From Candidatus Levybacteria bacterium RIFCSPHIGHO2_01_FULL_36_15b (GTDB taxonomy: Bacteria > Patescibacteriota > Microgenomatia > Levybacterales > UBA12049), in assembly GCA_001782045.1 (NCBI GenBank), contig MFNK01000003.1:101905-165904 (forward strand): DNA of 64,000 nucleotides, written 5' to 3'. A program made the translations under genes and the position numbers. Below, piece after piece: positions 1 to 64,000 of this stretch. Below the pieces are notes generated by a model. It was not told the origin of the DNA. It ran no database searches and was given only the letters and a program-made list of their open reading frames with translations. The stretch's first letter is position 1, and each line of letters starts with the position of its first letter.

Positions 1-10
1 TATAACAAAA

Positions 11-502
11 TTAAGAAAAATGAGTGGGTCTGCTGGTTGGCATCTGAAATGTGTGCGTAACCCTTCCTTGGGTTTTATCGACGTTTTTCAGCTTTTTTCT
101 ATATTCTAAAAGATCTTTTCTTGTCTTTACACCTGCTTCGAGCATATTAAAAAGAACCTGGTATCCCGTTTCCATGGTTGCTTTTGATGTATTTCTTGAG
201 CCCTTTTGAAGTATAACCTGTGCTTGTTTTTTAATTACACCCCATTGTTCTAACCATCTTGTCCGATTCCATTTTCCGTTACAATTGGAAATAGTATACG
301 CTCCCATTAAGCTTAACGCCTGTATTGCATTATTTTGTTTTTTTTCTTTGAAATTTCTAAAAGTTGCATAACTATTCAATGCTTCTTGGCTCATTTGTTG
401 AAGACTTTCAGGCTGAATATCTTTTAAGGGAACAAGACAGCTTCTGCTTACTTCTCCCACGTATTTAAATGGAGTTGATATTTTCTCTTTCACGAATTGC
501 AA
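11..502 (-). CDS. hypothetical protein (163 aa)
   Basis: Intact ORF from six-frame track; no recognisable motif; Lys/Gln-rich soluble protein. Confidence 0.4.
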   Translation of the reverse strand: MQFVKEKISTPFKYVGEVSRSCLVPLKDIQPESLQQMSQEALNSYATFRNFKEKKQNNAIQALSLMGAYTISNCNGKWNRTRWLEQWGVIKKQAQVILQKGSRNTSKATMETGYQVLFNMLEAGVKTRKDLLEYRKKLKNVDKTQGRVTHTFQMPTSRPTHFS

Positions 503-572
503 TTATATTACTTTTACGATCTAAATCCAAGACTAGTTGATTTTTAATCCTATTGATGTATAATTCAAAGCC

Positions 573-1028
573 GTGATTAATATAGAGCGACAAACAGACG
601 GAATTCAACATGAAGCTGAGTTTAGCAGAAAGCTAAGCTTATTGTTTGGTCACATAAAAGAGGAAGCAAAAAACGGCCTAAAAAATTATGGCCAATTCTA
701 TCCTGGAGAAGTTGGAAGTCCGACTTTTAGATACGAATTCGACGAAGATACAAATGAGGCGGTTTTTGAAATAGAACAGAATGATTCGTTCTTTGCAGAA
801 GTAAGAAGGTATTTTATAAGTGATACCTCTATAAGAAAAGAAGGACACAGAGATGGTCCCGGAAGGTTTATTAAATATACAAAAGAAGAATATGATCTGG
901 AAGAGGGCGAGTTCAAAGCAGAACCTCTACAAGTAGGTTTACGCGAGTTAGACATATTGGCCAAATTAGTTCTTTCGCCTCTGGAAAATTATCAAGAGCT
1001 TGAATCACTTCGTCATTTGCCTTATTAA
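573..1028 (+). CDS. hypothetical protein (151 aa)
   Basis: Intact ORF, acidic, no recognisable motif. Confidence 0.4.
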   Translation: MINIERQTDGIQHEAEFSRKLSLLFGHIKEEAKNGLKNYGQFYPGEVGSPTFRYEFDEDTNEAVFEIEQNDSFFAEVRRYFISDTSIRKEGHRDGPGRFIKYTKEEYDLEEGEFKAEPLQVGLRELDILAKLVLSPLENYQELESLRHLPY

Positions 1029-1672
1029 AGCTCCAAAAATAAATTTTCTAATCCAAGGCGCAAGTTTACATTAGATTGTTTTATTTCCTTATAATATTGG
1101 TTTAAAACCTCAATCATTTTTTTATACTCCCCTGTTTCTTTCCCAGCTACCATTTTTTCTCTTATAAAAACTATAAACTTTTCTAAAAAGACTAGAGCAT
1201 CGTTTTTTTCTTTAGAAAAATCTTGTGCAAGTTTTAGCCTAAAACCTACATCGTTCATCCTTAAATTCTCAAGTATTTCAGAATAGTTTTTTTCATCGTC
1301 TTTTGTAATTTCTACTCCCCTATCCAGCTCTACTAATTTTGCTCTGGAGTTAATTGTTGGAAGAAAAGAGTTTTCAGAAGCCAGAATAAAAATATAAGTA
1401 GAAAGGGGCGGCTCTTCCAAAATTTTTAGAAATGCATTTTGAGCCTCTGTTGTTGCACCCAAAAATGCCTCTACTACTACTATTTTTTTGTCTCCTTTTA
1501 TGGGCTTTAAAAAAATTTTTGAAGACAAGTTTTTTACATCCGCAATGCCTAATGCTTTTTCGGTTTCCAGAGTATAAATATCAAAATCCGTAACCTTTTC
1601 TTTTTTCGCAAAATCTAAAACGTATTCTTTTGCCTTACCTTTGTCTTTGGAAATTATCAAAAAACTTTGCAT
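1025..1672 (-). CDS. holB: DNA polymerase III delta-prime-like clamp-loader subunit, short form
   Basis: Motif NAFLKILEEPP (the conserved LKxLEEPP box of HolB/DnaX clamp-loader subunits); only 215 aa, no Walker A seen. Confidence 0.6.
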   Translation of the reverse strand: MQSFLIISKDKGKAKEYVLDFAKKEKVTDFDIYTLETEKALGIADVKNLSSKIFLKPIKGDKKIVVVEAFLGATTEAQNAFLKILEEPPLSTYIFILASENSFLPTINSRAKLVELDRGVEITKDDEKNYSEILENLRMNDVGFRLKLAQDFSKEKNDALVFLEKFIVFIREKMVAGKETGEYKKMIEVLNQYYKEIKQSNVNLRLGLENLFLEL

Positions 1673-3477
1673 TACTTAAAATGGGCGATTATCACAGTTC
1701 TGTCGTCAGTATAACTTTCTAAGGTGGAGCCTTTTGTAGATGGGAATTCTCCTATTTTATCAGGATCAACTTCTTCCACATATCTAAACGCTTCTTCCCA
1801 AGATTCTATTGTGGGCTTGTCTGCAATTTTAAAATAACCATCGGAAAATACTTCAAGAAGTCCAACGTCTTTCAGGTCATAAGTAAAAGTTCTCACAAAT
1901 TGTTCCGGGACTTTCCTTCCATCCATTGCTCCAAAGCCTAATTCTTCTTGAGGATTATTCTGCAGTCTTGCTACCTGATTGTTTAATACATCAACTATCT
2001 CTTCTCTACCCTGTTTTAAAAGTTCGTCGCGTTCAATATCTGGATTTTCGGATTTGATTCTTTCAATGGTTTCTTTTCTTTTTTTAGAATTAATATTGTC
2101 TACCTCTTTAGAATCTTGGTGTACAGCCAATCTGTTGATTCTAAAACTTACATCCCCAACTTGTGTAATTACTATTTTATCTTCAATAATTTTTGCTGCT
2201 ACGAACGAGGAAGTAGGCCGTGCTTCTGGAGAGTTTTCAATAGAAGAGAAATAGCCGTCAGACGTAAAAGACCTTTCCATATATCGGCTTACAAAATCTA
2301 CTAATTCTTGCCCTGTCAAGTTCTTAGCTTCGGCGCTAGTAAGTGCTTCTGAGACAAGCTTTGCCGCATATTGTCCCCCCGACTCCTGTCCAAATGATAA
2401 GTTTCCTTTTGGCGTAGCACCATCTATAACAGCAATCAAATAATCTTTTGCAAGCCACATGTCCTCATTCTTAGATGGATCGTTTTTTGCTTTTCCTTTC
2501 GAAAGAGCTTCAACGTTAAATTTTTCAAATTCCCTTTTTTCTATATCACCTCTTTCCCCCAAATTCGAAATTCTTTCAGAGGCTCTTTTATTCAATTTAG
2601 CAAGCTGTTCGCTATCCAGGGTTTTATATTTTTCTTCTCTTTTTTCTAACCTCTCATTTATCCACCTGAACCACTCTTCCCCAAATTTTTCTCTTCCGTA
2701 TAAGGCCAGCGCCGAGGCTCCACTTGGGCTAGGTGAAAAAGCCCACCATAGTATTGCATGTTCGATATCCTCTTTTGTGTCAGGTATAAACTTAATATTT
2801 ATTTCTCTATCCGTTGCCCGCGATCTGATTTGATCTGCCGAAAGATTTGTCTCTGCAAAAAATATCATGCTTGGATTATTTGCTGCCTTGTTATATATAA
2901 TTCCTGAGGCCTTAATATCTGTCAGTTCATTAGTTTCAATTCCAGCCTCTTCCGTCAGTTCCCTTTTTACTGTAGCAAAGGGATCCCAATTGTCCTCTCC
3001 TCTTAAATCAGTTGAAAAATTTGGTTGACCACCTGGTACGCTTAACGCTCCTGGTTTTGTTGCCGCATCTAAGCCGCGTTGCGCGACAATCAACTGTCCA
3101 TCAGCTGTCTTAACTAATACATTAGTCCCTAAAACTCTTGGGGCATACTCTGCGTATCTTGCTCTTAAGTCTTTGTTTTGCATGGCTATATGATCTTTAT
3201 ATGAAGAAGAGGCGAGCTCTATATTTAATTTACCGTCGACCACGTTTACGCCTTTTAAGGATAATTGTGGTTCGGCTTTCAGTGGTGTTTTGCCTTCCGA
3301 AACCCTTTTGCTATTTGTTTCTTCCCAAATACTTTCAGTTTCCTCTATTAATTCTTTAGGTTTGGTTGTATTGAGACTTAATCTGGCTGAAATATCCCCT
3401 TCACCAAATTTGCCTGATGCAAGAATATCAAAGTAAGGATTTGAAATCTCTATTTCTCCGCTTTCAACAGCTTCCAT
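1672..3477 (-). CDS. NUDIX hydrolase / PP2C-type Ser-Thr phosphatase fusion protein (601 aa)
   Basis: Nudix box GEDNWDPFATVKRELTEEAGI (Gx5Ex7REuxEExGu) near residue 160. C-terminal third has PPM-like motifs AVIDGATPKG, VGDVSFR, FSDGY and terminal DDRTVIIAHF (resembles PP2C DDITVIVV ending). Confidence 0.6.
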   Translation of the reverse strand: MEAVESGEIEISNPYFDILASGKFGEGDISARLSLNTTKPKELIEETESIWEETNSKRVSEGKTPLKAEPQLSLKGVNVVDGKLNIELASSSYKDHIAMQNKDLRARYAEYAPRVLGTNVLVKTADGQLIVAQRGLDAATKPGALSVPGGQPNFSTDLRGEDNWDPFATVKRELTEEAGIETNELTDIKASGIIYNKAANNPSMIFFAETNLSADQIRSRATDREINIKFIPDTKEDIEHAILWWAFSPSPSGASALALYGREKFGEEWFRWINERLEKREEKYKTLDSEQLAKLNKRASERISNLGERGDIEKREFEKFNVEALSKGKAKNDPSKNEDMWLAKDYLIAVIDGATPKGNLSFGQESGGQYAAKLVSEALTSAEAKNLTGQELVDFVSRYMERSFTSDGYFSSIENSPEARPTSSFVAAKIIEDKIVITQVGDVSFRINRLAVHQDSKEVDNINSKKRKETIERIKSENPDIERDELLKQGREEIVDVLNNQVARLQNNPQEELGFGAMDGRKVPEQFVRTFTYDLKDVGLLEVFSDGYFKIADKPTIESWEEAFRYVEEVDPDKIGEFPSTKGSTLESYTDDRTVIIAHFK

Positions 3478-3481
3478 AATG

Positions 3482-3511
3482 TTGACATTATATCGTAAAT
3501 TCCCCTACTAT
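3482..3511 (+). promoter_or_regulatory. candidate sigma70-like promoter for pilB (TTGACA-18-TACTAT), would give a leaderless or near-leaderless transcript
   Basis: TTGACA at 3482-3487, TACTAT at 3506-3511, ATG at 3519. Confidence 0.25.
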
Positions 3512-3518
3512 TATAGTA

Positions 3519-5270
3519 ATGCCCGATGTTCAAGCAGTACCTGCTGATTTAACACAAGACGTTAATACATTTACTTCGCAATCTCTTGCTGATGTTTTAT
3601 TTGCCCAAAAGTTAATTTCTCAAACTCAATACGACGATATTAAGGTAAAAAGCGCAAGCAAGGGTGTTTCGGAAGACACCATGATTGAATCCATGGAGAT
3701 TGTGCCCGAGGATAAACTTTATCAGGCAAAAGCGCTAATTTTGGGCATCCCTTATGTTGATATTGAAAACGCTTCTTTTTCGCCGGAAGCTTTAGGAAAA
3801 GTGCCAAGAGCTGTAGCAGAGAGGTTTAGCTTAATTCCCTTTGCATATGACGATAAAGATAAAACATTATCTGTTGCTATGGCAAACCCGGTAGACTTGG
3901 AAGCTGCAACTTTTGTAAGAGAAAAAACAGACCTACCTATTAAGACTTTTGCAGCAACGCCAACAGACGTAGCGCGCGCAATTGGCCAGCAGTATAGACA
4001 GGAATTGGTTGGAGAGGTAGGAGAAGCGATAAAAGAAACCCAAAATCTGACTGCAATAAAGACAATCGACTCGGAACAAATAGCGCAAATTATAAAAGAA
4101 GCGCCAATTGCAAAAATCGTATCGACAATTTTAGAGTATGCGGTAACCAGTAGGGCTTCCGATATCCATATAGAGCCGCAGGAAGACAGAGTTAGAGTAA
4201 GGTACAGAATAGACGGAATTTTGTATGACAGACTTTCTTTACCAAAAGCGGTACAGGAAGCGGTAATATCAAGAATTAAAATTTTGTCTGAGATGAAAAT
4301 AGACGAACATAGAAGTCCACAAGACGGAAGATTTAATTTTAAAGTAGAAGACAAAGAGGTAGATCTTAGAATTAGCGTTTTGCCTACTACTTTTGGCGAA
4401 AAAATCGTAATGAGACTACTTCGAAAAAGCGGAGGAATTCCAACGCTTGAGGAATTAGGTGTTTCAGGGCCAACTAAAAAAACGCTTGAGAATGCAATAC
4501 TAAGACCACACGGAATAATTATTGTTTGCGGACCTACAGGAAGCGGAAAAACTACCACTTTATACTCTGTTTTGTCAAAGCTTAATACGCCAAAAGTTAA
4601 TATTTCAACACTTGAGGATCCTGTTGAATATCAAATTGCAGGAATTAACCAGGTTCAGGTAAATCCTGGAGTTGGCCTTACTTTTGCCGAAGGACTAAGG
4701 TCTTTTTTAAGACAAGACCCAAATATTATATTGGTAGGAGAAATTAGAGATCAGGAAACAACAGAACTTGCTATTCAGGCTGCACTAACAGGCCATTTGG
4801 TATTTTCTACTCTTCATACTTCAAGCGCTGCAGGTGCGTTGCCTAGGCTTTTAGATTTAAAAGCAGAAACCTTTTTACTTGCGTCCACTATGAATGCGGT
4901 ATTGGCGCAAAGAATTGTTAGAAAAGTATGTCAAACCTGCAAAACTGAATACGACCCCCCAGCCGAAATGGTTGAAGAAATGAAAACTGTTTTAGGGAAG
5001 TATTTTCCAAAGGAAAAAACTGCTAAGCTATATAAAGGTAAGGGTTGTGACGAATGCGGAGGAACCGGGTATGTCGGAAGAATCGGAATATTTGAAGCAG
5101 TAAATATAACCGAGAAAATTGGAGGTCTTATTTTGCAGCATGCAGATAGCGGAACAATTGAAAAAGAAGCAATTGAAGAAGGAATGATTACAATGAAACA
5201 AGATGGATATCTTAAGGTATTACAGGGATTAACAACAATAGAAGAGGTGTTAAGAGTAGCACAGGAATAA
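3519..5270 (+). CDS. pilB: type IV pilus assembly ATPase PilB (GspE family)
   Basis: Walker A VCGPTGSGKTTTLYS; GspE N-terminal domain; C-terminal tetracysteine CQTC...CDEC; followed by pilT and pilC. Confidence 0.9.
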   Translation: MPDVQAVPADLTQDVNTFTSQSLADVLFAQKLISQTQYDDIKVKSASKGVSEDTMIESMEIVPEDKLYQAKALILGIPYVDIENASFSPEALGKVPRAVAERFSLIPFAYDDKDKTLSVAMANPVDLEAATFVREKTDLPIKTFAATPTDVARAIGQQYRQELVGEVGEAIKETQNLTAIKTIDSEQIAQIIKEAPIAKIVSTILEYAVTSRASDIHIEPQEDRVRVRYRIDGILYDRLSLPKAVQEAVISRIKILSEMKIDEHRSPQDGRFNFKVEDKEVDLRISVLPTTFGEKIVMRLLRKSGGIPTLEELGVSGPTKKTLENAILRPHGIIIVCGPTGSGKTTTLYSVLSKLNTPKVNISTLEDPVEYQIAGINQVQVNPGVGLTFAEGLRSFLRQDPNIILVGEIRDQETTELAIQAALTGHLVFSTLHTSSAAGALPRLLDLKAETFLLASTMNAVLAQRIVRKVCQTCKTEYDPPAEMVEEMKTVLGKYFPKEKTAKLYKGKGCDECGGTGYVGRIGIFEAVNITEKIGGLILQHADSGTIEKEAIEEGMITMKQDGYLKVLQGLTTIEEVLRVAQE

Positions 5271-5271
5271 T

Positions 5272-6339
5272 ATGGAATTAGGACAGCTTTTAGATCAGAC
5301 AATTAAAAACAAGGCGTCGGACTTGCATCTTCTTGCAGGAATCCCGCCTACTATTAGAATTGACGGAGTTTTAAGGCCGCTTCAAAATTATCCGGCGCTT
5401 ACAAAAGAACAAATAGAAGAAATGGCATTCTCGGTACTTAAGCCCGAGCAAAAAGAACTTTTAATTCACAATAAAGAACTTGATTTTTCATTTGGTTTTG
5501 GAGGCGGGGCTTATGGAGATTTAGGAAGATTTAGAGCAAATCTTTATTATCAAAGAGGCGTTTTGGCCGGTGCATTTAGATTTTTGGAGCCTACTATTAG
5601 AACGCTTGAAGAGCTTAAAATTCCAAAAACTGCACATACTTTCGCAAATCTAAAACAAGGATTTGTTTTGGTAACGGGTCCAACAGGACACGGAAAATCT
5701 ACTACTTTAGCAGCCATAATTAACGAAATAAATGTAAATAAAGCAGCTCACATACTTACAATTGAGGATCCTATTGAATATGTTTATCCCAAGGGTAAAA
5801 GCATTATTTCTCAGCGTGAAATGGAAATTGATACTCTTTCATGGAATTTATCTCTTCGAAGCGCCTTGCGTGAAGATCCGGATGTCGTACTGGTTGGAGA
5901 AATGAGAGATTCGGAAACCATGGCAGCTGCATTAACAATTGCAGAAACAGGCCATTTGGTATTCTCTACCCTTCATACTAATTCTGCTGCACAATCAATA
6001 GATAGAATCATAGATACTTTCCCTGCTACCCAGCAAACCCAGATAAAGGTTCAGCTTGCTGCAACATTAAAAGGCATTATTTCACAAAGATTAATCCCTA
6101 TGATAGATGGAGGACGAGTTCCGGCTGTTGAGATTTTAATTGGAAATAATGCGGTGGCATCCAATATTAGAGAAGGAAAAACCCACTTGATAGATTCAAT
6201 TATTCAGACTTCGCAGCAGCAAGGAATGGTAACCCTTGAGTCTTCCCTTGCTTCTTTGGTTTTATCGGGTGCAATAAGCTTGGAAACTGCAAAATCTTAT
6301 GCTCTGCGGCCGGAAGAGCTTTTGAGACAGACTGGTTAA
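5272..6339 (+). CDS. pilT: twitching motility / pilus retraction ATPase PilT
   Basis: Walker A VTGPTGHGKSTTLAA; shorter PilT-type lacking GspE N-domain; AIRNLIREGK-like motif IREGKTHLI. Confidence 0.9.
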   Translation: MELGQLLDQTIKNKASDLHLLAGIPPTIRIDGVLRPLQNYPALTKEQIEEMAFSVLKPEQKELLIHNKELDFSFGFGGGAYGDLGRFRANLYYQRGVLAGAFRFLEPTIRTLEELKIPKTAHTFANLKQGFVLVTGPTGHGKSTTLAAIINEINVNKAAHILTIEDPIEYVYPKGKSIISQREMEIDTLSWNLSLRSALREDPDVVLVGEMRDSETMAAALTIAETGHLVFSTLHTNSAAQSIDRIIDTFPATQQTQIKVQLAATLKGIISQRLIPMIDGGRVPAVEILIGNNAVASNIREGKTHLIDSIIQTSQQQGMVTLESSLASLVLSGAISLETAKSYALRPEELLRQTG

Positions 6340-6468
6340 TTATGAGTCCCGTTAGAGACCGCTTAAGATGAAAAAATTAATTATAGAGTTCAAGAATTCA
6401 ATAAACCGCTTTAATTTAAGAAAGGAGATTTACGCAAGCGTTTTGAAACGCTCGCTGTTTCTAACGGG

Positions 6469-7671
6469 ATGAGATTGCGATATAAAGCTGCAACAAAAGA
6501 TGGCAAAGTTACACAGGGGTTACTCGAAGCAAAAGATATAACATCAGCCGCTTCCTATCTTCGGGGAAAAGAACTTCTTCCAATTTCCATAACTGAAGTT
6601 GAAAACAGAATTACAAATTACATCCCCTTTTTAAATCGAGTAAAAACTCAAGATTTAATATTATTTACAAGACAAATGTCGTCTATGTTATCCAGCGGCC
6701 TTACACTTCTTCGTGCCCTTGAGATTTTAAAAGAACAAATACAAAATGCTGCAATGACGGAAGTTGTTAATTCTATAATAAATGACGTTTCAGAGGGAAG
6801 AACTTTTTCTCAAGCAATGGAAAAACATTCAAGGGTTTTTACTCCTATTTACGTTTCTATAATTCAAGCAGGAGAAAATTCAGGTTTGCTTGATAAGGTT
6901 TTATCGCGCTTGGCAGATAATTTGGAAAAGCAGGCAAAATTAAAATCTACTATTAAAGGCGCCTTAATGTATCCTGTTATAGTTATACTTTTAATGGTTG
7001 TAGTTATGGTAGTAATGTTAATTTTTGTTATCCCGCAGTTAACAACTCTTTATGCAAATTTAAATATTGAACTTCCGCTTCCAACACAAATACTTTTGAC
7101 AACGTCTAAACTGTTTGCAATTTTTTGGCCGGTAATCTTAGTTATAGTAATAGTATGTTTTGTAGGATATCGTAAGTGGGTAGCGACAGCGGGGGGAAGA
7201 CTAATAGTAGATAATATAATTTTAAAACTTCCAATTTTTGGCGAACTTATTAGAAAAACTATATTGGCAGAATTTGCAAGAACCTTCGGGCTTTTGGTCG
7301 GAACCGGTACCTTGGTGGTTGAAGCTTTAAACGAAACAGCTAATATTGCAGGAAATGTTCATTACAAAAATGCAATTGTTGCGGTTGGTAATCAGGTTGA
7401 AAAAGGAGTTAGCGTTGGTACATCTATGGCCTATTCCCCCCTATTTCCGCCTTTACTTGTGCAATTGGTAAAAATTGGAGAACAAACCGGAAAAATGGAT
7501 GAAAACTTATCTAAAGCATCTGAATATTTTGAAAGAGAGGTAGACCAGACAGTTAAAACCCTAACTACCGCAATGGAGCCTTTTATAATGATAGTGTTGG
7601 GAATAGGAGTTGCGTTTTTAATAATTTCGGTTATTACGCCGATATATAGCCTTATTTCCAGTATTCAATAA
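6469..7671 (+). CDS. pilC: type IV pilus platform protein PilC (GspF family)
   Basis: 400 aa, three TM segments, duplicated GspF domains, N-term MRLRYKAATKDGKV typical of PilC. Confidence 0.9.
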   Translation: MRLRYKAATKDGKVTQGLLEAKDITSAASYLRGKELLPISITEVENRITNYIPFLNRVKTQDLILFTRQMSSMLSSGLTLLRALEILKEQIQNAAMTEVVNSIINDVSEGRTFSQAMEKHSRVFTPIYVSIIQAGENSGLLDKVLSRLADNLEKQAKLKSTIKGALMYPVIVILLMVVVMVVMLIFVIPQLTTLYANLNIELPLPTQILLTTSKLFAIFWPVILVIVIVCFVGYRKWVATAGGRLIVDNIILKLPIFGELIRKTILAEFARTFGLLVGTGTLVVEALNETANIAGNVHYKNAIVAVGNQVEKGVSVGTSMAYSPLFPPLLVQLVKIGEQTGKMDENLSKASEYFEREVDQTVKTLTTAMEPFIMIVLGIGVAFLIISVITPIYSLISSIQ

Positions 7672-7685
7672 GTACATATTGGCTA

Positions 7686-7715
7686 TTGACAAGCAATTTT
7701 GTATATGATTATGAT
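7686..7715 (+). promoter_or_regulatory. candidate promoter for major pilin gene (TTGACA-18-TATGAT)
   Basis: TTGACA 7686-7691, TATGAT 7710-7715, ATG at 7726 only ~5 nt after predicted TSS. Confidence 0.3.
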
Positions 7716-7725
7716 TAAAACATAC

Positions 7726-8286
7726 ATGAGAAAACTGCTCAATGTTTTTAAAGGAACAAAAGGTTTTACTCTCATCGAACTTTTAGTCGTCATCGGAATT
7801 TTAGGAATTTTGGCAGCAGCATTAATTGCAACTATTGATCCCTTCGAGCAGCTTAAAAAAGGGCGAGATACTACTACAAGAAACACTACTCTTGAATATT
7901 TAAATGCTCTTACTCGATATTATGCAACTCACGCAAAATTTCCTTGGGATAATGCTGTCGCAAATTGCAATGCTCCCACAACAGCAGTCCTTCTTTCAAC
8001 CATGAAAGATAATTGTACGGACGCATTAGAGGACGAAGGTGAGCTTAAGGTTGGATTTGGGGCAGCTGTAGACAGTTCCGGAGTCGATGATTTAATTAAA
8101 ATAAAAACAAGCGCTGCGGGTTCAGCGAATGTAACTCTCTGTTTCAGCCCAACAGCAAAATCTATAAAATCAGAAGATGCAACTAAATATGATAATAGTT
8201 GCTCAGGAGTAACTCCCCCAGGTTGTGCTACTTCAGCATTAAGATTAGCTGCTGCAGACGGGACTTGTTGGCAAGAATTTAAATAA
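7726..8286 (+). CDS. type IV major pilin candidate (class III signal peptide, Cys-rich C-terminal domain)
   Basis: MRKLLNVFKGTKG|FTLIELLVVIGILGILAA: prepilin peptidase site G|F with Glu+5. Track ORF begins at TTG 7699 but ATG 7726 gives the canonical short basic leader. First gene after pilC; 8 Cys in C-terminal half. Confidence 0.8.
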   Translation: MRKLLNVFKGTKGFTLIELLVVIGILGILAAALIATIDPFEQLKKGRDTTTRNTTLEYLNALTRYYATHAKFPWDNAVANCNAPTTAVLLSTMKDNCTDALEDEGELKVGFGAAVDSSGVDDLIKIKTSAAGSANVTLCFSPTAKSIKSEDATKYDNSCSGVTPPGCATSALRLAAADGTCWQEFK

Positions 8287-8332
8287 ACCTCTTTACTTGA
8301 GTTTAAACTAATCCTTTGTTATTCTTCTTATA

Positions 8333-9118
8333 GTGTATTTATTTGCAGTAGCCCTTTTTATTATTGGATTGTTTATTGGTTCTTTTTTAGGCGTTTTGAT
8401 AGATAGACTTCCCAAGGGTAAATCTGTTTTAAAAGGAAGGTCTAAATGCGATTTTTGTAAGAAGGAATTAGCTTGGTACGAGTTAATTCCGGTTTTATCC
8501 TTTGTAATTCAAAATGGAAAATGCAGAAGTTGCCATAAAAAACTTTCATTATTCTACCTAACTATTGAGCTCTCAACGGGATTTTTATTCGCAGTAACGT
8601 ATCTATTATTAATTCATAATTCAGAATTCATAATTCAGAATTTGCTTTTCTATTTGCTTATCACATCAAGCTTGATTGTTGTGTTCTTTACGGATTTAAA
8701 ATACGGAATAATTCCCAATAAAATTATTTTCCCATCTGTCTTGGTTACGCTTTTGTGGCTCTTATTTAGCCAACAGCCAACAGCCATAAACCATCTGCTT
8801 TCTGCAATTGGTGCTTCTTTATTTTTAACTCTAATTTCATATATTTACTATTTAATTAGAAAAAAAGAAAGCATAGGAGGCGGAGATATTAAGTTTGCGT
8901 TTTTAATGGGACTTTTGCTTGGTTTTCCAAATATTATTCTTGCTTTTTATATAGCTTTCTTGACAGGCGCAGGATACTCTATCATACTAATTTTATGGGC
9001 AAGATTAAAGCTAAAAGATTCAATTCCATTCGGCCCATTTTTAGTATTAGGAACTTTTGCTTCTCTTTATTTCGGAAGAGAAATCTTATTCTTAATACTC
9101 CCCTACCTAGGCCTTTAG
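8333..9118 (+). CDS. pilD: prepilin peptidase / N-methyltransferase PilD (A24 family)
   Basis: N-terminal CxxC...CxxC zinc motif (CDFCKKEL...CRSCHKK), 6-7 TM, GGGDIKF catalytic-region motif. Confidence 0.9.
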   Translation: MYLFAVALFIIGLFIGSFLGVLIDRLPKGKSVLKGRSKCDFCKKELAWYELIPVLSFVIQNGKCRSCHKKLSLFYLTIELSTGFLFAVTYLLLIHNSEFIIQNLLFYLLITSSLIVVFFTDLKYGIIPNKIIFPSVLVTLLWLLFSQQPTAINHLLSAIGASLFLTLISYIYYLIRKKESIGGGDIKFAFLMGLLLGFPNIILAFYIAFLTGAGYSIILILWARLKLKDSIPFGPFLVLGTFASLYFGREILFLILPYLGL

Positions 9119-9927
9119 AGGGTTTTACTTTAGTTGAGCTTATTATTGTTACTGCAATTTTAGGTATTTTAGCAGGACTTGTTTTATTTACACTTAACCC
9201 ATTTACGCAGCTTGCAAAAGCAAGAGATGCACAAAGGCAGAACGACATAAAGCAGCTTCAGTCTGCTCTTGATACTTACTACAACGATAATAATTACTAT
9301 CCGTCGACTTCAAACCCTTGGTTAACCAGTAACGATTTGGGGCCGCAATATATTAAAAAAATTCCAGTGGACCCTGAAGGAAAGGTATACGTATATCTGG
9401 AAGATCCTTCTAGCCGTCCACAGTGGAATGCATTATTTACAAGACTTAGTGCGCTTCCTGCAACTACCATTTCTTGCCCTCTTGTGCAACTTGAAGCTGA
9501 AGTTGGCGATTGCCTGCCGGAAAACTATGAAAGCGGATACAACTATTGCGTTGTTTCAGGGGATGTAAAATGCAGCGATATTGCCTCGCTTTCTCTCCCT
9601 GATTTAGGAATTCCTACGTCTGCTCCAACACCTCCTGCAGGTGCAACAGATACACCTACATCAGCTCCTACGGCGCCTCCAGGTGCAACAAATACGCCTA
9701 CACCCACCATTACTCCAACTCCTACACCTGCCGGGCCCACGAATAGTCCCACGCCTACTCCAACCCCTGTTATCTGCAGTAATTATTACGCCTATACAAC
9801 GGGTCCAAATTGCAACGATTTAGGTCCAGATCCGGGTAATCAATGCACTATTCACGGAGGGTCATTTATATGCTATAAAAGTAGAACAGGGTCTATTTGC
9901 GATACTCAATTTCCCTGCGCGCAGTAA
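8995..9927 (+). CDS. large pilin-like protein with Pro/Thr-rich linker and Cys-rich C-terminal module; start codon uncertain
   Basis: LEG|FTLVELIIVTAILGILAGL prepilin motif at 9118-9180. Only in-frame ATG is 41 codons upstream (8995), inside pilD; no ATG/GTG/TTG between. PT repeats PTSAPTPPAGATDTPTSAPTAPPGATNTPTPTITPTPTPAGPTNSPTPTPTP, then 8-Cys tail. Confidence 0.65.
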   Translation: MGKIKAKRFNSIRPIFSIRNFCFSLFRKRNLILNTPLPRPLEGFTLVELIIVTAILGILAGLVLFTLNPFTQLAKARDAQRQNDIKQLQSALDTYYNDNNYYPSTSNPWLTSNDLGPQYIKKIPVDPEGKVYVYLEDPSSRPQWNALFTRLSALPATTISCPLVQLEAEVGDCLPENYESGYNYCVVSGDVKCSDIASLSLPDLGIPTSAPTPPAGATDTPTSAPTAPPGATNTPTPTITPTPTPAGPTNSPTPTPTPVICSNYYAYTTGPNCNDLGPDPGNQCTIHGGSFICYKSRTGSICDTQFPCAQ

Positions 9928-9929
9928 GT

Positions 9930-10439
9930 ATGCTTAAGATAGCAAATATAAAAGGTTTTACATTAATAGAACTACTAATAGTAGTTGGTATTTTAGGTAT
10001 TTTGTCGGCGGCGATTCTTGCTACGCTAGATCCTTTTTCACAATTCCAAAAAGGAAATGATTCAAGAAGAAAGTCCGATTTGTCTCAAATTCAGAAAGCA
10101 ATTGAAACTTACTATCAGGATAAAGGTAGCTATCCTGGCTCTTCAGGCAGCCCGAACTATTGCCTGCGGGAATTCGCTTCTCCTTTTACAACCTATTGCG
10201 GAGACTCAAGCTTTACTCCATATATGAATGTGGTACCAAAAGATTCTAATTCCGCGAATAGATATGTTTATTATGCCTCTTCAGATGGACAGTCTTACTG
10301 GATTTATGCTAGTCTGGATAGAGGAGGCAAAGACCCGCAGGCTTGCAACTTAGGTAATCAGTGTGCGAACGTTCCGAGTGGGGCCTCATGCGGGGGAACT
10401 TGTAATTACGGAGTAGCTAGTACTAATGCGCAACCATGA
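9930..10439 (+). CDS. GspG-like pseudopilin / minor pilin
   Basis: MLKIANIKG|FTLIELLIVVGILGILSAA, ATG at 9930 immediately after previous stop (track start 9897 overlaps upstream gene); C-terminal Cys pairs. Confidence 0.75.
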   Translation: MLKIANIKGFTLIELLIVVGILGILSAAILATLDPFSQFQKGNDSRRKSDLSQIQKAIETYYQDKGSYPGSSGSPNYCLREFASPFTTYCGDSSFTPYMNVVPKDSNSANRYVYYASSDGQSYWIYASLDRGGKDPQACNLGNQCANVPSGASCGGTCNYGVASTNAQP

Positions 10440-10870
10440 ATAAGATTATAAAAAAAGTTAAGGGCTTTACGCTTATAGAGCTTTTAATTGTTATTGCAAT
10501 AATTGGAGTTTTATCTGCACTACTCATGGCAAACTTTATAGGCGTAAGACAGCGAGCAAGAGATTCCCAGAGAAAAGCAGATTTGCGCCAAATACAATCG
10601 GCTTTAGAGCTTTATAGGTCTGATCTTTCAAGTTATCCAACTACGGCAAGCTTTCCTGCTTGTAACTTATCCTTAATATCCGGAGGTACAACTTATATGC
10701 AGAAAGTTCCTTGTGATCCCACTAATACATCTCCTTTTGTGTATAGTTACTCATCGGGAGGTACAACATATACGCTATATGCTTGTCTTGAAAACGGCTC
10801 TGACTCTCAAAAAGACGCTTCCAAGCAATCTTCGTGCACTTTAGCTTCGTTCACAGTGACGAACCCATGA
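10436..10870 (+). CDS. GspG-like pseudopilin / minor pilin
   Basis: MNKIIKKVKG|FTLIELLIVIAIIGVLSALL; ...RDSQRKADLRQIQSALELY resembles GspG/PilE conserved helix; ATGA start-stop overlap with upstream gene. Confidence 0.75.
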   Translation: MNKIIKKVKGFTLIELLIVIAIIGVLSALLMANFIGVRQRARDSQRKADLRQIQSALELYRSDLSSYPTTASFPACNLSLISGGTTYMQKVPCDPTNTSPFVYSYSSGGTTYTLYACLENGSDSQKDASKQSSCTLASFTVTNP

Positions 10871-11385
10871 AATTAATCAAAAGAAAATCTGCGGGATTTA
10901 CCTTAATCGAGCTAATTGTTGCTTTTACTATTATTTCTATTCTTTCCGTAATTAGCTTTGCTGCTTATGTAAGCTTTAGCAGAAATCAGGCAGTAGGTAA
11001 CGAGGCTAATCAATTAGTATCTGTACTTAATCTAGCAAAATCAAAGGTGCAGTCACAAGTAAAACCATCATCTTGCACAACAAGTCTTGACCCGTTAGTT
11101 AATCGTACTTTAACTGAATATCGTGTTGTAATAGAACAAGCAAATAATCAATATAAATTAGTTGCGGTTTGCGGAGGGTCTCTTATTAATATTCCAATTG
11201 AAGGCAGCTCAAGCATCTATCACAAAATTCCTTCCCCAATTACAGTTGATGCTAATTACACAATAAGTTTTAACGTCTTATCAGGAGTAGTTAGTCCAAC
11301 TCCCACTACCATTACTTTGAATGGTGGATGGGTTCCAAGTATTGTAAAAACAGTAACAATAAATAGCGATGGTACTATTCAATAA
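10867..11385 (+). CDS. minor pilin (GspH/FimT-like)
   Basis: MKLIKRKSAG|FTLIELIVAFTIISIL; ATG at 10867 overlapping previous stop (ATGA). Confidence 0.7.
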   Translation: MKLIKRKSAGFTLIELIVAFTIISILSVISFAAYVSFSRNQAVGNEANQLVSVLNLAKSKVQSQVKPSSCTTSLDPLVNRTLTEYRVVIEQANNQYKLVAVCGGSLINIPIEGSSSIYHKIPSPITVDANYTISFNVLSGVVSPTPTTITLNGGWVPSIVKTVTINSDGTIQ

Positions 11386-11869
11386 ATTTATAAAAGAAAA
11401 TGGACAAGGATTAATAGAGGCTATGGTTGCATTGGGTGCTGCTGTTATTGTAATTTCAACAATTGCAGTTGCGGTTATCACAGCTGTTAATAATTCGGAC
11501 TTTTCTAAAAATCAAAATACCGCATCTGCCTACGCTCAGCAAGGTCTAGAAATTGTAAGAGATAAGGCAGAAAATAACTGGACAACTTTTTCTACATATA
11601 CAAGTACATATTGTCTTAATAAAGACGTAACGGACCTAGCCACAAGGCCGGATTCACAAGGGAACTGTGCTTTAATAGATAACGTATTTGTAAGAAAAAT
11701 AAATATTAGTCAGAATGATAGTAATTGTACAAACGGAACCGGAAGTAAGGTTAAATCCATGGTTTCTTGGTCTGACGGAAAATGCACGGACACTGTGAAT
11801 AATAAGTACTGTCATACAGTTCAGCTTGAATCATGCATGGCAAACATTAATAGCGTTCCATCATTATGA
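11369..11869 (+). CDS. atypical pilin-like protein (possible G|QGLIEA cleavage site)
   Basis: FIKENG|QGLIEAMVALGAAVIVISTIAV: hydrophobic helix with Glu at +5 if cleaved after NG; Cys-containing C-terminus. Confidence 0.45.
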   Translation: MVLFNKFIKENGQGLIEAMVALGAAVIVISTIAVAVITAVNNSDFSKNQNTASAYAQQGLEIVRDKAENNWTTFSTYTSTYCLNKDVTDLATRPDSQGNCALIDNVFVRKINISQNDSNCTNGTGSKVKSMVSWSDGKCTDTVNNKYCHTVQLESCMANINSVPSL

Positions 11870-12465
11870 AAAAGTTTTTAAATTCAAAAGGATATACATT
11901 GGTTGAGCTTTTGGCGGTAATTATAATTTTGGTTTCGGTTGGTGGCATAATTATAGCAATAGTAACTACTTCGCTTAGGGGCGGAAACAGGAGTATAAAT
12001 GTAAATGAGGTTAGACAAGAGGGAAATTTTGCTATTACACAAATGTCGCGGATGATAAAATACGCAAAAAGCTTTGATGGGGTAAGCGCGGATGGAAGCG
12101 CAAATTCATACACAACAAGTTGCTTACCAATTACAATTACTCCGACTCCTGCACCTGTTAAGTATAAATATTTAAAAATTACCTCATTTGAAGGTGGTGT
12201 TATTACTTTTTCTTGTAAAGACGGGGCTAGCGATATTACTAACCTTCTTTCTTCAAATAGCGCTAATTTAATAAATACCAGCAAAGTAAGCCTGGTTGAA
12301 GACAGTTGCTACTTTAGTTGCAACCAGGATAATTCAATTCTTTCCCCTATAATTGATATACATTTTGATCTGACTCCCTACACTTCGGTAACTCCAGTTT
12401 TTGTAGAAAATACGCTTACTATCCCCTTTCAAACGTCTGTAGTTTTTAGAAATATTGGTAATTAA
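11866..12465 (+). CDS. minor pilin
   Basis: MKKFLNSKG|YTLVELLAVIIILV with Glu+5; 4-nt overlap with previous gene. Confidence 0.65.
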   Translation: MKKFLNSKGYTLVELLAVIIILVSVGGIIIAIVTTSLRGGNRSINVNEVRQEGNFAITQMSRMIKYAKSFDGVSADGSANSYTTSCLPITITPTPAPVKYKYLKITSFEGGVITFSCKDGASDITNLLSSNSANLINTSKVSLVEDSCYFSCNQDNSILSPIIDIHFDLTPYTSVTPVFVENTLTIPFQTSVVFRNIGN

Positions 12466-12516
12466 AACGATTGACAAATCTTAAATTTTACTGCTACTCT
12501 ATACTTAGGCAATTTT

Positions 12517-13344
12517 ATGATTAAAACAAAATTAGGAGGCCAGAAAGGCCAAGCTCTTTTAATTGTAATTTTGGTTATGGTAGTAGCCTTAACTATAACC
12601 TTGTCTGTAATTTCGCGTGCCGTTGTTAATCTAAGAACCACTCAGGATCAGGAAAAATCGCAACGTGCCTTAGCTGCTGCAGAAGCAGGCATTGAACAAA
12701 CAATTAAAAACTCGTTTGTTCCAATTGCTCAGGATCAAAATTTAAGCAATAATTCGTCTTTTACAACTTCTGTTACACAACTGGCTGGAAATGCTCCTTT
12801 TTTAGTTGAAGGAGGTAATTTAATTACACAAAATGACGGAGCATATATCTGGTTATCCACATATAACGAAGTTGGTAATTGGACTACCCGGTGGCCTACG
12901 AGCGGCAGCGCAAACCTTGATATTTACTGGGGAGATTCTAGTGGAGATAACAATAATGCAGCCTTGGAAATTGCTGTAATTTCCGGAAGTAGTGTTGCAA
13001 ATGCTGTAATAACAAGATATGTATATGATCCATCTCCAACAAGAAGGTCTTCAAACAATTTTTCTGCTCCCGTTAACTCCCCTATAGCTATTCAGGATAA
13101 AAGTTTTACTTACAGAGCAACAATTTCAATTACAGACGGAATGGTGGTAAGAGTTGTGCCTCTTTATAAATCAGCTTATATCGCAGCAGCTCCCGCTTCG
13201 GGTGCGCCTGCAATTGCTGCTAATCAGGGCCGACTTATTACTGCTGTTGGAAAATCAGACGAAACCGCGCGAAGGGTAACCGTTTTTCAGGGTTATCCCG
13301 AACTTCCTGCCGACTTCTTCCCATACTCGTTACTTGTCCCATAA
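12517..13344 (+). CDS. PilX-N-like minor pilin / pilus tip protein
   Basis: N-terminus GGQKGQALLIVILVMVVALTITLSVISRA resembles PilX_N domain (GxALIVVL...); no Glu+5; 275 aa Ser/Thr/Asn-rich. Confidence 0.5.
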   Translation: MIKTKLGGQKGQALLIVILVMVVALTITLSVISRAVVNLRTTQDQEKSQRALAAAEAGIEQTIKNSFVPIAQDQNLSNNSSFTTSVTQLAGNAPFLVEGGNLITQNDGAYIWLSTYNEVGNWTTRWPTSGSANLDIYWGDSSGDNNNAALEIAVISGSSVANAVITRYVYDPSPTRRSSNNFSAPVNSPIAIQDKSFTYRATISITDGMVVRVVPLYKSAYIAAAPASGAPAIAANQGRLITAVGKSDETARRVTVFQGYPELPADFFPYSLLVP

Positions 13345-14379
13345 ATGAATAAAAAAAATTTTGGTTTAGATATAGGAGCTACGTCTTTAAAGCTTGTTTG
13401 GCTTGAGCATGATCCAAGGGGTTTTATTTTAAAAGCAGCATTAATTGCTCCTGTGCCGCCTAAAGGAATGTTATCTGAAGCACCTTTGGATGAGGAAGAA
13501 ATGGCTCAAGCTTTGCGAAAAGCGGTTGAGGCAGCAGGGGTTCCTACAAAAAGAGTTAATATTGCGCTCCCTGAAAATCAGGTGTACACAAAAGTTTTGG
13601 AAATGCCTACCTTATCGGATAAAGAAATAGCAGCAGCCATTTATTGGGAGGCAGAACAATATATTCCCGTTCCACTTTCTAACATAAAATTAGTTTGGGA
13701 CGTCTTAAAAAGACCGGCAACTAATAATCCAACTGATAAAATGCAGGTTTTAATGGTAGGCGCCCCTACTCTTCTTGTAAATAAATACCAAAAAATTCTA
13801 TCTATGGCAGGACTTGAAATAAATGCGATGGAAACAGAAATACTTGCAACAATAAGATCAATAGTGCCTAATGAAAGTTTTCCAACAAGCCTTATTGTAA
13901 ATATAGGCGCAATAAGCACCTCAATTGCGATTGTTAAAAAAGGAATAATAATTTTTACATATTCTATGTCTATAGGAGGAGCAGCAATAAATAGAGCTAT
14001 AGCAACCGATTTTAATCTTACTCCTCAGCAAGCGGAAGAATATAAAAGAGTTTATGGGGTTTCCGGAAAAAGCTTGGGAGGCAAAATTGGAAAATCAACA
14101 GAACCAATACTTAGCACAATATTAACCGAGATTAAAAAGTCAATCGCTTTTTATGAGCAAAAATATAAAGACGGGGATAAAATAAGACAAATTATTCTTT
14201 CAGGGGGAACAGCAAAGCTTCCCGGAATCGAGATCTTTTTTGCTCAAAACGCAGGCATTGAAACCGCAATTGCAAACCCATGGAAATCACTCATTTCCCA
14301 GCAAATTCCTAAAGAAGTCCTTCAAAACGCCTCAGATTATCCTATCGCAGTAGGACTAGCGATGCGAGAGTATGAATAA
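13345..14379 (+). CDS. pilM: type IV pilus assembly protein PilM (actin-like ATPase fold)
   Basis: MNKKNFGLDIGATSLKLV N-terminus typical of PilM/FtsA fold, 344 aa, followed by pilN/pilO-like bitopic proteins. Confidence 0.85.
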   Translation: MNKKNFGLDIGATSLKLVWLEHDPRGFILKAALIAPVPPKGMLSEAPLDEEEMAQALRKAVEAAGVPTKRVNIALPENQVYTKVLEMPTLSDKEIAAAIYWEAEQYIPVPLSNIKLVWDVLKRPATNNPTDKMQVLMVGAPTLLVNKYQKILSMAGLEINAMETEILATIRSIVPNESFPTSLIVNIGAISTSIAIVKKGIIIFTYSMSIGGAAINRAIATDFNLTPQQAEEYKRVYGVSGKSLGGKIGKSTEPILSTILTEIKKSIAFYEQKYKDGDKIRQIILSGGTAKLPGIEIFFAQNAGIETAIANPWKSLISQQIPKEVLQNASDYPIAVGLAMREYE

Positions 14380-14908
14380 CAGTATAAATTTAGTATCAAG
14401 CCGCAATGACGCAATTGAAAGAGAGCGAAAAGTTTTTCTTTCCCTGCGCATTATTGCAATCGTTTTGCTTTCTACTATTGCTGTTGGGTCTATACTTGCT
14501 TTTATAATAACAACTACAATTCCGCTTTCAAAAATAAAAGATGAACAAACGCAAACTTTAGCAAGCATTTCTACTTCATCCAAAAAACTATCTAGTTATT
14601 ATTTAATAAGAGATAAACTTACAAATATTAATTCTTTAACTACTACAAGAGCAGATTACATAAAACCAATTGAGTTAATTTTTTCAAAATTACCCGAAGG
14701 GGTTAGCATTGATAGTTTGGATATAGAAAGAAACTTAATAGAAATAGAAATTTCAGGCTCTTCCCTTCTTCCCCTAGATGAGGCCATAAAATCGCTAGTT
14801 GCCCTAGGAACGGAAGGAAAAATAATTAAGTCCGTCAAGTTAAAATCTTTAAACTTAAACGCTCAAGCAGCAAGATACTCGGTTACCTTTGCAGCAGAAA
14901 AAATATAA
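14372..14908 (+). CDS. pilN: PilN-like bitopic inner-membrane pilus alignment protein
   Basis: 178 aa, single N-proximal TM (LRIIAIVLLSTIAVGSILAFI), overlaps pilM stop by 8 nt, position after pilM. Confidence 0.55.
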   Translation: MNNSINLVSSRNDAIERERKVFLSLRIIAIVLLSTIAVGSILAFIITTTIPLSKIKDEQTQTLASISTSSKKLSSYYLIRDKLTNINSLTTTRADYIKPIELIFSKLPEGVSIDSLDIERNLIEIEISGSSLLPLDEAIKSLVALGTEGKIIKSVKLKSLNLNAQAARYSVTFAAEKI

Positions 14909-15663
14909 TGGATTTTAATAAAGACATAAAAGATGTTAGGTTTAACGTAAATCTTTCTACTGTCTTAATTATTTATCGGCAGTATAAGAATTATTTTTTA
15001 CCTTTTGCAATAATAGTTGCGTCGTTAGTTGTGTTATTTATTATTTTAATTCCACAGGTTCAGGGAGTACTAACTGCAAAAGAAGAGGAAAAGCGGGAGA
15101 CGCAAAAATTGACGGAATTAAAAAATAGTTACAATAATTTATCTGCAATGAATGAAGCGACTCTTGGACAAAATGTAGATTCGCTCGAAAGAGCTCTACC
15201 TAGTACGAAAGATTTTGCGGGGATAATTAATTCAATATCGTCAAATGCCGTAAAAGCGGGTGTATCTGTTGGAAATTTTGAATTTTCTGTAGGCGATTTA
15301 AGTAAATCGCAAGAAGGAGTAGCATTTCCTACAATTGCTATATCATTAAACGTTTCCGGCTCTCCTAAATCGACACTTGAGTTTATAAAAAACCTTTATG
15401 AATCTGTGCCAATTGCCGAAATAACAAGCATGAAGCTATCGGGAGAAAGCACTTCTTTAAAAGTACAGTTTTATTATAAAGCTAATTCTCAGATTAGTCT
15501 AAAAAATAATACAGCAATAACTCAATTTAATAAAAATGAAACAGCGTTAATAGCAAAGATAAATAAATGGGCTGAAAGCGTAATAGCGGGATCACTTCCA
15601 ATTGCAATAGGTTCGGAGGGCGAAGTGGCGACGGAATCATCAAGAGCTAATCCTTTTCAATAA
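14908..15663 (+). CDS. pilO: PilO-like bitopic membrane protein
   Basis: 251 aa, one TM (FLPFAIIVASLVVLFIILIP) followed by coiled-coil; start overlaps pilN stop (ATAATGG); positional call. Confidence 0.45.
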   Translation: MDFNKDIKDVRFNVNLSTVLIIYRQYKNYFLPFAIIVASLVVLFIILIPQVQGVLTAKEEEKRETQKLTELKNSYNNLSAMNEATLGQNVDSLERALPSTKDFAGIINSISSNAVKAGVSVGNFEFSVGDLSKSQEGVAFPTIAISLNVSGSPKSTLEFIKNLYESVPIAEITSMKLSGESTSLKVQFYYKANSQISLKNNTAITQFNKNETALIAKINKWAESVIAGSLPIAIGSEGEVATESSRANPFQ

Positions 15664-16315
15664 GATCAGGTCTTAACTTCTTTGTAATCTTTAAAGACTC
15701 ATTTCTTTTCCATTCCAAAATCTTTTTATGGTCTCCCGACAAAAGCACTTCCGGTACTTTTTGTCCATTATATTCGGGTGGCTTGGTATATTGAGAGTGT
15801 TCCAAATATGGCGAAAAAGACTCAAGCTCTGCAGACTCCTCTTTAATTACCCCTTTAACTAAACGTGCTACGCTATCCACTATTAACATTGCAGGTATTT
15901 CTCCTCCGGTTAAAATAAAATCTCCAACGCTAACCTCTTCGTCGATATATTCTTTAACTCTTTCATCGAACCCTTCGTAATGTCCGCAAATTATAATTAA
16001 ATGATCTAAGTTAGAAAAACTTTTTGCTTTTTTTTGGTTAAATTGCTTACCATGTGCGCTTAGGAGTATTACTTTTTCCTCTTCCCCATTTTTTACAAAT
16101 TGAATAGCTCTGTTTAGCACATCAACTCGGAGTACCATTCCCCTTCCCCCTCCGTAAGGTGTATCGTCCACTAGCTTGTGTTTTCCCAATCCAAATTCTC
16201 TTAGATTAATAAATGAAATCTGCAGTAACTTTTTATCTACGGCTCTTTTTATTATTGACTCGCTAAATACCGAAGAAAACATTTCGGGGAAAAGAGTAAT
16301 TACTGATATTTTCAT
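15647..16315 (-). CDS. trmD: tRNA (guanine37-N1)-methyltransferase TrmD
   Basis: MKISVITLFPEMF N-terminus; SPOUT-type motifs (ICGHYEGFDERV; LTGGE). Confidence 0.9.
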   Translation of the reverse strand: MKISVITLFPEMFSSVFSESIIKRAVDKKLLQISFINLREFGLGKHKLVDDTPYGGGRGMVLRVDVLNRAIQFVKNGEEEKVILLSAHGKQFNQKKAKSFSNLDHLIIICGHYEGFDERVKEYIDEEVSVGDFILTGGEIPAMLIVDSVARLVKGVIKEESAELESFSPYLEHSQYTKPPEYNGQKVPEVLLSGDHKKILEWKRNESLKITKKLRPDLIEKD

Positions 16316-16319
16316 TAAA

Positions 16320-16556
16320 CTAGACGGACTCTTCTAGATTTACGAAAACTTTTTCGTTTCTTTTCATTGCGATTATTTTCATTACGTTTCTTAGTCCTTT
16401 TATGACTTTTCCGCCTTTTCCAATTATCTTACCCATATCAGCAGGATCAACCTTAATAACTAAATTTACTATTCCATTTTCTGCTGTTTCGCTAATCTCA
16501 ACACTATCTTCCTTTTCAACAATACTTAAAACCAGTTTATGTAACTTATCTTTCAT
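16320..16556 (-). CDS. KH-domain RNA-binding protein (YlqC-like)
   Basis: GKIIGKGGKVIKGLRNV KH GxxG motif; sits between rpsP and trmD where rimM/ylqC normally lie. Confidence 0.75.
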   Translation of the reverse strand: MKDKLHKLVLSIVEKEDSVEISETAENGIVNLVIKVDPADMGKIIGKGGKVIKGLRNVMKIIAMKRNEKVFVNLEESV

Positions 16557-16776
16557 TTATTAATTTTTCTACCGCGCTTGAAGGTTGTGCGCCAACAGAT
16601 AACCAGTATTTATATCTTTCCAGTTTAATTTCTTTTTTTCCATTTTTGCCTTTTTCGTACCATCCTAAAGCCTCTACGGAATCTCCATCGCGTCTTGATC
16701 TTTTTTCTTTGACTACGACACGAAATTTTCTTTCTCCCTTTTTCCCCATTCTTGAACTTCTTATAACAAGTGACAT
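16546..16776 (-). CDS. rpsP: 30S ribosomal protein S16
   Basis: MSLVIRSSRMGKKGERKFRVVVKEKRSRRDGDSVEALGWY matches S16 consensus (VKIRL.R.G.KK.P.YRIVV.D.R..RDG..IE.LG.Y). Confidence 0.85.
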   Translation of the reverse strand: MSLVIRSSRMGKKGERKFRVVVKEKRSRRDGDSVEALGWYEKGKNGKKEIKLERYKYWLSVGAQPSSAVEKLINER

Positions 16777-16803
16777 AAATGTAATTTTACCATTAAAGCG
16801 GGC

Positions 16804-17460
16804 CTATCTCAAGTGGCTTAGCGCTTCTTCTGCTGCTTTTTCTTCTGCTTCCTGTTTGGATTTACCTTCTCCTTTGCCAATAGTTACTCCTTTTACCAAA
16901 ACGACCACTATAAATGTTTTAGAATGCGCAGGACCTATCTCTTTTAAAACTTTATAAATAGGAGAGCCTTTTTTTCTAGACTGAATGTATTCCTGAAGTA
17001 AGCTTTTTGGATCTTTAAACGAATTAGACTTTGCCAAAGCTTCAATTTTTGGTTCAAAAATTTCTACTAGAAATTTTTCTACAACTATTATTCCGCTATC
17101 TATAAATAGTGCTCCAATAAATGCCTCAAAACAATTAGCAAGAAGAGACTGATTTTGCCTACCCTTTGATTCTTCTTCGCCTTTTGATAGTCTTAAGTAT
17201 CTTCCAAACCCTAAATCTCTTGCAACTTCCGCTAAGCTTTTGGTATTAACCAGTAAGGATCTCATATTGGTAAGAATACCCTCATCAAAATCCGGATATT
17301 TTAGATAAAGATTTTGAGATACAACAAAAGACAGGATACTGTCTCCTAAAAACTCAAGCCTTTCGTTTGAAGAAATCTTTTTTTTAGTTTCGTTAAGGAA
17401 GCTTCTGTGTATAAAAGCCTGTTCGAATAATTCTCTATTTTTAAACTGTGGAAGTTGCAT
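16804..17460 (-). CDS. rnc: ribonuclease III
   Basis: RNase III signature ERLEFLGDSIL; C-terminal dsRBD with GxGxSKxxA (GKGEGKSKQEAEEKAA). Confidence 0.9.
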   Translation of the reverse strand: MQLPQFKNRELFEQAFIHRSFLNETKKKISSNERLEFLGDSILSFVVSQNLYLKYPDFDEGILTNMRSLLVNTKSLAEVARDLGFGRYLRLSKGEEESKGRQNQSLLANCFEAFIGALFIDSGIIVVEKFLVEIFEPKIEALAKSNSFKDPKSLLQEYIQSRKKGSPIYKVLKEIGPAHSKTFIVVVLVKGVTIGKGEGKSKQEAEEKAAEEALSHLR

Positions 17461-17806
17461 TGTTTTTTACCAGTTTACCTAAGGCTCCGTTAATAAAGCC
17501 CGGGCTCGTATCGCCTCCATATTCTTTTGCCAGCTCAATTGCTTCATCAACTATTACTTTTGTTGGCTCTTTCTTTTCAAGAACCATTTCGTAAATTGCT
17601 AATCTTAAAATTGCTAAATCAACTTTATTAATCTTATCGGGTGGAAATTGAGGAGCAGCTTTTTTTATATATAAATCAATTTTATCAATGTTTTCCAGTA
17701 CTTTTTTTGCCTTTGGTCCGGTTTCTTGCTCATGAAATTCGGTTTTGAATAAGTCTTCGACCACTCTTTGTCTTTGTATGTGTCTTGGATCAAGGGGATT
17801 TCTCAT
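17441..17806 (-). CDS. nusB: transcription antitermination factor NusB
   Basis: AIELAKEYGGDTSPGFINGALGKL matches NusB C-terminal motif; 121 aa. Confidence 0.75.
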   Translation of the reverse strand: MRNPLDPRHIQRQRVVEDLFKTEFHEQETGPKAKKVLENIDKIDLYIKKAAPQFPPDKINKVDLAILRLAIYEMVLEKKEPTKVIVDEAIELAKEYGGDTSPGFINGALGKLVKNNATSTV

Positions 17807-18024
17807 TAAGTATTCGCCGTTTCGGCTTCTTTATCTTTTTTCTTTTCTTTCTTTACAATAATCTGCTTTCCCTTATAGTACCCGCAATTTTTACAAACTG
17901 CGTGAGCAAATGAAGGCTCATGACAATTAGGGCAAAATATATAAGAGCTTACTGCAAGTTTAATTGCCGCTCTTCTTTTTCCCTTTCTTTGTCGTGAGTG
18001 TCTTTTCTTTGGTTCTTGTGGCAT
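17806..18024 (-). CDS. rpmF: 50S ribosomal protein L32 (zinc-ribbon form)
   Basis: MPQEPKKRHSRQRKGKRRA... CPNC...CKNCGYYKGKQ. Confidence 0.85.
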   Translation of the reverse strand: MPQEPKKRHSRQRKGKRRAAIKLAVSSYIFCPNCHEPSFAHAVCKNCGYYKGKQIIVKKEKKKDKEAETANT

Positions 18025-18063
18025 ATCGGTATTTTACTTGATTCGAGCTTAATTGGCAATAAC

Positions 18064-20070
18064 TTAGTCGGGGTAAATTTTTTTGTCGCTTAATTTAACA
18101 CTTTCGACAAGTTTTGGATAGTCGCTTAATTTATTAAAAATTTGCATAGCAGCTTCTTTTGTTTTTTGAATTAGGTCCAAATCTGAAAAACTAGCAATTT
18201 TAAGCATAGGAATTCCATGTTGCATTGTGCCGTAAATATTTCCGGGACCTCTTAATTTTAAATCAAGCTCGGCAAGCTTTGGGCCCGAATAAATTTGTTC
18301 CATTGCTTTAAGTCTTTTAAGCGTTTGAGGATTAGTGCTTGATGTAAATAATAGGCAAAATGATTGTTTATTGCCTCGTCCTACTCTTCCCCGCAGTTGA
18401 TGAAGCTGAGCCAGTCCAAAGCGTTCTGATTCCTCAATCAGCATTATAGTTGCCGAAGGGATATCAATTCCCACCTCAACTACAGGAGTTGAAACAAGAA
18501 TATCCAACCTTCTGTTTTTAAAAGCACTTAAAACATCTTCTTTTTCCCTTGATTTAAGTTTTCCGTGTAAAAGTCCAAGTTTTAAGTCAGAAAACACTTC
18601 GCTAGACAATCTTTCAAATTCTTTTTTTGCCGCTTTAACCGTAGTCATATTTTCCGACTCCTCAATTAAGGGGCAAATTATAAATACCTGGTCATTTTCT
18701 TTTTTTACTTTACCTTTTATCCATTCATATGCGTTTTCTCTTTTTAAAGGAGGTACAAGCCATGTTTTAATATTAATTCTTCCTTTTGGCATCTCATCAA
18801 GAATAGATAAGTCTAAGTCGCCATACATAGTAAGCGCTACGGTTCTTGGTATTGGAGTTGCAGTCATTGTTAAAAGATGCGGATTTTGACCCTTAAGACG
18901 AAGCATGGCTCTTTGCTCTACTCCAAATCTTTGTTGTTCATCAATCACGACTAATCCCAATTTGTCAAATTTTACCTTTTTATAAATAAGCGCATGAGTC
19001 CCAACAGCGACATCAAATCGCCTATTTATTTTCGATTCTGAAGAGAATAATTCTACAGCTATTCCCAAAGGCAAGAAAAGACTTGCAAGAGTTTTAAAGT
19101 GCTGCCTCGCTAGTATTTCTGTTGGTGCCATAAAAGCAGTCTGGAAACCGTTTAAATAAGCCACATAGGCCGCTATAGCTGCAACTACGGTTTTCCCGCT
19201 TCCTACGTCCCCCTCCAGCAATCTATTCATAGGCTTATCGCTATTTAAATCATTTAGTACTTCATCTACTGCTCTTTTTTGTGCCACCGTTAATTCAAAA
19301 GGTAAAGATTTTATAAAATCAGCGATTTTTTTATTAAATAACCCAACGTTCCACGGTTTAATTTTTTCTTTTTGCCATTCCCTTTTTCTATTTAAAGACG
19401 ACAAATGAAGCTTTAGCATTTCATCAAAAGACAATCTTTCCCGTGCTTTTTTAGCTTCATTCTGATTTTTCGGAAAGTGAATTGCCTTAATTGCACTTGA
19501 TAAATCGATCAAGTTATTATTTTTAATCAACTCGGCGGGTATATAATCGTCAAAGTTTTTAAGCTCTTCGAGTATCTTAAAAACCTGTCTTCGAATCCAT
19601 TTTGACGATACGCCTTTTGTTTCGGGATAAATTGGCACAAGTCTTCCGGTATGAATAGTTTGATTATTTAAAATTACTTCATAATCTGGAGATATCATAA
19701 TGAATCCGTTTTTTTCCTGCTGCACCTTGCCTGACAAAGATACTTCATCTTTTGCTTTTAATGCCTTTGGAATATAGGGCTGATTAAACCAAATAATATC
19801 AATTGTGCCTGTATTATCGCTGATTTTTGCTTTCTGTAGGCTTTTCCAGCGCCTGGTATAACTATTTTCAATTTTTTCCACCCTTCCTTTTATAGTAACT
19901 AGCTCACCTGCCTGGATTTGGTTAATTTGTGAAATTAGCGAATAATCTTCATATCTAAAAGGAATATGAAACAGGAAATCATATAACTTAAAAATTCCAA
20001 GCTTAGCAAGCCTTCGCGCGTACATTTTATACGACCTCGAAGCCCCTGTTATAGGCGTATTTAAATCCAT
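18064..20070 (-). CDS. recG: ATP-dependent DNA helicase RecG
   Basis: Wedge/OB N-domain, Walker A GDVGSGKT, DEQQRFGV box, QLRGRVGRG motif VI. Confidence 0.9.
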   Translation of the reverse strand: MDLNTPITGASRSYKMYARRLAKLGIFKLYDFLFHIPFRYEDYSLISQINQIQAGELVTIKGRVEKIENSYTRRWKSLQKAKISDNTGTIDIIWFNQPYIPKALKAKDEVSLSGKVQQEKNGFIMISPDYEVILNNQTIHTGRLVPIYPETKGVSSKWIRRQVFKILEELKNFDDYIPAELIKNNNLIDLSSAIKAIHFPKNQNEAKKARERLSFDEMLKLHLSSLNRKREWQKEKIKPWNVGLFNKKIADFIKSLPFELTVAQKRAVDEVLNDLNSDKPMNRLLEGDVGSGKTVVAAIAAYVAYLNGFQTAFMAPTEILARQHFKTLASLFLPLGIAVELFSSESKINRRFDVAVGTHALIYKKVKFDKLGLVVIDEQQRFGVEQRAMLRLKGQNPHLLTMTATPIPRTVALTMYGDLDLSILDEMPKGRINIKTWLVPPLKRENAYEWIKGKVKKENDQVFIICPLIEESENMTTVKAAKKEFERLSSEVFSDLKLGLLHGKLKSREKEDVLSAFKNRRLDILVSTPVVEVGIDIPSATIMLIEESERFGLAQLHQLRGRVGRGNKQSFCLLFTSSTNPQTLKRLKAMEQIYSGPKLAELDLKLRGPGNIYGTMQHGIPMLKIASFSDLDLIQKTKEAAMQIFNKLSDYPKLVESVKLSDKKIYPD

Positions 20071-20077
20071 AATTTAA

Positions 20078-20185
20078 TTATTGGGGAGGAGGTATAAAGG
20101 CAAGAACAGAAGTTGCAATCAAAGCAATAGAGGCAATTGCTACTAATACTTTCCAGATCCATTGGTGTTTTCTAAAAAGTTCCAT
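20078..20185 (-). CDS. candidate 35-aa single-TM micropeptide (MELFRKHQWIWKVLVAIASIALIATSVLAFIPPPQ)
   Basis: ATG 4 nt after tyrS stop, TAA 7 nt before recG ATG; fills the tyrS-recG gap exactly; no separate SD (coupling implied); not in ORF track (below length cutoff). Confidence 0.3.
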   Translation of the reverse strand: MELFRKHQWIWKVLVAIASIALIATSVLAFIPPPQ

Positions 20186-20189
20186 TATT

Positions 20190-21359
20190 TTATTTTACCA
20201 CAAGTCTTCTGAAAGTCCTTTTTCCTACTCTAAGAATCCCCTCCTTAATTTTATAACTAGAGTCTTTTATTTGCTTATTATTTAATGAGACTCCTCCTTG
20301 CTCTATTAATCTTTTTGCCTGTGATTTGCTTTCAGCAAGTTTAGTTTGAATGAGAATATCGGAAGCGGTAATGTTTTCTTTAATTTTAATCTCTAGAATA
20401 TTTCCCGGAGTTTCTCCCTCCTGAACAGTATTTTCAAAATCTTTTTGTGCAGAAGTTGCCTCTTTTTCGCCGTTTATGTCTTTGACGATTTCAAATGCCA
20501 ATTTCTTTTTAATATTAATCGGATTTTCCTTTTTTAATAATTTTTCTAAGCCATTTATAATAGAAAGAGATAAATTTGTACTCAAATTTAAATATTGAAC
20601 AATAAGTATGTCCGATATGGCCATCACCTTTGCGTATATATTTTTTGAGCTATCATCCAGCCAAATTGCATTGCCGTAAGATTTACTCATCTTTCGGCCA
20701 TCCGACCCTTCTAAGATAGGAGTAGTTAATACGAATGACTCTTTGTTTTTTATGTCTTTCAATAAGGTCCTTCCCGCCTGCATATTAAAAGTTTGATCTG
20801 TTCCGCCTATTTGAATATCCGTATTAAGCATCAAGCTATCGTAACCCTGCATGACAGGATAGAGTAGCTCATGTAGTCCGACCCTTTTGTTTTCTTTTAA
20901 TCTTTTTCTAATAAGTTCTCTGCCAATAAAATCTCCCGTACTAAAGTGCTGCATCAGTTTTAATATATCTTCAAAACCAAGCTGCTTTAGCCATTCGCTG
21001 TTATACTTAATTTTTACTTTTGAAAAATCGACTATTTTCTCAGCTTGGTTTTTATAAGTTTTAAAGTTTTCCTTAACCTCGTCTTTTGTAAGAGCAGGTC
21101 TTTCAGATTCTTTGTCCGAAGTATCTCCGATTAAGGCAGTAAAGTCTCCTATTAAAAAAGTAACGTTGTGTCCCAGTTCTGCAAATTGTTGAAGCTTGCG
21201 CAACGCTACTGCGTGTCCTAGATGTATTTTAGTAGATGTTGGGTCGATTCCTAAGTATACGTTCAATTTTTTTCCGCTCCTTAGTTTTCCCAAGAGAACA
21301 TTTTTATCAGGTATAATATTGGCTATACCTCTTTCCAGTATTTCTAAAGGCTTATCCAT
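20190..21359 (-). CDS. tyrS: tyrosyl-tRNA synthetase
   Basis: HIGH-type motif IHLGH, KMSKS present (RKMSKSYGN), C-terminal S4-like domain. Confidence 0.8.
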   Translation of the reverse strand: MDKPLEILERGIANIIPDKNVLLGKLRSGKKLNVYLGIDPTSTKIHLGHAVALRKLQQFAELGHNVTFLIGDFTALIGDTSDKESERPALTKDEVKENFKTYKNQAEKIVDFSKVKIKYNSEWLKQLGFEDILKLMQHFSTGDFIGRELIRKRLKENKRVGLHELLYPVMQGYDSLMLNTDIQIGGTDQTFNMQAGRTLLKDIKNKESFVLTTPILEGSDGRKMSKSYGNAIWLDDSSKNIYAKVMAISDILIVQYLNLSTNLSLSIINGLEKLLKKENPINIKKKLAFEIVKDINGEKEATSAQKDFENTVQEGETPGNILEIKIKENITASDILIQTKLAESKSQAKRLIEQGGVSLNNKQIKDSSYKIKEGILRVGKRTFRRLVVK

Positions 21360-21410
21360 AGCTAAAGTATAGCATAGAAGTTTAATTATTTGATATAATT
21401 CGAGATAGTA

Positions 21411-23789
21411 ATGCTTGACTATTCAAGAAGATCAAGAAGAAAGAATTATTTAACCTTCAGTTTCCCGCGATTTAATATAGGAGGGAATAGGTATTTTAGA
21501 AATACTTCTAAGATGACCCTCGCAAGCCGTCTATCTAAATACGCTTTTTTCGCAACCATAGGTTTTGTTGTTCTTATGATGGCGCTTTTTGTATGGTATG
21601 GAAGAAACCTTCCAGCTCCGGGAAAACTTATTGAAGTTCAGGCAAATCAATCCAGCGGAATTTATGATAGGAACGGAGAGCTTTTGTATTCGGTTTATCA
21701 AAATCAAAACAGAATTTATGTAAAGCTTAATGACATCCCAAAATATCTACAGCAAGGAACTATTGCAATCGAAGATAAAGATTTTTATACCAACAAAGGC
21801 TTTTCTATAACAGGTTACTTGCGAGCCGTAAGAAATTTAGTTCTTCTTCAGGGATTATCCGGAGGCTCTACCCTTACCCAACAGCTTGTAAAAAATGCTC
21901 TATTAACATCGGAGCGAACAATTCCAAGAAAAATTAAGGAATTAATGCTTTCTATTCAGGTAGACAGAAAATATTCCAAAGATCAAATACTAGAAATGTA
22001 TTTAAATGATGTCCCATATGGCGGAACCGCAATTGGGGTTCAAATAGCTTCTTTAATTTATTTTGACAAAGATGTAAAAGATTTATCCTTAGCAGAAAGT
22101 GCTTTTTTAGCCGGGCTTCCGCAATCTCCAAGCATTTACTCGCCATTCTCCGGAAATAAATACTATTTGCAAAGGACAAAAAATGTTTTGAATCAGATGG
22201 TTAATCAAGGATATATTACGCAGAAGCAGGCAGATAGTGCTTATAAAGAAATTGTGAGCAAAAAATTTACACAGTCGAATGTTGGAATAAAAGCACCTCA
22301 TTTTGTAATGTATGTTAAACAACAACTTGTAAAGCAATTTGGCGAGTCGGCTGTTGAAGCGGGAGGATTAAGAGTGACAACAACACTGGATTATAAAATT
22401 GAGAAAGAGGCAGAAAAAATAGTTAAGGAAGAAGTCGACAAACTTAAAAATTATAAAGTTGGAAACGGCGCAGCTGTTGTAACCAGTCCAAAATCCGGAG
22501 AAATTCTTGCAATGGTAGGAAGTGCTGACTATTTTGACACCGATAACGATGGTAATTTTAACGCAGCAACTGGTTTTAGGCAACCTGGTTCTTCTCTTAA
22601 GCCAATAACTTACGGAGTTGCATTTTCAAGAGGCTATACGGCTTCAACCCTTTTAATGGATACAAAAACCAATTTTAAGGCAAATGATTCTGAAAAAGAT
22701 TATATTCCCGTAAACTACGATGGAAAATACAGAGGTCCTGTTCAGGTAAGATTTGCTCTTGCAAATTCTCTTAATATTCCTGCTGTAAAAATGCTTGCTA
22801 TGGTTGGAGTTAAGAATGTAATGCAAAAAGGTTATGAGATGGGAATCGAAAACTGGCAGCCAACAGAAGAAAACCTTAGAAACGTCGGGTACTCTCTAGT
22901 TTTAGGGGGAAGAGACGTAAGGCTTCTTGATGAGGTTCAAGTTTACGGTGTTTTTGCAAATGGTGGAACAAAAATTCCACTGACATCAATTTTAGAGGTT
23001 AAAGATGCTAAGGGAAATTTATTATATAAATATAAGCCCCCTCAAGCGCAAAGAATTTTTTCTGAAGAAATTTCATTTTTAATTTCCCATATACTTTTAG
23101 ATAATATTGCGCGAAGTGCAACTTTTGGAACGAATTCATATCTTGTAATTTTTGGACATCCAAGCGTTGCAGTAAAAACCGGAACAACGGATCAAAAAAG
23201 AGACAATTGGACAGTTGGATACACAAAAGATTATGTGGTGGCTACATGGGTTGGAAATAATAATAACACCCCAATGGGAAATATTACCTCTGGTGTATCA
23301 GGCGCCGCCCCGATTTGGAACAGGATTATGACTTTCGCATTAAGAGGAAAACAGGATGTTTCTTTTGATAAACCAGATAACGTAATTGCTATGCAAGTTG
23401 ATGCTTATGGAGGGGGTCTTCCCGTTGATGGCAGACCAACTAGAAGCGAATATTATATTAAAGGGACTGAGCCAACTGGTCCTTCAACGATTTATAAAAA
23501 GGTAAAATTATCAAAAAACCAAAGCGGAAAACTTGCAAATGATAAGGAGATAGAAAAAGGAGACTATGAAACAAAGGATTATATTGTATTTGACGAAGAC
23601 GATCCTATTTCAACAGATGGAAAAAATAGATGGGTAGAGGGTATTTCTGCATGGTTACGCGAAACTTTTGCTGCAGACCATCCCGAATATTACCCTCCAA
23701 CAGATGTTTCAGATTATAACCCTGGAGATTCAAAGAAAGAAGATACTCCAACCCCTACCATGACCCTTACGCCAACACCTACTCCCTAA
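21411..23789 (+). CDS. bifunctional penicillin-binding protein 1A (GT51 transglycosylase + transpeptidase) with Pro/Thr-rich C-terminal tail
   Basis: GT51 motifs IAIEDKDFYTNKGF, GGSTLTQQL, RKIKE; TPase SxxK (GSSLKP), SxN (NSLN), KTGT. Tail DTPTPTMTLTPTPTP. True start may be ATG 21513 (MTLASRL, TM follows). Confidence 0.9.
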   Translation: MLDYSRRSRRKNYLTFSFPRFNIGGNRYFRNTSKMTLASRLSKYAFFATIGFVVLMMALFVWYGRNLPAPGKLIEVQANQSSGIYDRNGELLYSVYQNQNRIYVKLNDIPKYLQQGTIAIEDKDFYTNKGFSITGYLRAVRNLVLLQGLSGGSTLTQQLVKNALLTSERTIPRKIKELMLSIQVDRKYSKDQILEMYLNDVPYGGTAIGVQIASLIYFDKDVKDLSLAESAFLAGLPQSPSIYSPFSGNKYYLQRTKNVLNQMVNQGYITQKQADSAYKEIVSKKFTQSNVGIKAPHFVMYVKQQLVKQFGESAVEAGGLRVTTTLDYKIEKEAEKIVKEEVDKLKNYKVGNGAAVVTSPKSGEILAMVGSADYFDTDNDGNFNAATGFRQPGSSLKPITYGVAFSRGYTASTLLMDTKTNFKANDSEKDYIPVNYDGKYRGPVQVRFALANSLNIPAVKMLAMVGVKNVMQKGYEMGIENWQPTEENLRNVGYSLVLGGRDVRLLDEVQVYGVFANGGTKIPLTSILEVKDAKGNLLYKYKPPQAQRIFSEEISFLISHILLDNIARSATFGTNSYLVIFGHPSVAVKTGTTDQKRDNWTVGYTKDYVVATWVGNNNNTPMGNITSGVSGAAPIWNRIMTFALRGKQDVSFDKPDNVIAMQVDAYGGGLPVDGRPTRSEYYIKGTEPTGPSTIYKKVKLSKNQSGKLANDKEIEKGDYETKDYIVFDEDDPISTDGKNRWVEGISAWLRETFAADHPEYYPPTDVSDYNPGDSKKEDTPTPTMTLTPTPTP

Positions 23790-25722
23790 CTTGAGCCTTT
23801 AATTTATCTTTTAATATTTTTAAAATTTCTAATCTTACTTTTGATACATCCTCTTTTGTTAGATTTTTATCAAAGTCCCGGTAAGTTATATGAAATGTTC
23901 TGCTTTCATTGTAAGAGTCTTTTAAATAAACTTCGTTAATAATTTTATTTACCGAACCGATTTGATTAATAATTTCCTCTGTATCTAATGTACTAATTAT
24001 GGATATATCTTCATGAATAGCAGGAAATTTAGCTAATGGTTTGTAAACTTTTTTTGTATTGGCAAGCTTAAGTAGAGTTGCAAAGCTTAATTCAAAGTCT
24101 ATTAAATTGGTATCTAAAATTTCAATTTCTCCTAAGAATTCATCTCCCTTAAGAATAGAGGCTCCAATGCCTGCTCTTTTTGAGTTTTTAAAAATTAAGT
24201 CTGTAATGCCAATATCTTTTAAGACTTCCTCAATTAGTCCTTTTACTTCATAAAAGTCAGCGTTTTCTTTTTTTATGATACCGGAAAACATCAGTGTTTC
24301 TTTTGGCAAATCCCCCGTCTTTTTTTCATAGGTGTTGCTTAACTCGAAAATTTTTATTTCGTTTATACCTTTATTTTCATCAATAACCTGAAGTAAGCTT
24401 GGTACAAGCGAATTTCTCATATATTGCATGTCTATGCTTAATGGATTTTTAATTTTCAAAGCATTTTCAATTGGCCCTTCAAACTTTTCTTCAGAGACTA
24501 GTGAATATGTATAAACCTCGTTAAAGCCCAAGTATTTCATGGCGGTTTTAATTTTGTTTTCAAAATAAAAAGAGTCGTGAAATTTATAAGGTCTATTATT
24601 AAAAAACGAAGGTATAATTGAAGGTAGATTCTGATATCCATAAATTCTTGCTATTTCTTCAATAATATCCTCTTCAATTTCCATATCGCCTCTTAAAGAT
24701 GGAACTTTCACTTCAAGCGTTTCTTTTACTTCGTTTACTTCAAATCCTAATTTTTCCAATATTTGCCTAGATTTATTTAATGGAATATCAACTCCTATAA
24801 CGTCGGTTATTTTTTTGTTTGTAATTTTTATACTTTTTTGTTCTCTCTTATTTGGATATATATCAAGTATTTTAGATTCTATTTTCCCATCAGCGTGTTT
24901 TTGATAAAGTTCAATACCTCTTAAAAGAGCAGTCATTGCAAGATTTGGGTCAATTCCCTTTTCATTTAAGATGGCTGCTTCGGTTCTAATTCCTAAATTC
25001 ATAGAAGTGTTTCTTATGTTTATAGGATTATTATTATCAACAAAAAATAAAATTCTTTTTGTATTTTCTGTAATAACAGAATTTTGGGATCCCATAACTC
25101 CAAGAAGGTCAACAATTCTTCCGTTTTCGTCCTTTGCAATAATGTCATCGCCAAAAAGAAAATGAGTTTTACCATCAAGAGTAGTTATTTCTTCCCCTTT
25201 TTGAGACCGGGTAATTGTTAAATATTTAGTATTTAACCTATCTAAATCAAAAACGTGTGTTGGATGACCTGTTTCTCTCATTACGTAATTTGTTATGTCA
25301 ATAATATTATTCAAAGACCTTATTCCGCAAGCCTCTAGCCTATCTGAAATTATTTTAGAAGATTTTCTTACTTTAACAGTCATAACAATTGCACATATTC
25401 TGTTAACGATTGTTGAGTCATTTTTAACCTCAATCGGAAAAGAATCAGTTGATTTAGCAAGAAGCTCAATCTTAAATGGACTAAATTTTGTTTCAATTTG
25501 CTCGTTATATAATCCTACATTCGCTTCTCTAGCAACTCCAGTAACAGACATCAGATCAGGTCTGTTTGTTGTTACCTCAATATCGTAAACAAAATCTTCA
25601 TTTATTTTTTGAATTTTTTCAACAGAAACAGATGTTTGAGATAAAACACTTGCTATTTGCTTTGTGCTTGCTTTAGTTTCCAAATATTCTCTTAACCATG
25701 ATTCGGGTATTAAAATATTCAT
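23779..25722 (-). CDS. pheT: phenylalanyl-tRNA synthetase beta subunit
   Basis: MNILIPESWLREYLETKAS N-terminus typical of PheT, B3/4 and B5 region, directly downstream of pheS. Confidence 0.9.
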   Translation of the reverse strand: MNILIPESWLREYLETKASTKQIASVLSQTSVSVEKIQKINEDFVYDIEVTTNRPDLMSVTGVAREANVGLYNEQIETKFSPFKIELLAKSTDSFPIEVKNDSTIVNRICAIVMTVKVRKSSKIISDRLEACGIRSLNNIIDITNYVMRETGHPTHVFDLDRLNTKYLTITRSQKGEEITTLDGKTHFLFGDDIIAKDENGRIVDLLGVMGSQNSVITENTKRILFFVDNNNPINIRNTSMNLGIRTEAAILNEKGIDPNLAMTALLRGIELYQKHADGKIESKILDIYPNKREQKSIKITNKKITDVIGVDIPLNKSRQILEKLGFEVNEVKETLEVKVPSLRGDMEIEEDIIEEIARIYGYQNLPSIIPSFFNNRPYKFHDSFYFENKIKTAMKYLGFNEVYTYSLVSEEKFEGPIENALKIKNPLSIDMQYMRNSLVPSLLQVIDENKGINEIKIFELSNTYEKKTGDLPKETLMFSGIIKKENADFYEVKGLIEEVLKDIGITDLIFKNSKRAGIGASILKGDEFLGEIEILDTNLIDFELSFATLLKLANTKKVYKPLAKFPAIHEDISIISTLDTEEIINQIGSVNKIINEVYLKDSYNESRTFHITYRDFDKNLTKEDVSKVRLEILKILKDKLKAQVRE

Positions 25723-26757
25723 TTAAAATTGCTCTAGGAAATCAAGCTTGTTTGAGTATATTAGTCTTAAATCATCTATGTTTAAATTCTCTCTCATCAT
25801 TAATACCCTTTCTACTCCCCATCCCGATGCAAAACCTTTATATTTTTCCGAGTCAATTCCTGCGTTTTTTAAAACATTAGGATGTACCATACCGGCACCA
25901 CCCATTTCAAGCCAACCCTCCTTGCAGAGCTTGCATCCTTTACCTAGACACACTGTGCATGTAATGTCTACCTCAAAAGAAGGCTCTGTAAATTCAAAAT
26001 GATAAGGACGGATTCTGGTTTTTATTTTTGAGCCAAAAAAAGATTTTACAAAGTAGTCAAGGGTTCCTTTTAGATGTGTAATTGATAAATTTTCGGAAAC
26101 AGCCAATGTCTCAAACTGATGAAACATCGGGGTGTGCCCTACGTCAATTTGTCTTCTATAGGTTTTTGCAATGTTTAACATTTTAATAGGAGGTTTATTC
26201 TCAAGCATTTCTCTAATCTGGCCGCTTGAGGTATGCGGGGTCAATAGCATCGGTCCAAACTTATCGTGTTCTTTCTCGTCGATAAAAAACGTTTCCCAGT
26301 CATCTCTTGCAGGATGGTTAAGTGGAAAATTTAAAGCAGTAAACGAATACCAATCCCATTCGACTTCCGGATACCTAACCCTCGTAAATCCGATGCTTTT
26401 AAAAATATCTGTTATTTCCTCAATTGCTTGAGTAACAAGATGTAGATGTCCGATTGGCTCTGCCTTTCCTGGACTTGTCACGTCAATTTTTTTGATAACG
26501 TGGCTTAGGTTTTTATTTTTTAACTTTTGTGTTTGAGATTCAATTGCTTGTTCAATTGTTTCTTTTACTTCATTAGCCAGCATCCCCACAGCTGCTCTTT
26601 TCTCTTGCGGTACTTTTTTAATTTCCTTAATGGTTAGCGTCAGCTTTCCACTTTTTCCTAAAAACTGAAGCTTCGTTTCTTCCAGGCTCTCAAGGGAGTC
26701 GGCTTCTAAAACAAAAGACAGAGCGGCATTTTTAATCCCTATAAGTTCTTCTTCCAT
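25723..26757 (-). CDS. pheS: phenylalanyl-tRNA synthetase alpha subunit
   Basis: Class II motifs incl. FEFTEPSFEVDI and GAGMVHPNVL. Confidence 0.9.
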   Translation of the reverse strand: MEEELIGIKNAALSFVLEADSLESLEETKLQFLGKSGKLTLTIKEIKKVPQEKRAAVGMLANEVKETIEQAIESQTQKLKNKNLSHVIKKIDVTSPGKAEPIGHLHLVTQAIEEITDIFKSIGFTRVRYPEVEWDWYSFTALNFPLNHPARDDWETFFIDEKEHDKFGPMLLTPHTSSGQIREMLENKPPIKMLNIAKTYRRQIDVGHTPMFHQFETLAVSENLSITHLKGTLDYFVKSFFGSKIKTRIRPYHFEFTEPSFEVDITCTVCLGKGCKLCKEGWLEMGGAGMVHPNVLKNAGIDSEKYKGFASGWGVERVLMMRENLNIDDLRLIYSNKLDFLEQF

Positions 26758-26815
26758 ATTTTTAAGAATATCAAATCTAGCTCAATATTTCACTATTCTT
26801 ATAGATTCAAGGGGC

Positions 26816-27280
26816 TTAAGCAAGGGTACCTTTAATTACCTTTGTGAATTTATAAATTATGGTTTGCATAGATTGTTTCTCTAAATCATTAATAGCTTCT
26901 GTTTTGCACCCTTTTTTTAAGTCTGTAATAAGCTCAGGTGTCAATTCTCTATATGAATATCCATATATGTACCATAAAGCAGGTTTTAAAATGGTTTGGT
27001 TGAATTCATTTCTTACTTCTCTTCTCCCGTATTCAATGTGTTCATCTGTTAAGGCTAGAATAGGACTTTTTGTAAGCATAACTTTTTTGTCCGTGTGCTC
27101 GAAAAGTTTCTTAGAAAAAAGACCGCAACGCTCTGCTATTAGAATGCCAGAACGCGTTTCGCCTTGCATAGCTTTCAGATATCTTTCCATATCGATAATG
27201 GCAAGTCGGCCTTGGTCTTTTATAAATTTGGGTAAAGGAGGTTCTTCTAAACCGAAAAATCTTTTAGCTTCTATTAGCAT
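26816..27280 (-). CDS. hypothetical protein (154 aa) immediately upstream of pheS
   Basis: Intact ORF in the position occupied by pheM leader in E. coli; no recognisable motif. Confidence 0.4.
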   Translation of the reverse strand: MLIEAKRFFGLEEPPLPKFIKDQGRLAIIDMERYLKAMQGETRSGILIAERCGLFSKKLFEHTDKKVMLTKSPILALTDEHIEYGRREVRNEFNQTILKPALWYIYGYSYRELTPELITDLKKGCKTEAINDLEKQSMQTIIYKFTKVIKGTLA

Positions 27281-27365
27281 AGTGAAGATATTAGCAAAGA
27301 CCAGGTTCTAAGTCAATTTTTCTGCAATACTTTACATTAGCCTTTAAATTAGACAAACTTATAAT

Positions 27366-27824
27366 GTGTCGGAATATTCATCTGAATCAGCTTTTAGCAA
27401 TCAAGAGCTTGAAGGGCATATTGATAAGGCGCGCAGAATAGTAGTTGCGATGAATGTACTTAGATTGCCTGTCCGCTCAACATTTGTAGCTGACGATTTG
27501 AGGGCAGATATAAGAGATTCCCATCAGGATTATGGAAGATTTAGATTTTGGGGTTCGATTGAAAAAAAATTTCCATATCTTGGGTTACAAAATAATACGG
27601 CAATAATTAAAGATATTAAATTACCCGAGGAATTAAGAGAAAGGGGTTTGGGAAAAAAGTTAGTGTCTAAATGGGAAGAGGCGGCGTTAAATCAAGGTAT
27701 TCATAATTTTGTTATAACAAATCCAAGGGCCGAATCAGTAGGCTTCTGGGAAAAAATGGGATACGCAATTCCTAATGAACAGAGACAAAGAGCAGTTCCC
27801 TATTGCATGTTTAAAAGGAAATAA
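27366..27824 (+). CDS. GNAT-family N-acetyltransferase (putative)
   Basis: Motif A-like RGLGKKLVSKWEEAA and C-terminal GFWEKMGY typical of GNAT fold. Confidence 0.5.
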   Translation: MSEYSSESAFSNQELEGHIDKARRIVVAMNVLRLPVRSTFVADDLRADIRDSHQDYGRFRFWGSIEKKFPYLGLQNNTAIIKDIKLPEELRERGLGKKLVSKWEEAALNQGIHNFVITNPRAESVGFWEKMGYAIPNEQRQRAVPYCMFKRK

Positions 27825-28166
27825 TTATTTTACAGAAGCGACTATTTTCTTGAAGGTTTCAGGGTCGTTTACCACTAGATCCGCGAGAATTTTTCTGTCC
27901 AGTTCAATTTTATCCTTTTTAAGTTTATTCATTAAAACGCTATAAGAAATTCCCTGCAATTTTGCAGCTTCACCAATTCTAGTAATCCATAGCGTTCTTA
28001 TATTTCGCTTTTTAAGTTTTCGTCCATGGTATGCATAGGCACCTGAGTGCAAAAGTGCTTCCTTGGCTGTTTTAACGAGTCTATGCTTTGTTCCGCGATA
28101 GCCGCGGGTTAACTTAGCTAATTTATTATGTTTTCTTCTTGAAACTGTACCTCTTTTAACTCTCAT
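27825..28166 (-). CDS. rplT: 50S ribosomal protein L20
   Basis: MRVKRGTVSRRKHNKLAKLTRGYRG consensus L20 N-terminus. Confidence 0.9.
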   Translation of the reverse strand: MRVKRGTVSRRKHNKLAKLTRGYRGTKHRLVKTAKEALLHSGAYAYHGRKLKKRNIRTLWITRIGEAAKLQGISYSVLMNKLKKDKIELDRKILADLVVNDPETFKKIVASVK

Positions 28167-28167
28167 A

Positions 28168-28362
28168 TTATTGATTTCCTAACATTTGTTTTACTTTTTT
28201 TGCAAAAGTGCCTTTTAATATCCCAGGCTCTTTTTGCCTTCTGATTCTTGATTTACTTTTATTAAGCTTCTTATGGCTGCCATACTGGTGACTAAACAAA
28301 ACCTTGCCAGTTTTTGTAACCTTGAATCTTTTAGCTACTGACTTCTTTATTTTCTTTTTCAT
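28168..28362 (-). CDS. rpmI: 50S ribosomal protein L35
   Basis: MKKKIKKSVAKRFKVTKTGKV...HKK, 64 aa, between infC and rplT. Confidence 0.85.
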   Translation of the reverse strand: MKKKIKKSVAKRFKVTKTGKVLFSHQYGSHKKLNKSKSRIRRQKEPGILKGTFAKKVKQMLGNQ

Positions 28363-28906
28363 TTGTTTTTTTCCTTTCCGGTGAAAGAACCGATATTAAC
28401 TTTCTTCCTTCAAGTCTTTTTTCCCTATCTACCTTTGATACGTCACTTAAATTATTTATAACTTCGCCCAAAATTTTGTGCCCAAATTCCGGATGAGTAA
28501 TTTGTCTTCCGCTGAAATAAACTACCAGTCGTACTTTATTTCCGTCTTCCAAAAAATATCTTGTTCTTTTTGTCATTACGGCCAGGTCGTTTTCGCTCAT
28601 AAATGGACCCAGTCGTACTTCTTTAGTTTCGGTTGACTTAGTCTTTCGTTTCTCTTCCCTTTTCTTTTTTTCTTCCTGGTATAAAAACTTTTTATAGTCA
28701 ATTATCTTTGCTACAGGAGGGCTGGCTTTTGATGCTATTTCGACTAAATCCGATAAGCTTTCCTTTGCAAGTTCAAGCGCCTTATCTTTTGGCATTACGC
28801 CTATTTGCTTTCCTTCTGAATCTATTACTCTTAGGGTACTCGCAAATATGCGCTCGTTTATTCTATAAAATTTTCTATCCCTATTTTGGTTATACCTTTT
28901 TATCAA
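28331..28906 (-). CDS. infC: translation initiation factor IF-3
   Basis: INERIFASTLRVIDSEGKQIGVMPKDKALELAKESLSDLVEI...PPVAKIIDYKKFLYQ matches IF3 N and C domains; start codon uncertain (IF3 commonly non-ATG). Confidence 0.85.
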   Translation of the reverse strand: MIKRYNQNRDRKFYRINERIFASTLRVIDSEGKQIGVMPKDKALELAKESLSDLVEIASKASPPVAKIIDYKKFLYQEEKKKREEKRKTKSTETKEVRLGPFMSENDLAVMTKRTRYFLEDGNKVRLVVYFSGRQITHPEFGHKILGEVINNLSDVSKVDREKRLEGRKLISVLSPERKKTNEKENKEVSS

Positions 28907-30101
28907 TTTCTTTTTTTAATTTTTGAAGAAAATCGTCCAGGCTTGTCTTGCCTAAATCTTTTCCTTCTCTGTCTCTTACCGAAACACTGTTTGCTTCAGT
29001 TTCTTTCTCGCCTATTATAGCTAAATATGGGACTTTTTGCAAAGCAGCATCTCTTATTTTAGCCTGAAGCCTTTCAGATCTACTATCTAGCTCAACCCTT
29101 ACTCCTTGTGCAGTAAGCCTTTCCTGTACGTCTTTAGCATAATTTAGCTGTGAATCTGTTATGGGCAGAATTGCAACCTGAACAGGCGAAAGCCACAAAG
29201 GAAAAGCACCCTGATAATGCTCAATTATCATTGCAAGAAATCTTTCATAAGATCCAAAAGTTGCCCGATGCAACATTATTGGTCTTACTTTTTGATTACT
29301 TTCGTCAATATAGCTAAGGTTGAATCTTTCAGGCAAATTGAAATCTACCTGAATGGTTGATAATTGCCATTCTTTTCCCAAAGAGTCTTTTATCATTAAG
29401 TCCATTTTGGGTCCGTAAAATGCAGCTTCTCCGTCTATTCTTTTATATTCTATTTTTAACTCATCTAAAATTTCAGCCATTAAGTTTTGCATTTTTTCCC
29501 ATGTCTTTTCGTCTCCTAAGTATTTATTTTTGTTATTTTTATCCCACGCGGAAAGTCTTATCCAATATTCAAGGCCGAAATCTTTAAGCATTATTTGGTT
29601 AATTTCTAATGCTCTTCGAAATTCCTCTTTAATTTGATCAGGTCTGGCAAAAACGTGAGAATCGTCTAGCGTTAGTCCAAGAACCCGTACGAGTCCTTCT
29701 AATTCGCCTGATTGTTCTGATCTATACTGAGTAGTGGTTTCCGCATATCTTTGAGGCATTTCCCTATAGGAAATGGGTTTTCGAGCAAATATTTGTATGT
29801 GATGTGGGCAATTTGCCGGTTTAAGATTGTATTCTCTTCCCTTTGCTTTTATAGTAGGAAACATATCTTCTGAAAATTTTTCCAGATGACCGGATTTCTC
29901 ATAAAGTTCTTTTCTTGAAATATGAGGAATCCAAACGAATTTATACTCGTGTTTTTCAAGAATATCCTCAATATATCCTTGCAAGATTCTTCTAAGCATT
30001 GCGCCCTTTGGGGTAAAAAGCGGAAGCCCTGCGCCTACTAGATCTGAAAATGTAAATAAATCCTGTTCTTGTCCTATTTCTTGGTGACTTTTATTTGCCA
30101 T
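28890..30101 (-). CDS. thrS: threonyl-tRNA synthetase, catalytic core + anticodon-binding domain only (no N-terminal TGS/editing domains)
   Basis: Class II core, C-terminal GSYERFLAMIIEHYQGAFPLWLSPVQVAILPITD typical of ThrRS; thrS-infC-rpmI-rplT operon order conserved; 403 aa vs ~640 for canonical ThrRS. Confidence 0.85.
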   Translation of the reverse strand: MANKSHQEIGQEQDLFTFSDLVGAGLPLFTPKGAMLRRILQGYIEDILEKHEYKFVWIPHISRKELYEKSGHLEKFSEDMFPTIKAKGREYNLKPANCPHHIQIFARKPISYREMPQRYAETTTQYRSEQSGELEGLVRVLGLTLDDSHVFARPDQIKEEFRRALEINQIMLKDFGLEYWIRLSAWDKNNKNKYLGDEKTWEKMQNLMAEILDELKIEYKRIDGEAAFYGPKMDLMIKDSLGKEWQLSTIQVDFNLPERFNLSYIDESNQKVRPIMLHRATFGSYERFLAMIIEHYQGAFPLWLSPVQVAILPITDSQLNYAKDVQERLTAQGVRVELDSRSERLQAKIRDAALQKVPYLAIIGEKETEANSVSVRDREGKDLGKTSLDDFLQKLKKEIDKKV

Positions 30102-30122
30102 GTGCGTATTTTATCACAATAA

Positions 30123-30344
30123 TCATCTGAGAAGCTCGGGGTTTTTGGAAAGAACGAATTTTATAACATCCGCTACAAAATTTCCAACAAAAGGAACTAG
30201 ATTTACATTCTGCACAATTACTCCTAAAATTGTTAAAACTATGGCTAGCCCAACGGTTGCACCAAGTCCCCAAGCTATTCCACCTATAAAATTATTAAAT
30301 ATGATCTGTCTTTTACTTTTATGAAGCGCCTCGTGTCTTTCCAT
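30123..30344 (-). CDS. small hydrophobic membrane protein (73 aa)
   Basis: Two predicted TM helices (IGGIAWGLGATVGLAIVLTILGVIV). Confidence 0.4.
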   Translation of the reverse strand: MERHEALHKSKRQIIFNNFIGGIAWGLGATVGLAIVLTILGVIVQNVNLVPFVGNFVADVIKFVLSKNPELLR

Positions 30345-30379
30345 AATTAAAGTCTATTTAAGCAAGTCTCTTTTGTCAA

Positions 30380-30961
30380 CTAAAGCCCAAGTGACGGGGC
30401 AATTTGCTGCATAGAGGTTAAAACTATTGAAATAAAGTCTTCCAGTTTAATTTCTAAATGTTTTTTACAGTTTTCTATTGATTTTCTGTCCGCGCCTTTT
30501 GCAAAAGATTTTTCCTTATATCTATTCATTACAAAATTTAAATCTATGGAGGAAAGCTTTTTGTCCGGATGAATTAGCGCAGCTGCAATAATTAAGCCGG
30601 TAAGTTCATCACAGCAAACAATTGCCCAATCCATCAAAGACTTGGGACTAACTTTTGTGTATTTATGATTGTGGGCTTTAATTGCATAAATAACATCTTG
30701 CGGAACTTGATCTTTTAATTTCTCTTCTAAAATTAGCGTGTGTTTTTCGGGGTGTTCCTTAGATTCTTCGTAATCTGCGTCGTGAAGCAACCCAACCATA
30801 CTCCATTTCGCTTGCTCTTCTTGATTAATCGGCTGGTTTTTTGGTTTTTGGATCCAATTATAAATCCCAATCATTGCTGCTTCACAGGCCAAGTGGTGTT
30901 TTATAAGATTTTCGCTTTTTACCATTTGGTTTAAAAAAGCGTATGCGTCGTCTCGTGTCAT
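30380..30961 (-). CDS. HD-domain metal-dependent phosphohydrolase
   Basis: H...HD motif (KHHLACE ... GLLHDADYEES), 193 aa. Confidence 0.7.
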   Translation of the reverse strand: MTRDDAYAFLNQMVKSENLIKHHLACEAAMIGIYNWIQKPKNQPINQEEQAKWSMVGLLHDADYEESKEHPEKHTLILEEKLKDQVPQDVIYAIKAHNHKYTKVSPKSLMDWAIVCCDELTGLIIAAALIHPDKKLSSIDLNFVMNRYKEKSFAKGADRKSIENCKKHLEIKLEDFISIVLTSMQQIAPSLGL

Positions 30962-31000
30962 AAAACTATCTTAACACAAAGGATGATTTTTGGGGAAAAA

Positions 31001-31076
31001 GGTGGGCCCGAGAAGAGTCGAACTTCTGACCTTTGCAATGTCAATGCAACGCTCTAACCAACTGAGCTACGAGCCC
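31001..31076 (-). tRNA. tRNA-Val (anticodon GAC); CC but no full CCA encoded
   Basis: Cloverleaf GGGCTCG/CGGGCCC acceptor, TAGCTCAGTTGGTTAGAGC D-arm, loop TTGACAT, T-loop TTCGACT. Confidence 0.85.
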
Positions 31077-31123
31077 TGGGCTTGTCTATTTTAACAAAAC
31101 AAGCCTATTCAATCAAACATAGA

Positions 31124-31288
31124 TTATTTACTCCTGCTTGCCATTTGTGGCGCCCTTCCAAATGGTGCGTTTTCCCTTGCTGATTCTCCAAAAGGCTTTT
31201 TAGGCTCCGGCGCCACCGGTTTTTCAACAGGCATTGACGGACCATGATGAACTACAACTTCTAAGTTTTTTTTGCCTTGCTCTACCAT
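31124..31288 (-). CDS. small protein (54 aa, MVEQGKKNLEVVVHHGPSMPVEKP...)
   Basis: ATG preceded by AGGGGGTGA SD at ~8 nt; longer track ORF (to 31360) would overlap neighbour. Confidence 0.35.
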   Translation of the reverse strand: MVEQGKKNLEVVVHHGPSMPVEKPVAPEPKKPFGESARENAPFGRAPQMASRSK

Positions 31289-31319
31289 AAATAAATCACC
31301 CCCTTTATTTTTAGCCAAA

Positions 31320-31511
31320 TTATTTTTTAGATAAATTCTGTCCGTTTGATCTAAATGCAACCTCAGATCTTAATAGTTGATTACGGAAATCCGGTCTTCT
31401 GCCGGTTGCCCTAGCCCTATCAACTCTAACATGATATTGAAAATCCATTTCTTGATTGAATTGCTCAACAGTTCTTCCTCGTAGTGGATCGCGTTCATTT
31501 TTGTAACTCAT
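31320..31511 (-). CDS. small basic protein (63 aa)
   Basis: Strong SD AGGAGGTGA 7 nt upstream of ATG; Arg-rich. Confidence 0.45.
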   Translation of the reverse strand: MSYKNERDPLRGRTVEQFNQEMDFQYHVRVDRARATGRRPDFRNQLLRSEVAFRSNGQNLSKK

Positions 31512-31532
31512 AATTTCACCTCCTATTCCAAC

Positions 31533-31554
31533 AAAAAACCTCCCTTTTGGGGAG
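31533..31554 (-). terminator. rho-independent terminator-like hairpin (CCUCCC-CAAAA-GGGAGG + U6) on minus strand
   Basis: RC of 31533-31560 = GAATACCTCCCCAAAAGGGAGGTTTTTT; lies between coiled-coil gene and small SD-bearing gene. Confidence 0.5.
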
Positions 31555-31682
31555 GTATTCCGTACGTTTACCTTACGAGAATTACCTCCCTAACGGGAGT
31601 TAATAATTCTATTAATAAGGTTAAACTTCTTACTCACAAATTAAATAATATAAAATGTACAAAGTAAGTGTCAAGGGGTATT

Positions 31683-32330
31683 TTAACCGGTTTGTTGTGC
31701 AACTACTCGCTCTCCAGACAAGGTAAAACTTGTACCCTGGGATTTTGCAAGGCTCCAAAAGTCTTTCTTAGATTTCTTTCCTGCTAGGGCTGACATCCAG
31801 TTTGCAGAACTCTCAATTCTGACCCTAGCTGCTTGAATTGTAGATAACATCCACTCTACAAAATTTAAGTGATACTTACCCGGTTTAATATTGTCCTGAA
31901 TAGTTTCTGTTGCTACTTGTTTAAAAGAAATCTCAAGTTCCTTAGATTTTTCGGTAATTTTTTTAAGCTCAATTTGAATTTCCGTTAGCCTTTGTTTAAT
32001 TTCCTGATTATCGGCATTTCTTCTAATAGTTTCTGCATGAAGAATTTTATCTACATATTTTATATCCGGATCGCCTTCTGCAGCTCTTTCTTTTTTTTCT
32101 TTCTTAGTAAAACTTATTTCTTCCCCCTCGTTAAGATCTCCGGCTAGTTTTTCAGCCCTAGAAGCCTGGTTTTGAGCTTCTTGAGCTTGTCCCAAGGCCT
32201 GCTTCATAAAAACTTTCCATTCTTCATTAAGTTCACTTTTAACAGTTTTTGAAGCAGATTGAATCAACTCGGCTCCAATTTCGTCGAGGTTTTTCTCTCT
32301 AAATGTTTTTAAGGGATTTTTACTTGCCAT
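31683..32330 (-). CDS. hypothetical coiled-coil protein (215 aa)
   Basis: Heptad-rich, Lys/Glu-rich, no enzymatic motif. Confidence 0.5.
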   Translation of the reverse strand: MASKNPLKTFREKNLDEIGAELIQSASKTVKSELNEEWKVFMKQALGQAQEAQNQASRAEKLAGDLNEGEEISFTKKEKKERAAEGDPDIKYVDKILHAETIRRNADNQEIKQRLTEIQIELKKITEKSKELEISFKQVATETIQDNIKPGKYHLNFVEWMLSTIQAARVRIESSANWMSALAGKKSKKDFWSLAKSQGTSFTLSGERVVAQQTG

Positions 32331-32345
32331 ACGTGCCTATATATA

Positions 32346-33179
32346 TCACAGATTACGTAGATAATCAAGCGTTTTTTGCTGTCTTATAATACTTGCAACT
32401 AAGTATTTATTGTTAGTTAGACTTTTTCTTTCTTCCTCTGTTTTTGCAGCTTTAATTGCTTCTTCAATCTCGCTTTCTTCTACTTTTATATTTTGTTCAT
32501 TTGCAATTTGTCCAAGTATAAACTCAATCTTAACATCAGACTCCGCTTTTTTGGCATAATCTGCTCTTAAAGCTTCAATTGTTTTGCCGCTTGAAGCTAA
32601 ATATTGATCTAGCGTTAAACCCAACCTTTTAATTTCATCTAAGGTTTGAGCCAAAAGTCTTTCTACTTCCTGGTCTAAAATTACCTTAGGCACGATCAAC
32701 TTAACGCTTTCAAGAAGCGCTTTGGCTATTTCATCAAAACTTACAGCCTGATTTTCCTTACCGGGAACTACAATTTTAGATTTTGCGGTAACATTTTGTA
32801 CACCCTCTTTATAGTTACCAAGATCGATTTTTGGCATTTCGCAGGTTTGGGCAATAAATTCCCAGTCTTTATCGTCATCTATTTTTTGAACATGAATTTT
32901 TGGAGAAATTATAGGATTTAAGGCATTTGTTTTAACTGCTTCTGCATATGCGCCCGGCAATATTTTTCGAAGTATATCCTCTTTTATATGTGCTTTGTCT
33001 AAGCTTTGCTCAACCTTTTCAAGAGGCGCCATGCCTTTTCTAAAACCCGGCAATTCGGCTTCTTTTACGTGCTCGTTTATTACTTCTTTTTTTGCCTCAA
33101 CAATTGCGCTCCAAGGAACAGTTACCGTAAGTTCAATTGTTCCGTCTTCCTGTTTTTTTATTTGAGATGTAATTTTCAT
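32346..33179 (-). CDS. tig: trigger factor, PPIase-less short form (N-terminal ribosome-binding + C-terminal arm domains)
   Basis: Signature PGFRKGMAPL (TF GFRxGxxP ribosome-binding motif). 278 aa from ATG 33179 (track start 33215 would overlap tRNA-Leu). No FKBP-type middle domain recognisable. Confidence 0.7.
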   Translation of the reverse strand: MKITSQIKKQEDGTIELTVTVPWSAIVEAKKEVINEHVKEAELPGFRKGMAPLEKVEQSLDKAHIKEDILRKILPGAYAEAVKTNALNPIISPKIHVQKIDDDKDWEFIAQTCEMPKIDLGNYKEGVQNVTAKSKIVVPGKENQAVSFDEIAKALLESVKLIVPKVILDQEVERLLAQTLDEIKRLGLTLDQYLASSGKTIEALRADYAKKAESDVKIEFILGQIANEQNIKVEESEIEEAIKAAKTEEERKSLTNNKYLVASIIRQQKTLDYLRNL

Positions 33180-33186
33180 AAAATTT

Positions 33187-33271
33187 GGTGCGGACGAAGG
33201 GAGTTGAACCCCCACGCCCTTGCGGGCACAAGGTCCTAAACCTTGCGTGTCTGCCGTTTCACCACGTCCGC
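33187..33271 (-). tRNA. tRNA-Leu (anticodon TAG), long variable arm, CCA encoded
   Basis: RC GCGGACGTGGTGAAACGGCAGACACGCAAGGTTTAGGACCTTGTGCCCGCAAGGGCGTGGGGGTTCAACTCCCTTCGTCCGCACCA. Confidence 0.85.
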
Positions 33272-33304
33272 TCGCCCCTATACAACGAGTACATTATAGC
33301 CTAA

Positions 33305-33856
33305 TTAGAAGGAAAGCGAAAGTGAAGATCTTGCGTCGTTAAGCGCAAATTTTTGGATTGAATTTAGGTGTATTTGAACACTATTTGGCCATGCCTGTGA
33401 GGAAGCATAAATTCTTCCTATTTCGTAGATATTTTTAGCTCCCCATCTGTTCATATATTTTTCCCTTAAGCCCTGAGAGATTGTGCCTATTCCCTCTTTC
33501 CAGGAAGCAAATCTTATTACGTTGTCTCCATAAACTCCCCAACCCCAGGCATTATAAGAGTTGTTGGGAATAGCAAGTCCAAAAGAAGACTCAACGCCTG
33601 CAATAGCTGCAACCAGCTTCCAGTCTAAGTTATATTTATCCGCATAAAAAACAAAATCCTCTGCATTTTCTGCAAGCGGAGAATTTCTGCTTTCAAGATA
33701 AGAACGCAGTATTTGTACACGTGAATCGAAAACAGCATTAGTTTCTGTATCTGAAACTATTTTTGCAGATGACGCAGACGCTTTTTCCTGCGCAAAAGCA
33801 TTTTGTGGAGTTGTTAATATTATAGCCGCAAGTATTGCGAGCAGTAATTTTTTCAT
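33305..33856 (-). CDS. secreted lysozyme-like (SLT/glucosaminidase/Rpf-like) protein, paralog A
   Basis: Signal peptide MKKLLLAILAAIILT...AFA; motif ADKYNLDWKLVAAIAGVESSFG...NSYNAWGWGVYGDNVIRF (Glu-Ser catalytic-type box). Confidence 0.5.
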   Translation of the reverse strand: MKKLLLAILAAIILTTPQNAFAQEKASASSAKIVSDTETNAVFDSRVQILRSYLESRNSPLAENAEDFVFYADKYNLDWKLVAAIAGVESSFGLAIPNNSYNAWGWGVYGDNVIRFASWKEGIGTISQGLREKYMNRWGAKNIYEIGRIYASSQAWPNSVQIHLNSIQKFALNDARSSLSLSF

Positions 33857-33975
33857 ACTTGTGTGGGCTTTTTTGCCCAAAAAAAATCCTAACGTATGTA
33901 TTTGGAAGGACATACCTTAGGATCTGCGGAGAGTATATCACACAACTATAGGTTTGTCAAGTGGTTAACTATGGG

Positions 33976-34551
33976 CTATATTTCCATGCGCTCCATGAAG
34001 CCTAAAACTCCTTTAGCCCATGAGCCGTTACTGGAAGGCGTGTATTTGCTCATTATCTGTTCCGGTGTTTCAAGTCCTTGATCTTTGTATTTTGTTGCCA
34101 GTGTTTTTGTAACTGTTTCTATTGCAATATGATAGTTATCAAACCGCGTAACTTTCTTTCCATAAATACCAAACCCCCAGCAATTATATGAATTTTTCGG
34201 TGCTTTTTTGCAAAGAGTTGATTCCTGCATGGCAATTGCAGGAATTAGTCGGTAGTCCAGACCGTATTTATCTGCAGTGCTTACGACAAATTCAGCATAT
34301 GGGCTAAGTGAGGAATTATACCTATCTAAAAAGGCTTTAACAGCCTCAATTCGGCCGTCTTTGGAGTTCATTTTAAGTACATATGCGGTATTAGAGCCTG
34401 GAAGCGCAGCGTAGGCTACTTTGGGAGCCCTTTGAAATGTCAAGAACGAACTGGCATTTTGGGAGTTAATATAGCTATAAAAAAGAAGTGTTAAAATAAG
34501 AAGAACTGGAGTAAGAAAGAAAACATAGGCAGACAGTAATATCTTTCTCAT
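33976..34551 (-). CDS. secreted/membrane-anchored lysozyme-like protein, paralog B
   Basis: N-terminal TM; ADKYGLDYRLIPAIAMQESTLC...NSYNCWGFGIYGKKVTRF, same motif architecture as 33305..33856. Confidence 0.5.
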   Translation of the reverse strand: MRKILLSAYVFFLTPVLLILTLLFYSYINSQNASSFLTFQRAPKVAYAALPGSNTAYVLKMNSKDGRIEAVKAFLDRYNSSLSPYAEFVVSTADKYGLDYRLIPAIAMQESTLCKKAPKNSYNCWGFGIYGKKVTRFDNYHIAIETVTKTLATKYKDQGLETPEQIMSKYTPSSNGSWAKGVLGFMERMEI

Positions 34552-34645
34552 TTATCTTTTAGATTGGCAGATTAATGTGTTTTTGTCAAGCTATTTTAGT
34601 CTAATTTGAGCTCCGGAGGATTTTCTGGTATACTCTTTTTCATTC

Positions 34646-34717
34646 GCGGGAGTAGTTCATCGGTAGAATGTTTCCTTGCCAAGGAAAAGGTAGCGGGTTC
34701 GATTCCCGTCTCCCGCT
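34646..34717 (+). tRNA. tRNA-Gly (anticodon GCC); no CCA
   Basis: GCGGGAG acceptor, loop TTGCCAA, T-loop TTCGATT, 3' CTCCCGC. Confidence 0.85.
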
Positions 34718-34757
34718 CAAAATACCCTCGAAATGCTACAAAAATGCAGAAGAAAAG

Positions 34758-35216
34758 TTAGTGGATTTCGACCTTAGCTTCATAGGCCAAATTTCTAGCT
34801 TCCGCGTAGGCTTTAGGAAATTTACTTTCATTTCCCATTATTCTGTCTGCGAGCCCATTTTTTATCTCAAATCCCGCAATTATCCCGCTAATTGGATTTA
34901 CTGGCTCTATTAATGCAGTTACGCCATCCATGTATGCCACAACATAATCATTTATTCTATCTTTGAAAGTTTCCGTTTGAAAATAATAGTCCGTTACTTT
35001 GTTTGAGTCGTATGTTCTGCGTGTTTCTTTAGATAACCTACCACTAAAAGTTCCATCTTCTGTGCTCCAAAAAACTTTTTCATTTATAGGTTTGCCATTG
35101 GTTCTAGCAGCAAGTACATCAAGATCTAATTCGGAAACAGGAACGAAAGATACCTCCTGTTCTTTCTCAGGGAGTAAAGGTGGATTATTGTCTGTTCTCT
35201 CTAAAGCGACTGACAT
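34758..35216 (-). CDS. hypothetical protein (153 aa)
   Basis: ATG at 35216; the longer track ORF (to 35411) would run antisense through tRNA-Phe, so the shorter start is preferred. Confidence 0.4.
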   Translation of the reverse strand: MSVALERTDNNPPLLPEKEQEVSFVPVSELDLDVLAARTNGKPINEKVFWSTEDGTFSGRLSKETRRTYDSNKVTDYYFQTETFKDRINDYVVAYMDGVTALIEPVNPISGIIAGFEIKNGLADRIMGNESKFPKAYAEARNLAYEAKVEIH

Positions 35217-35285
35217 AACATAAGGATGATATTCTACAGGAAATTTGTCAATAGTCAAGTGCTCTAGTATAATATTAGTCTGTAA

Positions 35286-35358
35286 GCTGAGATAGCCAAG
35301 GTGGTCAAGGCACCTGTCTGAAGAACAGGCTATGTGTGTTCGACTCACACTCTCAGCA
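35286..35358 (+). tRNA. tRNA-Phe (anticodon GAA); no CCA
   Basis: GCTGAGA/TCTCAGC acceptor, loop CTGAAGA, T-arm GTGTG-TTCGACT-CACAC. Confidence 0.85.
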
Positions 35359-35386
35359 CAATTCGACAAGCTTAGTACAAGCACTT

Positions 35387-35469
35387 GCGGATGTGGTGAA
35401 ATGGTATACACGCAGCCTTGAGGTGGCTGTGCCGTAAAAAGCGTGGAGGTTCGAGTCCTCTCATCCGCA
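35387..35469 (+). tRNA. tRNA-Leu (anticodon GAG), long variable arm; no CCA
   Basis: GCGGATG/CATCCGC acceptor, loop TTGAGGT, variable arm TGCCGTAAAAAGCGTG. Confidence 0.85.
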
Positions 35470-35480
35470 CAAATTACCTT

Positions 35481-35552
35481 GGGTACTTAGCTCAGTGGTA
35501 GAGCGCTTCGTTTACATCGAAGATGTCGGGGGTTCAAGTCCCTCAGTACCCA
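35481..35552 (+). tRNA. tRNA-Val (anticodon TAC); no CCA
   Basis: GGGTACT/AGTACCC acceptor, loop TTTACAT. Confidence 0.85.
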
Positions 35553-35580
35553 CATATTAGGCACGCTCAGCGTAAACAAA

Positions 35581-35664
35581 GCCCAGGTGGCGAAACCGGC
35601 AGACGCGCAGCGTTCAGAACGCTGTGTCCGCAAGGACTTGGGAGTTCGAATCTCCCCTTGGGCA
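35581..35664 (+). tRNA. tRNA-Leu (anticodon CAG), long variable arm; no CCA
   Basis: GCCCAGG acceptor, loop TTCAGAA, T-arm GGGAG-TTCGAAT-CTCCC. Confidence 0.85.
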
Positions 35665-35665
35665 C

Positions 35666-36787
35666 ATGAAATACTTAGTCATTCTTTTTTCCTTAGTGAC
35701 ACTTATATCAATGGCTTTTTTTATAATTTCGAACAAGGGGAATATTTCACCAACTCAGAAAAATAACATTACACAAACAAAAAGTACTGAAAACAAAACA
35801 TCAGAGCCGGTTATGGTGGTTACAGATAATTTAGATACTCCATGGTCCATTGCTTTCCTGCCCGATAAATCTATGCTGGTTTCTCAAAGAAACGGTATAG
35901 TTTTTCATATATCAAAAGACGGTAATGAAGAGAAGGTCGGGGAAATTCCTAGCGTAAAGGAATATGGCGAGGGCGGCCTCATGGGGGTTGCTGTGCATCC
36001 CAATTTTTCCGTAAACAGTTATGTCTATTTTTATTACACGTACAGCGAAAACGGAGTTAATACATTAAACAGAGTGGTTAGAATGGGCTATAAAAATAAT
36101 AGACTTGAAAATGAGCAAATAGTTGTAGACAAAATTCCGGGAGGAATCTTTCATAACGGCGGAAGGATAAAATTCGGACCAGATGGTTTTCTTTACATAA
36201 CAACCGGTGATGCAACAAATCCATCATTATCTCAAAATAAAGATTCATTAGCCGGAAAAATATTAAGAGTTACAGATGATGGTAAGCCTGCGCCCGGCAA
36301 TCCTTTTAAAACTCAAGTCTACTCATTTGGTCACAGAAATCCCCAAGGCTTAGCGTGGGATTTGGATAAGCATTTATGGGAAACAGAGCATGGTCCATCC
36401 GGAACATGGCCAAATTGTTGCCAGGATGAAATCAATGTGATAGAAGCGGGAAAAAATTATGGCTGGCCGGAAAACGTTGGGGATAACGTTAAAAGCGGAG
36501 TTGAAGCTGCAGTTTTGCATTCAGGCCGCGAAATTTGGGCTCCGGCAGGACTTGACTATTTAAACGGGTCATTGTTTTTTGCGGGATTAAGAGGAGAAGC
36601 ACTTTATGAATACAAAATTGCAACAAAGAGACTTACAGCACATTTTAAAAATACATTCGGAAGAATAAGAGATGTGGTGGTTGGCCCTGATAATATGATT
36701 TATATCACAACAAGTAATCTTGATGGTAGAGGGTTGCCAAAAAGAGGAGACGATAAAATTATCAAAATTAACCCAGGCAAACTTTAG
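35666..36787 (+). CDS. PQQ-dependent soluble aldose sugar dehydrogenase-like beta-propeller protein (YliI/Asd family)
   Basis: HNGGRIKFGPDGFLYITTGD matches the conserved sugar dehydrogenase box; N-terminal TM anchor; ATG 35666 chosen because track start overlaps tRNA-Leu. Confidence 0.7.
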   Translation: MKYLVILFSLVTLISMAFFIISNKGNISPTQKNNITQTKSTENKTSEPVMVVTDNLDTPWSIAFLPDKSMLVSQRNGIVFHISKDGNEEKVGEIPSVKEYGEGGLMGVAVHPNFSVNSYVYFYYTYSENGVNTLNRVVRMGYKNNRLENEQIVVDKIPGGIFHNGGRIKFGPDGFLYITTGDATNPSLSQNKDSLAGKILRVTDDGKPAPGNPFKTQVYSFGHRNPQGLAWDLDKHLWETEHGPSGTWPNCCQDEINVIEAGKNYGWPENVGDNVKSGVEAAVLHSGREIWAPAGLDYLNGSLFFAGLRGEALYEYKIATKRLTAHFKNTFGRIRDVVVGPDNMIYITTSNLDGRGLPKRGDDKIIKINPGKL

Positions 36788-36794
36788 TAATGAG

Positions 36795-36879
36795 TGCCGC
36801 GGGAGAGAGTCGAACTCTCACGTCCGATTAAGGACAAAGGCTCTTAAGGCCCTCGTGTCTGCCATTCCACCACCACGGC
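36795..36879 (-). tRNA. tRNA-Leu (anticodon TAA), long variable arm; no CCA
   Basis: RC GCCGTGGTGGTGGAATGGCAGACACGAGGGCCTTAAGAGCCTTTGTCCTTAATCGGACGTGAGAGTTCGACTCTCTCCCGCGGCA. Confidence 0.8.
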
Positions 36880-36968
36880 TCGTCAATTCTTGTCCCGCAA
36901 AGCGAGGCAAGCGGACAAGACATGACGTAAAATCATTTTACAAAAGCAAAGAGTATTATTCAATAGCT

Positions 36969-37898
36969 TCAAATGTGCTGCGGAGGTATTACGCCTAAAG
37001 ACTTTAGTGAAAAATCTAATAAATTTTTCATTTCCTGCCTTCTGTCGCTACTATTAAGAAGCACACTTATAATTTGATGTTCCCCATACTCCAAGTATGT
37101 AACTAAACAATATCCTGCTTCATTTGTAAATCCAATTTTTACACCCTTCACACCAGGATAACTTGAAATTAAATTTGTTTCGTTTTCCATAATATATGCT
37201 TTGTGCGTTGGCGATGCCTGAATGGTATATATAAACGTTTTAGAAACGTCTCTAAATGATTGAAATTTATCTAAAGCATACTTTGTAATCACTACCAAAT
37301 CTTTTGCCGTAGAGTGCTGGTTTCCGTCTCCTTCAAGACCCGTAGGGTTAGTAAAGTTAGTATCTTTTAAGCCTAAATCCTTAGCTTTTTTATTCATTGC
37401 CGCAATAAAAGCTATTCTTCCGCCGGGGTAATTACTTGCTAAAGTTTCTGCCGTATCATTTCCGCTTCTAAGTATCAAACCATACAACAATTCTTTCAAA
37501 GAAAGTACTTCTCCTGCCTCAAGTCCCATTGAATTTTCTCCGACTAAATCTTCGCTTTTAACTAAATATTTATCGTCTTTTTTTGGATTTTCTAAAGCTA
37601 CAACAGCAGTCATAATTTTTGTTAAAGAAGCAATTGGAAGTTTTTGTGAGGAATTTTTATCAAATAAAATTTTTTCGTCCGTTAAATCGTAAGCAAATGC
37701 AGACGTGGCAGATACAAAAGGCGCTTTGGCAGAATCTTTTATTATATTTTGTACCCCTGAAAACCAAAAGTAAGTATTAGGAAGAGGAGAAACAATTTTT
37801 CCAAAAGTATCATTTTGAAAATTTAGAAATACTAAATAAAAAACAATTACTCCAAATAGTAGCAAAATAAATCCCAAAAAAACTTTAACCTTTGACAT
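36969..37898 (-). CDS. D-alanyl-D-alanine carboxypeptidase (S11, PBP5/6-like)
   Basis: SxxK (IASLTKIMTA), SxN (RSGNDTAE), KxG (GVKIGFT); N-terminal TM anchor. Confidence 0.8.
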   Translation of the reverse strand: MSKVKVFLGFILLLFGVIVFYLVFLNFQNDTFGKIVSPLPNTYFWFSGVQNIIKDSAKAPFVSATSAFAYDLTDEKILFDKNSSQKLPIASLTKIMTAVVALENPKKDDKYLVKSEDLVGENSMGLEAGEVLSLKELLYGLILRSGNDTAETLASNYPGGRIAFIAAMNKKAKDLGLKDTNFTNPTGLEGDGNQHSTAKDLVVITKYALDKFQSFRDVSKTFIYTIQASPTHKAYIMENETNLISSYPGVKGVKIGFTNEAGYCLVTYLEYGEHQIISVLLNSSDRRQEMKNLLDFSLKSLGVIPPQHI

Positions 37899-37927
37899 AA
37901 TAGTATTTTACAAAATTTTAATATTTA

Positions 37928-39520
37928 TTGAAGCATTTAATCATATCTGATACGATTCTTAAAATGTCTAAGGCCTTATTTCTATCACTCTTTGTTAGTA
38001 TTTTAATATTTATTTTTTTTATTACAGTAAATATAAATTTACCATATGTCGGACCTAATGCAACAAATTTTAATGTATATTCTCTGATTGCTCATAACTT
38101 TAATAAGTTCGGGTATTTAGAAACAAAATTAGCTCCAATTATTTCTGTAAGCGAAAAATATCCTGCAAATCCTGAATATTTTTTCCACCACCCTACTCTA
38201 TTGTCTTTTACAGAATCTATACTTTTTAAAATATTTGGTGAGCAGTTTTGGGTAGGAAGACTCACGGTAATTTTATTTTCTTTAGGATCTTTATTTCTTA
38301 TTTATCTGATAGGAAAAAACTTATTGAACGAAACTTTCGGAGCAATCTCGGCTTTGGTTTTTACGCTTATCCCCGCGTCAACAATATGGGGGAAAATGAT
38401 TGGTCAAGAACCGCTAGTTTTATTCTTTTGTCTTGCAGCCCTGTACTGCTCATTGATTTTTCTTGAGAAAAAAGAAAACAAGTATCTTATTCTAGCTGGT
38501 ATATCGTTGATTCTGGGAACGTTGAGCGACTGGCCTGCAATAATTTTTGCATTCTCGCTAATTTTTCTGTTCAGGAAGTATAGTGAGGTGCGTAAGTATT
38601 CTTACGTACTAGTAGTTGCAGTAGGAATGTTTTTACTTCTACTTTTCTATACATACTTTTTAAGAAATGGATTCTGGGATTTACAAAATGCCATTGGATT
38701 AAGAACTGCATTAGGGCTTTCAAAAGACTGGTTATTTTTCTTGCCCACGCAGCTTATTAGAATTTTAATTTACCTAAATTCATTATTTGTTTTGTTTACC
38801 ATTGCAGTTGGTTTATATATTTATAAAAAGAATAAATTTAAGAATTTGGACAAAACAAGCTTGACCCTTTTAGTATTTTTTTCTTTCTTTTTAATTCACC
38901 AATTATTGTATGCTCAAGCAGTATTTTCCCATAACTATCTTTTGTATTACAGCATACCTTTTTTTGCATTCGGTTCTTCCTACTTAATCTATATTCTTTA
39001 TACGAATAAGCGTTATACTTATCTATCTTTAGCAATTCTAACTTCGTTTATATATTTGATTGTTATTTCCGATTACAAAAACAAACAGGTAGAATCAAAT
39101 TTGTGGAGGTACGAATTTGCCCAAAAAATTTCTTCTTATATTCCAAAATATGAAACTGTAGTTTTAAATCAATCGTATTCAGTTGATCCTGATTTGCTTT
39201 GGTATCCATTTTCAATAAACGTGATGGTGAGTGACGATAAGAGCGCAAATTTTTATTCAAAAAACTATAAATATTATATTTATTCCTGCATAGATTCATG
39301 CCCAACAAACATAAAATTATTGAATACATTAGGAAGCGAACATAAGACTACTCGCATTAAGACAACTCAGGCAGAAGCATATGTTATTTACCTCAATGAG
39401 AAAAAAAATGATGAAGATTATGTTTTTCTAAAAACAAGCCCATCGAATTTATTGGATGGAACTTTTGTAAAAAAAATATACAATAATCTACGGAGCCTTT
39501 TATATACATCTCAAATCTAG
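37928..39520 (+). CDS. polytopic membrane protein, putative GT-C fold glycosyltransferase (ArnT/PMT-like)
   Basis: 530 aa, ~12 TM, N-terminal periplasmic loop with acidic/aromatic residues, architecture typical of GT39/GT83-like enzymes. Confidence 0.4.
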   Translation: MKHLIISDTILKMSKALFLSLFVSILIFIFFITVNINLPYVGPNATNFNVYSLIAHNFNKFGYLETKLAPIISVSEKYPANPEYFFHHPTLLSFTESILFKIFGEQFWVGRLTVILFSLGSLFLIYLIGKNLLNETFGAISALVFTLIPASTIWGKMIGQEPLVLFFCLAALYCSLIFLEKKENKYLILAGISLILGTLSDWPAIIFAFSLIFLFRKYSEVRKYSYVLVVAVGMFLLLLFYTYFLRNGFWDLQNAIGLRTALGLSKDWLFFLPTQLIRILIYLNSLFVLFTIAVGLYIYKKNKFKNLDKTSLTLLVFFSFFLIHQLLYAQAVFSHNYLLYYSIPFFAFGSSYLIYILYTNKRYTYLSLAILTSFIYLIVISDYKNKQVESNLWRYEFAQKISSYIPKYETVVLNQSYSVDPDLLWYPFSINVMVSDDKSANFYSKNYKYYIYSCIDSCPTNIKLLNTLGSEHKTTRIKTTQAEAYVIYLNEKKNDEDYVFLKTSPSNLLDGTFVKKIYNNLRSLLYTSQI

Positions 39521-39534
39521 TAAAATACACATAT

Positions 39535-39605
39535 TGCCGAGTCGTCTAATGGTAGGACAACGGACTTTGGATCCGTTTATTCTGGTTCGAATCCGGGCTC
39601 GGCAG
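39535..39605 (+). tRNA. tRNA-Gln (anticodon TTG); no CCA
   Basis: TGCCGAG/CTCGGCA acceptor, loop CTTTGGA, T-loop TTCGAAT. Confidence 0.8.
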
Positions 39606-39649
39606 CTTTCCCTTTAAATTTACTACCTCGTCTGCTATAATTCCCTCCT

Positions 39650-40075
39650 ATGATTGAACAACGTTTCAGACAGCGTACTGAAGAAGAAGGTAGAGAGTAT
39701 TTAGCAAAATGGGAAAGCCTTTTTTTGGGCATGCTTGCTGCTTATACTAAAACTGGACGTTCCTTTTATGATCTTGAACCCTTAATAGAATTTGTGGGAC
39801 CGGAAGGAAAGTTTACAGTTGCTCCGATTGCGTACTTAATAAATAAAGATATTAATCCCAGGATTATAACAGTGGACATATATAGAGACGGCGAGGTTAT
39901 TCAAAGGGCAATGGCTTTAGCGACTTGGGAAAATGGCAGGCCAACTGTTAGGCGTGAAGATATTGATCAAAGAACGACTTTGGGATACGAGCAGTATAAT
40001 TTTGATCAATTTATTGATTTAGCGGCGAGGGCTCTAAATAATCCTGAAATACCCGATAGTTCCCCTTCCAACTAA
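39650..40075 (+). CDS. hypothetical protein (141 aa)
   Basis: Intact ORF, no motif recognised. Confidence 0.4.
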   Translation: MIEQRFRQRTEEEGREYLAKWESLFLGMLAAYTKTGRSFYDLEPLIEFVGPEGKFTVAPIAYLINKDINPRIITVDIYRDGEVIQRAMALATWENGRPTVRREDIDQRTTLGYEQYNFDQFIDLAARALNNPEIPDSSPSN

Positions 40076-40196
40076 AAAACAATCTCATCTGAGTTTAGAT
40101 AAAGACACTGCTATAATGACTAAACGGATCTTGACCGGTATGCTCAGCATAATCGTTCTTCGAATTTAACTTAAGTAAAAGTAATTAAGAATCGAA

Positions 40197-40547
40197 CTAA
40201 GTCCTGCTTCGGGGTTTATGTTTCTTGTGATATTCCCATAATTCAGTAGGCGCACTGTCTTCTTTTGTAAGTAAGGCGATAGGTATTCTTGACGGTAATT
40301 CAATCCAATGCCCATCAAGTCCGCCAGTTATGTGTATTAACACCGAACTATTGAACCCAACTCTAGGATTTGACAAAACTTCATCTCCAGTTGCCAAAAT
40401 GTCTCCAATTTTTAATGCTCTCGGTTGAGCTAGTCGCTCAGTTCTTAAAAGATTTGTGCCATTTCCGTATTCCTTTAGGTGTCTTTCAAATCCATAAGGC
40501 CTACCATGTTCATCCATAGGTCTACCTGGTATTTCTCTTTCTGCCAT
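40197..40547 (-). CDS. hypothetical protein (116 aa)
   Basis: Intact ORF, no motif recognised. Confidence 0.4.
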   Translation of the reverse strand: MAEREIPGRPMDEHGRPYGFERHLKEYGNGTNLLRTERLAQPRALKIGDILATGDEVLSNPRVGFNSSVLIHITGGLDGHWIELPSRIPIALLTKEDSAPTELWEYHKKHKPRSRT

Positions 40548-40657
40548 AAAAAAATGCTCTTTCGAGCAGTTGAAATATGTTACATCCGGTAAAGTTTGTT
40601 GTCAATAGTTAAGGTCACTAAATATTGGGTAAATTCTGATATAATAATTCGGTTACC

Positions 40658-40729
40658 CGGGGTGTAGTTCATCGGTAGAACGCTCGGTTTGGGACCGAGA
40701 AGTAAGAGGTCCAATTCCTCTCACCCCGA
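40658..40729 (+). tRNA. tRNA-Pro (anticodon TGG); no CCA
   Basis: CGGGGTG/CACCCCG acceptor, D-arm GTTC..GAAC, loop TTTGGGA. Confidence 0.85.
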
Positions 40730-40738
40730 CACTAAATC

Positions 40739-41038
40739 TTATTTACCTCCAAAATACCAAATTCCACTTACAATTCCTAAGTTGAGGGTGAATATTAATA
40801 TTTGACTAAAGAAAATCCAAGTCTTGTGATGTTCTTTCCAATAAAATAGCCATAAGAAAGATGAAATTGTATAAGCTCCCCAAGTAGTAAAAGATAATCC
40901 TGCAACGTCTTGCTTTGTCCATACCTGTAAAAATTGAGGAATAGTAAATAAAGGACCTAAGAAGGCAACGATATACATTATATGATCAAAAAGACTTACC
41001 GGTTTTTTATGAAGATGCTGGTGCATTCCTTGCAACAT
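40739..41038 (-). CDS. PQ-loop / SemiSWEET-like 3-TM sugar transporter candidate
   Basis: 99 aa, three TM helices, PQ motif in TM1 (FTIPQFLQVW), Trp/Tyr-rich like SemiSWEETs. Confidence 0.5.
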   Translation of the reverse strand: MLQGMHQHLHKKPVSLFDHIMYIVAFLGPLFTIPQFLQVWTKQDVAGLSFTTWGAYTISSFLWLFYWKEHHKTWIFFSQILIFTLNLGIVSGIWYFGGK

Positions 41039-41195
41039 AGAGTTATCGTATATTAATTTTAAATTCTTGACAAGATAAGAGCTCCTGACGTGATCTTAGC
41101 CAGACTGCCAGAGTTTATCAGATTGTTCCTATCTGACGGTCTATTACCGGATTTAGTCTATACCTTAGGTCTAAAAAATGCATAAATATGCATAG

Positions 41196-41861
41196 TTATA
41201 AATCTTTCCAGTTAATAAGTTTGATTCTTAAATTTTTAACTTCCTGTGCTATTCTTTGAGAAGTAAGTGTTTTTAATTCTAGCTCGCGCTGCTCAGAATA
41301 GGAACTTTTAAGATCAGCGCTCAATATTCCAGGATGGCACATTAGTTCAGACGTGCCTTCTGGCAAGCTGTTGAGAATTTTAACTAGATTTGCGATAGAT
41401 ATAGCTTCCATTGACGGCATACCAAAGAAAGAATTAATGAAATTAATTTGACCTCGGTAGGGTATGTAATTCTCTTTACACCACTTGCGGATAAATGGAT
41501 AAATCCTTGGCATCTTATGAATATGATGGTGACCATCTATGTGATCGGGTAGCATTCCCACCAGTTTATTAAAAGCGTCTATCTGATTAAGAAACTCCTT
41601 CTTGGTTTTTTCTATAAGTACCGAGGCAATTACTCTTTTAGTTTGCCAAAGTGCTGTAAAATCATCATCTTCAATTTGAAAGTGGAGTCCTAGGCTAAGT
41701 TTTGGATTTTGTTTTGCAAGCCTTACTCCATGTAAAGCTGCCTTACTATTTACCATAAGAGAAGTGCTAGTGACTATGCCATCTCGATGAGCTTTGACTA
41801 TTCCTTCGTTAATTCCATTGGAATAACCAAAATCATCAGCATTAACAATAAGCCTTTTCAT
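41196..41861 (-). CDS. ChbG/YdjC-family carbohydrate deacetylase
   Basis: N-terminal LIVNADDFG box and His-rich metal site (DGHHHIH) typical of YdjC/ChbG. Confidence 0.75.
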   Translation of the reverse strand: MKRLIVNADDFGYSNGINEGIVKAHRDGIVTSTSLMVNSKAALHGVRLAKQNPKLSLGLHFQIEDDDFTALWQTKRVIASVLIEKTKKEFLNQIDAFNKLVGMLPDHIDGHHHIHKMPRIYPFIRKWCKENYIPYRGQINFINSFFGMPSMEAISIANLVKILNSLPEGTSELMCHPGILSADLKSSYSEQRELELKTLTSQRIAQEVKNLRIKLINWKDL

Positions 41862-41981
41862 TACTGTATATTTTAACAGAAGTTCGACTCCCGTAAGGGT
41901 GTTAGGTTATAGGGTTAAATTTAGACAAATTTTAGAACTCTTCCGAAGCTAAAACTTGCAAAGTTCGATCTTTTTCTATGG

Positions 41982-42052
41982 AGCGGGTGAAGGGAATCGA
42001 ACCCTCGTATCAACTTTGGAAAAGTTGTGTTCTGCCATTGAACTACACCCGC
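41982..42052 (-). tRNA. tRNA-Gly (anticodon TCC); no CCA
   Basis: RC GCGGGTGTAGTTCAATGGCAGAACACAACTTTTCCAAAGTTGATACGAGGGTTCGATTCCCTTCACCCGCT. Confidence 0.85.
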
Positions 42053-42092
42053 GTAAAGAATATTATACTAGACTGAACTTATTTGCTCAAGA

Positions 42093-42929
42093 TTATATTA
42101 TTTCAAATAGAAGTTTAAATACTTCGTAAAAACCCCAAAGCGCCAGTACTATAAATGCCAGTCCTCCGATAATTAAAACAACAGGATGACGTACTACTTG
42201 GACCGTCTTTGAGGGCCAAATAAACAATCCAATATTTAAAATCATATGCCCAAGCATTACTCCTAATGCAAATCCAAATAAATTAACTACGTCAAAAAGA
42301 GGAATATAACCTGCAAAATCATCTAAGCCCAAAATAAACGGAATGGTAAAAGAAAAAACCGCCAAGTTTGTAAAAGAAAGTTTTTTTGCACGTGTTAAAT
42401 TAAGGTGAGGAACAAAATATCTAAGAATAGGTCGGAATAACTTATTTACAAAATTTAATTGAGACTGAAGAAGATACACCGGCATTTTAATATCTATTAA
42501 GAAGCTTTTTCTTTGTTTAAGAAATTCTTCTAAGCTTTCCTGAGCCATTCTAAGAAGTACAATAGAGGCAACAAAAATCATAATCATCATTAGAAATGGA
42601 ATTTCTTTAAATACTACCCAAACGATTAAAACTGCAAACGTTCCGAATGCATTCCCTACAGCCGTTCCAAGCTCTATTGCAATTCTTTTTTGCCAACCGG
42701 GGTTTGTATGCATTAAATTGCCGATAAATATTGCAAAGTCTATTGCGGTTTTAAGATAAATAGCAATTCCGATAAGAATATCCCGTTTTCTAAAATCTAA
42801 AACTATTTTGTCAGTTAAGGGAAATGTATTTAAAATTAAAAGAAGTCCGTACAAAAGCGTTGAAAGGACAAAAAATGTAAGAATTGTTAATGCAACCGGG
42901 ATAACTTGACGAATAAAAACTTTTTTCAT
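42093..42929 (-). CDS. integral membrane protein (8 TM; TerC/DUF475-like?)
   Basis: 278 aa, highly hydrophobic; family assignment uncertain. Confidence 0.4.
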   Translation of the reverse strand: MKKVFIRQVIPVALTILTFFVLSTLLYGLLLILNTFPLTDKIVLDFRKRDILIGIAIYLKTAIDFAIFIGNLMHTNPGWQKRIAIELGTAVGNAFGTFAVLIVWVVFKEIPFLMMIMIFVASIVLLRMAQESLEEFLKQRKSFLIDIKMPVYLLQSQLNFVNKLFRPILRYFVPHLNLTRAKKLSFTNLAVFSFTIPFILGLDDFAGYIPLFDVVNLFGFALGVMLGHMILNIGLFIWPSKTVQVVRHPVVLIIGGLAFIVLALWGFYEVFKLLFEII

Positions 42930-43002
42930 TGATAAATTCTATACGATTATACAATAATATTTAACTTTCGTTCTGAACTTATTTTTGCTAAAATACAAAC
43001 AT

Positions 43003-43075
43003 GGCCCTGTAGCTCAACGGATAGAGCGAGTGCGTTCTAAGCACCAGGTTGGGGGTTCGATTCCCTCCAGGGTCG
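43003..43075 (+). tRNA. tRNA-Arg (anticodon TCT); no CCA
   Basis: GGCCCTG/CAGGGTC acceptor, loop GTTCTAA, T-arm GGGGG-TTCGATT-CCCTC. Confidence 0.85.
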
Positions 43076-43195
43076 CAGAAAAACTTTCGTGAGCTTTAGC
43101 TTGTGGGAGTTTTTTGCGTCTTGCAGTAATCGAACCTGCCGGACGAACGTTAGTTCGGAGGCGGGGTCGCGAAGCTGCGAAGCAGAACTTGTGAC

Positions 43196-43217
43196 TTCGA
43201 TTCCCTCCAGGGTCGCA
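43196..43217 (+). repeat. 22-nt exact direct repeat of the tRNA-Arg 3' end (TTCGATTCCCTCCAGGGTCGCA; first copy 43056-43077)
   Basis: Identical 22-mer 118 nt downstream of the tRNA, not in a cloverleaf context; flanked by short hairpins and an 8-nt inverted repeat GTGAGCTT/AAGCTCAC (43089/43225). Confidence 0.6.
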
Positions 43218-43243
43218 CTTCGGCAAGCTCACAACAAGAAAAT

Positions 43244-44455
43244 CTATCTAGTAATTCCAAGCAGCGGATACTCATCCCACAAGCTGGCTATATATAAGCA
43301 GTTAAAAACTACCCCTAAGGTTATAAGCAAAATTGCGGGTTTTGAAAGTTTGGGTTGCAAAGATGGTATAAGCATTAAGAAAAGAAACGGCAAAAAATCC
43401 AAAGCATAACGGTAGCCAAATTGTGCAAATCCAATGCTATACCAGGTAAATATCGGAAGTGCGATTGCCACAGTTGTAACTAGAGATGGTACATAGTACA
43501 AATTTCGCTTAAAGCGGAAAAGTAGCAGGAATAATGGAGATGTAAACCAGATTGCCATTCCCCACGGATCCGCCTTAATAAAAGGAAATTTAAATACAAA
43601 ACCGTCACGGAAATATAAAATTGGTTCAGGTGGTTTTACAAAAAAGCTATATAAGTTTGCCGGAATATGAATTAATCCCCTCTCTGCATATTCTTTATTT
43701 TTAGACAGAGGATATGGGTCTTGAATATGGTATCCATATCCGGTTTCTGTAAATGAGTTAAATCTTAAGTAATTATAACCTCCATATACTAGACCAAAAA
43801 ACATTATTGGTATAAAAATTAGCGCGATTTGCTTTTTCGATAAGCGTTTTTTTATAAATTCTATAAAAAAGAATATAGCTGCAAGCACTAGGGTTATCCT
43901 TGTTAACATTGCAAGCCCTAAAAGAATACCCATAACAAGAGGTCTTTTTTTTGAAAAGTATTCAGCCAAAGCAAGCAAAATTAGTGGCATTCCAATTGCC
44001 TCTACAGTATAGGAAGTTATATTAATTACGCTCGTTGAAAAAAGAACGGTTGAAAATACAAAAAATAAAGAAAGCCATAAGGAATCAACTTTGCTAAACT
44101 TAAATGATTTCGAAATAGAATAGACTGCAAAAAAAGAAATTATTAGTCCCACTATTCCTAAGACAACTTGCGGAAAGCTCTTGCCTAAAATAGCAACTGC
44201 AGGTATAAGAATAATTGAGGCAAGAGGACCAAAGTAAATATAATACTTCCCATTGTATATAGAGATATCCCCCACCGGTAAGTCTAAATTAGGCTCAAGC
44301 GATATATGACCTTTTAAAAATTGCATTGCCAATAAGTTAAGTGATATATCCCAGTTATATATTGCTGCTGTTTTTAAAATTAGAAAAGCGGAAAAAATTG
44401 CAAAAATTAAAAGCGCAAAAAATAATATCTTTTTGTTCTTTTCTTGCATATGCAT
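43244..44455 (-). CDS. polytopic membrane protein (403 aa), GT-C-like glycosyltransferase candidate
   Basis: ~11 TM, aromatic-rich loops; no soluble domain. Confidence 0.4.
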   Translation of the reverse strand: MHMQEKNKKILFFALLIFAIFSAFLILKTAAIYNWDISLNLLAMQFLKGHISLEPNLDLPVGDISIYNGKYYIYFGPLASIILIPAVAILGKSFPQVVLGIVGLIISFFAVYSISKSFKFSKVDSLWLSLFFVFSTVLFSTSVINITSYTVEAIGMPLILLALAEYFSKKRPLVMGILLGLAMLTRITLVLAAIFFFIEFIKKRLSKKQIALIFIPIMFFGLVYGGYNYLRFNSFTETGYGYHIQDPYPLSKNKEYAERGLIHIPANLYSFFVKPPEPILYFRDGFVFKFPFIKADPWGMAIWFTSPLFLLLFRFKRNLYYVPSLVTTVAIALPIFTWYSIGFAQFGYRYALDFLPFLFLMLIPSLQPKLSKPAILLITLGVVFNCLYIASLWDEYPLLGITR

Positions 44456-44534
44456 AATAGAGTTTTATCTTAATGACAATAAAAAAGCAAGAAGTGTTAA
44501 ATAAAGCTGAAAAATATTGTATAATCTAAGGCAC

Positions 44535-44610
44535 GGTGGATGTAGCTCAGCAGCAGAGCGCCTGGTTGTGGTCCAGGAGGTGGCGGGGGCGGCACCCGTC
44601 TTCCACCCCA
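44535..44610 (+). tRNA. tRNA-His (anticodon GTG) with encoded G-1, C73 and 3' CCA; atypical T-loop
   Basis: G-1 + GTGGATG acceptor, D-arm GCTC/GAGC, loop TTGTGGT, acceptor 3' CTTCCAC (one T-T mismatch), C73, CCA; T-loop GGCGGCA non-canonical. Confidence 0.6.
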
Positions 44611-44617
44611 CAACGTT

Positions 44618-45166
44618 ATGCCCGCAATTAATTTTGAAGTAAAGCTGATTAAAATTAGGGATTGGACAATTATTAGGCTTCCGGAGAGTGTATCAGCAAA
44701 GCTTCCCTCCAGGGGCATGACAATGGTTTCTGGAACCATTAATGGTGCTTCTTTTAAAACATTACTTGAACCGGATGGAAGGTATGGTCCAGAAAAAAAA
44801 CCCAGCCACTGGTTTAGGCCTGACAAAAAATTGCTGGGTGAGGCTAGAGCAGCGGCAGGTGATACCGTACGAGTCTCGCTTGAGCCGACCAAAGAGTGGA
44901 TAGAGCCTGAAGTTCCCGAAGATTTGAAGAAAGCTCTTTCGACATCCAGAAGAGCAGAAGATTTATGGAATGATATTACTCCACTTGCCCGTTGGGACTG
45001 GATTCGCTGGATACGAGCTGTTAAAACAGCTGAAACGCGCCAAAAGCATATTGAAGTGGCTTTAGACAAGCTTAACAAGGGCATGAGAAGACCATGCTGT
45101 TTTAACCGCAATTTGTGTAGCGAACCCTACGTATCGCACAATTGGGTTCTCCTCGATCCGAGTTGA
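44618..45166 (+). CDS. DUF1905 + YdeI/OmpD-associated (OmdA) family protein
   Basis: C-terminal WDWIRWIRAVKTAETRQKHIEVALDKLNKGMRRPCCF resembles YdeI/OmdA family ending. Confidence 0.5.
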   Translation: MPAINFEVKLIKIRDWTIIRLPESVSAKLPSRGMTMVSGTINGASFKTLLEPDGRYGPEKKPSHWFRPDKKLLGEARAAAGDTVRVSLEPTKEWIEPEVPEDLKKALSTSRRAEDLWNDITPLARWDWIRWIRAVKTAETRQKHIEVALDKLNKGMRRPCCFNRNLCSEPYVSHNWVLLDPS

Positions 45167-45217
45167 AATGTGGACAAATATTCGGCAGCTACCCACTATT
45201 TTTTGTATAATTAGAGC

Positions 45218-45760
45218 ATGGTAGATAAAAAAGAGGGGCTTCAACCAAAAGTTATTGACAAACAAGAAGTAGTAAATAGACTGAGACTTGCAAACGAGGA
45301 TTTAAGGGAAACAATTTCGAGAATTGACTCTAGAGATCTAGAAAGAACGCAGGTAACAGATGAGGGATGGACAGTCAAGGATGTTCTTAGTCATTTGGCA
45401 GCGTGGAACACCCAATATCTTATTGAAATTAATGGAATTTTACGAAATGATGCTTCTTGGCAAAAATTTTATGAAGATAAAGCGGGAGAGGATGAATTTA
45501 ATAGACTTGCTGTAGAGGAAAGAAAAGCAAAGCCGTTCTCTCAAGTTTTTGACGAATGGAGCTCTTCGATAAATAGAGTTATTGAGAGAGTTGAAGCTTT
45601 GTCCCTCGCCGAGTGGATTTATCAAAGCGGAAGCGATGTATGGAGCGATGGTAGTCCTATAACTGTGTATTCTCTTTTTAACTATAGTTACAATAATAAA
45701 CCTCATGAGGCTGGTCATGCTCAAGCCATAAGAGAACGTCTTGGATTGGATAAAAATTGA
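45218..45760 (+). CDS. DinB/YfiT-like (ClbS/DfsB-type) four-helix-bundle protein
   Basis: VLSHLAAWNTQYL ... HEAGHAQAIRE His-containing helices typical of DinB_2 superfamily. Confidence 0.45.
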   Translation: MVDKKEGLQPKVIDKQEVVNRLRLANEDLRETISRIDSRDLERTQVTDEGWTVKDVLSHLAAWNTQYLIEINGILRNDASWQKFYEDKAGEDEFNRLAVEERKAKPFSQVFDEWSSSINRVIERVEALSLAEWIYQSGSDVWSDGSPITVYSLFNYSYNNKPHEAGHAQAIRERLGLDKN

Positions 45761-45839
45761 CCTAGATTGTCACTTTACTCCATCATATACTATACCCTAT
45801 AGTTTGACTTTAATGTTTGCTTTTGTTAAACTTTCTCAC

Positions 45840-46868
45840 ATGAATATAGAAATTGATAAACTTTATGGACCAGAATTCCTTATGAGTAATGAGGAAAGAC
45901 CCATTGGGGAACAAATTGGGAATCTCATTTCTGCTATAGGTAATCATGAAGCCAAGGCATTAACATTACTTGCTATGAAAGATGGCGCTATTTACAACAA
46001 GCATGAATTGTCGGCGCGTATAAGAGAGCTACAAGGACGTAATCCCATCTGGCGTCAGAGCTATTCCCTTCCGTTTGATTATTGTGCGCATTCTCTTTCT
46101 CCGATAGGTTTAGTGACAAGAGAAATATTAAGTCCCAATTTATCTGCTTATGGATATCAGATATCTGAATATGGTAGACGAGTTGGAATTCCGTTTGCTG
46201 GTCTTCTACTTGATTTTTCTGATCAGAATAATATTTCGTTGGAAAGACTTTTTGCTTCAACTGCTTCAAGTTCTAAAAAGGAAAATAAAGAAGATAAAAG
46301 AAGAGCTCCATCTACTACATTATCGATTATGCGGAAGATTCATATTTTAGAAAAAAATTCAATTTCCCTTATAGAGTTATTGGATATGTTCAAGGATGTT
46401 AAGTCCCATATAATAGTTAGGCATATAAAAAGACTGGCAGAAATAGGACTACTTAATTTAGAAGCGGGAAACTTAACCGCATCAGATGATCAAAGAATTA
46501 TATTTACTGATCTTTTGGAAAGAATAGATAGGTTTAAGATTGGAGACAGGGAGGTAATAGAGAAGGCGCAAGTTTTAGCCGATGGTATTGTTTATGACTC
46601 TAAAAAGTTTTCTTCTTTAATGGGAAGAGCAAAAGAAAATTCTGGACATGCTTCTAGTTCATCTCTGGTCGAAACGAAAAAAATGATTTTCTCTATCTTA
46701 TTTGGAATGAGTGGAATGAGCAACATTCAAATAAGACAAGAACTGGAAAAACAATACGATAAAAAACTAAAACTTCATACAGTTGAAAAAATAACTAGCG
46801 CTATGGTAAAGGAAAATATGGCGAAAGTTATAAAGGAAGGAAGGCATTTGAAATATTTTTTGGACTAG
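45840..46868 (+). CDS. hypothetical protein with three winged-helix-like repeats (start uncertain: 45741/45813/45840)
   Basis: Three ~60-aa segments each with helix-turn-helix-like pattern (ALTLLAMKDGAIYNKHELSARIREL; ISLIELLDMFKDVKSHIIVRHIKRLAEIGLL; NIQIRQELEKQYDKKLKLHTVEKITSAMV). Confidence 0.4.
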   Translation: MNIEIDKLYGPEFLMSNEERPIGEQIGNLISAIGNHEAKALTLLAMKDGAIYNKHELSARIRELQGRNPIWRQSYSLPFDYCAHSLSPIGLVTREILSPNLSAYGYQISEYGRRVGIPFAGLLLDFSDQNNISLERLFASTASSSKKENKEDKRRAPSTTLSIMRKIHILEKNSISLIELLDMFKDVKSHIIVRHIKRLAEIGLLNLEAGNLTASDDQRIIFTDLLERIDRFKIGDREVIEKAQVLADGIVYDSKKFSSLMGRAKENSGHASSSSLVETKKMIFSILFGMSGMSNIQIRQELEKQYDKKLKLHTVEKITSAMVKENMAKVIKEGRHLKYFLD

Positions 46869-47046
46869 TTTGCAATCCTCTCAAATCGAATCTGACATAG
46901 ATTGTCGTATTTTGTTCTCTTGATTTTCGTATAAAGTTCTATTATTCTAACCTTATGCTGTCCTTCGATTTCGCTCAGGATTATAAACCCACTTTATCAT
47001 TTCAAGAAAATCCTCAGAATTTATATTTTTTGGTTACTTTTATAAT

Positions 47047-48309
47047 ATGGATCGTTTAATACTTCATATCGATTTTGATTCTTACTTTGCATCCTGTGAA
47101 CAACAATTCAACCCTAGCCTGCGGGGAAAGCCTATTGGAGTTACAGCTACAAATGGAAGAACTTGCATAATCGCAGCATCAAGGGAGGCTAAAAAACTGG
47201 GTATTAAATCCCCTAGCGTTACATGGGAAGCGCTAAATTTGGTCCCTGATATGATTTTTGTGCCGGCAAGCTTTACAAAGTATTGGGAAATAACTCAAAA
47301 GTTTTTAAATATTTGCAAAGACTATTCTCCATATGTAGAGCTTTTCTCGCTGGACGAAGTTTTTATGGACATCACAAATACACAATATTTATTTGGTGGT
47401 AAAGAGCAAATTATAAAAACAATTAAGGAAAGAATAAGGAATGAAATAGGAGAATACATAACCGTATCTGTTGGTATTTCCTACAACAAGCTTTTAGCAA
47501 AGCTTGGATCGGGCATAAACAAACCCAACGGAGTTTTTGAAATTACAAGACAAAATCTTGATGAAGTTTATCAAAACATAAAACTAACGGATATCTGTGG
47601 AATAGGAGAAAGGATTGCAATTAGGCTTAAAAAGTTGGGTGTTTATAATTTTCTAGACTTAAGAGAAATTCCTCAGTTAAAATTAAAAAAAGAATTTGGG
47701 AATGTTGAATCTTTATTTCTTCATGATTTAGCTTTTGGCATTGATGCATCTAGTGTTATCCCCTACTATTTCGAGGATAAAGTTAAATCCGTCGGAAGAA
47801 ACTATTGCCTTCCACATAATGAGTATGACAAAAGAATTATTTTTCAAAATGTTTATGAACTTTGTGAAGAAGTAACTCTTAAGCTAAGAAAGCTTAGTAA
47901 AAAAGCAAAGACGGCTTTTATCTATCTTGGAGGCACTAAAAGCGTACACGGTAGGAAAACAGTTACGGATTATTTTGAAAGCGGAAAAGACTTATTTAAT
48001 ATTTGTAATCTTATTCTTAAGGATCATGATTTTATTCTAGAGCCAGATGACTACATAAGAAGAATAAGCGTAGGGGTATCAGGCTTAATAGATTTATCAA
48101 ATATTCCCCTTTCTTTATTTGAAGCGGAAGCCAAAGGACAAAATTTGTTAAAAACTATCGATAACCTTAACTACAAATTTGGGGATCATACTATAAGAAA
48201 TGGTTTTTTGCTTTACGCGGATAAACTTACAACGGTCCCAAATGGTTATATGGCAGATAAATTTGAAAGAACAAAGCTTGCTAGAGCTACGCAATTTGAT
48301 TTTAGTTAG
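47047..48309 (+). CDS. dinB: Y-family DNA polymerase IV
   Basis: ILHIDFDSYFASCEQ N-terminal catalytic box, SLDEVFMD, little-finger domain. Confidence 0.85.
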   Translation: MDRLILHIDFDSYFASCEQQFNPSLRGKPIGVTATNGRTCIIAASREAKKLGIKSPSVTWEALNLVPDMIFVPASFTKYWEITQKFLNICKDYSPYVELFSLDEVFMDITNTQYLFGGKEQIIKTIKERIRNEIGEYITVSVGISYNKLLAKLGSGINKPNGVFEITRQNLDEVYQNIKLTDICGIGERIAIRLKKLGVYNFLDLREIPQLKLKKEFGNVESLFLHDLAFGIDASSVIPYYFEDKVKSVGRNYCLPHNEYDKRIIFQNVYELCEEVTLKLRKLSKKAKTAFIYLGGTKSVHGRKTVTDYFESGKDLFNICNLILKDHDFILEPDDYIRRISVGVSGLIDLSNIPLSLFEAEAKGQNLLKTIDNLNYKFGDHTIRNGFLLYADKLTTVPNGYMADKFERTKLARATQFDFS

Positions 48310-50668
48310 CTCTTTTAAAGGCAAAAAAATTCTTCTTTTGAAAAACTAAATTAAAATTATCATTTACAATTAGTTCATTAATTGTCTTTTTTTGTTCTTC
48401 AAGCGGCTGTGCAGCCCAGCCGTGGTCTACTAAAAATATTATATAATCTGCCTCTTTCATTCCTATTGGAAGAGTATAGATGTGTTCACGTTCAGACAAA
48501 TGCGAACCGGCATTGTTCGTAGCGGCCACAGAATATTTTTGAGGTATAGAGTTTAAAAAATTATCAATTTCTTTTCTATTTTCAAGCTGTTTTGTAAACA
48601 TATCTATATTTGGCTTAGTTGACCCGGGCAAAGGCCCAGTTAAGTATTGAGCAAGAATTGTAAAAAATAATATATAAAGTGATAAATACTTTGCGTTAAT
48701 CTTATTAATTTTTTTAATTAAAAATAAAGATGAATAAATTGCGGAAATAAAAATAAAAGGTGTAATTACCGAAGTATATTGATAATAGATTTGGTGCAAT
48801 GCAGCGTTGCTACTTAATAGGGATATAAACAAATCAGGAAGCGCAAATATAAGAGTAAATGGAGCAACTATAGATAAAAAACCAAGTGGTAAAAATAGTT
48901 GCATTAAGAACTCTAGTCTGTTTCCTTCCAGAATTCTTGCAAATAATTTAACGGGATTTAAAAGAACGTTTTTAATTACTTCTAAAGTTGAAGTTCCAAA
49001 ATCCGAATAATATTCCAAAGCAAAATGCTGCTGCCCTCTAAATAAAGGAATAATTTTATCGATAAGAATATAGGCAATTGGAATACCAATTATTAGTAAA
49101 ATAAAGCCATAAATTTTTTCTAAAATATTATTTTTTGTTTTTTTATAGAAACTTCTTATTAAAATAAATAAACCAAAAATTGAAACTAAAGTCCAGACTT
49201 CCTCTTTTGTAAATGCAGAAAGTATTAAAAAAAATGTTAACAAAATATAATTTCTTTTTAGAAAATAGTAATAACTGGCAAGTAAAAAAGTTGTCGCAAG
49301 AGCAACAGGATGAAAGTCATACAAATTTACAAAACCAACTGCAGGGTTTAGTAGATAAGATGCAGAAAATATTAATGAAATTGCTTTATTTTTTAGCAAA
49401 ACATTAGATATTGCATAAACATATAAGGCTCCAAGGCTTAAAATTATTGTATGAAATAGTAATAGCATTTTCGGATTTTCCCAAATTAAATAAAGTGGAG
49501 CTATTAATATAAGAATAAAATCGGAATGGAATGCAAGCCTATAAATTGTTTTAATTCCATCTGGATTGGTTAGCTGAAAAATTCTTCCATTAATCGTATT
49601 CCATACTGTTTGATCCATATTTCCAAGATCAAAACGTCCGGTATAAAAGTTATCGTACCTAAAAAAGCTTGCTGTAGTGTAATAAATTACGTACAAACCT
49701 ATTAAGAAAATTAAAGTTATTAAATACTTGTTCTTAAAAACAAATTTTTCAATATTATTTATTAAATCCCCTTTTATTTTGTTTAATAAAATTATTAACA
49801 CTAAAGAAATAAGCTCTGAAATTATAAGTATAACTCTTGTGAATATCGCGCCGATTGCAGCCGCAGAGGTACCTATAAAGGTTGCCAGAGTATATGTCAT
49901 TGTTCCTTCTCTCACTCCTATTCCCATGGGGGTAATAAAGCTTACATAACCAACAAAAAATGAAAAAGAAAATAGGCCAACGTAGCTTAAAAGATTTCTT
50001 GGATCCAGATAAAATATGGAAAAAATAGAAAAATAAGTTCCAAGACCGAAAATAAAAAAGGTTAATATTGCCCAAAGCAGTATTATTAAATTATTCCAAA
50101 CAGAATAATTAGGTATAAATAAATAAAAGGTAGATTTTAAAATACCGTTTGGCACAAGCTTTGCAAGTGTTTTATGAAATATAAAAATAAAGGAAGCAGT
50201 AGCTACGAAAACAAAAACACCATACTTAAGATAGTAATTATTCTCAAAATAAAATAGAAAAATCAGTGAAAGTATTAAAGATGAAAGAGATAGCACTATT
50301 GCCTCTTTTATAATGAATGAGACTATTTCTTTTTTTGGTAAATTATCTTTTTCAAAAACTGCAGTGCGAGCCATAAACGCCCAAATATTTCCCGGAACAT
50401 ATCTTTTTAATTCCGAAGTTGAAAGATGAAGCGCGTTTTCTTTAAATGAAAATTGATTTCCCCTCTCTCCCAAGATAAGTTTCCATAAATATGATCTTAA
50501 GAAGAAGAAAAAAATAAAAAAAAGTAAGCTTATTAGTAAAAAAACTAAGTTAATTTCAGATATTGCATTAATTGCTTTGGTAGCGCTTGTATAAATAATT
50601 CTAAATACAAAAAGCAACGCGAGGACGGAAAGTGGCCATCCAATTAAAAACTTCAATTTACTTAGCAT
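48302..50668 (-). CDS. large polytopic membrane protein (788 aa): flippase-like (UPF0104/LPG-synthase-TM-like) N-region plus DUF2079-like C-region
   Basis: ~20 TM; RYVPGNIWAF loop; soluble C-terminal ~80 aa; overlaps dinB stop by 8 nt. Confidence 0.5.
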   Translation of the reverse strand: MLSKLKFLIGWPLSVLALLFVFRIIYTSATKAINAISEINLVFLLISLLFFIFFFFLRSYLWKLILGERGNQFSFKENALHLSTSELKRYVPGNIWAFMARTAVFEKDNLPKKEIVSFIIKEAIVLSLSSLILSLIFLFYFENNYYLKYGVFVFVATASFIFIFHKTLAKLVPNGILKSTFYLFIPNYSVWNNLIILLWAILTFFIFGLGTYFSIFSIFYLDPRNLLSYVGLFSFSFFVGYVSFITPMGIGVREGTMTYTLATFIGTSAAAIGAIFTRVILIISELISLVLIILLNKIKGDLINNIEKFVFKNKYLITLIFLIGLYVIYYTTASFFRYDNFYTGRFDLGNMDQTVWNTINGRIFQLTNPDGIKTIYRLAFHSDFILILIAPLYLIWENPKMLLLFHTIILSLGALYVYAISNVLLKNKAISLIFSASYLLNPAVGFVNLYDFHPVALATTFLLASYYYFLKRNYILLTFFLILSAFTKEEVWTLVSIFGLFILIRSFYKKTKNNILEKIYGFILLIIGIPIAYILIDKIIPLFRGQQHFALEYYSDFGTSTLEVIKNVLLNPVKLFARILEGNRLEFLMQLFLPLGFLSIVAPFTLIFALPDLFISLLSSNAALHQIYYQYTSVITPFIFISAIYSSLFLIKKINKINAKYLSLYILFFTILAQYLTGPLPGSTKPNIDMFTKQLENRKEIDNFLNSIPQKYSVAATNNAGSHLSEREHIYTLPIGMKEADYIIFLVDHGWAAQPLEEQKKTINELIVNDNFNLVFQKKNFFAFKRAN

Positions 50669-50669
50669 G

Positions 50670-50742
50670 TGAGCCGCCGGCGAGTCGAACGCCGAACCGT
50701 CTCCTTAAGAGGGAGATGCTCTGCCAGTTGAGCTAGCGGCCC
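50670..50742 (-). tRNA. tRNA-Lys (anticodon CTT); no CCA
   Basis: RC GGGCCGCTAGCTCAACTGGCAGAGCATCTCCCTCTTAAGGAGACGGTTCGGCGTTCGACTCGCCGGCGGCTCA. Confidence 0.85.
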
Positions 50743-50745
50743 GTG

Positions 50746-50818
50746 CGCGCCTGAAGGGAGTCGAACCCCCAACCCCTTCGTCCGAAGCGAAGTGCTCTAT
50801 CCATTGAGCTACAGGCGC
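50746..50818 (-). tRNA. tRNA-Arg (anticodon TCG); no CCA
   Basis: RC GCGCCTGTAGCTCAATGGATAGAGCACTTCGCTTCGGACGAAGGGGTTGGGGGTTCGACTCCCTTCAGGCGCG; 3 nt from tRNA-Lys. Confidence 0.85.
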
Positions 50819-50875
50819 ATGTAGACAATTATACTAGAGTTTGAAATTTAGCTCAAGAAAGGTTTCGTGAGAGAT

Positions 50876-51517
50876 TTATAAAAACCTCTGGAGATTAAAC
50901 GAAGTTCTGTGAATTTGAGTTAAGCCATGATTTCTTAAAGTCTCTATATGATAGACAGTTCCATACCCTTTGTTACTCGAAAACTTAAATTCTGGAAATT
51001 CAAAAGAGACTCTTTCCATTAAATTATCTCTATAAACTTTTGCAAGAATTGATGCTGATGCTATTGATAAACTCTTTTGGTCCCCTTTTACTATTCCCTG
51101 CTGTCTGCTTAGTCCTCCAGGTAAATATTTCCGATGAAACCCGTCTATTAAAATAAAGTAATTTGAACTTTTGATATTTTTTGATATTTTTTTCAAAACC
51201 TTTCTAAACACAGCCGAGTTTGCTTTACCTATTCCATATTTATTTATGTAAGCAATATCAATTTCTTCAACTGCCCAAAACAACGCATTATCTTTAATAA
51301 CTTCAGCACACTCTTCTCGAGCACTATAATTTAAAAGCTTAGAATCGTTAATTCTATTTAATAAGCTAGCATTAATTTTATTTGAAAAAATAACTCCAGC
51401 AGCAACAATAGGACCCGCAAAGGCGCCACGCCCTACTTCATCTATTCCAATTACATAATCTATGCCCTTAGACCAATGTATTTTTTCTTCCTTAAAGGAG
51501 GGTTTCTTGATTCTCAT
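50876..51517 (-). CDS. rnhB: ribonuclease HII
   Basis: VIGIDEVGRGAFAGPIVAAGVIF catalytic DEVGRG box; ATG 51517 (track TTG start 51577). Confidence 0.85.
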   Translation of the reverse strand: MRIKKPSFKEEKIHWSKGIDYVIGIDEVGRGAFAGPIVAAGVIFSNKINASLLNRINDSKLLNYSAREECAEVIKDNALFWAVEEIDIAYINKYGIGKANSAVFRKVLKKISKNIKSSNYFILIDGFHRKYLPGGLSRQQGIVKGDQKSLSIASASILAKVYRDNLMERVSFEFPEFKFSSNKGYGTVYHIETLRNHGLTQIHRTSFNLQRFL

Positions 51518-52574
51518 CTTCAGTAGTTGGTAGTAATGGAGTTTCGATTGTTTCGATTTCAGGTAAATTAGGAACAATATTTTTTAGATCAAGATAAAAA
51601 TCGTATGTATTATTGTCTAGCTTATCTAAAAGTCCCCTTTCTCTTCTCCATCTCAATTTTGCGCTTCTTTCCTCAGCATCCAGGTATGTTTTAAGAGCCA
51701 TAACTGATTCAAAATGAGTTCTCATTTTGTGTTTAAAATCGTCGCTTAACATATATTCCCTTAGCTTTGCCCACTCCTCGTCGCTATGAGAAATAGAGGA
51801 TTTAGATTTGCTTATTGCAGTAATTAAGTAACGAACGTATCTACATATATTTATTGCCAATTCATAGTTTGTAATCCACACGCCGTCTTTCCGATCAAAC
51901 GTTGCAATATCGTCCGGAAGAACCTGGGAAACCAGAATTGTTTCGCTTGCGGATAGTTTTGAAGCATCGTCTTTAAGCTTTGTAAGCCAGCCCTTGCTCC
52001 AAGCTTTTGTTCTCTTTGTTTCCCATAGGATTGAACCCACCGGCTTGCCGTTAAGGTTTACCTTTTGCCAAATATCTGCTCCCTCAACGCCTTTGGGTAC
52101 GGGCAAAAATTCATCTTGCGGAAAAGTTTTTTTGAGTCTTTCTTCTAATTCAAGTTCCAATACTTCCCCTTGTAGTTGCTGCGAACTTTGCTTAGCTTTT
52201 CTTTGAGCATCATCTAATGCCTGTTGAGTATCTTTTAATTTTTTTTCAAGTTCCAGTTTTTCAAGTCGGGATTCCCTAGCAGCTTCTTCGATTGCTTTGG
52301 CTTTAATTTTTTCTTCTCTTTCTGCAGATTCTTTTTCCGTATTCTCTATTTTTTTCTCCAGTTCTAGAAGTTGTTTCTCTTTTGTTTTACTTTCCTCCTC
52401 AAATTCCTTTCTTAATTCTTTTTCTCTTTTGGCTTGTTGTTCTACTTGCGATTTTTCAAATTCTATTTTTGCTTTTTCTCTTTCGTCTTCTCGTACTTTT
52501 GTGGATAATTGATGAATTATTGCTTCGCTAAGCTCTACTTTTTTACCGCAGTGGGGACAAACTATGTCTTTCAT
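51492..52574 (-). CDS. DUF2130-like protein: N-terminal CxxC...zinc-ribbon, long Glu/Lys coiled-coil, conserved C-terminal domain
   Basis: MKDIVCPHCGKKVELSE start, ~150 aa heptad region (EKEL...LELEKK), globular C-term; 3' end overlaps rnhB start. Confidence 0.45.
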   Translation of the reverse strand: MKDIVCPHCGKKVELSEAIIHQLSTKVREDEREKAKIEFEKSQVEQQAKREKELRKEFEEESKTKEKQLLELEKKIENTEKESAEREEKIKAKAIEEAARESRLEKLELEKKLKDTQQALDDAQRKAKQSSQQLQGEVLELELEERLKKTFPQDEFLPVPKGVEGADIWQKVNLNGKPVGSILWETKRTKAWSKGWLTKLKDDASKLSASETILVSQVLPDDIATFDRKDGVWITNYELAINICRYVRYLITAISKSKSSISHSDEEWAKLREYMLSDDFKHKMRTHFESVMALKTYLDAEERSAKLRWRRERGLLDKLDNNTYDFYLDLKNIVPNLPEIETIETPLLPTTEDENQETLL

Positions 52575-52651
52575 TTCAATCTATAATACTTGTTAAGTAT
52601 TTATTTTTCAACTTAATTGACGGTTTAATTATTTCTTGCTAGCATGAATTA

Positions 52652-53053
52652 GTGAAGCCTTTTGTTAGAAATAGTCTCTTTAACGCCTTCTCCATTTTCT
52701 TTTTATCCCAAGTGCTTCCTGGAGTTCATATTAGCGGAGGTATTGCAACTTATCTTTTTGGAGGATTTGCCTTAACAGTTTTGTTTATCTTGCTTAAACC
52801 TCTTTTAAATATTTTGTCAATGCCACTTAATTTGGTAACTCTTGGATTTTTTTCATTTCTTACAAACGTAATAATTTTTTATATTTTAACAGTGTTGGTT
52901 ATAGGTATATCAATAACTTCTTTTACGTTTCCCGGGATATCATATGTTGGTTTTGTTATTCCACCCATTTATTTTAATACCTTATTTGCTTTTGTTTTAG
53001 TTTCTTTTCTTCAATCAATTTGTGTTTCCTTCCTTAATTGGCTTATAGATTAG
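52652..53053 (+). CDS. 4-TM membrane protein of the YvlD / phage-holin-4_2-like family
   Basis: VLPGVHISGGIATYLFGGFALTVL resembles LLPGIHVDG motif of YvlD family. Confidence 0.45.
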   Translation: MKPFVRNSLFNAFSIFFLSQVLPGVHISGGIATYLFGGFALTVLFILLKPLLNILSMPLNLVTLGFFSFLTNVIIFYILTVLVIGISITSFTFPGISYVGFVIPPIYFNTLFAFVLVSFLQSICVSFLNWLID

Positions 53054-53088
53054 TTGAAATAAGCCAGGGTAAAATATATAATAACTTC

Positions 53089-53301
53089 ATGCTTTTTTTA
53101 GAGATTTTGGAGGTAATAGTTGCCTCTTTGCTTATAGTTTTGATACTTCTTCAAATGCAAGGTAGTGGATTATCAGGAGCGTTTGGAGGTGTGGGCGAAT
53201 TTTACAGAAGTAAAAGAAGTATGGAAAAATTTTTAATTGCGGCAACGGTTATTACAACAATTGCATTCGCAATTATTTCTCTGCTTCTTCTTATCCCCTA
53301 A
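53089..53301 (+). CDS. secG: preprotein translocase subunit SecG
   Basis: LIVLILLQMQGSGLSGAFGGVG matches SecG LLQxGKGxGLxxAFG; two TM. Confidence 0.7.
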   Translation: MLFLEILEVIVASLLIVLILLQMQGSGLSGAFGGVGEFYRSKRSMEKFLIAATVITTIAFAIISLLLLIP

Positions 53302-53305
53302 ATTT

Positions 53306-54667
53306 ATGATTTTTCTTAAAAGAAGAAGATTAATTTTCTGGTTACTGCGGGCTTACATAAAAAGATGGCGTCGTACGATTGCTGCTTCTTTTATTTTAGG
53401 TATTTTGGGCTTTTTTATTCTAAGATACGGAATAAATTATTTTATTCCACTCCTGCCCTTTACTAATGAAGAAAAAATTGGCGTTGAAGGAGCATTTAGT
53501 GTAGATGAGCTTCCTACATTTATTACATCTAAAGTATCTATGGGACTTACAACGCTTGACTCAAATTATAACGTAAAACCTGGGGTAGCAAAAAACTGGG
53601 AAATAAAAGATGACGGAAAAACTTATATTTTTTACCTAAAAGATAACATAGAATTTAGTGATAAAACGCTATTAACTTCAAAATTTATTAATTATAAGTT
53701 TATTGATGCTGCTACACAGACCCCAAATAAAAATGTTGTGGTTTTTAGATTAAAAAATAGGTATTCTCCCTTTTTGGTAACGGTATCCCGCCCTATTTTT
53801 AAAAGCGGTTTTGTAGGAGTTGGAGATTACAAAGTGCAATCCATCGATTTAAATGGAAACTTTGTTGAATCAATAAGCCTGCGTTCTTTAAAACAGGAAA
53901 GAAACATTATTACCTACTACTTCTATCCAACGCAAGAATCACTTAAGAGTGCATTTGCCTTAGGTGAAATAACAAAAGCAGTCGGCTTAAGCGATACTAA
54001 TTTTCAAAATACGAATTTAATCTTATTTAAAAAAACAAAAGTTGAAAAAAATCTTAATGATAATTCTTTAGTTACGCTTTTTTTTAACGCAAGAGACAAG
54101 AATCTATCAGATAAAAGACTGCGAGAAGCTCTTTCATATGCAACACCCGATAAATTTGAGCAGGGAGTCAGAAATTATGGGCCCTTTTCTCCAAACCTTT
54201 GGATAAGCGATTCAGGTCTTGCCAGATATTCACAGGATTTTGATCATTCAAGGCTTTTATTAAATGATTCAGAGTCATTTAAAAGTAATAAAACATTAAA
54301 ATTTGAACTTAAAACTTTTCCAAAATATCTAGATATTGCTAAAAAACTACAAATTGAGTGGAAAAAAATTGGAATAAATATTGATATTAAAATCGTAGAT
54401 ATTCTTCCGTCAGACTTTCAAATGTTTCTTGGTGATTTTAGAGTACCAAAAGATCCCGACCAGTATATACTATGGCATTCGGAACAGCCTAATAATATTT
54501 CTGGCTATAAAAATTTACGCATTGATAAATTACTTGAAGACGGAAGGCAAATAGTAAATACAAGTGAAAGAAGAAAAATATATACAGATTTTCAAAAGTA
54601 CCTGCTTGATGATCCTCCTGCAATTTTTCTTATTTTTCCCTATCAGTATACAATTAGTCGTATATAA
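53306..54667 (+). CDS. membrane-anchored solute-binding-protein family 5-like (oligopeptide-binding-like) protein
   Basis: N-terminal TM then ~420-aa domain ending DDPPAIFLIFPYQY, reminiscent of SBP_bac_5; no cognate ABC permease nearby. Confidence 0.35.
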   Translation: MIFLKRRRLIFWLLRAYIKRWRRTIAASFILGILGFFILRYGINYFIPLLPFTNEEKIGVEGAFSVDELPTFITSKVSMGLTTLDSNYNVKPGVAKNWEIKDDGKTYIFYLKDNIEFSDKTLLTSKFINYKFIDAATQTPNKNVVVFRLKNRYSPFLVTVSRPIFKSGFVGVGDYKVQSIDLNGNFVESISLRSLKQERNIITYYFYPTQESLKSAFALGEITKAVGLSDTNFQNTNLILFKKTKVEKNLNDNSLVTLFFNARDKNLSDKRLREALSYATPDKFEQGVRNYGPFSPNLWISDSGLARYSQDFDHSRLLLNDSESFKSNKTLKFELKTFPKYLDIAKKLQIEWKKIGINIDIKIVDILPSDFQMFLGDFRVPKDPDQYILWHSEQPNNISGYKNLRIDKLLEDGRQIVNTSERRKIYTDFQKYLLDDPPAIFLIFPYQYTISRI

Positions 54668-55925
54668 GTTTTTCTCTTAATTTCCTATGATACGTAATTG
54701 CAAATCTATGAGCTTCGTCTCTAATGCGCATTATTAGCTTAAGTGAGCTTGAGCTTTTAGGAAGTTTTATTTCTTTAAGATTTTGATTAATAATAATTTC
54801 TTCTTTTTTTGCAAGACCCATAATTGGAATCTTTACATCAATCGCGTAAAGTAATTTTATTGCGGAGGATACTTGTCCTTTTCCTCCATCAACAATTATA
54901 AGATTTGGCATTGCCCACTCCTTATGTTTGAATCTTCGTTTTAGCGTCTCCTGAAGCATTGCGAAATCATTCGCTTTATTGTTATAAAATCCTTTTATTT
55001 TAAATCTTCTGTATGAATTACTATCTTTTTCGCCATTTTTAAAAACAACCAAAGACGCCGTTGCGCTTTTGCCAGAAATATTTGAAATATCAAAGCATTC
55101 TATTCTTTCTAGGCTACTTACTTTTACGTCATTTTTATTAAGAACGTTTTTTAATTCTGTTAGCTGATTATTAATAACATCAATTTTTAAATTAGGATTT
55201 AATTCGTATTCAAAAGGTTTATAAAAAGAACTTGTTATTAATTTAATATTCTCAATTTTCTTCTGAATCTCGTTTGCTTCTTCAAAAAACTCACTATTGC
55301 TATACTGTTCTCTTTCCTTTTCCAGATCTAATACAACTTTTTTTGTCTTTCCGTTTAAAAAATCTATTAAGTGATTAATATTATTTTTATATCCCAAATC
55401 TTTAAGTACATTAGGACATGGACAAAGCCCTAGGTGATTATATAGGCAAATATAATTGGGATGATTTTTAACGGATACATACGGAAATATCTTTCTTAGC
55501 ATTTTAAGAACTGTTCTTAAAGAGTTTATATTTGTATAAGGGCCAAAATAAATGGAGTTATTGTTTTCTTTCTTTCTTGTTAAGATCACCGAAGGATATT
55601 TCTCTTTTTTATTTATTTCGATAAAAGGATAAGTTTTTGCATCTTTTAAGCTAATGTTAAATTTCGGATGATATTTCTTAATTAGGCGTTCTTCTAGAAG
55701 AAAAGCTTCTATTTCAGATGTTACGCTTATTGTCTTTATGTCTGCAATATTTAAAACCAGTTGTCTTGTTTTTTCTCCGAGGTTTTTATCTTTAAAATAG
55801 CTAGATACTCTTTTGCGTAGGTTTATCGCCTTCCCCACGTAAATTATTGTCCCTTTTTTGTCTGAAAAGAGATATACGCCGCAGTCCTGAGTAAGTGATG
55901 GGTATTGCTGTAATAAAGATGACAA
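54654..55925 (-). CDS. uvrC: excinuclease ABC subunit C, short form (GIY-YIG + Cys motif + RNase H-like domain, no HhH tail)
   Basis: GVYLFSDKKGTIIYVGKAINLRKRVSSYF GIY-YIG; CLYNHLGLCPCP; PNLIIVDGGKGQV...IMGLAKKEE endonuclease domain; 423 aa. Confidence 0.75.
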   Translation of the reverse strand: MSSLLQQYPSLTQDCGVYLFSDKKGTIIYVGKAINLRKRVSSYFKDKNLGEKTRQLVLNIADIKTISVTSEIEAFLLEERLIKKYHPKFNISLKDAKTYPFIEINKKEKYPSVILTRKKENNNSIYFGPYTNINSLRTVLKMLRKIFPYVSVKNHPNYICLYNHLGLCPCPNVLKDLGYKNNINHLIDFLNGKTKKVVLDLEKEREQYSNSEFFEEANEIQKKIENIKLITSSFYKPFEYELNPNLKIDVINNQLTELKNVLNKNDVKVSSLERIECFDISNISGKSATASLVVFKNGEKDSNSYRRFKIKGFYNNKANDFAMLQETLKRRFKHKEWAMPNLIIVDGGKGQVSSAIKLLYAIDVKIPIMGLAKKEEIIINQNLKEIKLPKSSSSLKLIMRIRDEAHRFAITYHRKLREKLIYD

Positions 55926-57690
55926 TCAAAACACCTCCGAGTATAAACCATTTATCCAAAAAGACTGGAGAAATGTGAATATTTTTATAAGCTGACTTTC
56001 CGTCAAGGCTTATTCTAATTGTATCAGCCTCATTTGTCAAAATGTCCGTTTTATTAAAAGCAAAATCTAAAATGACTTTTCCAAAAGGAGGAATCACTGG
56101 AACAAATATATTTTGATAGCTGGGAGTAAAATTATCCGAATAAACGTATGCGTTTAGGCTATTAGACAACACTCCAGACCTATTTTCTACACGTACCTTA
56201 CCTTTTATTGGAAAGCCTGCAATATTATTTTCTGAAATCTCAATTGAGGGAACTAAATTTTTTTCAGTCTTAGCAAAATCTTTTGATATAGAAATATTTA
56301 CGTCTTTAACATTTAAATTCCCAGAATACTTATATCCACCTGCAGGAATTGGATAGGAACTTTTTATACCGTTTTTAACGAAAGCAAAATGGTCAAAATC
56401 CAAAACATTAAAATAATCCACCCCATTAGTAGTGTTTCCCCATGTTGGGTCTACCATGACCCACGCAGAACTATCAAAGTCATAATACTCAGGCCACGCG
56501 TGTAAGACATCTTTTATAAACGATAAAGGCCTTTGTCTTTCGTTTTCCGTATATGCATACCCGTTTACCGCTCTTGCAGGAATTCCTGCTGATCTTGCTA
56601 GGGCTATAAAAAGATCTGTAAACTCCAAGCAGACTGCGGAATCGGGCTTGCCAAGTGCGCCTAGTGCTCCCAGTCTTGGACTCTGTGTTTCAATTCTTGA
56701 AAAATCATATTTTAGAGTTTTAACGACATAATTATAGATTGCCTTTGGAGTTTTTAGCTCTTCCGAAAGTTTTTTTATTTTAGGCTCATTTGATTCCCAA
56801 AAACTTGTTTGTTTTAAATATGAATCGAGATCTTTTTTTGAAACTTTTTCTGTTCTTGGGGTTAAATAAACTTTAGCTTTACCATTTACCTTAACGTCCA
56901 GCTTTTGAGAAGCATTAAGTAAATACTGGGCCAACCAATTACCATCACCATCTATATAAACATTTAGAGGTTTTGGGTTTATTTTCTCAATTTGGACATC
57001 CTGGTAATTAGTAGTAGGAGGAAGAGCTAATTCGGTTTTAATGCTAAAAAGGTTTGTGTTTTGCATATGATAGGTTAGGTCAAAATTATAAATCTGAAAT
57101 TTACCAAAAGCCAAAGAAATACCAGATTCTCCTAAATCATCCCGCGTAAAATTTAAAGTGTTTCCGGATAGGTTTTCTAAAACATGGGGAAGCGATGGTT
57201 TTATATAGGCTGGAGGACCCAAGAATGAAGGATAAATAACGGCTACCTTAAAATTAGAAAAGTCAGATTTTTTAGATATGCCGGGAATGTTTATGTCCCA
57301 TACGTTTTCTAAATTTTGCGCTATTTCTTTTGTATTAAAGGTTACTTTAAAATTTAATTTATTATCTTTTCCTACTACTTTTTGACTGAAAGGCACATGA
57401 ATTTTACTTCCATTTTCTGTTTTTATAATGGTTGAGCTGACTTTGTCGCTTTCTTGCTGCGTTGATATATCTCTTAAGTCCTTGAATCCCACTTCTATGT
57501 CGTAAGATGAAGCATAGTAATTATTTGATAAGTTAGTAAGCGTAACATCAATATTTACTTTAGTATCCGCATTTGAGCTAATCGAATAAGTTACGTTGTA
57601 GTCGGTTGAAAAATTTTCAGCTGCAAAAGTTTTTGGAGTAAAAAACAAAAATAATAAGATAAAAATACCTAGGAAAGCCTTTTTCATCAA
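55801..57690 (-). CDS. secreted, C-terminally membrane-anchored transglutaminase-like cysteine protease-fold protein
   Basis: Signal peptide; core CLEFTDLFIALARSAGIPARAVNGYAY (TGase-like Cys box) with downstream His/Asp; C-terminal TM + basic tail. Confidence 0.7.
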   Translation of the reverse strand: MMKKAFLGIFILLFLFFTPKTFAAENFSTDYNVTYSISSNADTKVNIDVTLTNLSNNYYASSYDIEVGFKDLRDISTQQESDKVSSTIIKTENGSKIHVPFSQKVVGKDNKLNFKVTFNTKEIAQNLENVWDINIPGISKKSDFSNFKVAVIYPSFLGPPAYIKPSLPHVLENLSGNTLNFTRDDLGESGISLAFGKFQIYNFDLTYHMQNTNLFSIKTELALPPTTNYQDVQIEKINPKPLNVYIDGDGNWLAQYLLNASQKLDVKVNGKAKVYLTPRTEKVSKKDLDSYLKQTSFWESNEPKIKKLSEELKTPKAIYNYVVKTLKYDFSRIETQSPRLGALGALGKPDSAVCLEFTDLFIALARSAGIPARAVNGYAYTENERQRPLSFIKDVLHAWPEYYDFDSSAWVMVDPTWGNTTNGVDYFNVLDFDHFAFVKNGIKSSYPIPAGGYKYSGNLNVKDVNISISKDFAKTEKNLVPSIEISENNIAGFPIKGKVRVENRSGVLSNSLNAYVYSDNFTPSYQNIFVPVIPPFGKVILDFAFNKTDILTNEADTIRISLDGKSAYKNIHISPVFLDKWFILGGVLIVIFITAIPITYSGLRRISLFRQKRDNNLRGEGDKPTQKSI

Positions 57691-57706
57691 TTTATTATAT
57701 CTTATT

Positions 57707-60586
57707 TTATCCGATGCTTTTTTTCAAAAAAAGTCCTGTATATGAGTTTTTTGTATTAGCAATTTTCTCTGGAGTACCGGAAGCAACTATGTATCCGCCT
57801 TTATCCCCGCCTTCCGGTCCCAAATCTATAATATGATCAGCATTTCTTATTACATCAAGATTATGTTCTATTACTATTACCGTGTTCCCAATGTCTACTA
57901 ATTTTCTTAATACCAAAAGAAGTTTTTCTAAATCTGCAAAGTGTAATCCGGTTGTAGGTTCATCAAGTAAATATAGAGCATTAGATCCTCTTTTAGATAA
58001 TTCTGCAGCTAATTTTACTCTTTGTGCTTCTCCCCCCGACAAAGTAGGCGCGCTCTGCCCAAGTTTTATGTATGATAAACCAACGTCATTTAATGTTTGG
58101 AGCTTGTGAGAAAGACCGGAAACATTTTTAAAAAAATCTAATGCTTGCTCGACGCTCATTCGCAAAACTTCTGCAATATTTTTGCCGCTATATTGAACCC
58201 GTAGTGCTTCTTCGTTATATTGCATTCCGTTACAAACTTCGCAAGTTACATATACGTCAGGAAGAAATTGCATTTCTATTTTTATCTTTCCTTCTCCTTC
58301 GCATGCCTCACATCTTCCCCCTTTAACGTTAAAAGAAAACCTTCCTGGTCCATATCCTCTTATTTTGGCTTCCTTAGTCTTTGAAAATAAATCTCTTATA
58401 TAATTAAACGCTCCAATATACGTTGCCGGATTGCTGCGTGGAGTTCTGCCAATTGGAGACTGGTCTATCATAAAAACATTTTTTATATTTTCAAACCCGC
58501 TAATAGTTTCAAATTTTCCCGCCTTTTGTCTGTGATACGGATTATTTTTCTGCATCAATGCATGATATAAAATGTCATTTATTAACGTAGACTTACCACT
58601 TCCCGAAACTCCTGTTACTACAATTAATTTATTAAGCGGAAAATCTACGGATATGTTTTTTAAATTATGCTCAGTTGCATTTTTGATAGTTAAAGTCTTA
58701 TTGCTTTCTATTAGCTCTTTTACCTGAACAGATTTAATTTTTCTTTTTCCCGACAAGAATTGTCCGGTTAGGGATTTTGGATTTTTTATTATCTCCTTAA
58801 TATTTCCCTTTGCTACAATGTATCCCCCGTGCTCTCCGGCTGCAGGACCAAAATCAAAAATATAATCAGATTGCCTCATCATTTCCTCGTCGTGCTCTAC
58901 TACTAATACCGTATTCCCTAACATTTGAAGTGCCTTAAGGGTATCTATTAACTTTTGATTATCCCTTTGATGTAATCCAATTGAGGGTTCATCCAAAACG
59001 TATAATACTCCAGTTAAACCACTGCCTATTTGAGATGCAAGTCTAATCCTCTGTGCTTCCCCTCCCGCAAGGGTTTGAGCGCTTCTTGAAAGAGTTAAAT
59101 AATCAAGTCCCACGTCCATTAAAAACGAAAGTCTTTGTTTTATTTCTTTTAAAATAAGCTTTGATATCTCAAGTTCCCTAGGGCTTTCGTTTTTAAAAAG
59201 TTCGTTTGTAAACTCAAGCGTACTGTTAATTGGCATATTGCTAACATCTACAATAGATTTTTTATTAATAGTTACAGATAGCGCTTCCTTTTTAAGTCTT
59301 GCTCCATGGCATTCGCTACAAACTTCATATCTCATAAATTTTTCAATTTGTGACCTAATAAACATAGACTCGGTAGAAGAGTATCTTTGTTTTAATTCGT
59401 GAATAATACCTTTAAATGGTTCCTGAATGCTCGTCTCATTGCCCCAGCGGTTTTCTCCTTCAACCTCATATAATTTGTCTCCCGTTCCATTAAGCAAAAG
59501 ATTTTTTTTAGAATTGTCTAAATCTAGCATCTTTACATTAAGAGGAATTTCATTTTCATCACAAAACGTTCTAAAAGTTCTTGAAAACCAAGTATCATGA
59601 GAAAGTAAGTTAAAAAATGGCGTAATTCCACCTTCCGCAATTGTTAAATTGTTGTTAAAGACTAGATCTTTATCTACATTTAAAATTGTTCCTAAACCGT
59701 TACATACTGGACATGCTCCATGAGGCGTATTAAAAGAAAAAATTCTCGGTTCAACTTCCGGAATAAAAATATTGTCTACGGGACAAGCAAATTTTTCAGA
59801 AAATAGCTCATCTTCCATTTTTTTAGGCTTATCCGGAATAGCAAATCCTGCATCTTTTATTTCTGAAATTATCAACTCTCCGTTGCCTAATTTTAATCCC
59901 TGTTCTACATCCGTTGAAATTCTATTTTTATCGGTTTCTTTTGTAAGTACAATGCTGTCAATTACTGCCTCTATTGTATGCTTATTTGTCTTAATTAAAA
60001 CAAAATCATCCGTTGTATTAAAAACTTGACCGTCAACTCTTACCTTTTTGTATCCCCTCTTTTTTAAATCAAAAAAAAGTTCTGTGTATTCTCCTTTTCT
60101 GTCCTTAACAATGGGCGCAAGAATAAATATCTTTAAATTTCTTAGGTTCTTTTTATATAACAAGTCAAACACTGCGTTAGTTATTTGTTCTTTTGACATT
60201 TTTGTTATTTCTTTTCCACATTTCGGACAATGAGGATGCCCGATTCGTGCAAAAAGAAGCCTAAGGTAGTCATATATTTCAGTTACCGTTCCAACTGTTG
60301 ATCTAGGATTATGAGAAGCTGATTTTTGATCTATAGATATCGCGGGTGAGAGTCCTTCAATTAAATCAACATCAGGCTTTTTCATAACCCCTAAGAATTG
60401 TCTTGCATAGGAAGACAAACTCTCTACATACCTTCTTTGTCCCTCTGCGTAAATTGTGTCAAAAGCCAGCGATGATTTTCCGCTTCCGGAAAGTCCTGTA
60501 AAAACCACAAGTTTTCCTTTAGGAATTTCCATGTCTATGTTTTTGAGGTTGTTTTCTCTTGCCCCTTTGACGATAATTTTGTCCAT
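57707..60586 (-). CDS. uvrA: excinuclease ABC subunit A
   Basis: Two ABC ATPase modules ([23 protein letters not shown]; [10 protein letters not shown]), zinc fingers [20 protein letters not shown] signatures. Confidence 0.95.
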
Positions 60587-60656
60587 ATTGTCGATTGAAT
60601 ATTATAGACCAAATCTGCTTCTAATAAAAGTCCCCGTATGGTATATTCTTTCTACG

Positions 60657-61655
60657 ATGCTTACGCAGGCAGAATATTATTCTAATTACCATATAGGATA
60701 TAAAAGACAAGGTCGGGGAAATTTTGTAAAAATATTTTTTTGGATTGCTGCATTAACCATTTTGGGTTTAATTATTTTGAAATTATTAAATCTGTTTGTT
60801 CCTACTCAAAGCAAAAGCGTTAATATAATTTCTCCGCTTGCACAGGATTTTAAATTAGAAACTCTTGGCTCAGCAGTTGAAAGAGCCGAAAATTCGTCGT
60901 TGTCGAAAATAGTTGAGAAAAATCTGGAAAATCAGGGTGGTTCTTATGCTGTTGGAATTTTAAACTTAACCACAGGGGATGAATACTTTAAAAACAAGCA
61001 TCAAATTTTTGATACAGCAAGTTTATATAAGTTGTGGGTTATGGGATTAATATACCAAAAAATAGAAAACGGTACGTTACAAAAAAACACTGTTTTGTCG
61101 GATAGCGTAGAAAACCTAAATAAAAAGTTTAATATAGCCTCAGAATCTGCAGAGAGAAAAGAAGGCGAAGTGAAGATGTCGGTGGAAAACGCAATTGATC
61201 TTATGATTACAAAATCAGATAATTATTCTGCCCTTCTTTTATCCTCATATCTTGGAATATCAAAAATACAATTATATTTAAATGAACATGGTTTTTCTGA
61301 ATCAAAATTGGGCAGTTCGGAAACACTTCCGTCTACATCGGTTTACGACATACTACAGTTTTTTTATAAGCTATATTACGGAGAGCTTGCAGATAAAGAA
61401 TTTTCGGAAGAAATGACAACTATTTTAAGGCGTCAGGTGTTAAACGGAAAAATACCAAAATATCTTCCCGATAACACAGAAATTGCCCATAAGACTGGAG
61501 AATTAGGTATGTATAGTCACGATGCTGGAATCGTGTATTCTAAAAACGGACCTTATATTATTGTTGTTTTATCTGATGCAAATAATAAAAAAACTGCAGA
61601 TGAAACCATAGCCCAAATTTCAAAAGAAGTTTATAATTATTTTATTTCACAATAG
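60657..61655 (+). CDS. membrane-anchored class A beta-lactamase-family serine hydrolase
   Basis: SxxK (ASLYK), SDN (KSDNYSA), KTG (HKTGELG); N-terminal TM; ATG 60657 chosen (track start lies inside uvrA). Confidence 0.65.
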
Positions 61656-62160
61656 ATTGAAGTTGAAAATCTGAAGCCTTTATAAAATTTCCGAGAAGTT
61701 CGGAAGCTACACCATACTGATGGCCATTCATATCGGTTAGTTTTCTTTCTACGGTTTCATATATCTGCCTATCTTCACTATCGCTCACGCGCATGAAGAA
61801 ACTATTATTAAAAGAGAATATGATTCTAATATTGCCAGAAGGAGAATAGTAGTGAAGAAAAAAATCCGTACTAGTTAAGTTTTTTTCTTCCAAAATATTT
61901 ATACCTAAAGATAAAGATGTTTCGGGAGATAGATTAATTTCATGTATTTTAAGATATCCAATTGGATATCCTTCGTTTTCATACTCTAAAGACCTTGGAT
62001 ATTCCTGTCTTTCTCCATATAACCCAGCAATTACCCTGGCTTTGGTTATTTTTTCAGAAAGAGTATCGTACTGCTCTTTGTTTATGGGTTTATCAATTCT
62101 AAATTCGTAGATAGAATCCGAACTTGATAAAAATTCGCGTGTTTTCGAAAGTTCTACCAT
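61642..62160 (-). CDS. hypothetical protein (172 aa)
   Basis: ATG 62160 abuts tRNA-Lys; longer track ORF overlaps the tRNA. Confidence 0.4.
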
Positions 62161-62162
62161 GG

Positions 62163-62234
62163 TGAGCCGTGCAGGATTCGAACCTGCGACCAAGAGCTTA
62201 AAAGGCTCCTGCTCTACCGCTGAGCTAACGGCCC
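62163..62234 (-). tRNA. tRNA-Lys (anticodon TTT); CC only
   Basis: RC GGGCCGTTAGCTCAGCGGTAGAGCAGGAGCCTTTTAAGCTCTTGGTCGCAGGTTCGAATCCTGCACGGCTCACC. Confidence 0.85.
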
Positions 62235-62329
62235 GTAAACAAAATAGATTATATCAACGATTCTGTCTACTTGACAAGCAAGAATAAAAAAATATAGACT
62301 GTTGAAAATACGGGAAAGGAGGTGAAAAT

Positions 62330-62986
62330 ATGACGGATATTGGAACAACGTTATCTGCCTCATTCAATGGCGCCTTCTATGCCACGGTAAACTTCATCCC
62401 AAGATTTTTAACAGGAGCGATAGTACTAATTATTGGTGTAATTATCGGATCTTTGGTTAAACAAATAATAGTAAGCGTATCCAAATCTTTAAAAATAGAA
62501 TCTTATTTACGAAGATATGGAGTTCCTGAATTGGGTGAATATTCCTGGACAAATATTTTGGCGGAAATTGTAAGATGGTTTGTAATAATAGTCTTTTTAA
62601 TTCCAACAGCAGATGTATGGAATATGCCAAGAATTATTACGGTTTTAAACCAATTCTTACTTTATCTTCCAAATGTATTTGTTGCGGCAGTTATTGCAAT
62701 TGTAGGATTTGTTTTTGCCAGAATAGCGCACGATTTGGTATTGGCTTCAGCTAAAGGAGTCGATGCTCAAGCTGCAAGTACAGTAGCCACTGTTACTAGA
62801 TGGGCTATTAATATATTTGTAATTTTGGCAGTACTTTCCCAGCTTGGAGTTGCAACCGACCTAATAAGAATATTGTTTACAGGTTTGGTAGCAATGGTTG
62901 CTATAGCCGGTGGAATTGCATTCGGACTGGGTGGACAGGATGGAGCTAAAGACGTAGTTGACGGTCTTAGAAAAAGGTTTAAATAA
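62330..62986 (+). CDS. membrane protein with repeated conserved TM-helix units (MscS-associated TM_helix-like)
   Basis: Three to four repeats of ~25-aa hydrophobic helix followed by charged linker; SD AAAGGAGGTG upstream. Confidence 0.45.
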   Translation: MTDIGTTLSASFNGAFYATVNFIPRFLTGAIVLIIGVIIGSLVKQIIVSVSKSLKIESYLRRYGVPELGEYSWTNILAEIVRWFVIIVFLIPTADVWNMPRIITVLNQFLLYLPNVFVAAVIAIVGFVFARIAHDLVLASAKGVDAQAASTVATVTRWAINIFVILAVLSQLGVATDLIRILFTGLVAMVAIAGGIAFGLGGQDGAKDVVDGLRKRFK

Positions 62987-63028
62987 TAATTGCCTTTAAA
63001 TAGGACTTTAGGCTATAATTAGTGTCCT

Positions 63029-63102
63029 GCCGCGGTCGTCTAGTGGCCTAGGACACCTGGTTTTCAGCCAGGGAATCAGGGGTTCGACTCCCCTCCGCGG
63101 TA
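63029..63102 (+). tRNA. tRNA-Glu (anticodon TTC); no CCA
   Basis: TCGTCTAGTGGCCTAGGACA D-arm as in E. coli tRNA-Glu, loop TTTTCAG, T-arm AGGGG-TTCGACT-CCCCT. Confidence 0.8.
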
Positions 63103-63123
63103 CTTTTTGGTATAATTCCCCAA

Positions 63124-63864
63124 ATGAAAGAATCTGCAAAATTTTTAATTTGTTGGGATCTTGATGAGACTCTTGGGCATTTTGCTCCTCTAGTGTATGA
63201 TATGGATGGCGAAGAAAGACCACGGTGGGATAAAGACGTTTATTTAGCCTATGGTATTCAAGACGTCCTTGATAAATTCTCCGAAAAAAACGGGTTTAGA
63301 AGTTGCGTTACCACAGCCTCGATGAGAGATTACGCGGAGTTTGCTCTTGAACAGACAAATTTACGTAGTTATTTTTCAGATTTGTATGCAAGAGACGTCA
63401 CTGCACCGTATTATGAAACAACTCGCTTGTACGTTGGTAAAACATATGAAGATGTTGCTTGGGAGCACATTCCATACGATGATTATCCCAATAGAATGGT
63501 GGTAATAGGTGATAAGGTTGAAGATAATCCTATTGACATGCGTGAACTAGTGCATATCTATTCACCGGGTATTTACTTTAACGCTATGGTAATAAGGGAA
63601 ACCTTGGTTGCATTGCTGGAGGCAGGAAACGATAGCTTCAGAAAAGGTTTTGATGTACTGGCTTCAAGAGGAACAAGAGAGTTTTTCGACAATTCTTCAA
63701 TAGATGCGTATTATCATGTAGATATTGGAAGTGGAATTGAAATTGCTTTAAGTAAGACTAAAGGCTCGGGACCACTAAATGATGAGGATGGTAATATTCC
63801 TCAAGTTTACATAAGAAGTGCCGAAGATTTTAGAAAACAACCAACATTAGTTCCTGTTACATAA
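63124..63864 (+). CDS. HAD-superfamily hydrolase (DxDxT phosphatase)
   Basis: Motif I WDLDETLGHF, motif IV VVIGDK; TGgTATAAT extended -10 at 63106-63114 just upstream. Confidence 0.5.
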   Translation: MKESAKFLICWDLDETLGHFAPLVYDMDGEERPRWDKDVYLAYGIQDVLDKFSEKNGFRSCVTTASMRDYAEFALEQTNLRSYFSDLYARDVTAPYYETTRLYVGKTYEDVAWEHIPYDDYPNRMVVIGDKVEDNPIDMRELVHIYSPGIYFNAMVIRETLVALLEAGNDSFRKGFDVLASRGTREFFDNSSIDAYYHVDIGSGIEIALSKTKGSGPLNDEDGNIPQVYIRSAEDFRKQPTLVPVT

Positions 63865-63909
63865 TCAATTATTGCCAATATTGGTCTAGTTTGATATATA
63901 AATTACCTA

Positions 63910-63938
63910 TTGACAGAAAAGTATTTCTACTATACAAT
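63910..63938 (+). promoter_or_regulatory. canonical sigma70-like promoter TTGACA-17-TACAAT reading toward window end
   Basis: TTGACA 63910-63915, 17-nt spacer, TACAAT 63933-63938. Confidence 0.4.
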
Positions 63939-64000
63939 ATTTGTTACCTTCATTACGCAAGTAAGAAGAGGCAGGAGTTTAATAGCAATATTAAACGCCC

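What the first reader, a model, noticed from the sequence alone, without database searches (positions are those of the whole stretch)
1672..3477. NUDIX hydrolase fused to a PP2C-type phosphatase
A single 601-aa ORF carries a clear Nudix box (GEDNWDPFATVKRELTEEAGI) in its first third and PPM/PP2C-like motifs in its last third, including the terminal DDRTVIIAHF. Nudix domains sense or hydrolyse nucleotide diphosphates (for example ADP-ribose, Ap4A, capped RNA). PP2C domains dephosphorylate Ser/Thr. A covalent fusion would couple a nucleotide signal to protein dephosphorylation in a genome that otherwise looks very reduced. I do not recognise this architecture as a described family. It sits next to a minimal HolB and divergent to the pilus operon.
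Basis: partly seen in the sequence, partly recalled or inferred. Interest (0 to 1): 0.6.

Follow-up and report, generated by a model that had tools for sequence, protein, structure and literature searches.

The report
NUDT22-type Nudix fused to atypical PP2C
One intact 601-residue gene in a likely candidate-phyla-radiation bacterium joins a NUDT22-like nucleotide-sugar pyrophosphatase to an unusual PP2C-fold phosphatase; this pairing is very rare and unreported in the papers checked, and it most likely makes a two-step phosphate-removing enzyme rather than a signalling switch.

Summary
Window 1672-3477 (-) is one uninterrupted 601-aa ORF, and a second assembly of the same strain has the same gene.

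- **N-terminal half (aa 1-307):** a two-subdomain NUDT22-type Nudix hydrolase. Family profile vs human NUDT22 gives E=1e-20, and the model matches at TM ~0.7. The RE..EE catalytic core is kept.
- **Pfam:** the query itself falls just below both Pfam cut-offs. Its relatives pass them.
- **Rarity:** among 1.84 billion representative proteins only one other fused protein was found, and it has the opposite domain order. One alphaproteobacterium has the two genes overlapping.
- **Context of the stand-alone PP2C-like genes:** RefSeq copies checked are named "hypothetical protein". 52 of 80 genome loci place it in an ABC-importer operon. Six members carry an N-terminal region that weakly resembles HD phosphohydrolases. 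No kinase motif occurs in the window.

My best reading is a tandem small-molecule phosphohydrolase for salvage of nucleotide-linked compounds (confidence ~0.4). Substrates are inferred, not shown.

The parts
1672..3477 (-). Whole fusion gene, 601 codons plus stop
   Evidence: ORF list; same intact gene in second assembly L106
3148..3444 (-). N-terminal beta-rich subdomain of the NUDT22-type module (aa ~12-110)
   Evidence: AF2 model pLDDT 92.6; family profile aligns to NUDT22 from profile position 25; Foldseek alignment to NUDT22 spans ~295 columns
2692..3147 (-). Nudix-fold subdomain (aa ~111-262), including invariant G150 and the conserved SPSPSG motif (aa 248-253)
   Evidence: Pfam NUDIX aa 115-190; phmmer to NUDT22 aa 111-262; family conservation
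2938..2964 (-). Nudix catalytic helix RELTEEAGI (aa 172-180); R172, E173 and E176 near-invariant, E177 invariant in the family
2557..2691 (-). C-terminal helices of the Nudix-type module (aa ~263-307), also present in stand-alone relatives
2542..2565 (-). Short junction (aa ~305-312); stand-alone N-half proteins end here and stand-alone C-half proteins begin here
   Evidence: alignments; match ranges
1675..2541 (-). PPM/PP2C-fold phosphatase module (aa 313-601)
2461..2472 (-). PP2C motif I equivalent, KNED (aa 336-339; E338 and D339 near-invariant)
   Evidence: (aligned to KNED of Stp1)
2413..2430 (-). PP2C motif II equivalent, VIDGAT (aa 350-355; D352 invariant, G353 near-invariant)
   Evidence: (aligned to DGMGG of Stp1)
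1963..2106 (-). Family-specific long helical hairpin (aa ~458-505). R467 is invariant within it; the invariant N507 lies just after it.
   Evidence: secondary structure of the model, H153-172 and H178-200 in C-half numbering; invariant columns R162 and N202
1834..1848 (-). PP2C motif VIII equivalent, FSDGY (aa 544-548; D546 and G547 invariant)
1696..1710 (-). PP2C motif XI equivalent, TDDRT (aa 590-594; D591 and D592 near-invariant)
1025..1672 (-). holB-like gene (DNA_pol3_delta2, 215 aa). Its ATG overlaps the fusion gene's TAA (TAATG), so it is probably co-transcribed and translationally coupled.

Best explanation
The gene encodes a cytoplasmic bifunctional phosphohydrolase made of two catalytically competent modules joined end to end. 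Step 1: the NUDT22-type Nudix module cleaves the pyrophosphate bond of a nucleoside-diphosphate-linked compound. By analogy with human NUDT22 this would be a UDP-hexose giving UMP plus hexose-1-phosphate. Step 2: the fused PPM/PP2C-fold module, a metal-dependent phosphomonoesterase of an uncharacterised PP2C_2 subfamily, removes a phosphate from one of the products or from a related phospho-metabolite. The net effect would be to turn nucleotide-linked compounds into nucleoside or sugar plus phosphate for salvage, in an organism with little biosynthetic capacity. Shown here: the two folds, retention of both catalytic residue sets, the intact fusion, and its recurrence in the opposite order. Inferred: the substrates, the order of the steps, and that the PP2C-like module acts on a small molecule rather than a protein.
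Against: To my knowledge every characterised PPM-fold enzyme acts on a protein substrate: phospho-Ser/Thr, or AMP/phosphocholine adducts for SidD/Lem3 (descriptions). A small-molecule PPM would be unprecedented. The ABC-operon association comes from a distant clade (~26% identity) and is absent from the CPR loci. The HD assignment is weak (E 0.001-0.01). Fusion or adjacency is rare: 2 fused clusters and 1 adjacent pair, while the 79 other genome loci have no NUDT22-type gene in the flanks. NUDT22 identity is only ~21%, so substrate transfer is uncertain. No full-length model was obtained, so nothing is known about how the two active sites are arranged.
Confidence: 0.4

Rival explanations
1. 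The PP2C module is a genuine Ser/Thr protein phosphatase, and the Nudix module binds or hydrolyses a nucleotide that regulates it, or shares its target pathway. A nucleotide signal would thereby be coupled to protein dephosphorylation.
For: PPM fold with a complete metal-binding motif set. The closest solved structures are all protein phosphatases: RsbX, PstP, tPphA, PppA, Stp1. To my knowledge all known PPM enzymes act on proteins.
Against: No kinase motif in 64 kb. No kinase next to any of the relatives examined, which instead show ABC-importer, HAD or HD-like associations. The Nudix module keeps its catalytic residues, so it is not a degenerate sensor. Either domain order is tolerated with almost no linker, which is unusual for an allosteric sensor-effector pair (my inference).
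Confidence: 0.25
2. The pair trims a nucleotide-containing modification from a macromolecule. One example is a UDP-sugar or other non-canonical RNA 5' cap: Nudix decapping followed by 5'-phosphate removal. Another is a nucleotidylated or phosphoribosylated protein residue, in the manner of the PPM-fold enzymes SidD and Lem3.
Against: There is only one context example. The SidD and Lem3 matches are no better than those to ordinary PP2Cs. Nothing in the window points to RNA processing next to the gene.
Confidence: 0.12
3. The fusion is incidental. Two unrelated enzymes that happened to be neighbours were joined by loss of a stop codon and work independently.
For: Fusion is very rare: 2 clusters at 90% identity and one other among 1.84 billion representatives. 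Most relatives of either half are stand-alone and unlinked.
Against: The same two uncommon families are joined in both orders in related lineages and overlap as separate genes in an alphaproteobacterium. That is hard to ascribe to chance among thousands of gene families.
Confidence: 0.15
4. Artefact: an assembly chimera or an undetected frameshift joined two separate genes.
For: None found.
Against: The ORF is continuous. A separate assembly from another sample has an identical reading frame. P0002 was recovered intact on 5 contigs from different runs. The junction coincides with the natural ends of stand-alone homologs.
Confidence: 0.01

Closest known systems
Human NUDT22 (UDP-glucose/UDP-galactose pyrophosphatase; PDB 5LF9, 5LOR, 5LOU)
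   Same: Same two-subdomain architecture (N-terminal beta-rich domain plus Nudix fold). Same loop insertion between the box glycine and the catalytic helix. Family profile E=1e-20; TM 0.65-0.73 over ~295 aligned columns.
   Different: Only ~21% identity. The bacterial family keeps a canonical REUxEExGU helix where NUDT22 has QEICDEVNL. It has extra C-terminal helices. Here it is fused to a phosphatase. Substrate untested.
Bacterial PPM/PP2C Ser/Thr phosphatases (RsbX 3W40, PstP 1TXO, tPphA 5ITI, PppA 6JKV, Stp1 6IHR; Pfam PP2C_2 PF13672)
   Different: 15-19% identity. A ~50-residue helical hairpin carries the invariant R467, with the invariant N507 just after it. Extra conserved DP and TK motifs. 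The motif-I arginine is not at its canonical place. No kinase partner was found. Relatives associate with an ABC importer and an HD-like domain.
P0002 (611 aa, metagenomic; the only other fused protein found)
   Same: The same two modules: 51% identity in the PP2C-like half and 40% in the Nudix half.
   Different: Opposite domain order (PP2C-like first). Different neighbours: a His_Phos_1 gene and enolase. Its Nudix half groups with a different stand-alone protein than the query's does.
Lacibacterium aquatile locus L039 (SBP > PP2C-like > NUDT22-like genes)
   Same: The same two families next to each other on one strand, overlapping by ~38 nt.
   Different: Separate genes, ~25-27% identity to the query, and part of a PhnS2/T2/U2-like ABC importer cluster.
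PPM-fold hydrolases of non-phosphate adducts: SidD (deAMPylase) and Lem3 (phosphocholine hydrolase)
   Different: No closer than ordinary PP2Cs. Both still act on protein substrates.

Membership tests
Nudix superfamily (Pfam PF00293) | Score at or above Pfam's gathering cut-off (21.1 bits) | tested here: not met
   Query 20.3 bits, E=5.8e-4. Relatives pass: P0002 23.0, P0057 27.8, L039 26.9.
Nudix superfamily (Pfam PF00293) | Nudix fold | tested here: met
   The model (pLDDT 92.6) matches many Nudix structures, with NUDT22 best.
Nudix superfamily (Pfam PF00293) | Nudix box GX5EX7REUXEEXGU | tested here: inconclusive
   REUxEExGU is present (R172, E173, L174, E176, E177, G179, I180). The spacing to the box glycine (G150) is stretched by a loop, and the E at box position 7 cannot be placed. 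NUDT22 shows the same pattern.
NUDT22-type Nudix hydrolases | Two-subdomain architecture (N-terminal domain plus Nudix domain) alignable over the whole protein | tested here: met
   Profile E=1e-20 over profile positions 25-261. Foldseek E=4e-18, TM ~0.7, ~295 columns; the next Nudix proteins reach only TMq ~0.3.
NUDT22-type Nudix hydrolases | UDP-glucose/UDP-galactose pyrophosphatase activity | not testable with these tools
   The activity is known for the human enzyme only (PMC10101856). I could not access the paper listing the substrate-binding residues.
PPM/PP2C phosphatases (Pfam PP2C_2 PF13672) | Score at or above Pfam's gathering cut-off (24 bits) | tested here: not met
   Query 17.3 bits whole protein and 19.9 bits as C-half alone. 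31/49 family members match at E<=0.01, best 7.6e-9. P0054 (30.7) and L039 (29.0) pass the cut-off.
PPM/PP2C phosphatases (Pfam PP2C_2 PF13672) | PPM fold (central beta-sandwich flanked by helices) | tested here: met
PPM/PP2C phosphatases (Pfam PP2C_2 PF13672) | Acidic metal-binding residues of motifs I, II, VIII and XI | tested here: met
   E338/D339, D352, D546 and D591/D592 are invariant or >=90% conserved in 49 sequences. Motifs I and II align to those of Stp1.
PPM/PP2C phosphatases (Pfam PP2C_2 PF13672) | Phosphate-binding arginine of motif I (RxxNED) | tested here: not met
   In the profile alignment to Stp1 the Arg column holds a non-basic consensus residue. The family instead conserves a Lys further upstream (GK...NED) and an invariant Arg in the inserted hairpin. 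This rests on a sequence alignment only.
Bacterial Ser/Thr kinase-phosphatase pairs | Hanks-type kinase encoded nearby or in the genome | tested here: not met
   No HRDxKxxN motif in any ORF of the 64-kb window, and none among the neighbours examined in related loci. The rest of the genome is not available.
Bacterial Ser/Thr kinase-phosphatase pairs | Phosphoprotein substrate | not testable with these tools
   Needs biochemistry.
Anti-phage defence systems (PADLOC) | Match to a defence-system protein model | tested here: not met
   No hit for the query; only a weak hit (E=0.0047) for P0002.

The most novel reading that the evidence does not exclude
The PP2C-like module belongs to a PPM subfamily that acts on small phosphorylated metabolites rather than proteins. 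Here it works in tandem with a NUDT22-like pyrophosphatase as a two-step salvage enzyme for nucleotide-sugars or other NDP-X compounds. In Alphaproteobacteria the stand-alone form would process a solute brought in by a PhnS2/T2/U2-like ABC importer. To my knowledge that would be the first metabolite-directed PPM-fold phosphatase, and the first function assigned to bacterial NUDT22 homologs.
Probability: 0.3. Interest if true: 0.75.

Novelty: new variant of a known kind. Interest (0 to 1): 0.55.

Why it matters
Both halves belong to sizeable but uncharacterised bacterial families: 1,202 representatives match one half or the other, and the RefSeq copies checked are 'hypothetical'. The fusion acts as a Rosetta-stone link between them. 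It gives a concrete, testable hypothesis for each: a bacterial counterpart of NUDT22, and a PP2C-fold enzyme whose contexts (ABC importer operons, a weakly HD-like fused domain and a Nudix partner, no kinases) point away from classical protein dephosphorylation. If the PPM module acts on metabolites, the known chemistry of a superfamily treated as exclusively protein-directed would widen. It would also add a salvage route relevant to how reduced CPR bacteria scavenge nucleotides and sugars. If it is an ordinary protein phosphatase, the finding is simply a rare domain combination.

Tried and rejected
- **NCBIfam and PADLOC on the query:** only sub-threshold MutT-type hits and no defence hits.
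- **Word-indexed homolog search on the whole protein:** returned only the protein itself and P0002. The exhaustive HMMER search was needed.
- **Combined full-length alignment A4, meant for a full-length model:** MAFFT misplaced the N-half homologs (9-19% identity), so I discarded it.
- **Metagenome scans:** the A6 scan found nothing. A DNA pattern for WWAFSPSPSG gave 16 loci, of which only one (L090) is a real relative, and it is stand-alone.
- **AlphaFold-DB fold search:** library unavailable.
- **NUDT22 structure paper:** not held, so substrate-binding residues could not be compared.
- **Contexts of the closest stand-alone homologs:** mostly short contigs with no recurring partner.
- **Regex scan for Nudix boxes near stand-alone PP2C-like genes:** no enrichment. 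The regex is strict and misses divergent boxes, including L039's.
- **Promoter/terminator scan around the gene:** no more sites than in shuffled sequence.
- **L106 as evidence of purifying selection:** rejected, because it is the same strain.
- **Literature search for Nudix + PP2C + fusion:** only unrelated plant and human papers.

Full report
**1. The observation**

Window 1672..3477 (minus strand) holds one ORF of 601 codons with an ATG start and no internal stop. A contig from a different sample (L106) carries the same gene and the same downstream holB. It is 99.95% identical over 4,038 nt and differs only at codon 251. That makes it the same strain. It rules out an assembly or frameshift artefact but says nothing about selection.

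The start codon fits the homologs, which also begin M-E...NP[YF]F. The stop overlaps the ATG of a 215-aa DNA_pol3_delta2 (holB-like) gene as TAATG. A PilB/PilT/PilC operon runs divergently after only 41 bp.

**2. N-terminal half**

Alone, the query scores just below Pfam's NUDIX cut-off (20.3 vs 21.1 bits). Its best solved relative by sequence is human NUDT22 (E=4e-4).

An exhaustive HMMER search of 1.84 billion representatives found 1,202 relatives of one half or the other. An alignment of 36 N-half relatives (A2) conserves G150, R172, E173, E176 and E177. Its profile hits NUDT22 at E=1e-20 across nearly the whole chain.

The AlphaFold model (pLDDT 92.6, pTM 0.89) has NUDT22 as its six best PDB matches (E 4e-18 to 1e-16, TM 0.65-0.73, ~295 columns). 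Other Nudix proteins match only the core (TMq ~0.3).

So this is a NUDT22-type two-subdomain Nudix hydrolase. Like NUDT22, it has a loop inserted into the first part of the Nudix box. Unlike NUDT22, it keeps a canonical REUxEExGU helix. NUDT22 converts UDP-glucose to UMP and glucose-1-phosphate (PMC10101856).

**3. C-terminal half**

The query is again sub-threshold in Pfam (PP2C_2 17.3 bits vs 24). An alignment of 49 relatives (A1) shows invariant or near-invariant E338/D339 (NED), D352-G353 (DG), D546-G547 (SDG) and D591/D592 (DDR). It also shows family-specific invariant residues R467, N507 and D571 (numbers converted to the full-length protein).

31 of the 49 members match PP2C_2, best E=7.6e-9. 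The profile finds Stp1 and PstP at E~1e-3, with NED and DG aligned to their motifs I and II.

The fold and metal site are therefore PP2C. Two features are unusual. There is a ~50-residue helical hairpin (aa ~458-505). The canonical motif-I arginine is also absent from its usual column.

**4. How common is the fusion?**

Among the best 150 of the 1,202 hits, only P0002 (611 aa) contains both modules, and it has them in the opposite order: PP2C-like aa 13-301 (51% identity) and Nudix-like aa 304-607 (40% identity), joined by about three residues. P0002 was recovered intact on five contigs.

All other hits are stand-alone proteins of ~250-340 aa, or carry other partners:

- Six PP2C-like members have an N-terminal region with H...HD motifs. 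Pfam HD matches only one of them weakly (P0065, E=0.001, below cut-off), and a profile gives weak PDB matches to YfbR/OxsA-type proteins, E 0.008-2.
- NUDT22-like members are fused to AAA_33 P-loop kinase domains (P0057, P0086) or to a GNAT domain (P0119).

In 80 genome loci holding PP2C-like relatives, one (Lacibacterium aquatile, L039) has a NUDT22-type gene overlapping the 3' end of the PP2C-like gene. No general enrichment of Nudix genes nearby was seen.

Rough NJ trees, without bootstrap support, put the two fused C-halves as sisters. The two N-halves each pair with different stand-alone proteins inside one subclade. This fits joins in related lineages but does not prove independent fusions. 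Both junctions coincide with the natural termini of the stand-alone proteins.

**5. Context clues to function**

The nearest relatives of the PP2C-like half are in Daviesbacteria, Levybacteria and Saccharibacteria MAGs. That fits a CPR/Patescibacteria origin for the window; this is my inference and I did not test it with marker genes.

A distant clade (~26% identity) is widespread in Alphaproteobacteria. There, 52 of the 80 loci place the gene next to or inside an ABC importer operon, in at least three arrangements:

- SBP > PP2C-like, with the ATPase and permease genes divergent.
- SBP > ATPase > permease > PP2C-like.
- SBP > PP2C-like > ATPase > permease.

The transporter is most like the putative 2-aminoethylphosphonate PhnS2/T2/U2 system but scores below the equivalog cut-offs. 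These PP2C-like proteins have no signal peptide, and the RefSeq entries I looked up are named 'hypothetical protein'.

No Hanks-kinase motif is present in the 64-kb window, and no kinase appeared among the neighbours examined. CPR loci show no recurring partner. One (L007) has a HAD hydrolase and a small canonical Nudix gene nearby. One stand-alone NUDT22-like gene sits between rpsO and pnp.

**6. Interpretation**

Shown:

- Two folded modules, each with a complete catalytic residue set, in one polypeptide.
- A recurring link between these two uncommon families.
- A PP2C-like subfamily whose associations are with transport and phosphohydrolase functions rather than kinases.

Inferred: the pair acts in sequence on a nucleotide-linked small molecule, with pyrophosphate cleavage followed by phosphomonoester hydrolysis. 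I put this at about 0.4.

The main counter-argument is that, to my knowledge, all characterised PPM enzymes act on proteins. A macromolecule-trimming role (RNA cap or protein adduct) gets about 0.12, an incidental fusion about 0.15, and an artefact about 0.01.

**7. Novelty**

A literature search for Nudix + PP2C + fusion found nothing relevant. A 2025 survey of 57,520 PF13672 proteins lists zf-ribbon, DZR, Pkinase, PASTA and SpoIIE as partners and does not mention Nudix in its main text.

I rate this a new variant of known kinds: a new architecture built from two known folds, each from an uncharacterised subfamily. Interest is moderate at 0.55. It would be higher if the PPM module proves to be metabolite-directed.

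Noticed in passing
L013-L082 (e.g. L039 2094-7038; L040 2160-7008; L051; L022): In Alphaproteobacteria (Devosia, Bosea, Microvirga, Aureimonas, Geminicoccaceae and others) the stand-alone PP2C-like 'hypothetical protein' is embedded in a PhnS2/T2/U2-like ABC importer operon. This holds in 52 of 80 loci and in at least three gene orders. It is an unreported, strongly conserved association for a PPM-fold protein.
   Followed up: partly
P0023, P0024, P0044, P0054, P0065, P0090 (proteins): The PP2C-like module is fused to an N-terminal ~230-380-aa region with H...HD motifs. It weakly resembles YfbR/OxsA-type HD nucleotide phosphohydrolases (Pfam HD E=0.001 in one member; PDB profile hits E 0.008-2).
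   Followed up: partly
P0057, P0086, P0119 (proteins): The NUDT22-like module is fused to an N-terminal AAA_33 P-loop kinase domain (two proteins) or to a C-terminal GNAT acetyltransferase (one protein).
   Followed up: partly
L110 6001-6957 (552-kb groundwater contig): A stand-alone NUDT22-like gene is inserted between rpsO (S15) and pnp (PNPase) in a nusA-infB-...-rpsO-pnp string. This is a possible link to RNA turnover or to the NDPs that PNPase produces.
   Followed up: no
window 2725-2727 (codon 251) vs L106: The only difference between the window gene and the second assembly is CCA>AAA (P251K), two adjacent base changes inside the family's conserved SPSPSG motif.
   Followed up: no
window 1670-1674 and 3478-3518: The fusion gene's stop overlaps the holB start (TAATG). 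In many bacteria the slot upstream of holB holds tmk (own knowledge, untested here). The divergent spacer to pilB is only 41 bp and contains TTGACA-18-TACTAT on the + strand. No Shine-Dalgarno-like sequence is evident before the fusion gene's ATG.
   Followed up: partly
window 31001-63103: 17 tRNA genes lie in the second half of the window, including a run of four (Phe, Leu, Val, Leu) at 35286-35665.
   Followed up: no
window 11-502 (-) and 573-1028 (+): Two ORFs (163 and 151 aa) flanking holB have no Pfam match. The 151-aa ORF is also called in the second assembly L106.
   Followed up: no
L007 5971-7887 (Daviesbacteria MAG): The closest named-genome stand-alone PP2C-like gene has a convergent HAD-family hydrolase overlapping its 3' end. 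A small canonical NUDIX gene lies ~570 nt downstream on the same strand.
   Followed up: no

Follow-up and report, generated by a model that had tools for sequence, protein, structure and literature searches.

An intact, conserved secretin-less type IV pilus gene cluster from Candidatus Levybacteria

Introduction

Secretin-less clusters of type IV pilus (T4P) genes are known from Gram-positive bacteria. Few surface machines are conserved across the CPR/Patescibacteria; T4P are one of them, and in a Saccharibacterium the T4P genes are essential for epibiotic growth (PMC10633639). T4P-1 of Nanosynbacter lyticus TM7x and T4P1 of Southlakia epibionticum are each encoded in one locus comprising PilB, PilT, PilC, PilD, PilM, PilN, PilO, and pilins, with no PilQ listed (PMC11623550, PMC10633639). 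In the closed Microgenomates genome Ch65, a single locus encodes PilA, minor pilins annotated PilE/GspJ/PilW, PilD, PilB, PilT, PilC, and PilM; from the absence of pilQ, its authors concluded that the envelope is not Gram-negative (PMC7143001).

Here we describe a T4P locus within 64,000 nt of DNA from Candidatus Levybacteria bacterium RIFCSPHIGHO2_01_FULL_36_15b (GCA_001782045.1 MFNK01000003.1:101905-165904), referred to below as the window. With high confidence, we propose that the locus encodes a type IV pilus machine that is complete and retractile, of the type known from bacteria lacking an outer membrane, in a Levybacteria host.

Results

The cluster consists of intact ORFs arranged in the order pilB-pilT-pilC-pln1-pilD-pln2 to pln8-pilM-pilN-like-pilO (Table 1), and their translations preserve the catalytic motifs. 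An earlier note on this DNA had read the order as pilB-pilT-pilC-pilin-pilD, seven pilin-like genes, and pilM-pilN-pilO, which the 15 ORFs and their family matches bear out, PilN being assigned by position, topology, INL motif, and weak ortholog matches. Promoter-like and terminator-like sites in the locus were not enriched over shuffled sequences. Past pilO comes trmD, which is encoded on the other strand.

Table 1. Positions in the window of the T4P cluster and its genes, with the principal family evidence
Feature	Assignment	Length (aa)	Position	Strand	Evidence
Cluster	whole T4P gene cluster		3519..15663	+	15 ORFs, tightly packed
pilB	extension ATPase	583	3519..5270	+	Pfam T2SSE 432 bits, 1.2e-129; MshEN 1.5e-15
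pilT	retraction ATPase	355	5272..6339	+	TIGR01420 PilT/PilU 443.7 bits (cut-off 319.1)
pilC	platform protein	400	6469..7671	+	Pfam T2SSF, two domains, 2.4e-58
pln1	candidate major pilin		7699..8286	+	N_methyl 32.5 bits (cut-off 21.2)
pilD	prepilin peptidase / N-methyltransferase		8333..9118	+	A24_N_bact 2.2e-29; Peptidase_A24 3.4e-16
pln2	GspG-like pilin		8995..9927	+	T2SSG 7.9e-7; TIGR01710 4e-15, under cut-off
pln3	GspG-like pilin		9897..10439	+	N_methyl 29.7 bits; T2SSG 22.3 bits
pln4	GspG-like pilin	144	10436..10870	+	N_methyl 34.6 bits; T2SSG 32.8 bits; TIGR01710 68 bits
pln5	minor pilin, GspH/FimU position		10834..11385	+	N_methyl 35.4 bits
pln6	GspI/PilV-like minor pilin	166	11369..11869	+	GspI-like fold
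pln7	minor pilin, GspJ/PilW position	199	11866..12465	+	N_methyl 18.4 bits (cut-off 21.2)
pln8	PilX/GspK-position protein	275	12517..13344	+	PilX_N 17.3 bits, under Pfam cut-off
pilM	cytoplasmic actin-like protein	344	13345..14379	+	PilM_2 176 bits, 9.9e-52; TIGR01175 200 bits (cut-off 133)
pilN-like	bitopic protein	178	14372..14908	+	position between pilM and pilO, topology, INL motif, weak ortholog matches
pilO	PilO	251	14908..15663	+	Pfam PilO PF04350 26.3 bits (cut-off 22)

The motor, platform, and peptidase components by which a diderm type IVa pilus is recognized are all encoded: PilB carries T2SSE and MshEN domains, PilC two T2SSF domains, and PilD both A24_N_bact and Peptidase_A24, while the retraction ATPase PilT scores well above its equivalog cut-off. 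The translation of PilB contains an N-terminal MshEN/GspE-N domain, the Walker A motif GPTGSGKT, and a tetracysteine motif (CQTC...CDEC), and its NCBIfam scores (GspE, 569 bits; PilB, 556 bits) fall slightly under both equivalog cut-offs. Those of PilC against the GspF and PilC equivalogs (317-352 bits) likewise remain under cut-off. In PilT, the sequence AVASNIRE corresponds to an AIRNLIRE-like motif, and PilD contains a CxxC...CxxC arrangement together with the aspartate motifs FTDLKYG and GGGDIKF.

PilN contacts PilM through an INLLP motif. The PilN-like protein has an N-terminal INL motif followed by one transmembrane helix and a periplasm-side domain. An HMM search with the window protein returned no family matches; among eight orthologs, residues I5, N6, L7, and R26 are invariant, and Pfam PilN matches three of the eight weakly (best E 0.0046).

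A six-frame translation of the window contained eight occurrences of G|(F/Y/Q)xLxE followed by a hydrophobic stretch, versus 0.13 +/- 0.38 in 200 shuffles; seven of them lie in real ORFs, all at 7762-11890 on the + strand inside the locus. The earlier note had claimed eight genes with class III signal peptides. This stands for seven of the eight proteins, which combine a basic leader ending in Gly (short except in pln2), a hydrophobic helix some 20 residues long, and Glu at +5; pln8 has instead G|QALLIV, without Glu5. The Pfam N_methyl profile exceeds its cut-off in pln1, pln3, pln4, and pln5, falls just short in pln2 (21.0 bits), is under it in pln7, and is absent in pln6.

The first pilin gene after pilC, pln1, encodes a G|FTLIEL site (Gly codon at 7762) and six cysteines; translation probably begins at one of the ATGs at 7705-7726. 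Beside it, at 7686-7715, is the strongest sigma-70-like site in the locus (11/12 matches). Among relatives whose PilB, PilT, and PilC are 58-93% identical, pln1 is just 40-70% identical. Its position and promoter-like site make pln1 the candidate major subunit.

Two GspG-like pilins had been counted in the earlier note, whereas Pfam T2SSG matches three, pln2, pln3, and pln4. The Pro/Thr linker ascribed there to one pilin is indeed found in pln2, where it follows the GspG-like part (site G|FTLVEL, Gly at 9121) and precedes a 52-aa tail with six cysteines. Both linker and tail are variable or missing among orthologs, and a single true homolog of the tail was found in 1.84 billion representative proteins. 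Type IVa pilins usually have leaders of 5-6 residues. The sole canonical start of pln2 is the ATG at 8995, 124 nt inside the 3' end of pilD, giving a 42-aa leader; such an in-pilD start, located 115-181 nt inside pilD and yielding leaders of 32-66 aa, is specific to Levybacteria-type loci. Both pln3 and pln4 carry G|FTLIEL. The likely start of pln3 is the ATG at 9930 (169 aa), as in public gene callers. The most conserved pilin is pln4, with 50-69% identity in the Levybacteria-type loci L001, L003-L010, and L034 and an N-terminal 60 aa that is almost invariant among them.

The last four pilin-like genes, pln5 to pln8, form a conserved block. The likely start of pln5 is the ATG at 10867 (172 aa; site G|FTLIEL), its N-terminus matches GspH and prepilin peptidase-dependent proteins weakly (E about 1e-6), and its family profile matches the N-termini of solved pilins (5e-11). 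In pln7 (site G|YTLVEL), 14 orthologs show no variation at G9, T11, and E14, and the family profile likewise matches the N-termini of solved pilins (1.8e-6). From gene order and N-terminal similarity, pln5 may be of the GspH type and pln7 of the GspJ type; in this GspH/FimU and GspJ/PilW typing, only the N-terminal helices of pln5 and pln7 match, the FimU structure 4ipu giving E 0.38.

For pln6, a pilin helix joined to a small three- to four-stranded sheet resembles GspI structures. It is also the pilin whose atypical G|QGLIEA site had been pointed out previously; the site is conserved in the family as G|Q(G/S/T)LIE, with G and E invariant, alongside six conserved cysteines.

Last in the block, pln8 has the mature N-terminus QALLIV, a PilX_N/GspK-type N-terminal helix, and no Glu5, as expected of a GspK/PilX capping subunit. 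Its earlier description as PilX-like holds at the family level: PilX_N is recognized in 10 of 11 orthologs (best E 1e-5), although the window protein by itself falls under the cut-off, as does its GspK N-terminus match (2.9e-5). The protein also has a conserved AAAEAG(I/V)E motif, and its globular domain is a beta jelly roll and not a GspK-like fold. With one GspI-like fold and one jelly-roll PilX_N-type protein, the block fits the modular tip or adhesin complex proposed beforehand, in which pln8 would be a candidate for the tip subunit or the adhesin.

A Pfam scan of ORFs of at least 120 aa across the 64-kb window, which took in most such ORFs and left out a few overlapping other genes or tRNA genes, detected no secretin, PilP, ComEC, or ComEA. 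The search of the genome for a secretin, ComEA, and ComEC recommended in the earlier note was thus negative as far as these ORFs go, and the note's statement that pilQ and pilP are missing agrees with the locus, the scanned ORFs, and syntenic relatives alike. Neither a secretin nor PilP adjoins the locus, trmD lying downstream of pilO in L001 as well. Hence the PilQ and lipoprotein PilP of diderm systems were not found in the locus or the scanned ORFs, and a PilM-PilN-PilO scaffold lacking both is encoded in one cluster with PilB, PilT, PilC, PilD, and the pilins. This absence is consistent with a single-membrane envelope.

At 100% identity, the pln6 protein has its counterpart in GenBank in a Candidatus Levybacteria MAG, and the nearest locus belongs to another Levybacteria MAG (PilC 87% identical). 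Judged from these sequences, the organism is a CPR bacterium, Candidatus Levybacteria (Microgenomates, CPR/Patescibacteria). The host is an uncultured groundwater bacterium. By analogy with the envelope type described in the CPR literature (PMC7143001), it would lack an outer membrane; protein identities and the absence of a secretin and PilP in or beside the locus agree with the monoderm or CPR-type envelope suggested before. Synteny extends to other Levybacteria: L001 keeps the order of the full set of 15 genes, L003-L010 and L034 keep it for the most part, and the pln5-pln8 block is kept, at least partly, in Woesebacteria and Roizmanbacteria loci.

Discussion

These findings confirm an intact and conserved secretin-less type IV pilus cluster and support its reading as a pilus of the CPR type. 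By homology, PilD would cleave the class III pilin leaders and probably N-methylate them too, PilB acting on the PilC platform would polymerize pilins out of the membrane, PilT would depolymerize them for retraction, and PilM, PilN, and PilO would form a membrane alignment scaffold. The pln5-pln6-pln7-pln8 block may be the counterpart of FimU/GspH, PilV/GspI, PilW/GspJ, and PilX/GspK, priming assembly and ending at the pilus tip, with pln8 as a putative capping subunit that possibly binds glycans. The GspG-like pln2 to pln4 could serve as tip-shaft linkers or as alternative low-abundance shaft subunits. By analogy with Saccharibacteria (PMC10633639, PMC11623550), the pilus may mediate attachment to host cells or surfaces and twitching motility; on the same analogy, it could also capture DNA on behalf of com genes located elsewhere in the genome.

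PilT and PilMNO, which ComG operons lack, speak against an alternative that we consider unlikely, namely that the pilus serves above all DNA uptake, feeding ComEA/ComEC for nucleotide scavenging or transformation, and not adhesion or motility. PilB does match ComGA (259 bits) and PilC ComGB (149 bits), but both under cut-off, and the PilB/GspE scores lie far above that for ComGA. [quoted passage not shown] Conservation of ComEC, ComFC, and DprA extends across CPR phyla (PMC10633639), and a Microgenomates genome has ComEC, ComEA, and DprA (PMC7143001); however, the scanned ORFs of the window contain no com gene, the Southlakia pilus genes are essential whereas comEC is dispensable (PMC10633639), and TM7x T4P-2 mutants transform normally. 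The two roles are, moreover, not mutually exclusive. A ComG competence operon as such was also considered and rejected: matches to ComGA, ComGB, and ComGC-GF were all under cut-off and weaker than those to Pil/Gsp families, in a cluster with PilT and PilMNO and, among the scanned ORFs of the window, none of the comE/comF genes that usually accompany such an operon.

Far less probable is a T2SS-like apparatus, in which a short GspG-like pseudopilus with a GspH-I-J-K cap would drive proteins across the wall. The best NCBIfam matches of PilB and PilC are GspE and GspF (352 bits), and three pilins match GspG, but every Gsp equivalog score is under cut-off. With the pul/gsp operon order as reference, the G-H-I-J-K succession followed by PilM/N (~GspL) and PilO (~GspM) is colinear with gsp operons; PilM is nevertheless a separate protein (PilM_2, with TIGR01175 above cut-off) and not a GspL fusion. 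Saccharibacterial genes of this type are termed T2SS in at least some of the literature cited by PMC10633639, yet imaging of Saccharibacteria that carry homologous loci has shown both thick and thin T4P. GspC and GspD are absent, T2SS have no retraction ATPase, and a pilin with its own promoter-like site adjoins pilC. Compared with the defining T2SS set (GspC, GspD, GspL, GspM, and no retraction ATPase), the cluster has PilT, and PilM/N/O take the place of GspL/M. The idea of a decaying or silent remnant, which nothing specific favors beyond the unenriched promoter- and terminator-like sites, is scarcely credible given 15 intact ORFs with catalytic motifs kept, and the conservation of order and frames among loci whose pilins are just 30-70% identical indicates purifying selection.

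Within the retractile pilus that we favor, one may tentatively suggest, as a joint proposal that is possible but doubtful, that the leader of 32-66 aa, coupled in translation to pilD, is a lineage-specific control on the timing of processing of this GspG-like pilin and of its entry into the filament and, more broadly, that the order pilB-(pilT)-pilC-(pilA)-pilD-G-G-G-H-I-J-K-pilM/N-pilO preserves an arrangement common to T4P and T2SS.

Such clusters are well described in CPR bacteria, and this locus is real but ordinary; its architecture and lack of a secretin have already been published for the superphylum and Saccharibacteria, and current understanding is unchanged. To our knowledge, Levybacteria still lack a cultivated member, which gives a clean annotation of the locus practical value. 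It offers targets for studies of host or surface attachment: the candidate major pilin, the GspI-like minor pilin, the jelly-roll PilX-type candidate adhesin, and the modular pilin.

Like the T4P of Clostridium and Streptococcus sanguinis (PMC3244431), the cluster unites secretin-less pilB/T/C/D, pilM/N/O, and several pilins, but there is no close sequence kinship, the minor-pilin block here follows the G-H-I-J-K order, and the genome is a reduced CPR genome. The block resembles FimU-PilV-PilW-PilX of Pseudomonas and GspH-I-J-K in its four consecutive genes, the second with a GspI-like fold (PMC7248040, PMC7541494; 3ci0, 5bw0), and pln8 resembles GspK in lacking Glu5 and in its PilX_N/GspK-like N-terminal helix. 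It differs in that the fourth globular domain is a jelly roll and not a GspK fold, PilY1 is absent, and the first and third members match their families only at the N-terminal helices. With Ch65 the locus shares the superphylum, a single-locus pilus set, and the lack of pilQ, whereas PilN/PilO and structural typing of minor pilins are unreported in that genome, which represents another Microgenomates lineage. TM7x T4P-1 and Southlakia T4P1, also from CPR hosts, share with it, besides the single locus, a small major pilin with more elaborate minor pilins, some T2SS pseudopilin-like, and a large PilX-type protein that bears a beta jelly-roll domain and lacks a canonical PilD signal, the likeness to TM7x being one of description. 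In contrast to these systems, the present locus belongs to another phylum (Levybacteria/Microgenomates) and has eight pilin-like genes versus five; pilMNO follows the minor pilins, whereas PilM lies upstream of pilB in the Saccharibacteria-type loci retrieved, and the pilin after pilD has, in this lineage, its long leader inside pilD.

Organization of the pilus locus and its core machinery

The ORF listing revealed an unbroken run of 15 ORFs on the forward strand (positions 3519 to 15663), whose starts and stops overlap or nearly abut. Pfam and NCBIfam families could be assigned to most of them, in the gene order and with the identities that the earlier note had proposed for a secretin-less type IV pilus locus. 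In PilB, the tetracysteine motif is present alongside Walker boxes A and B; PilT carries AVASNIRE, an AIRNLIRE-like motif, and PilD keeps its CxxC...CxxC arrangement and both Asp motifs. The finding and interpretation of that note are correct, and the locus would encode a retractile type IV pilus of an envelope without outer membrane.

Genes of the type IV pilus locus, with window coordinates and family assignments (pln1 to pln8, pilin-like genes in order)
Product	Position	Strand	Assignment
PilB	3519-5270	+	T2SSE (432 bits) and MshEN
PilT	5272-6339	+	TIGR01420 (443.7 bits; curated cut-off 319)
PilC	6469-7671	+	two T2SSF domains
pln1 pilin	7699-8286	+	N_methyl
PilD	8333-9118	+	A24_N_bact and Peptidase_A24
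pln2 to pln8, seven pilin-like ORFs	8995-13344	+	
pln2	8995-9927	+	T2SSG
pln3	9897-10439	+	T2SSG
pln4	10436-10870	+	T2SSG
pln7	11866-12465	+	N_methyl (18.4 bits, below the Pfam cut-off as single sequence)
pln8	12517-13344	+	PilX_N (17.3 bits, below the Pfam cut-off as single sequence)
PilM	13345-14379	+	PilM_2 (176 bits); TIGR01175 above cut-off
PilN-like bitopic ORF	14372-14908	+	no HMM match
PilO	14908-15663	+	PF04350 (26.3 bits; cut-off 22)

The earlier note had also claimed that pilQ and pilP are absent, and had proposed a profile check for secretin, ComEA and ComEC. Run within the 64-kb window on most of the ORFs of at least 120 aa, the search returned no match to a secretin, PilP, ComEC or ComEA, and the gene following pilO, both here and in the related Levybacteria-type locus L001, is trmD on the opposite strand.

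The pilN call holds at the level of position and features and not at that of a profile match of its own, since the ORF matched no Pfam or NCBIfam HMM and a PDB profile search with its family alignment gave nothing meaningful. It lies between pilM and pilO, has a single transmembrane helix preceded by a conserved Arg, and shows an invariant N-terminal I-N-L; three of eight orthologs weakly match Pfam PilN. The INLLP motif of PilN binds PilM.

Pilin signals and the candidate major pilin

When all six frames of the window were translated, a regular expression for a class III processing site followed by a hydrophobic run gave eight matches, compared with 0.13 +/- 0.38 in shuffles (n = 200), so that the pilin cluster is real and far beyond chance. 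Seven matches fall in real ORFs, all at 7762-11890 on the forward strand, consistent with the class III signal peptides previously proposed. Three pilins, rather than the two counted before, are GspG-like by Pfam T2SSG.

We consider pln1 the likeliest, if unproven, major pilin because it is the first pilin gene after pilC, it varies strongly between relatives, and the region's best sigma-70-like site (7686-7715) lies just upstream. Promoter and terminator scans showed no enrichment over shuffles, and the only noteworthy promoter-like sites were those before pilB and pln1. Both sites, the two best of the region (3482-3511 and 7686-7715, respectively), stop only about 8-11 nt short of the earliest possible start codons, which means that either the 5' leaders are very short or missing or translation begins further downstream (at ATG 7726 for pln1). 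In the related locus L010, the pilC-pilD interval, which here holds the single pln1, contains three tandem, closely similar pilin paralogs (11289-12825), which suggests that the lineage amplifies its pilin genes or uses them for antigenic variation.

A pilin gene starting inside pilD

Upstream of the pln2 Gly codon (9121) there is a single ATG, GTG or TTG, namely the ATG at 8995, located 124 nt inside pilD in a different frame and giving a leader of 42 aa. The Gly codon abuts the pilD stop codon, and a canonical start closer to it was sought in the window and not found; a rare start codon, ATC or ATT, might be used instead. All ten Levybacteria-type loci compared (L001, L003-L010 and L034) likewise have the pilin gene that follows pilD starting inside it, with overlaps of 115-181 nt (12493-12616 in L001) and leaders of 32-66 aa. 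Six loci, including the window, offer no other canonical start, and in five the Gly codon precedes the pilD stop. In contrast, two Woesebacteria loci show no overlap and have leaders of 10-11 aa; given this distribution, the unusually long leader seems real and lineage-specific.

In orthologs of pln2, the Pro/Thr linker and the Cys-rich tail differ or do not occur at all. Among 1.84 billion representative proteins, the 52-aa tail had essentially no homologs elsewhere; the one true homolog, P0177, is another pln2-type pilin, so the tail does not qualify as a widespread module. A second match, P0176, is a Cys-free repeat protein and was discarded as an artefact.

Minor pilins and likeness to type II secretion operons

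The pln5 and pln7 family profiles matched solved pilins over their N-termini only in PDB profile searches, and 14 orthologs of pln7 all share the G, T and E of the site G|xTLxE; judged by their N-terminal sequences, both are true pilins. The earlier description of pln8 as PilX_N-like, below cut-off for the single sequence, stands at the family level, where 10 of 11 orthologs match (best E 1e-5). PDB profile searches with the pln6 and pln8 family alignments gave nothing meaningful, nor did a Foldseek comparison of the pln8 structural model with the PDB give a significant match.

From their order and features, we read pln5 to pln8 as corresponding to FimU/GspH, PilV/GspI, PilW/GspJ and PilX/GspK. 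The I-type (GspI) assignment of pln6 was tested; we infer the H-type for pln5 and the J-type for pln7, and pln8 agrees with the K-type in position and N-terminus but not in globular fold. Between 10436 and 15663, the order is GspG-like, H-position, GspI-like, J-position and K-position pilins, PilM/PilN and PilO. Gsp operons run gspG-H-I-J-K-L-M, and the second half of the locus, with pln2 to pln4 GspG-like, is colinear with them, PilM plus PilN being equivalent to GspL and PilO to GspM.

Despite this colinearity, a type II secretion system was rejected: it is contradicted by PilT and a separate PilM, GspC and GspD are absent, and all Gsp equivalog scores fell below cut-off. A ComG-type system was likewise rejected, as PilT and PilMNO are present and Com scores were much weaker, although the pilus may contribute to DNA uptake. 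The ORFs are intact and synteny is conserved, which contradicts the reading of a decaying locus.

Conservation and genomic setting

Comparison of the 15 proteins with the fetched loci by tblastn and blastp showed a gene order that is identical in L001 and nearly so in L003-L010 and L034. PilB, PilT and PilC of relatives are 58-93% identical to those of the window and the pilins only 30-70%; pln2 is confined to a subset of loci, and the pln5-pln6-pln7-pln8 block is kept, at least in part, out to Woesebacteria and Roizmanbacteria. Such a pattern agrees with a working machine whose exposed subunits evolve fast. Close relatives are all Levybacteria or Patescibacteria MAGs, certain TPA assemblies among them bearing an evidently wrong Gammaproteobacteria label. 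PilC shares 87% identity with its counterpart in another Rifle Levybacteria MAG, and the sequence of pln6 is the same (100% identity) as that of a hypothetical protein in GenBank from Candidatus Levybacteria bacterium RIFCSPLOWO2_01_FULL_36, found on contigs of up to 391 kb.

In some Levybacteria relatives, the major pilin gene and pilD are separated by genes for large polytopic membrane proteins, one or two per locus. Those in L004 (11792-14981) and L003 (13936-15930) have TMEM260-like/PMT_2 (protein O-mannosyltransferase-like) domains, suggesting pilin O-glycosylation; the window locus has no such insertion, and a PMT_2 protein is encoded at 37928-39520. Between its pilC and pilin genes, L003 also carries a reverse-strand ORF of 300 aa with CxxC motifs, which the window locus lacks as well.

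The rest of the window (aminoacyl-tRNA synthetases, PBP1, UvrA, UvrC, RecG, RNase III; about 35% GC) looks like a small CPR-type genome. Directly upstream of pilB and divergent from it, a 601-aa protein (1672-3477, reverse strand) combines, unusually, weak below-cut-off matches to an N-terminal NUDIX and a C-terminal PP2C-like phosphatase domain. Rfam detected only tRNAs in the window, with no rRNA or other family and no RNA element in the pilus locus; the 17 tRNA genes (31001-63103) are spread over 32 kb amid housekeeping genes, some alone and others in small groups. These genes also surround a DUF5660 protein (31683-32330, reverse) and a small holin-superfamily-IV-like membrane protein (Phage_holin_4_2; 52652-53053, forward), near which no further phage genes were seen. 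Four ORFs had no Pfam match at E <= 0.01: 42093-42929 (278 aa) and 43244-44455 (403 aa), both reverse, and 45741-46868 (375 aa) and 63124-63864 (246 aa), both forward.

Comparison with known systems

For Microgenomates this architecture has been published before, and in Saccharibacteria it has been the subject of experiments; the present analysis adds a refined minor-pilin annotation and the long-leader pilin overlapping pilD. In Saccharibacteria, pilus genes, and not comEC, are essential for epibiotic growth (PMC10633639), and two pili mediate host binding and twitching (PMC11623550); functions of the window pilus are taken by analogy from these organisms and would be similar. A closed Microgenomates genome carries the same single-locus pilus gene set as the window, pilQ being absent according to its authors (PMC7143001). 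Finally, pln8 agrees with what has been described for TM7x PilX1, which has a jelly-roll-like domain and no predicted PilD signal and, among the putative minor pilins of its own locus, is the largest and most highly expressed (PMC11623550).

What the first reader, a model, noticed from the sequence alone, without database searches (positions are those of the whole stretch)
8995..9927. Large PT-linker, Cys-rich pilin whose prepilin motif has no canonical start codon and whose only ATG lies 41 codons upstream inside pilD
The prepilin motif LEG|FTLVELIIV is at 9118-9150, exactly where pilD ends in another frame. Between the only in-frame ATG (8995) and the motif there is no ATG/GTG/TTG. The only near-cognate is ATT at 9088. 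Three options follow: (a) an unusually long 41-aa leader translated from inside pilD; (b) a rare ATT/CTT start; (c) an undetected frameshift. The mature protein is also unusual for a pilin. It carries about 50 aa of Pro/Thr repeats (a likely O-glycosylation or extended linker) followed by an 8-Cys C-terminal module (CSNYYAYTTGPNCNDLGPDPGNQCTIHGGSFICYKSRTGSICDTQFPC), as expected for a tip adhesin.
Basis: seen in the sequence. Interest (0 to 1): 0.6.

Follow-up and report, generated by a model that had tools for sequence, protein, structure and literature searches.

The report
Pilin leader encoded inside peptidase gene
In this candidate-phyla (Levybacteria-type) bacterium a pilus subunit starts at an ATG inside the gene of the peptidase that later trims it, so its unusually long 43-residue leader is read from the enzyme gene's last 41 codons in another frame, probably from a promoter that begins the mRNA at that ATG.

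Summary
The core observation is correct. ORF 8995-9927 encodes a prepilin whose G|FTLVEL site (Gly 9121-9123, Phe 9124) has no ATG/GTG/TTG before it except ATG 8995, 124 nt inside pilD (8333-9118) in its -1 frame.

It is not a sequencing error or an ATT start. Forty-one other assemblies of relatives, mostly titled Levybacteria or Patescibacteria, have the same layout.
- A start codon sits at the same pilD position, made by a PilD Trp codon plus the preceding wobble base. It is ATG in 36 and GTG in 3 of 39 tabulated loci, and ATG in two more read by eye.
- The pilin frame has 0 stops in 1542 overlap codons, against 115 in the third frame.
- Relatives whose pilin has its own short-leader start lack the Trp, and most have stops there.

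Upstream of the ATG, TTGACA-17 nt-CATACT-6 nt is invariant, including at pilD synonymous sites. This is a textbook sigma-70 promoter geometry that puts the transcript start on the A of the ATG, implying a leaderless mRNA. Almost no gene in the window has a Shine-Dalgarno sequence, and -10 boxes cluster 6-9 nt before ATGs.

The mature protein is a modular pilin: a GspG-like head, a PT linker and a 6-Cys (not 8-Cys) module of unknown fold. I rate it a new variant of known kinds. There is no transcript or protein evidence.

The parts
8333..9118 (+). pilD, a prepilin peptidase with an N-methyltransferase domain. Its last 41 codons plus stop are overlapped by the pilin leader. The start codon (GTG 8333) was not verified.
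   Evidence: Pfam A24_N_bact 2e-29 and Peptidase_A24 3e-16. ORF list.
8960..8965 (+). TTGACA, the predicted -35 hexamer of an intragenic promoter, at -35..-30 relative to A8995. It lies in pilD codons Leu209 TTG and Thr210 ACA.
   Evidence: Found by the promoter scan. Invariant in 38/38 overlap loci. The Phe TTC, Leu TTG and Thr ACA codons are used in 31/31 sequences, whereas other conserved columns use 2-6 codons.
8983..8988 (+). CATACT, the predicted -10 hexamer. The spacer to the -35 is 17 nt, and 6 nt separate it from the ATG.
   Evidence: Ile217 ATA and Ile219 ATT are invariant codons, and Leu218 is always CTN with a free wobble. The 6-nt spacing is the modal -10-to-ATG spacing of other genes in the window.
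8995..8997 (+). ATG start codon of the prepilin and predicted transcription start (A8995). It is formed by the wobble A of pilD Leu TTA plus TG of pilD Trp TGG.
   Evidence: ATG in 36 and GTG in 3 of 39 tabulated overlap loci. PilD has Trp here in all of them and in 0 of 12 control loci. ATG also in L105 and L106.
8995..9123 (+). Leader peptide of the class III signal, 43 aa: MGKIKAKRFNSIRPIFSIRNFCFSLFRKRNLILNTPLPRPLEG. It has 10 Lys/Arg and 1 Glu. Positions 8995-9118 lie in the -1 frame of pilD.
   Evidence: The frame is free of stops in 38/38 loci. Low pLDDT suggests disorder.
9121..9126 (+). Predicted PilD cleavage site, Gly43 | Phe44.
   Evidence: Sequence motif G|FTLVE with Glu+5. Pfam N_methyl scores 21.0 bits, just under the 21.2 cut-off. 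The cleavage itself is inferred.
9124..9609 (+). Pilin module: the hydrophobic alpha1N helix followed by a GspG-like globular head with 4 Cys (residues 44-205).
   Evidence: Pfam T2SSG 7.9e-7, above cut-off. AF2 pLDDT is mostly >90, with helices 46-66 and 69-99 plus a beta-sheet. Foldseek best hit is EpsG 4lw9. The family profile hits solved pilins down to 3e-14.
9610..9771 (+). Pro/Thr-rich linker, residues 206-259 (54 aa, 65% P+T).
   Evidence: pLDDT 46-62. Present in homologues.
9775..9924 (+). C-terminal 50-aa module with six conserved Cys, approximately C-x(8-15)-CN-x(7-10)-C-x(8-10)-CY-x(5-13)-C-x(3-5)-C. Fold and function unknown.
9925..9927 (+). Stop codon TAA of the pilin. The next pilin gene starts at ATG 9931.

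Best explanation
The gene is a functional prepilin translated from ATG 8995, which lies 124 nt inside pilD in its -1 frame.

**Proposed mechanism**
1. A sigma-70-type promoter is embedded in the pilD coding sequence: TTGACA 8960-8965, a 17-nt spacer, then CATACT 8983-8988. It starts transcription at or next to A8995, so the pilin mRNA is leaderless and begins with AUG.
2. This organism hardly uses Shine-Dalgarno sequences, so the ribosome recognises the 5'-terminal AUG.
3. The first 41 codons re-read pilD's last 41 codons. Only pilD wobble bases are free there, and they are kept such that no stop arises.
4. The product carries a 43-aa, strongly basic and probably disordered leader. The leader stays in the cytoplasm while alpha1N inserts in the membrane.
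5. PilD, the protein encoded by the overlapped gene, cuts after Gly43 and methylates Phe44. This releases a 267-aa modular pilin: a GspG-like head, a PT linker and a 6-Cys module displayed on the pilus.

**Likely origin: overprinting**
The intragenic promoter for the downstream pilin genes is older. A change of a pilD codon to Trp (TGG) created A|TG at the transcript start, and the original short-leader start was then lost.

**Shown versus inferred**
- Shown: conservation of the start codon, the open frame and the promoter hexamers.
- Inferred: transcription start, leaderless initiation, cleavage and pilus display.

My confidence that translation starts at this ATG and gives a long cleavable leader is about 0.85. 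My confidence that it does so through a leaderless transcript from the intragenic promoter is about 0.65. The single figure given (0.7) is for the statement as a whole.
For: **Conserved arrangement**
- Thirty-eight non-redundant loci with a measured pilin overlap, plus L069, L105 and L106, come mostly from records titled Levybacteria or Patescibacteria. All have pilD directly upstream, the pilin in pilD's -1 frame and a start codon at the same pilD column.
- The start is ATG in 36 and GTG in 3 of 39 tabulated loci, and ATG in L105/L106.
- Overlaps are 115-133 nt and leaders 34-73 aa.

**The start codon is selected**
- PilD has Trp (TGG) at that column in all overlap loci. The preceding codons are TTA, ATA, CTA, GTA, TTG or GTG, so the wobble is always A or G.
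- In 12 control loci, where the pilin has its own start, PilD has L, A, F, S or M there and never Trp.

**The frame is kept open**
- There are 0 stops in 1542 overlap codons in the -1 frame, against 115 in the +1 frame. Controls have 14 stops in 485 codons, and only 3 of 12 are open.
- At pilD codons starting AA, AG or GA, the preceding wobble is T in 0 of 268 cases. The rate is 34.6% in upstream pilD and 17.9% in controls.

**No alternative start**
- Fourteen of 38 loci, including the window and L035, have no other ATG/GTG/TTG before the Gly.
- L012 has a 39-aa leader without the overlap.

**The promoter**
- TTGACA at -35..-30 and CATACT at -12..-7 are invariant in 38/38 loci and were found by the scan in the window.
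- Of 68 conserved degenerate pilD columns, only 5 use a single codon in all 31 sequences. All 5 lie in these hexamers or beside them.
- Synonymous identity just upstream of the ATG is 0.686, against about 0.47 elsewhere and 0.379 in controls.

**Genome context**
- Only 1 of 37 tested genes has a clear SD.
- Twelve of 41 ATG genes have a >=5/6 -10 box 6-9 nt upstream, where about 1.3 are expected. The modal spacing of 6 nt equals that of this gene.
- The 5' 80 nt are not structured.

**Pilin identity:**
Against: - There are no transcript 5' ends, ribosome footprints or peptides. Everything after 'conserved' is inference.
- The overlap loci form essentially one clade on a pilD tree. The counts are therefore not independent events, although pilD identity falls to 43% within it.
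- Synonymous sites inside the overlap are barely more conserved than elsewhere (0.494 against 0.471). The leader sequence seems constrained only to stay open.
- Twenty-four of 38 loci do have a downstream in-frame TTG, GTG or ATG that could give a shorter leader.
- The same TTGACA-17-CATACT exists in sister loci that lack the ATG (L014, L047, L086, L087, L098). The motif is therefore not specific to the overlap and could serve another purpose.
- In the window alone, promoter-like hits are not above shuffles.
- The promoter specificity of RNA polymerase in these uncultured bacteria has not been measured.
Confidence: 0.7

Rival explanations
1. The ATG at 8995 is used, but by internal initiation on the polycistronic pilB-pilD mRNA rather than on a leaderless transcript. 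On this view the conserved TTGACA...CATACT nucleotides serve something else, such as a regulator site or an RNA element.
For: - The motif is also kept in sister loci without the ATG.
- Most genes in this genome lack an SD, so SD-independent internal initiation must exist for genes inside operons.
- The single-window promoter count is at chance level.
Against: - The conserved bases coincide exactly with the two sigma-70 hexamers at canonical spacing (17 nt) and canonical distance to the ATG. The wobble base between them and the ATG is free.
- The same -10-to-ATG spacing is enriched at other genes.
- Position +1 is a purine in all loci, including the sister loci.
Confidence: 0.18
2. Translation starts close to the cleavage site at a non-canonical or weak codon: ATT 9088 here, or TTG in the 'SFLGK' segment of relatives. 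This would give an ordinary 8-25-aa leader. The upstream open frame and ATG would be by-products of pilD coding.
For: - ATT 9088 would give a 12-aa leader of normal length.
- Twenty-four of 38 relatives have an in-frame TTG, GTG or ATG 3-46 codons before the Gly.
Against: - No near-cognate or TTG codon is positionally conserved across loci, and 14 loci have no canonical alternative.
- This reading does not explain 0/268 T at stop-creating wobble sites. Nor does it explain the strict association of PilD Trp plus an A/G wobble with the overlap class.
- Controls in the same -1 frame relation that have their own pilin start (L014, L016) carry stops in that frame.
Confidence: 0.06
3. A programmed -1 ribosomal frameshift or transcriptional slippage in the 3' part of pilD makes a PilD-pilin fusion, which is then cut at G|F.
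For: - The pilin is always in the -1 frame of pilD.
- Twenty-one of 38 loci have an A-run of 7 or more just after the ATG, for example ATGGAAGAAAAAAAA.
Against: - The window has no X_XXY_YYZ heptamer and no homopolymer of 6 or more anywhere in the open -1 stretch 8893-9124.
- Six loci have A-runs of 4 or fewer.
- This reading does not explain the conserved ATG/GTG or the promoter hexamers.
- The A-runs are explained by Lys codons of a cytoplasmic loop of PilD.
Confidence: 0.03
4. A sequencing or assembly indel in 9080-9125 removed a normal start, or the gene is a decaying pseudogene.
For: None beyond the missing proximal start codon.
Against: - The same layout occurs in 41 other assemblies from different samples and pipelines.
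- The mature part is well conserved, with all Cys retained.
- An identical 310-aa protein exists in a separate ENA contig (P0001).
Confidence: 0.01

Closest known systems
Type IV pilins / class III signal peptides (IPR012902, PF07963) processed by PilD-type prepilin peptidases
   Same: - It has Gly-1, Phe+1 and Glu+5, a hydrophobic alpha1N stretch of about 22 residues and a lollipop fold with a GspG-like head.
- The peptidase gene is adjacent, inside a complete pilB-pilT-pilC...pilM-(pilN)-pilO operon.
- The leader is hydrophilic and basic, as the positive-inside rule requires (review PMC10191384).
   Different: - The leader is 43 aa here and 34-73 aa in relatives.
- Five other prepilins of the same operon appear to have 9-13 aa leaders (my reading of the ORF translations).
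- From my own knowledge, T4a leaders are about 5-18 aa and T4b leaders up to about 30 aa.
- The leader is encoded inside the peptidase gene.
Type IVb pilins (long-leader pilins of TCP, BFP and CFA/III pili)
   Same: A long leader peptide is the classical T4b hallmark (PMC10191384).
   Different: - The machinery here is T4a-like, with PilT and PilM/O.
- The mature N-terminus is Phe.
- T4b pili are reported only in Proteobacteria (PMC10191384), whereas these loci come from candidate-phyla-radiation (CPR) bacteria.
- The head resembles GspG and C. difficile PilA1.
- This is not a member of the T4b class.
Modular type IV pilins (S. sanguinis PilB/PilC; Raynaud et al. 2021, PMC8179133)
   Same: - An N-terminal pilin module is joined by a linker to an extra C-terminal module.
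- Relatives in this family carry a ConA-like lectin (P0018) or CBM_4_9 (P0074) module in that position.
   Different: - The linker is a long PT-rich segment of 54 aa rather than a short loop.
- The module is a 50-aa 6-Cys unit with no Pfam, structural or profile relative.
- No binding function is known.
Leaderless mRNAs from intragenic promoters (for example Shigella VirF21, made from a leaderless transcript started inside virF; PMC9217107)
   Same: A promoter inside a coding sequence places the transcript start on an AUG, which is then used without a 5' UTR.
   Different: - In virF the second product is an in-frame shorter isoform of the same protein.
- Here the transcript encodes a different protein in another frame, the substrate of the enzyme whose gene hosts the promoter.
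- Here the transcript start is only predicted.
Long out-of-frame gene overlaps created by overprinting (common in viruses, rare and often artefactual in bacterial annotation)
   Same: Two proteins are read from one DNA stretch in different frames. The younger reading (the leader) is compositionally odd, disordered and weakly constrained.
   Different: - Only a disposable signal-peptide leader is overprinted, not a functional domain.
- The overlap is conserved across a deep uncultured lineage and couples an enzyme gene with its substrate gene.

Membership tests
Type IV pilin (class III signal peptide) | Leader ending in Gly/Ala, followed by about 21 hydrophobic residues, often with Glu at +5 | tested here: met
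   ...PLEG|FTLVELIIVTAILGILAGLVLFTL, with Gly43, Phe44 and Glu48. AF2 gives a helix at 46-66 and 69-99 with pLDDT >89.
Type IV pilin (class III signal peptide) | Match to the curated signal-peptide and pilin-domain models | tested here: inconclusive
   PF07963 N_methyl scores 21.0 bits against a cut-off of 21.2, just below. PF08334 T2SSG scores 29.6 against 21, which passes. The family profile hits solved pilins at 3e-14 to 1e-3.
Type IV pilin (class III signal peptide) | Cognate prepilin peptidase and assembly machinery present | tested here: met
   PilD. PilB, PilT, PilC, PilM and PilO are in the same operon.
Type IV pilin (class III signal peptide) | Leader actually removed by PilD, and pilin assembled into filaments | not testable with these tools
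   Needs biochemistry or proteomics.
Type IVb pilins | Long leader together with T4b-type machinery and a proteobacterial host | tested here: not met
   The leader is long (43 aa). However, the operon is T4a-like with PilT, PilM and PilO. Relatives are titled Levybacteria or Patescibacteria.
Modular pilins | Pilin module plus a separate extra module joined by a linker | tested here: met
   The AF2 confidence profile shows a high-pLDDT head, a low-pLDDT PT linker (206-259) and a separately folded 261-310 unit. Homologues carry Laminin_G_3 or CBM_4_9 modules after the same head.
Modular pilins | Extra module is a domain also found outside pilus biology, with ligand-binding function | tested here: inconclusive
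Leaderless mRNA gene | -10 box ending about 6-7 nt before the start codon, so that +1 is the A of ATG, with no SD | tested here: met
   CATACT at 8983-8988 and ATG at 8995. TTGACA lies 17 nt upstream. There is no SD. The same geometry is enriched at other genes.
Leaderless mRNA gene | Start codon is AUG (rarely GUG) at the 5' end | tested here: met
   ATG in 36 and GTG in 3 of 39 tabulated loci.
Leaderless mRNA gene | Mapped primary 5' end at the start codon | not testable with these tools
   No transcript data are available.
Conserved out-of-frame overlapping gene pair | Second frame kept open beyond chance | tested here: met
   0 stops in 1542 codons against 115 in the third frame. T at 0/268 stop-creating wobble sites, against 18-35% in controls.
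Conserved out-of-frame overlapping gene pair | Reduced synonymous variation of the older gene within the overlap | tested here: inconclusive
   Identical-codon fraction is 0.494 in the overlap against 0.471 upstream. The strong signal lies upstream of the ATG in the promoter, not in the overlap.
Programmed -1 frameshift | Slippery X_XXY_YYZ heptamer or a long homopolymer in the 0 frame | tested here: not met
   None in 8893-9124 of the window. A-runs occur in only 21/38 relatives.

The most novel reading that the evidence does not exclude
The overlap may be more than a tolerated accident. On this reading the arrangement is a functional enzyme-substrate coupling device.
- The promoter and start codon of the pilin are hard-wired into the peptidase gene, so neither can be lost or moved without the other.
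- The long basic leader, or the 43-aa peptide released in the cytoplasm after cleavage, has a role of its own. Possible roles are timing of processing, retention of a prepilin pool, or feedback on PilD or pilus assembly.

This would be the first class III signal peptide with a function beyond targeting, and the first case of a protease gene encoding the cleaved part of its own substrate.
Probability: 0.1. Interest if true: 0.85.

Novelty: new variant of a known kind. Interest (0 to 1): 0.6.

Why it matters
- **Leader length.** It extends the known range of prepilin leaders to 34-73 residues. This shows that PilD-type peptidases probably tolerate very long, essentially arbitrary cytoplasmic leaders.
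- **A real bacterial overlap.** It is a well-supported example of a long (115-133 nt) out-of-frame gene overlap in bacteria that is conserved rather than an annotation artefact. It comes with a plausible step-by-step origin: an existing intragenic promoter, a single codon change to Trp that creates AUG at the transcript start, then loss of the old start.
- **Translation in these bacteria.** It points to leaderless translation as a common mode in this candidate-phyla-radiation lineage. That matters for gene calling in these genomes.
- **Annotation errors.** Pipelines already disagree on this gene. Some call the full ORF. Others start inside the transmembrane helix and delete the signal peptide (P0002, P0003, P0037). 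Such calls hide a widespread pilin family from pilin-finding tools.

Tried and rejected
- **-1 frameshift or slippage.** Rejected for the window, which has no slippery heptamer or homopolymer. A-runs in relatives are explained by Lys codons.
- **SD upstream of ATG 8995.** Absent, but uninformative, because nearly all genes lack one.
- **Synonymous-site suppression within the overlap.** Only marginal. I therefore do not claim that the leader sequence itself is selected.
- **RNA structure at the 5' end of the predicted mRNA.** None (z = +0.6).
- **Rfam scan of the window.** Only 17 tRNAs, nothing near the locus.
- **Literature searches.** I searched for long prepilin leaders, pilD overlaps, Levybacteria pili, and leaderless mRNA in these bacteria. 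I found no description of this arrangement. The library is open-access only, so absence is weak evidence.
- **Independent origins.** I considered whether the overlap class has several origins. The pilD NJ tree shows essentially one clade, so I treat the loci as retention of one event. L069 may be an exception.
Full report
**1. What is in the window**

ORF 8995-9927 (+) is 310 codons. pilD occupies 8333-9118 (+) in the frame one base ahead, and it matches Pfam A24_N_bact and Peptidase_A24. Read in the pilin frame, pilD's last 41 codons give MGKIKAKRFNSIRPIFSIRNFCFSLFRKRNLILNTPLPRPLEG. This runs straight into FTLVELIIVTAILGILAGLVLFTL.

- Gly-1 is at 9121-9123, Phe+1 at 9124-9126, and Glu is at +5.
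- No ATG, GTG or TTG lies between 8995 and the Gly.
- The leader is therefore 43 residues, with 10 Lys/Arg and 1 Glu.
- By my reading of the ORF translations, five other prepilins of the same operon have 9-13-residue leaders.
- The operon is a complete type IV pilus cluster: PilB, PilT, PilC, pilin, PilD, this pilin, five or six further pilin-like genes, PilM, a probable PilN, and PilO.

Small errors in the finding:
- The quoted C-terminal string has 6 Cys, not 8.
- ATT occurs five times in the leader, not once.
- 9118-9150 begins at the Glu, not the Leu.

**2. Homologues show the long leader is real**

A protein search found 77 relatives, almost all from uncultured bacteria of the candidate phyla radiation (CPR). 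They share the same architecture of pilin head, PT linker and Cys-rich tail. Their called N-termini fall into three classes:
- long leaders beginning MGK... or MEEKK...;
- ordinary short leaders;
- calls that begin inside the transmembrane helix.

I fetched DNA for 34 loci from species-representative genomes, mostly titled Levybacteria, Levyibacteriota or Patescibacteria. I fetched 70 more from metagenomes.

In 38 non-redundant loci, pilD lies directly upstream and the pilin is in pilD's -1 frame. That frame is open back to a start codon at one fixed pilD column. L069 has the same start column and arrangement by eye, and so do L105 and L106. That makes 41 loci besides the window.

- Overlaps are 115-133 nt and leaders 34-73 residues.
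- Fourteen loci have no other canonical start before the Gly.
- The closest relatives are L035 (34-aa leader MGKIKAKRRNSLRPFF...) and L105/L106 (43-aa leader MGKIKAKRRNSLRPIFGIRN...). They match the window almost base for base around the start.
- L012 has a 39-residue leader that overlaps only pilD's stop codon, so long leaders in this family do not depend on the overlap.

**3. Is the conservation just a by-product of pilD?**

The leader motif S-S-L-W-x-I-F is the -1 reading of PilD's IPFGPF motif. PilD is also a hydrophobic protein with few codons that can create out-of-frame stops. Controls were therefore needed, and three were informative.

(a) *The start codon.* It is formed by the wobble base of a Leu, Ile or Val codon plus TG of a PilD Trp codon.
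- All overlap loci have Trp there. The preceding codon is TTA, ATA, CTA or GTA in 36 loci, and TTG or GTG in 3. The start is therefore always ATG or GTG.
- Twelve control loci, whose pilin has its own start, have Leu, Ala, Phe, Ser or Met at that column and never Trp.

(b) *Stops between that column and pilD's stop.*

| Set | -1 frame stops | +1 frame stops | Loci fully open in -1 |
|---|---|---|---|
| Overlap loci (1542 codons) | 0 | 115 | 38 of 38 |
| Controls (485 codons) | 14 | 35 | 3 of 12 |

(c) *Stop-creating wobble sites.* These are the wobble bases before pilD codons that begin AA, AG or GA, where a T would create a stop in the pilin frame.
- T occurs at 0 of 268 such sites in the overlap.
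- It occurs at 34.6% of 1078 such sites in upstream pilD.
- It occurs at 17.9% of 78 such sites in the same region of controls.

The overlap loci form essentially one clade on a pilD tree, so these are not independent origins. However, pilD identity within the clade falls to 43%, and synonymous sites are close to saturated. Retention therefore implies purifying selection on an open frame that begins at this ATG.

Synonymous variation inside the overlap is barely reduced (0.494 against 0.471). The leader seems to be selected only to be translatable, not for its sequence.

**4. How can an ATG buried in a gene be used?**

The same synonymous-site analysis showed a peak just upstream of the ATG: 0.686 against 0.379 in controls. 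Aligning the 45 nt upstream of the start shows TTGACA at -35..-30 and CATACT at -12..-7, counting the A of ATG as +1. Both are invariant in 38/38 loci.

- In the window these are 8960-8965 and 8983-8988, and the promoter scan reports them as TTGACA-17-CATACT.
- Of 68 pilD columns with a conserved, degenerate amino acid, only five use one codon in all 31 sequences: Phe TTC, Leu TTG, Thr ACA, Ile ATA and Ile ATT. All five lie in or beside these hexamers.
- Leu218 is always CTN, which fixes the last two bases of the -10 box and leaves its own wobble free.

This is selection at the nucleotide level. It matches a canonical sigma-70 promoter whose predicted start point is the A of the ATG, giving a leaderless mRNA.

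The genome context fits.
- Only one of 37 tested genes in the window has a clear Shine-Dalgarno match.
- Twelve of 41 ATG genes have a >=5/6 -10 box 6-9 nt upstream, where about 1.3 are expected. The modal spacing of 6 nt equals that of this gene.
- The first 80 nt of the predicted mRNA are not structured.

Sister loci that keep the two hexamers but have AGC, AAG, ACT or ATT instead of ATG at +1 have their own pilin start further downstream. This suggests the promoter came first and the ATG was created at a pre-existing transcript start. For example, TTG to TGG in pilD needs one base change.

**5. Rivals**

- A proximal ATT or TTG start explains neither the Trp-ATG association nor the stop avoidance, and no such codon is positionally conserved.
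- A -1 frameshift is excluded for the window by the absence of any slippery heptamer or homopolymer. It also does not explain the ATG.
- A sequencing error is excluded by 41 other assemblies and by an identical protein on another contig.
- The serious remaining alternative is that the ATG is used by internal initiation on the operon mRNA and the conserved hexamers do something else. I give this about 0.18.

**6. The mature protein**

AF2 with the family alignment gives the following:
- a disordered leader (pLDDT about 45-51);
- a confident alpha1 helix and head (pLDDT mostly >90);
- a low-confidence PT linker;
- a separately folded C-terminal unit.

Foldseek's best matches are the pseudopilin EpsG and C. 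difficile PilA1, and a family profile hits solved pilins. The PT linker is residues 206-259.

Other members of the family carry a ConA-like lectin or a CBM_4_9 module after the same head. The protein therefore fits the published class of modular pilins, which are thought to be tip-exposed or displayed on flexible linkers (PMC8179133). Adhesion, tip location and glycosylation are untested.

Disulfide-forming enzymes are reported to be enriched in CPR genomes alongside pilus genes (PMC6744442). This is consistent with a 10-Cys extracellular pilin.

**7. Comparison with the known, and novelty**

Each ingredient is known:
- class III signal peptides of variable length (PMC10191384);
- modular pilins (PMC8179133);
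- leaderless mRNAs, including ones started from promoters inside genes, such as Shigella VirF21 (PMC9217107);
- overprinted overlapping genes.

The combination is new. The leader exceeds the roughly 30-residue maximum that I recall for characterised prepilins. It is encoded out of frame in the 3' end of the gene for the peptidase that removes it. A conserved intragenic promoter probably drives it, and the arrangement is maintained across a deep uncultured lineage. I found no description of this in six literature searches, though the library holds open-access papers only.

I rate it a new variant of known kinds, with interest 0.6.

A practical consequence is that gene callers disagree on this gene. 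Several database entries start inside the transmembrane helix (P0002, P0003, P0037), which erases the signal peptide.

Noticed in passing
window, all genes (e.g. ATGs at 63124, 39650, 45218; minus-strand genes 18064-20070, 20190-21359, 42093-42929): Almost no gene has a Shine-Dalgarno sequence; only 62330 has GGAGGTG. TATAAT-like boxes pile up 6-9 nt before ATG codons (12 of 41 genes against about 1.3 expected). This suggests that leaderless transcripts are a common mode of expression in this genome.
   Followed up: partly
L105 1501-2280, L106 1501-2325, L023/L085 (P0037): Public gene calls for the closest relatives start at an internal ATG or TTG inside the alpha1N helix (MLGILLG..., MVELVVV...). 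The ORF in fact runs back to the conserved ATG in pilD. The class III signal peptide is thus lost in annotation.
   Followed up: yes
L012 2457-2580: This relative has a 39-aa leader that starts at an ATG overlapping only pilD's stop. The leader ends ...SSHPFGPFQNG|FTL, so a PilD-like PFGPF motif is read in the pilin frame. It may be a relic of a duplicated or frame-shifted pilD 3' end. Unexplained.
   Followed up: no
L047, L086, L087 (pilin N-termini): Related pilins next to pilD have Gln instead of the usual Glu at position +5 (G|FSLIQ, G|FSLLQ).
   Followed up: no
window 7686-7728: The pilin gene upstream of pilD is preceded by TTGACA-18-TATGAT (11/12 match), ending 10 nt before ATG 7726. 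The ORF finder's TTG 7699 start is probably too far upstream. The likely leader is MRKLLNVFKGTKG|FTL.
   Followed up: partly
window 31003-63102: Seventeen tRNA genes lie in the second half of the window, several of them clustered at 34646-35664.
   Followed up: no
L008, L009, L011, L012, L014, L015, L018, L019, L024, L025 (record titles): Genome records carrying these CPR-type pilus loci are titled 'uncultured Gammaproteobacteria bacterium'. This looks like a taxonomic mislabel of the deposited bins.
   Followed up: no
L054, L060, L069: Three overlap loci have GTG instead of ATG at the conserved start (pilD TTG-TGG or GTG-TGG). On the pilD tree, L069 groups with L012 and L014, which lack the Trp/ATG column. 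This hints at either a second origin or reversions.
   Followed up: partly
P0016, P0018, P0074 (homologues): Members of the same pilin family carry other C-terminal modules after the PT linker. P0018 has Laminin_G_3 (ConA-like lectin), P0074 has CBM_4_9, and P0016 has an unassigned region of about 200 aa. Modules appear to be swapped on a constant pilin head.
   Followed up: partly
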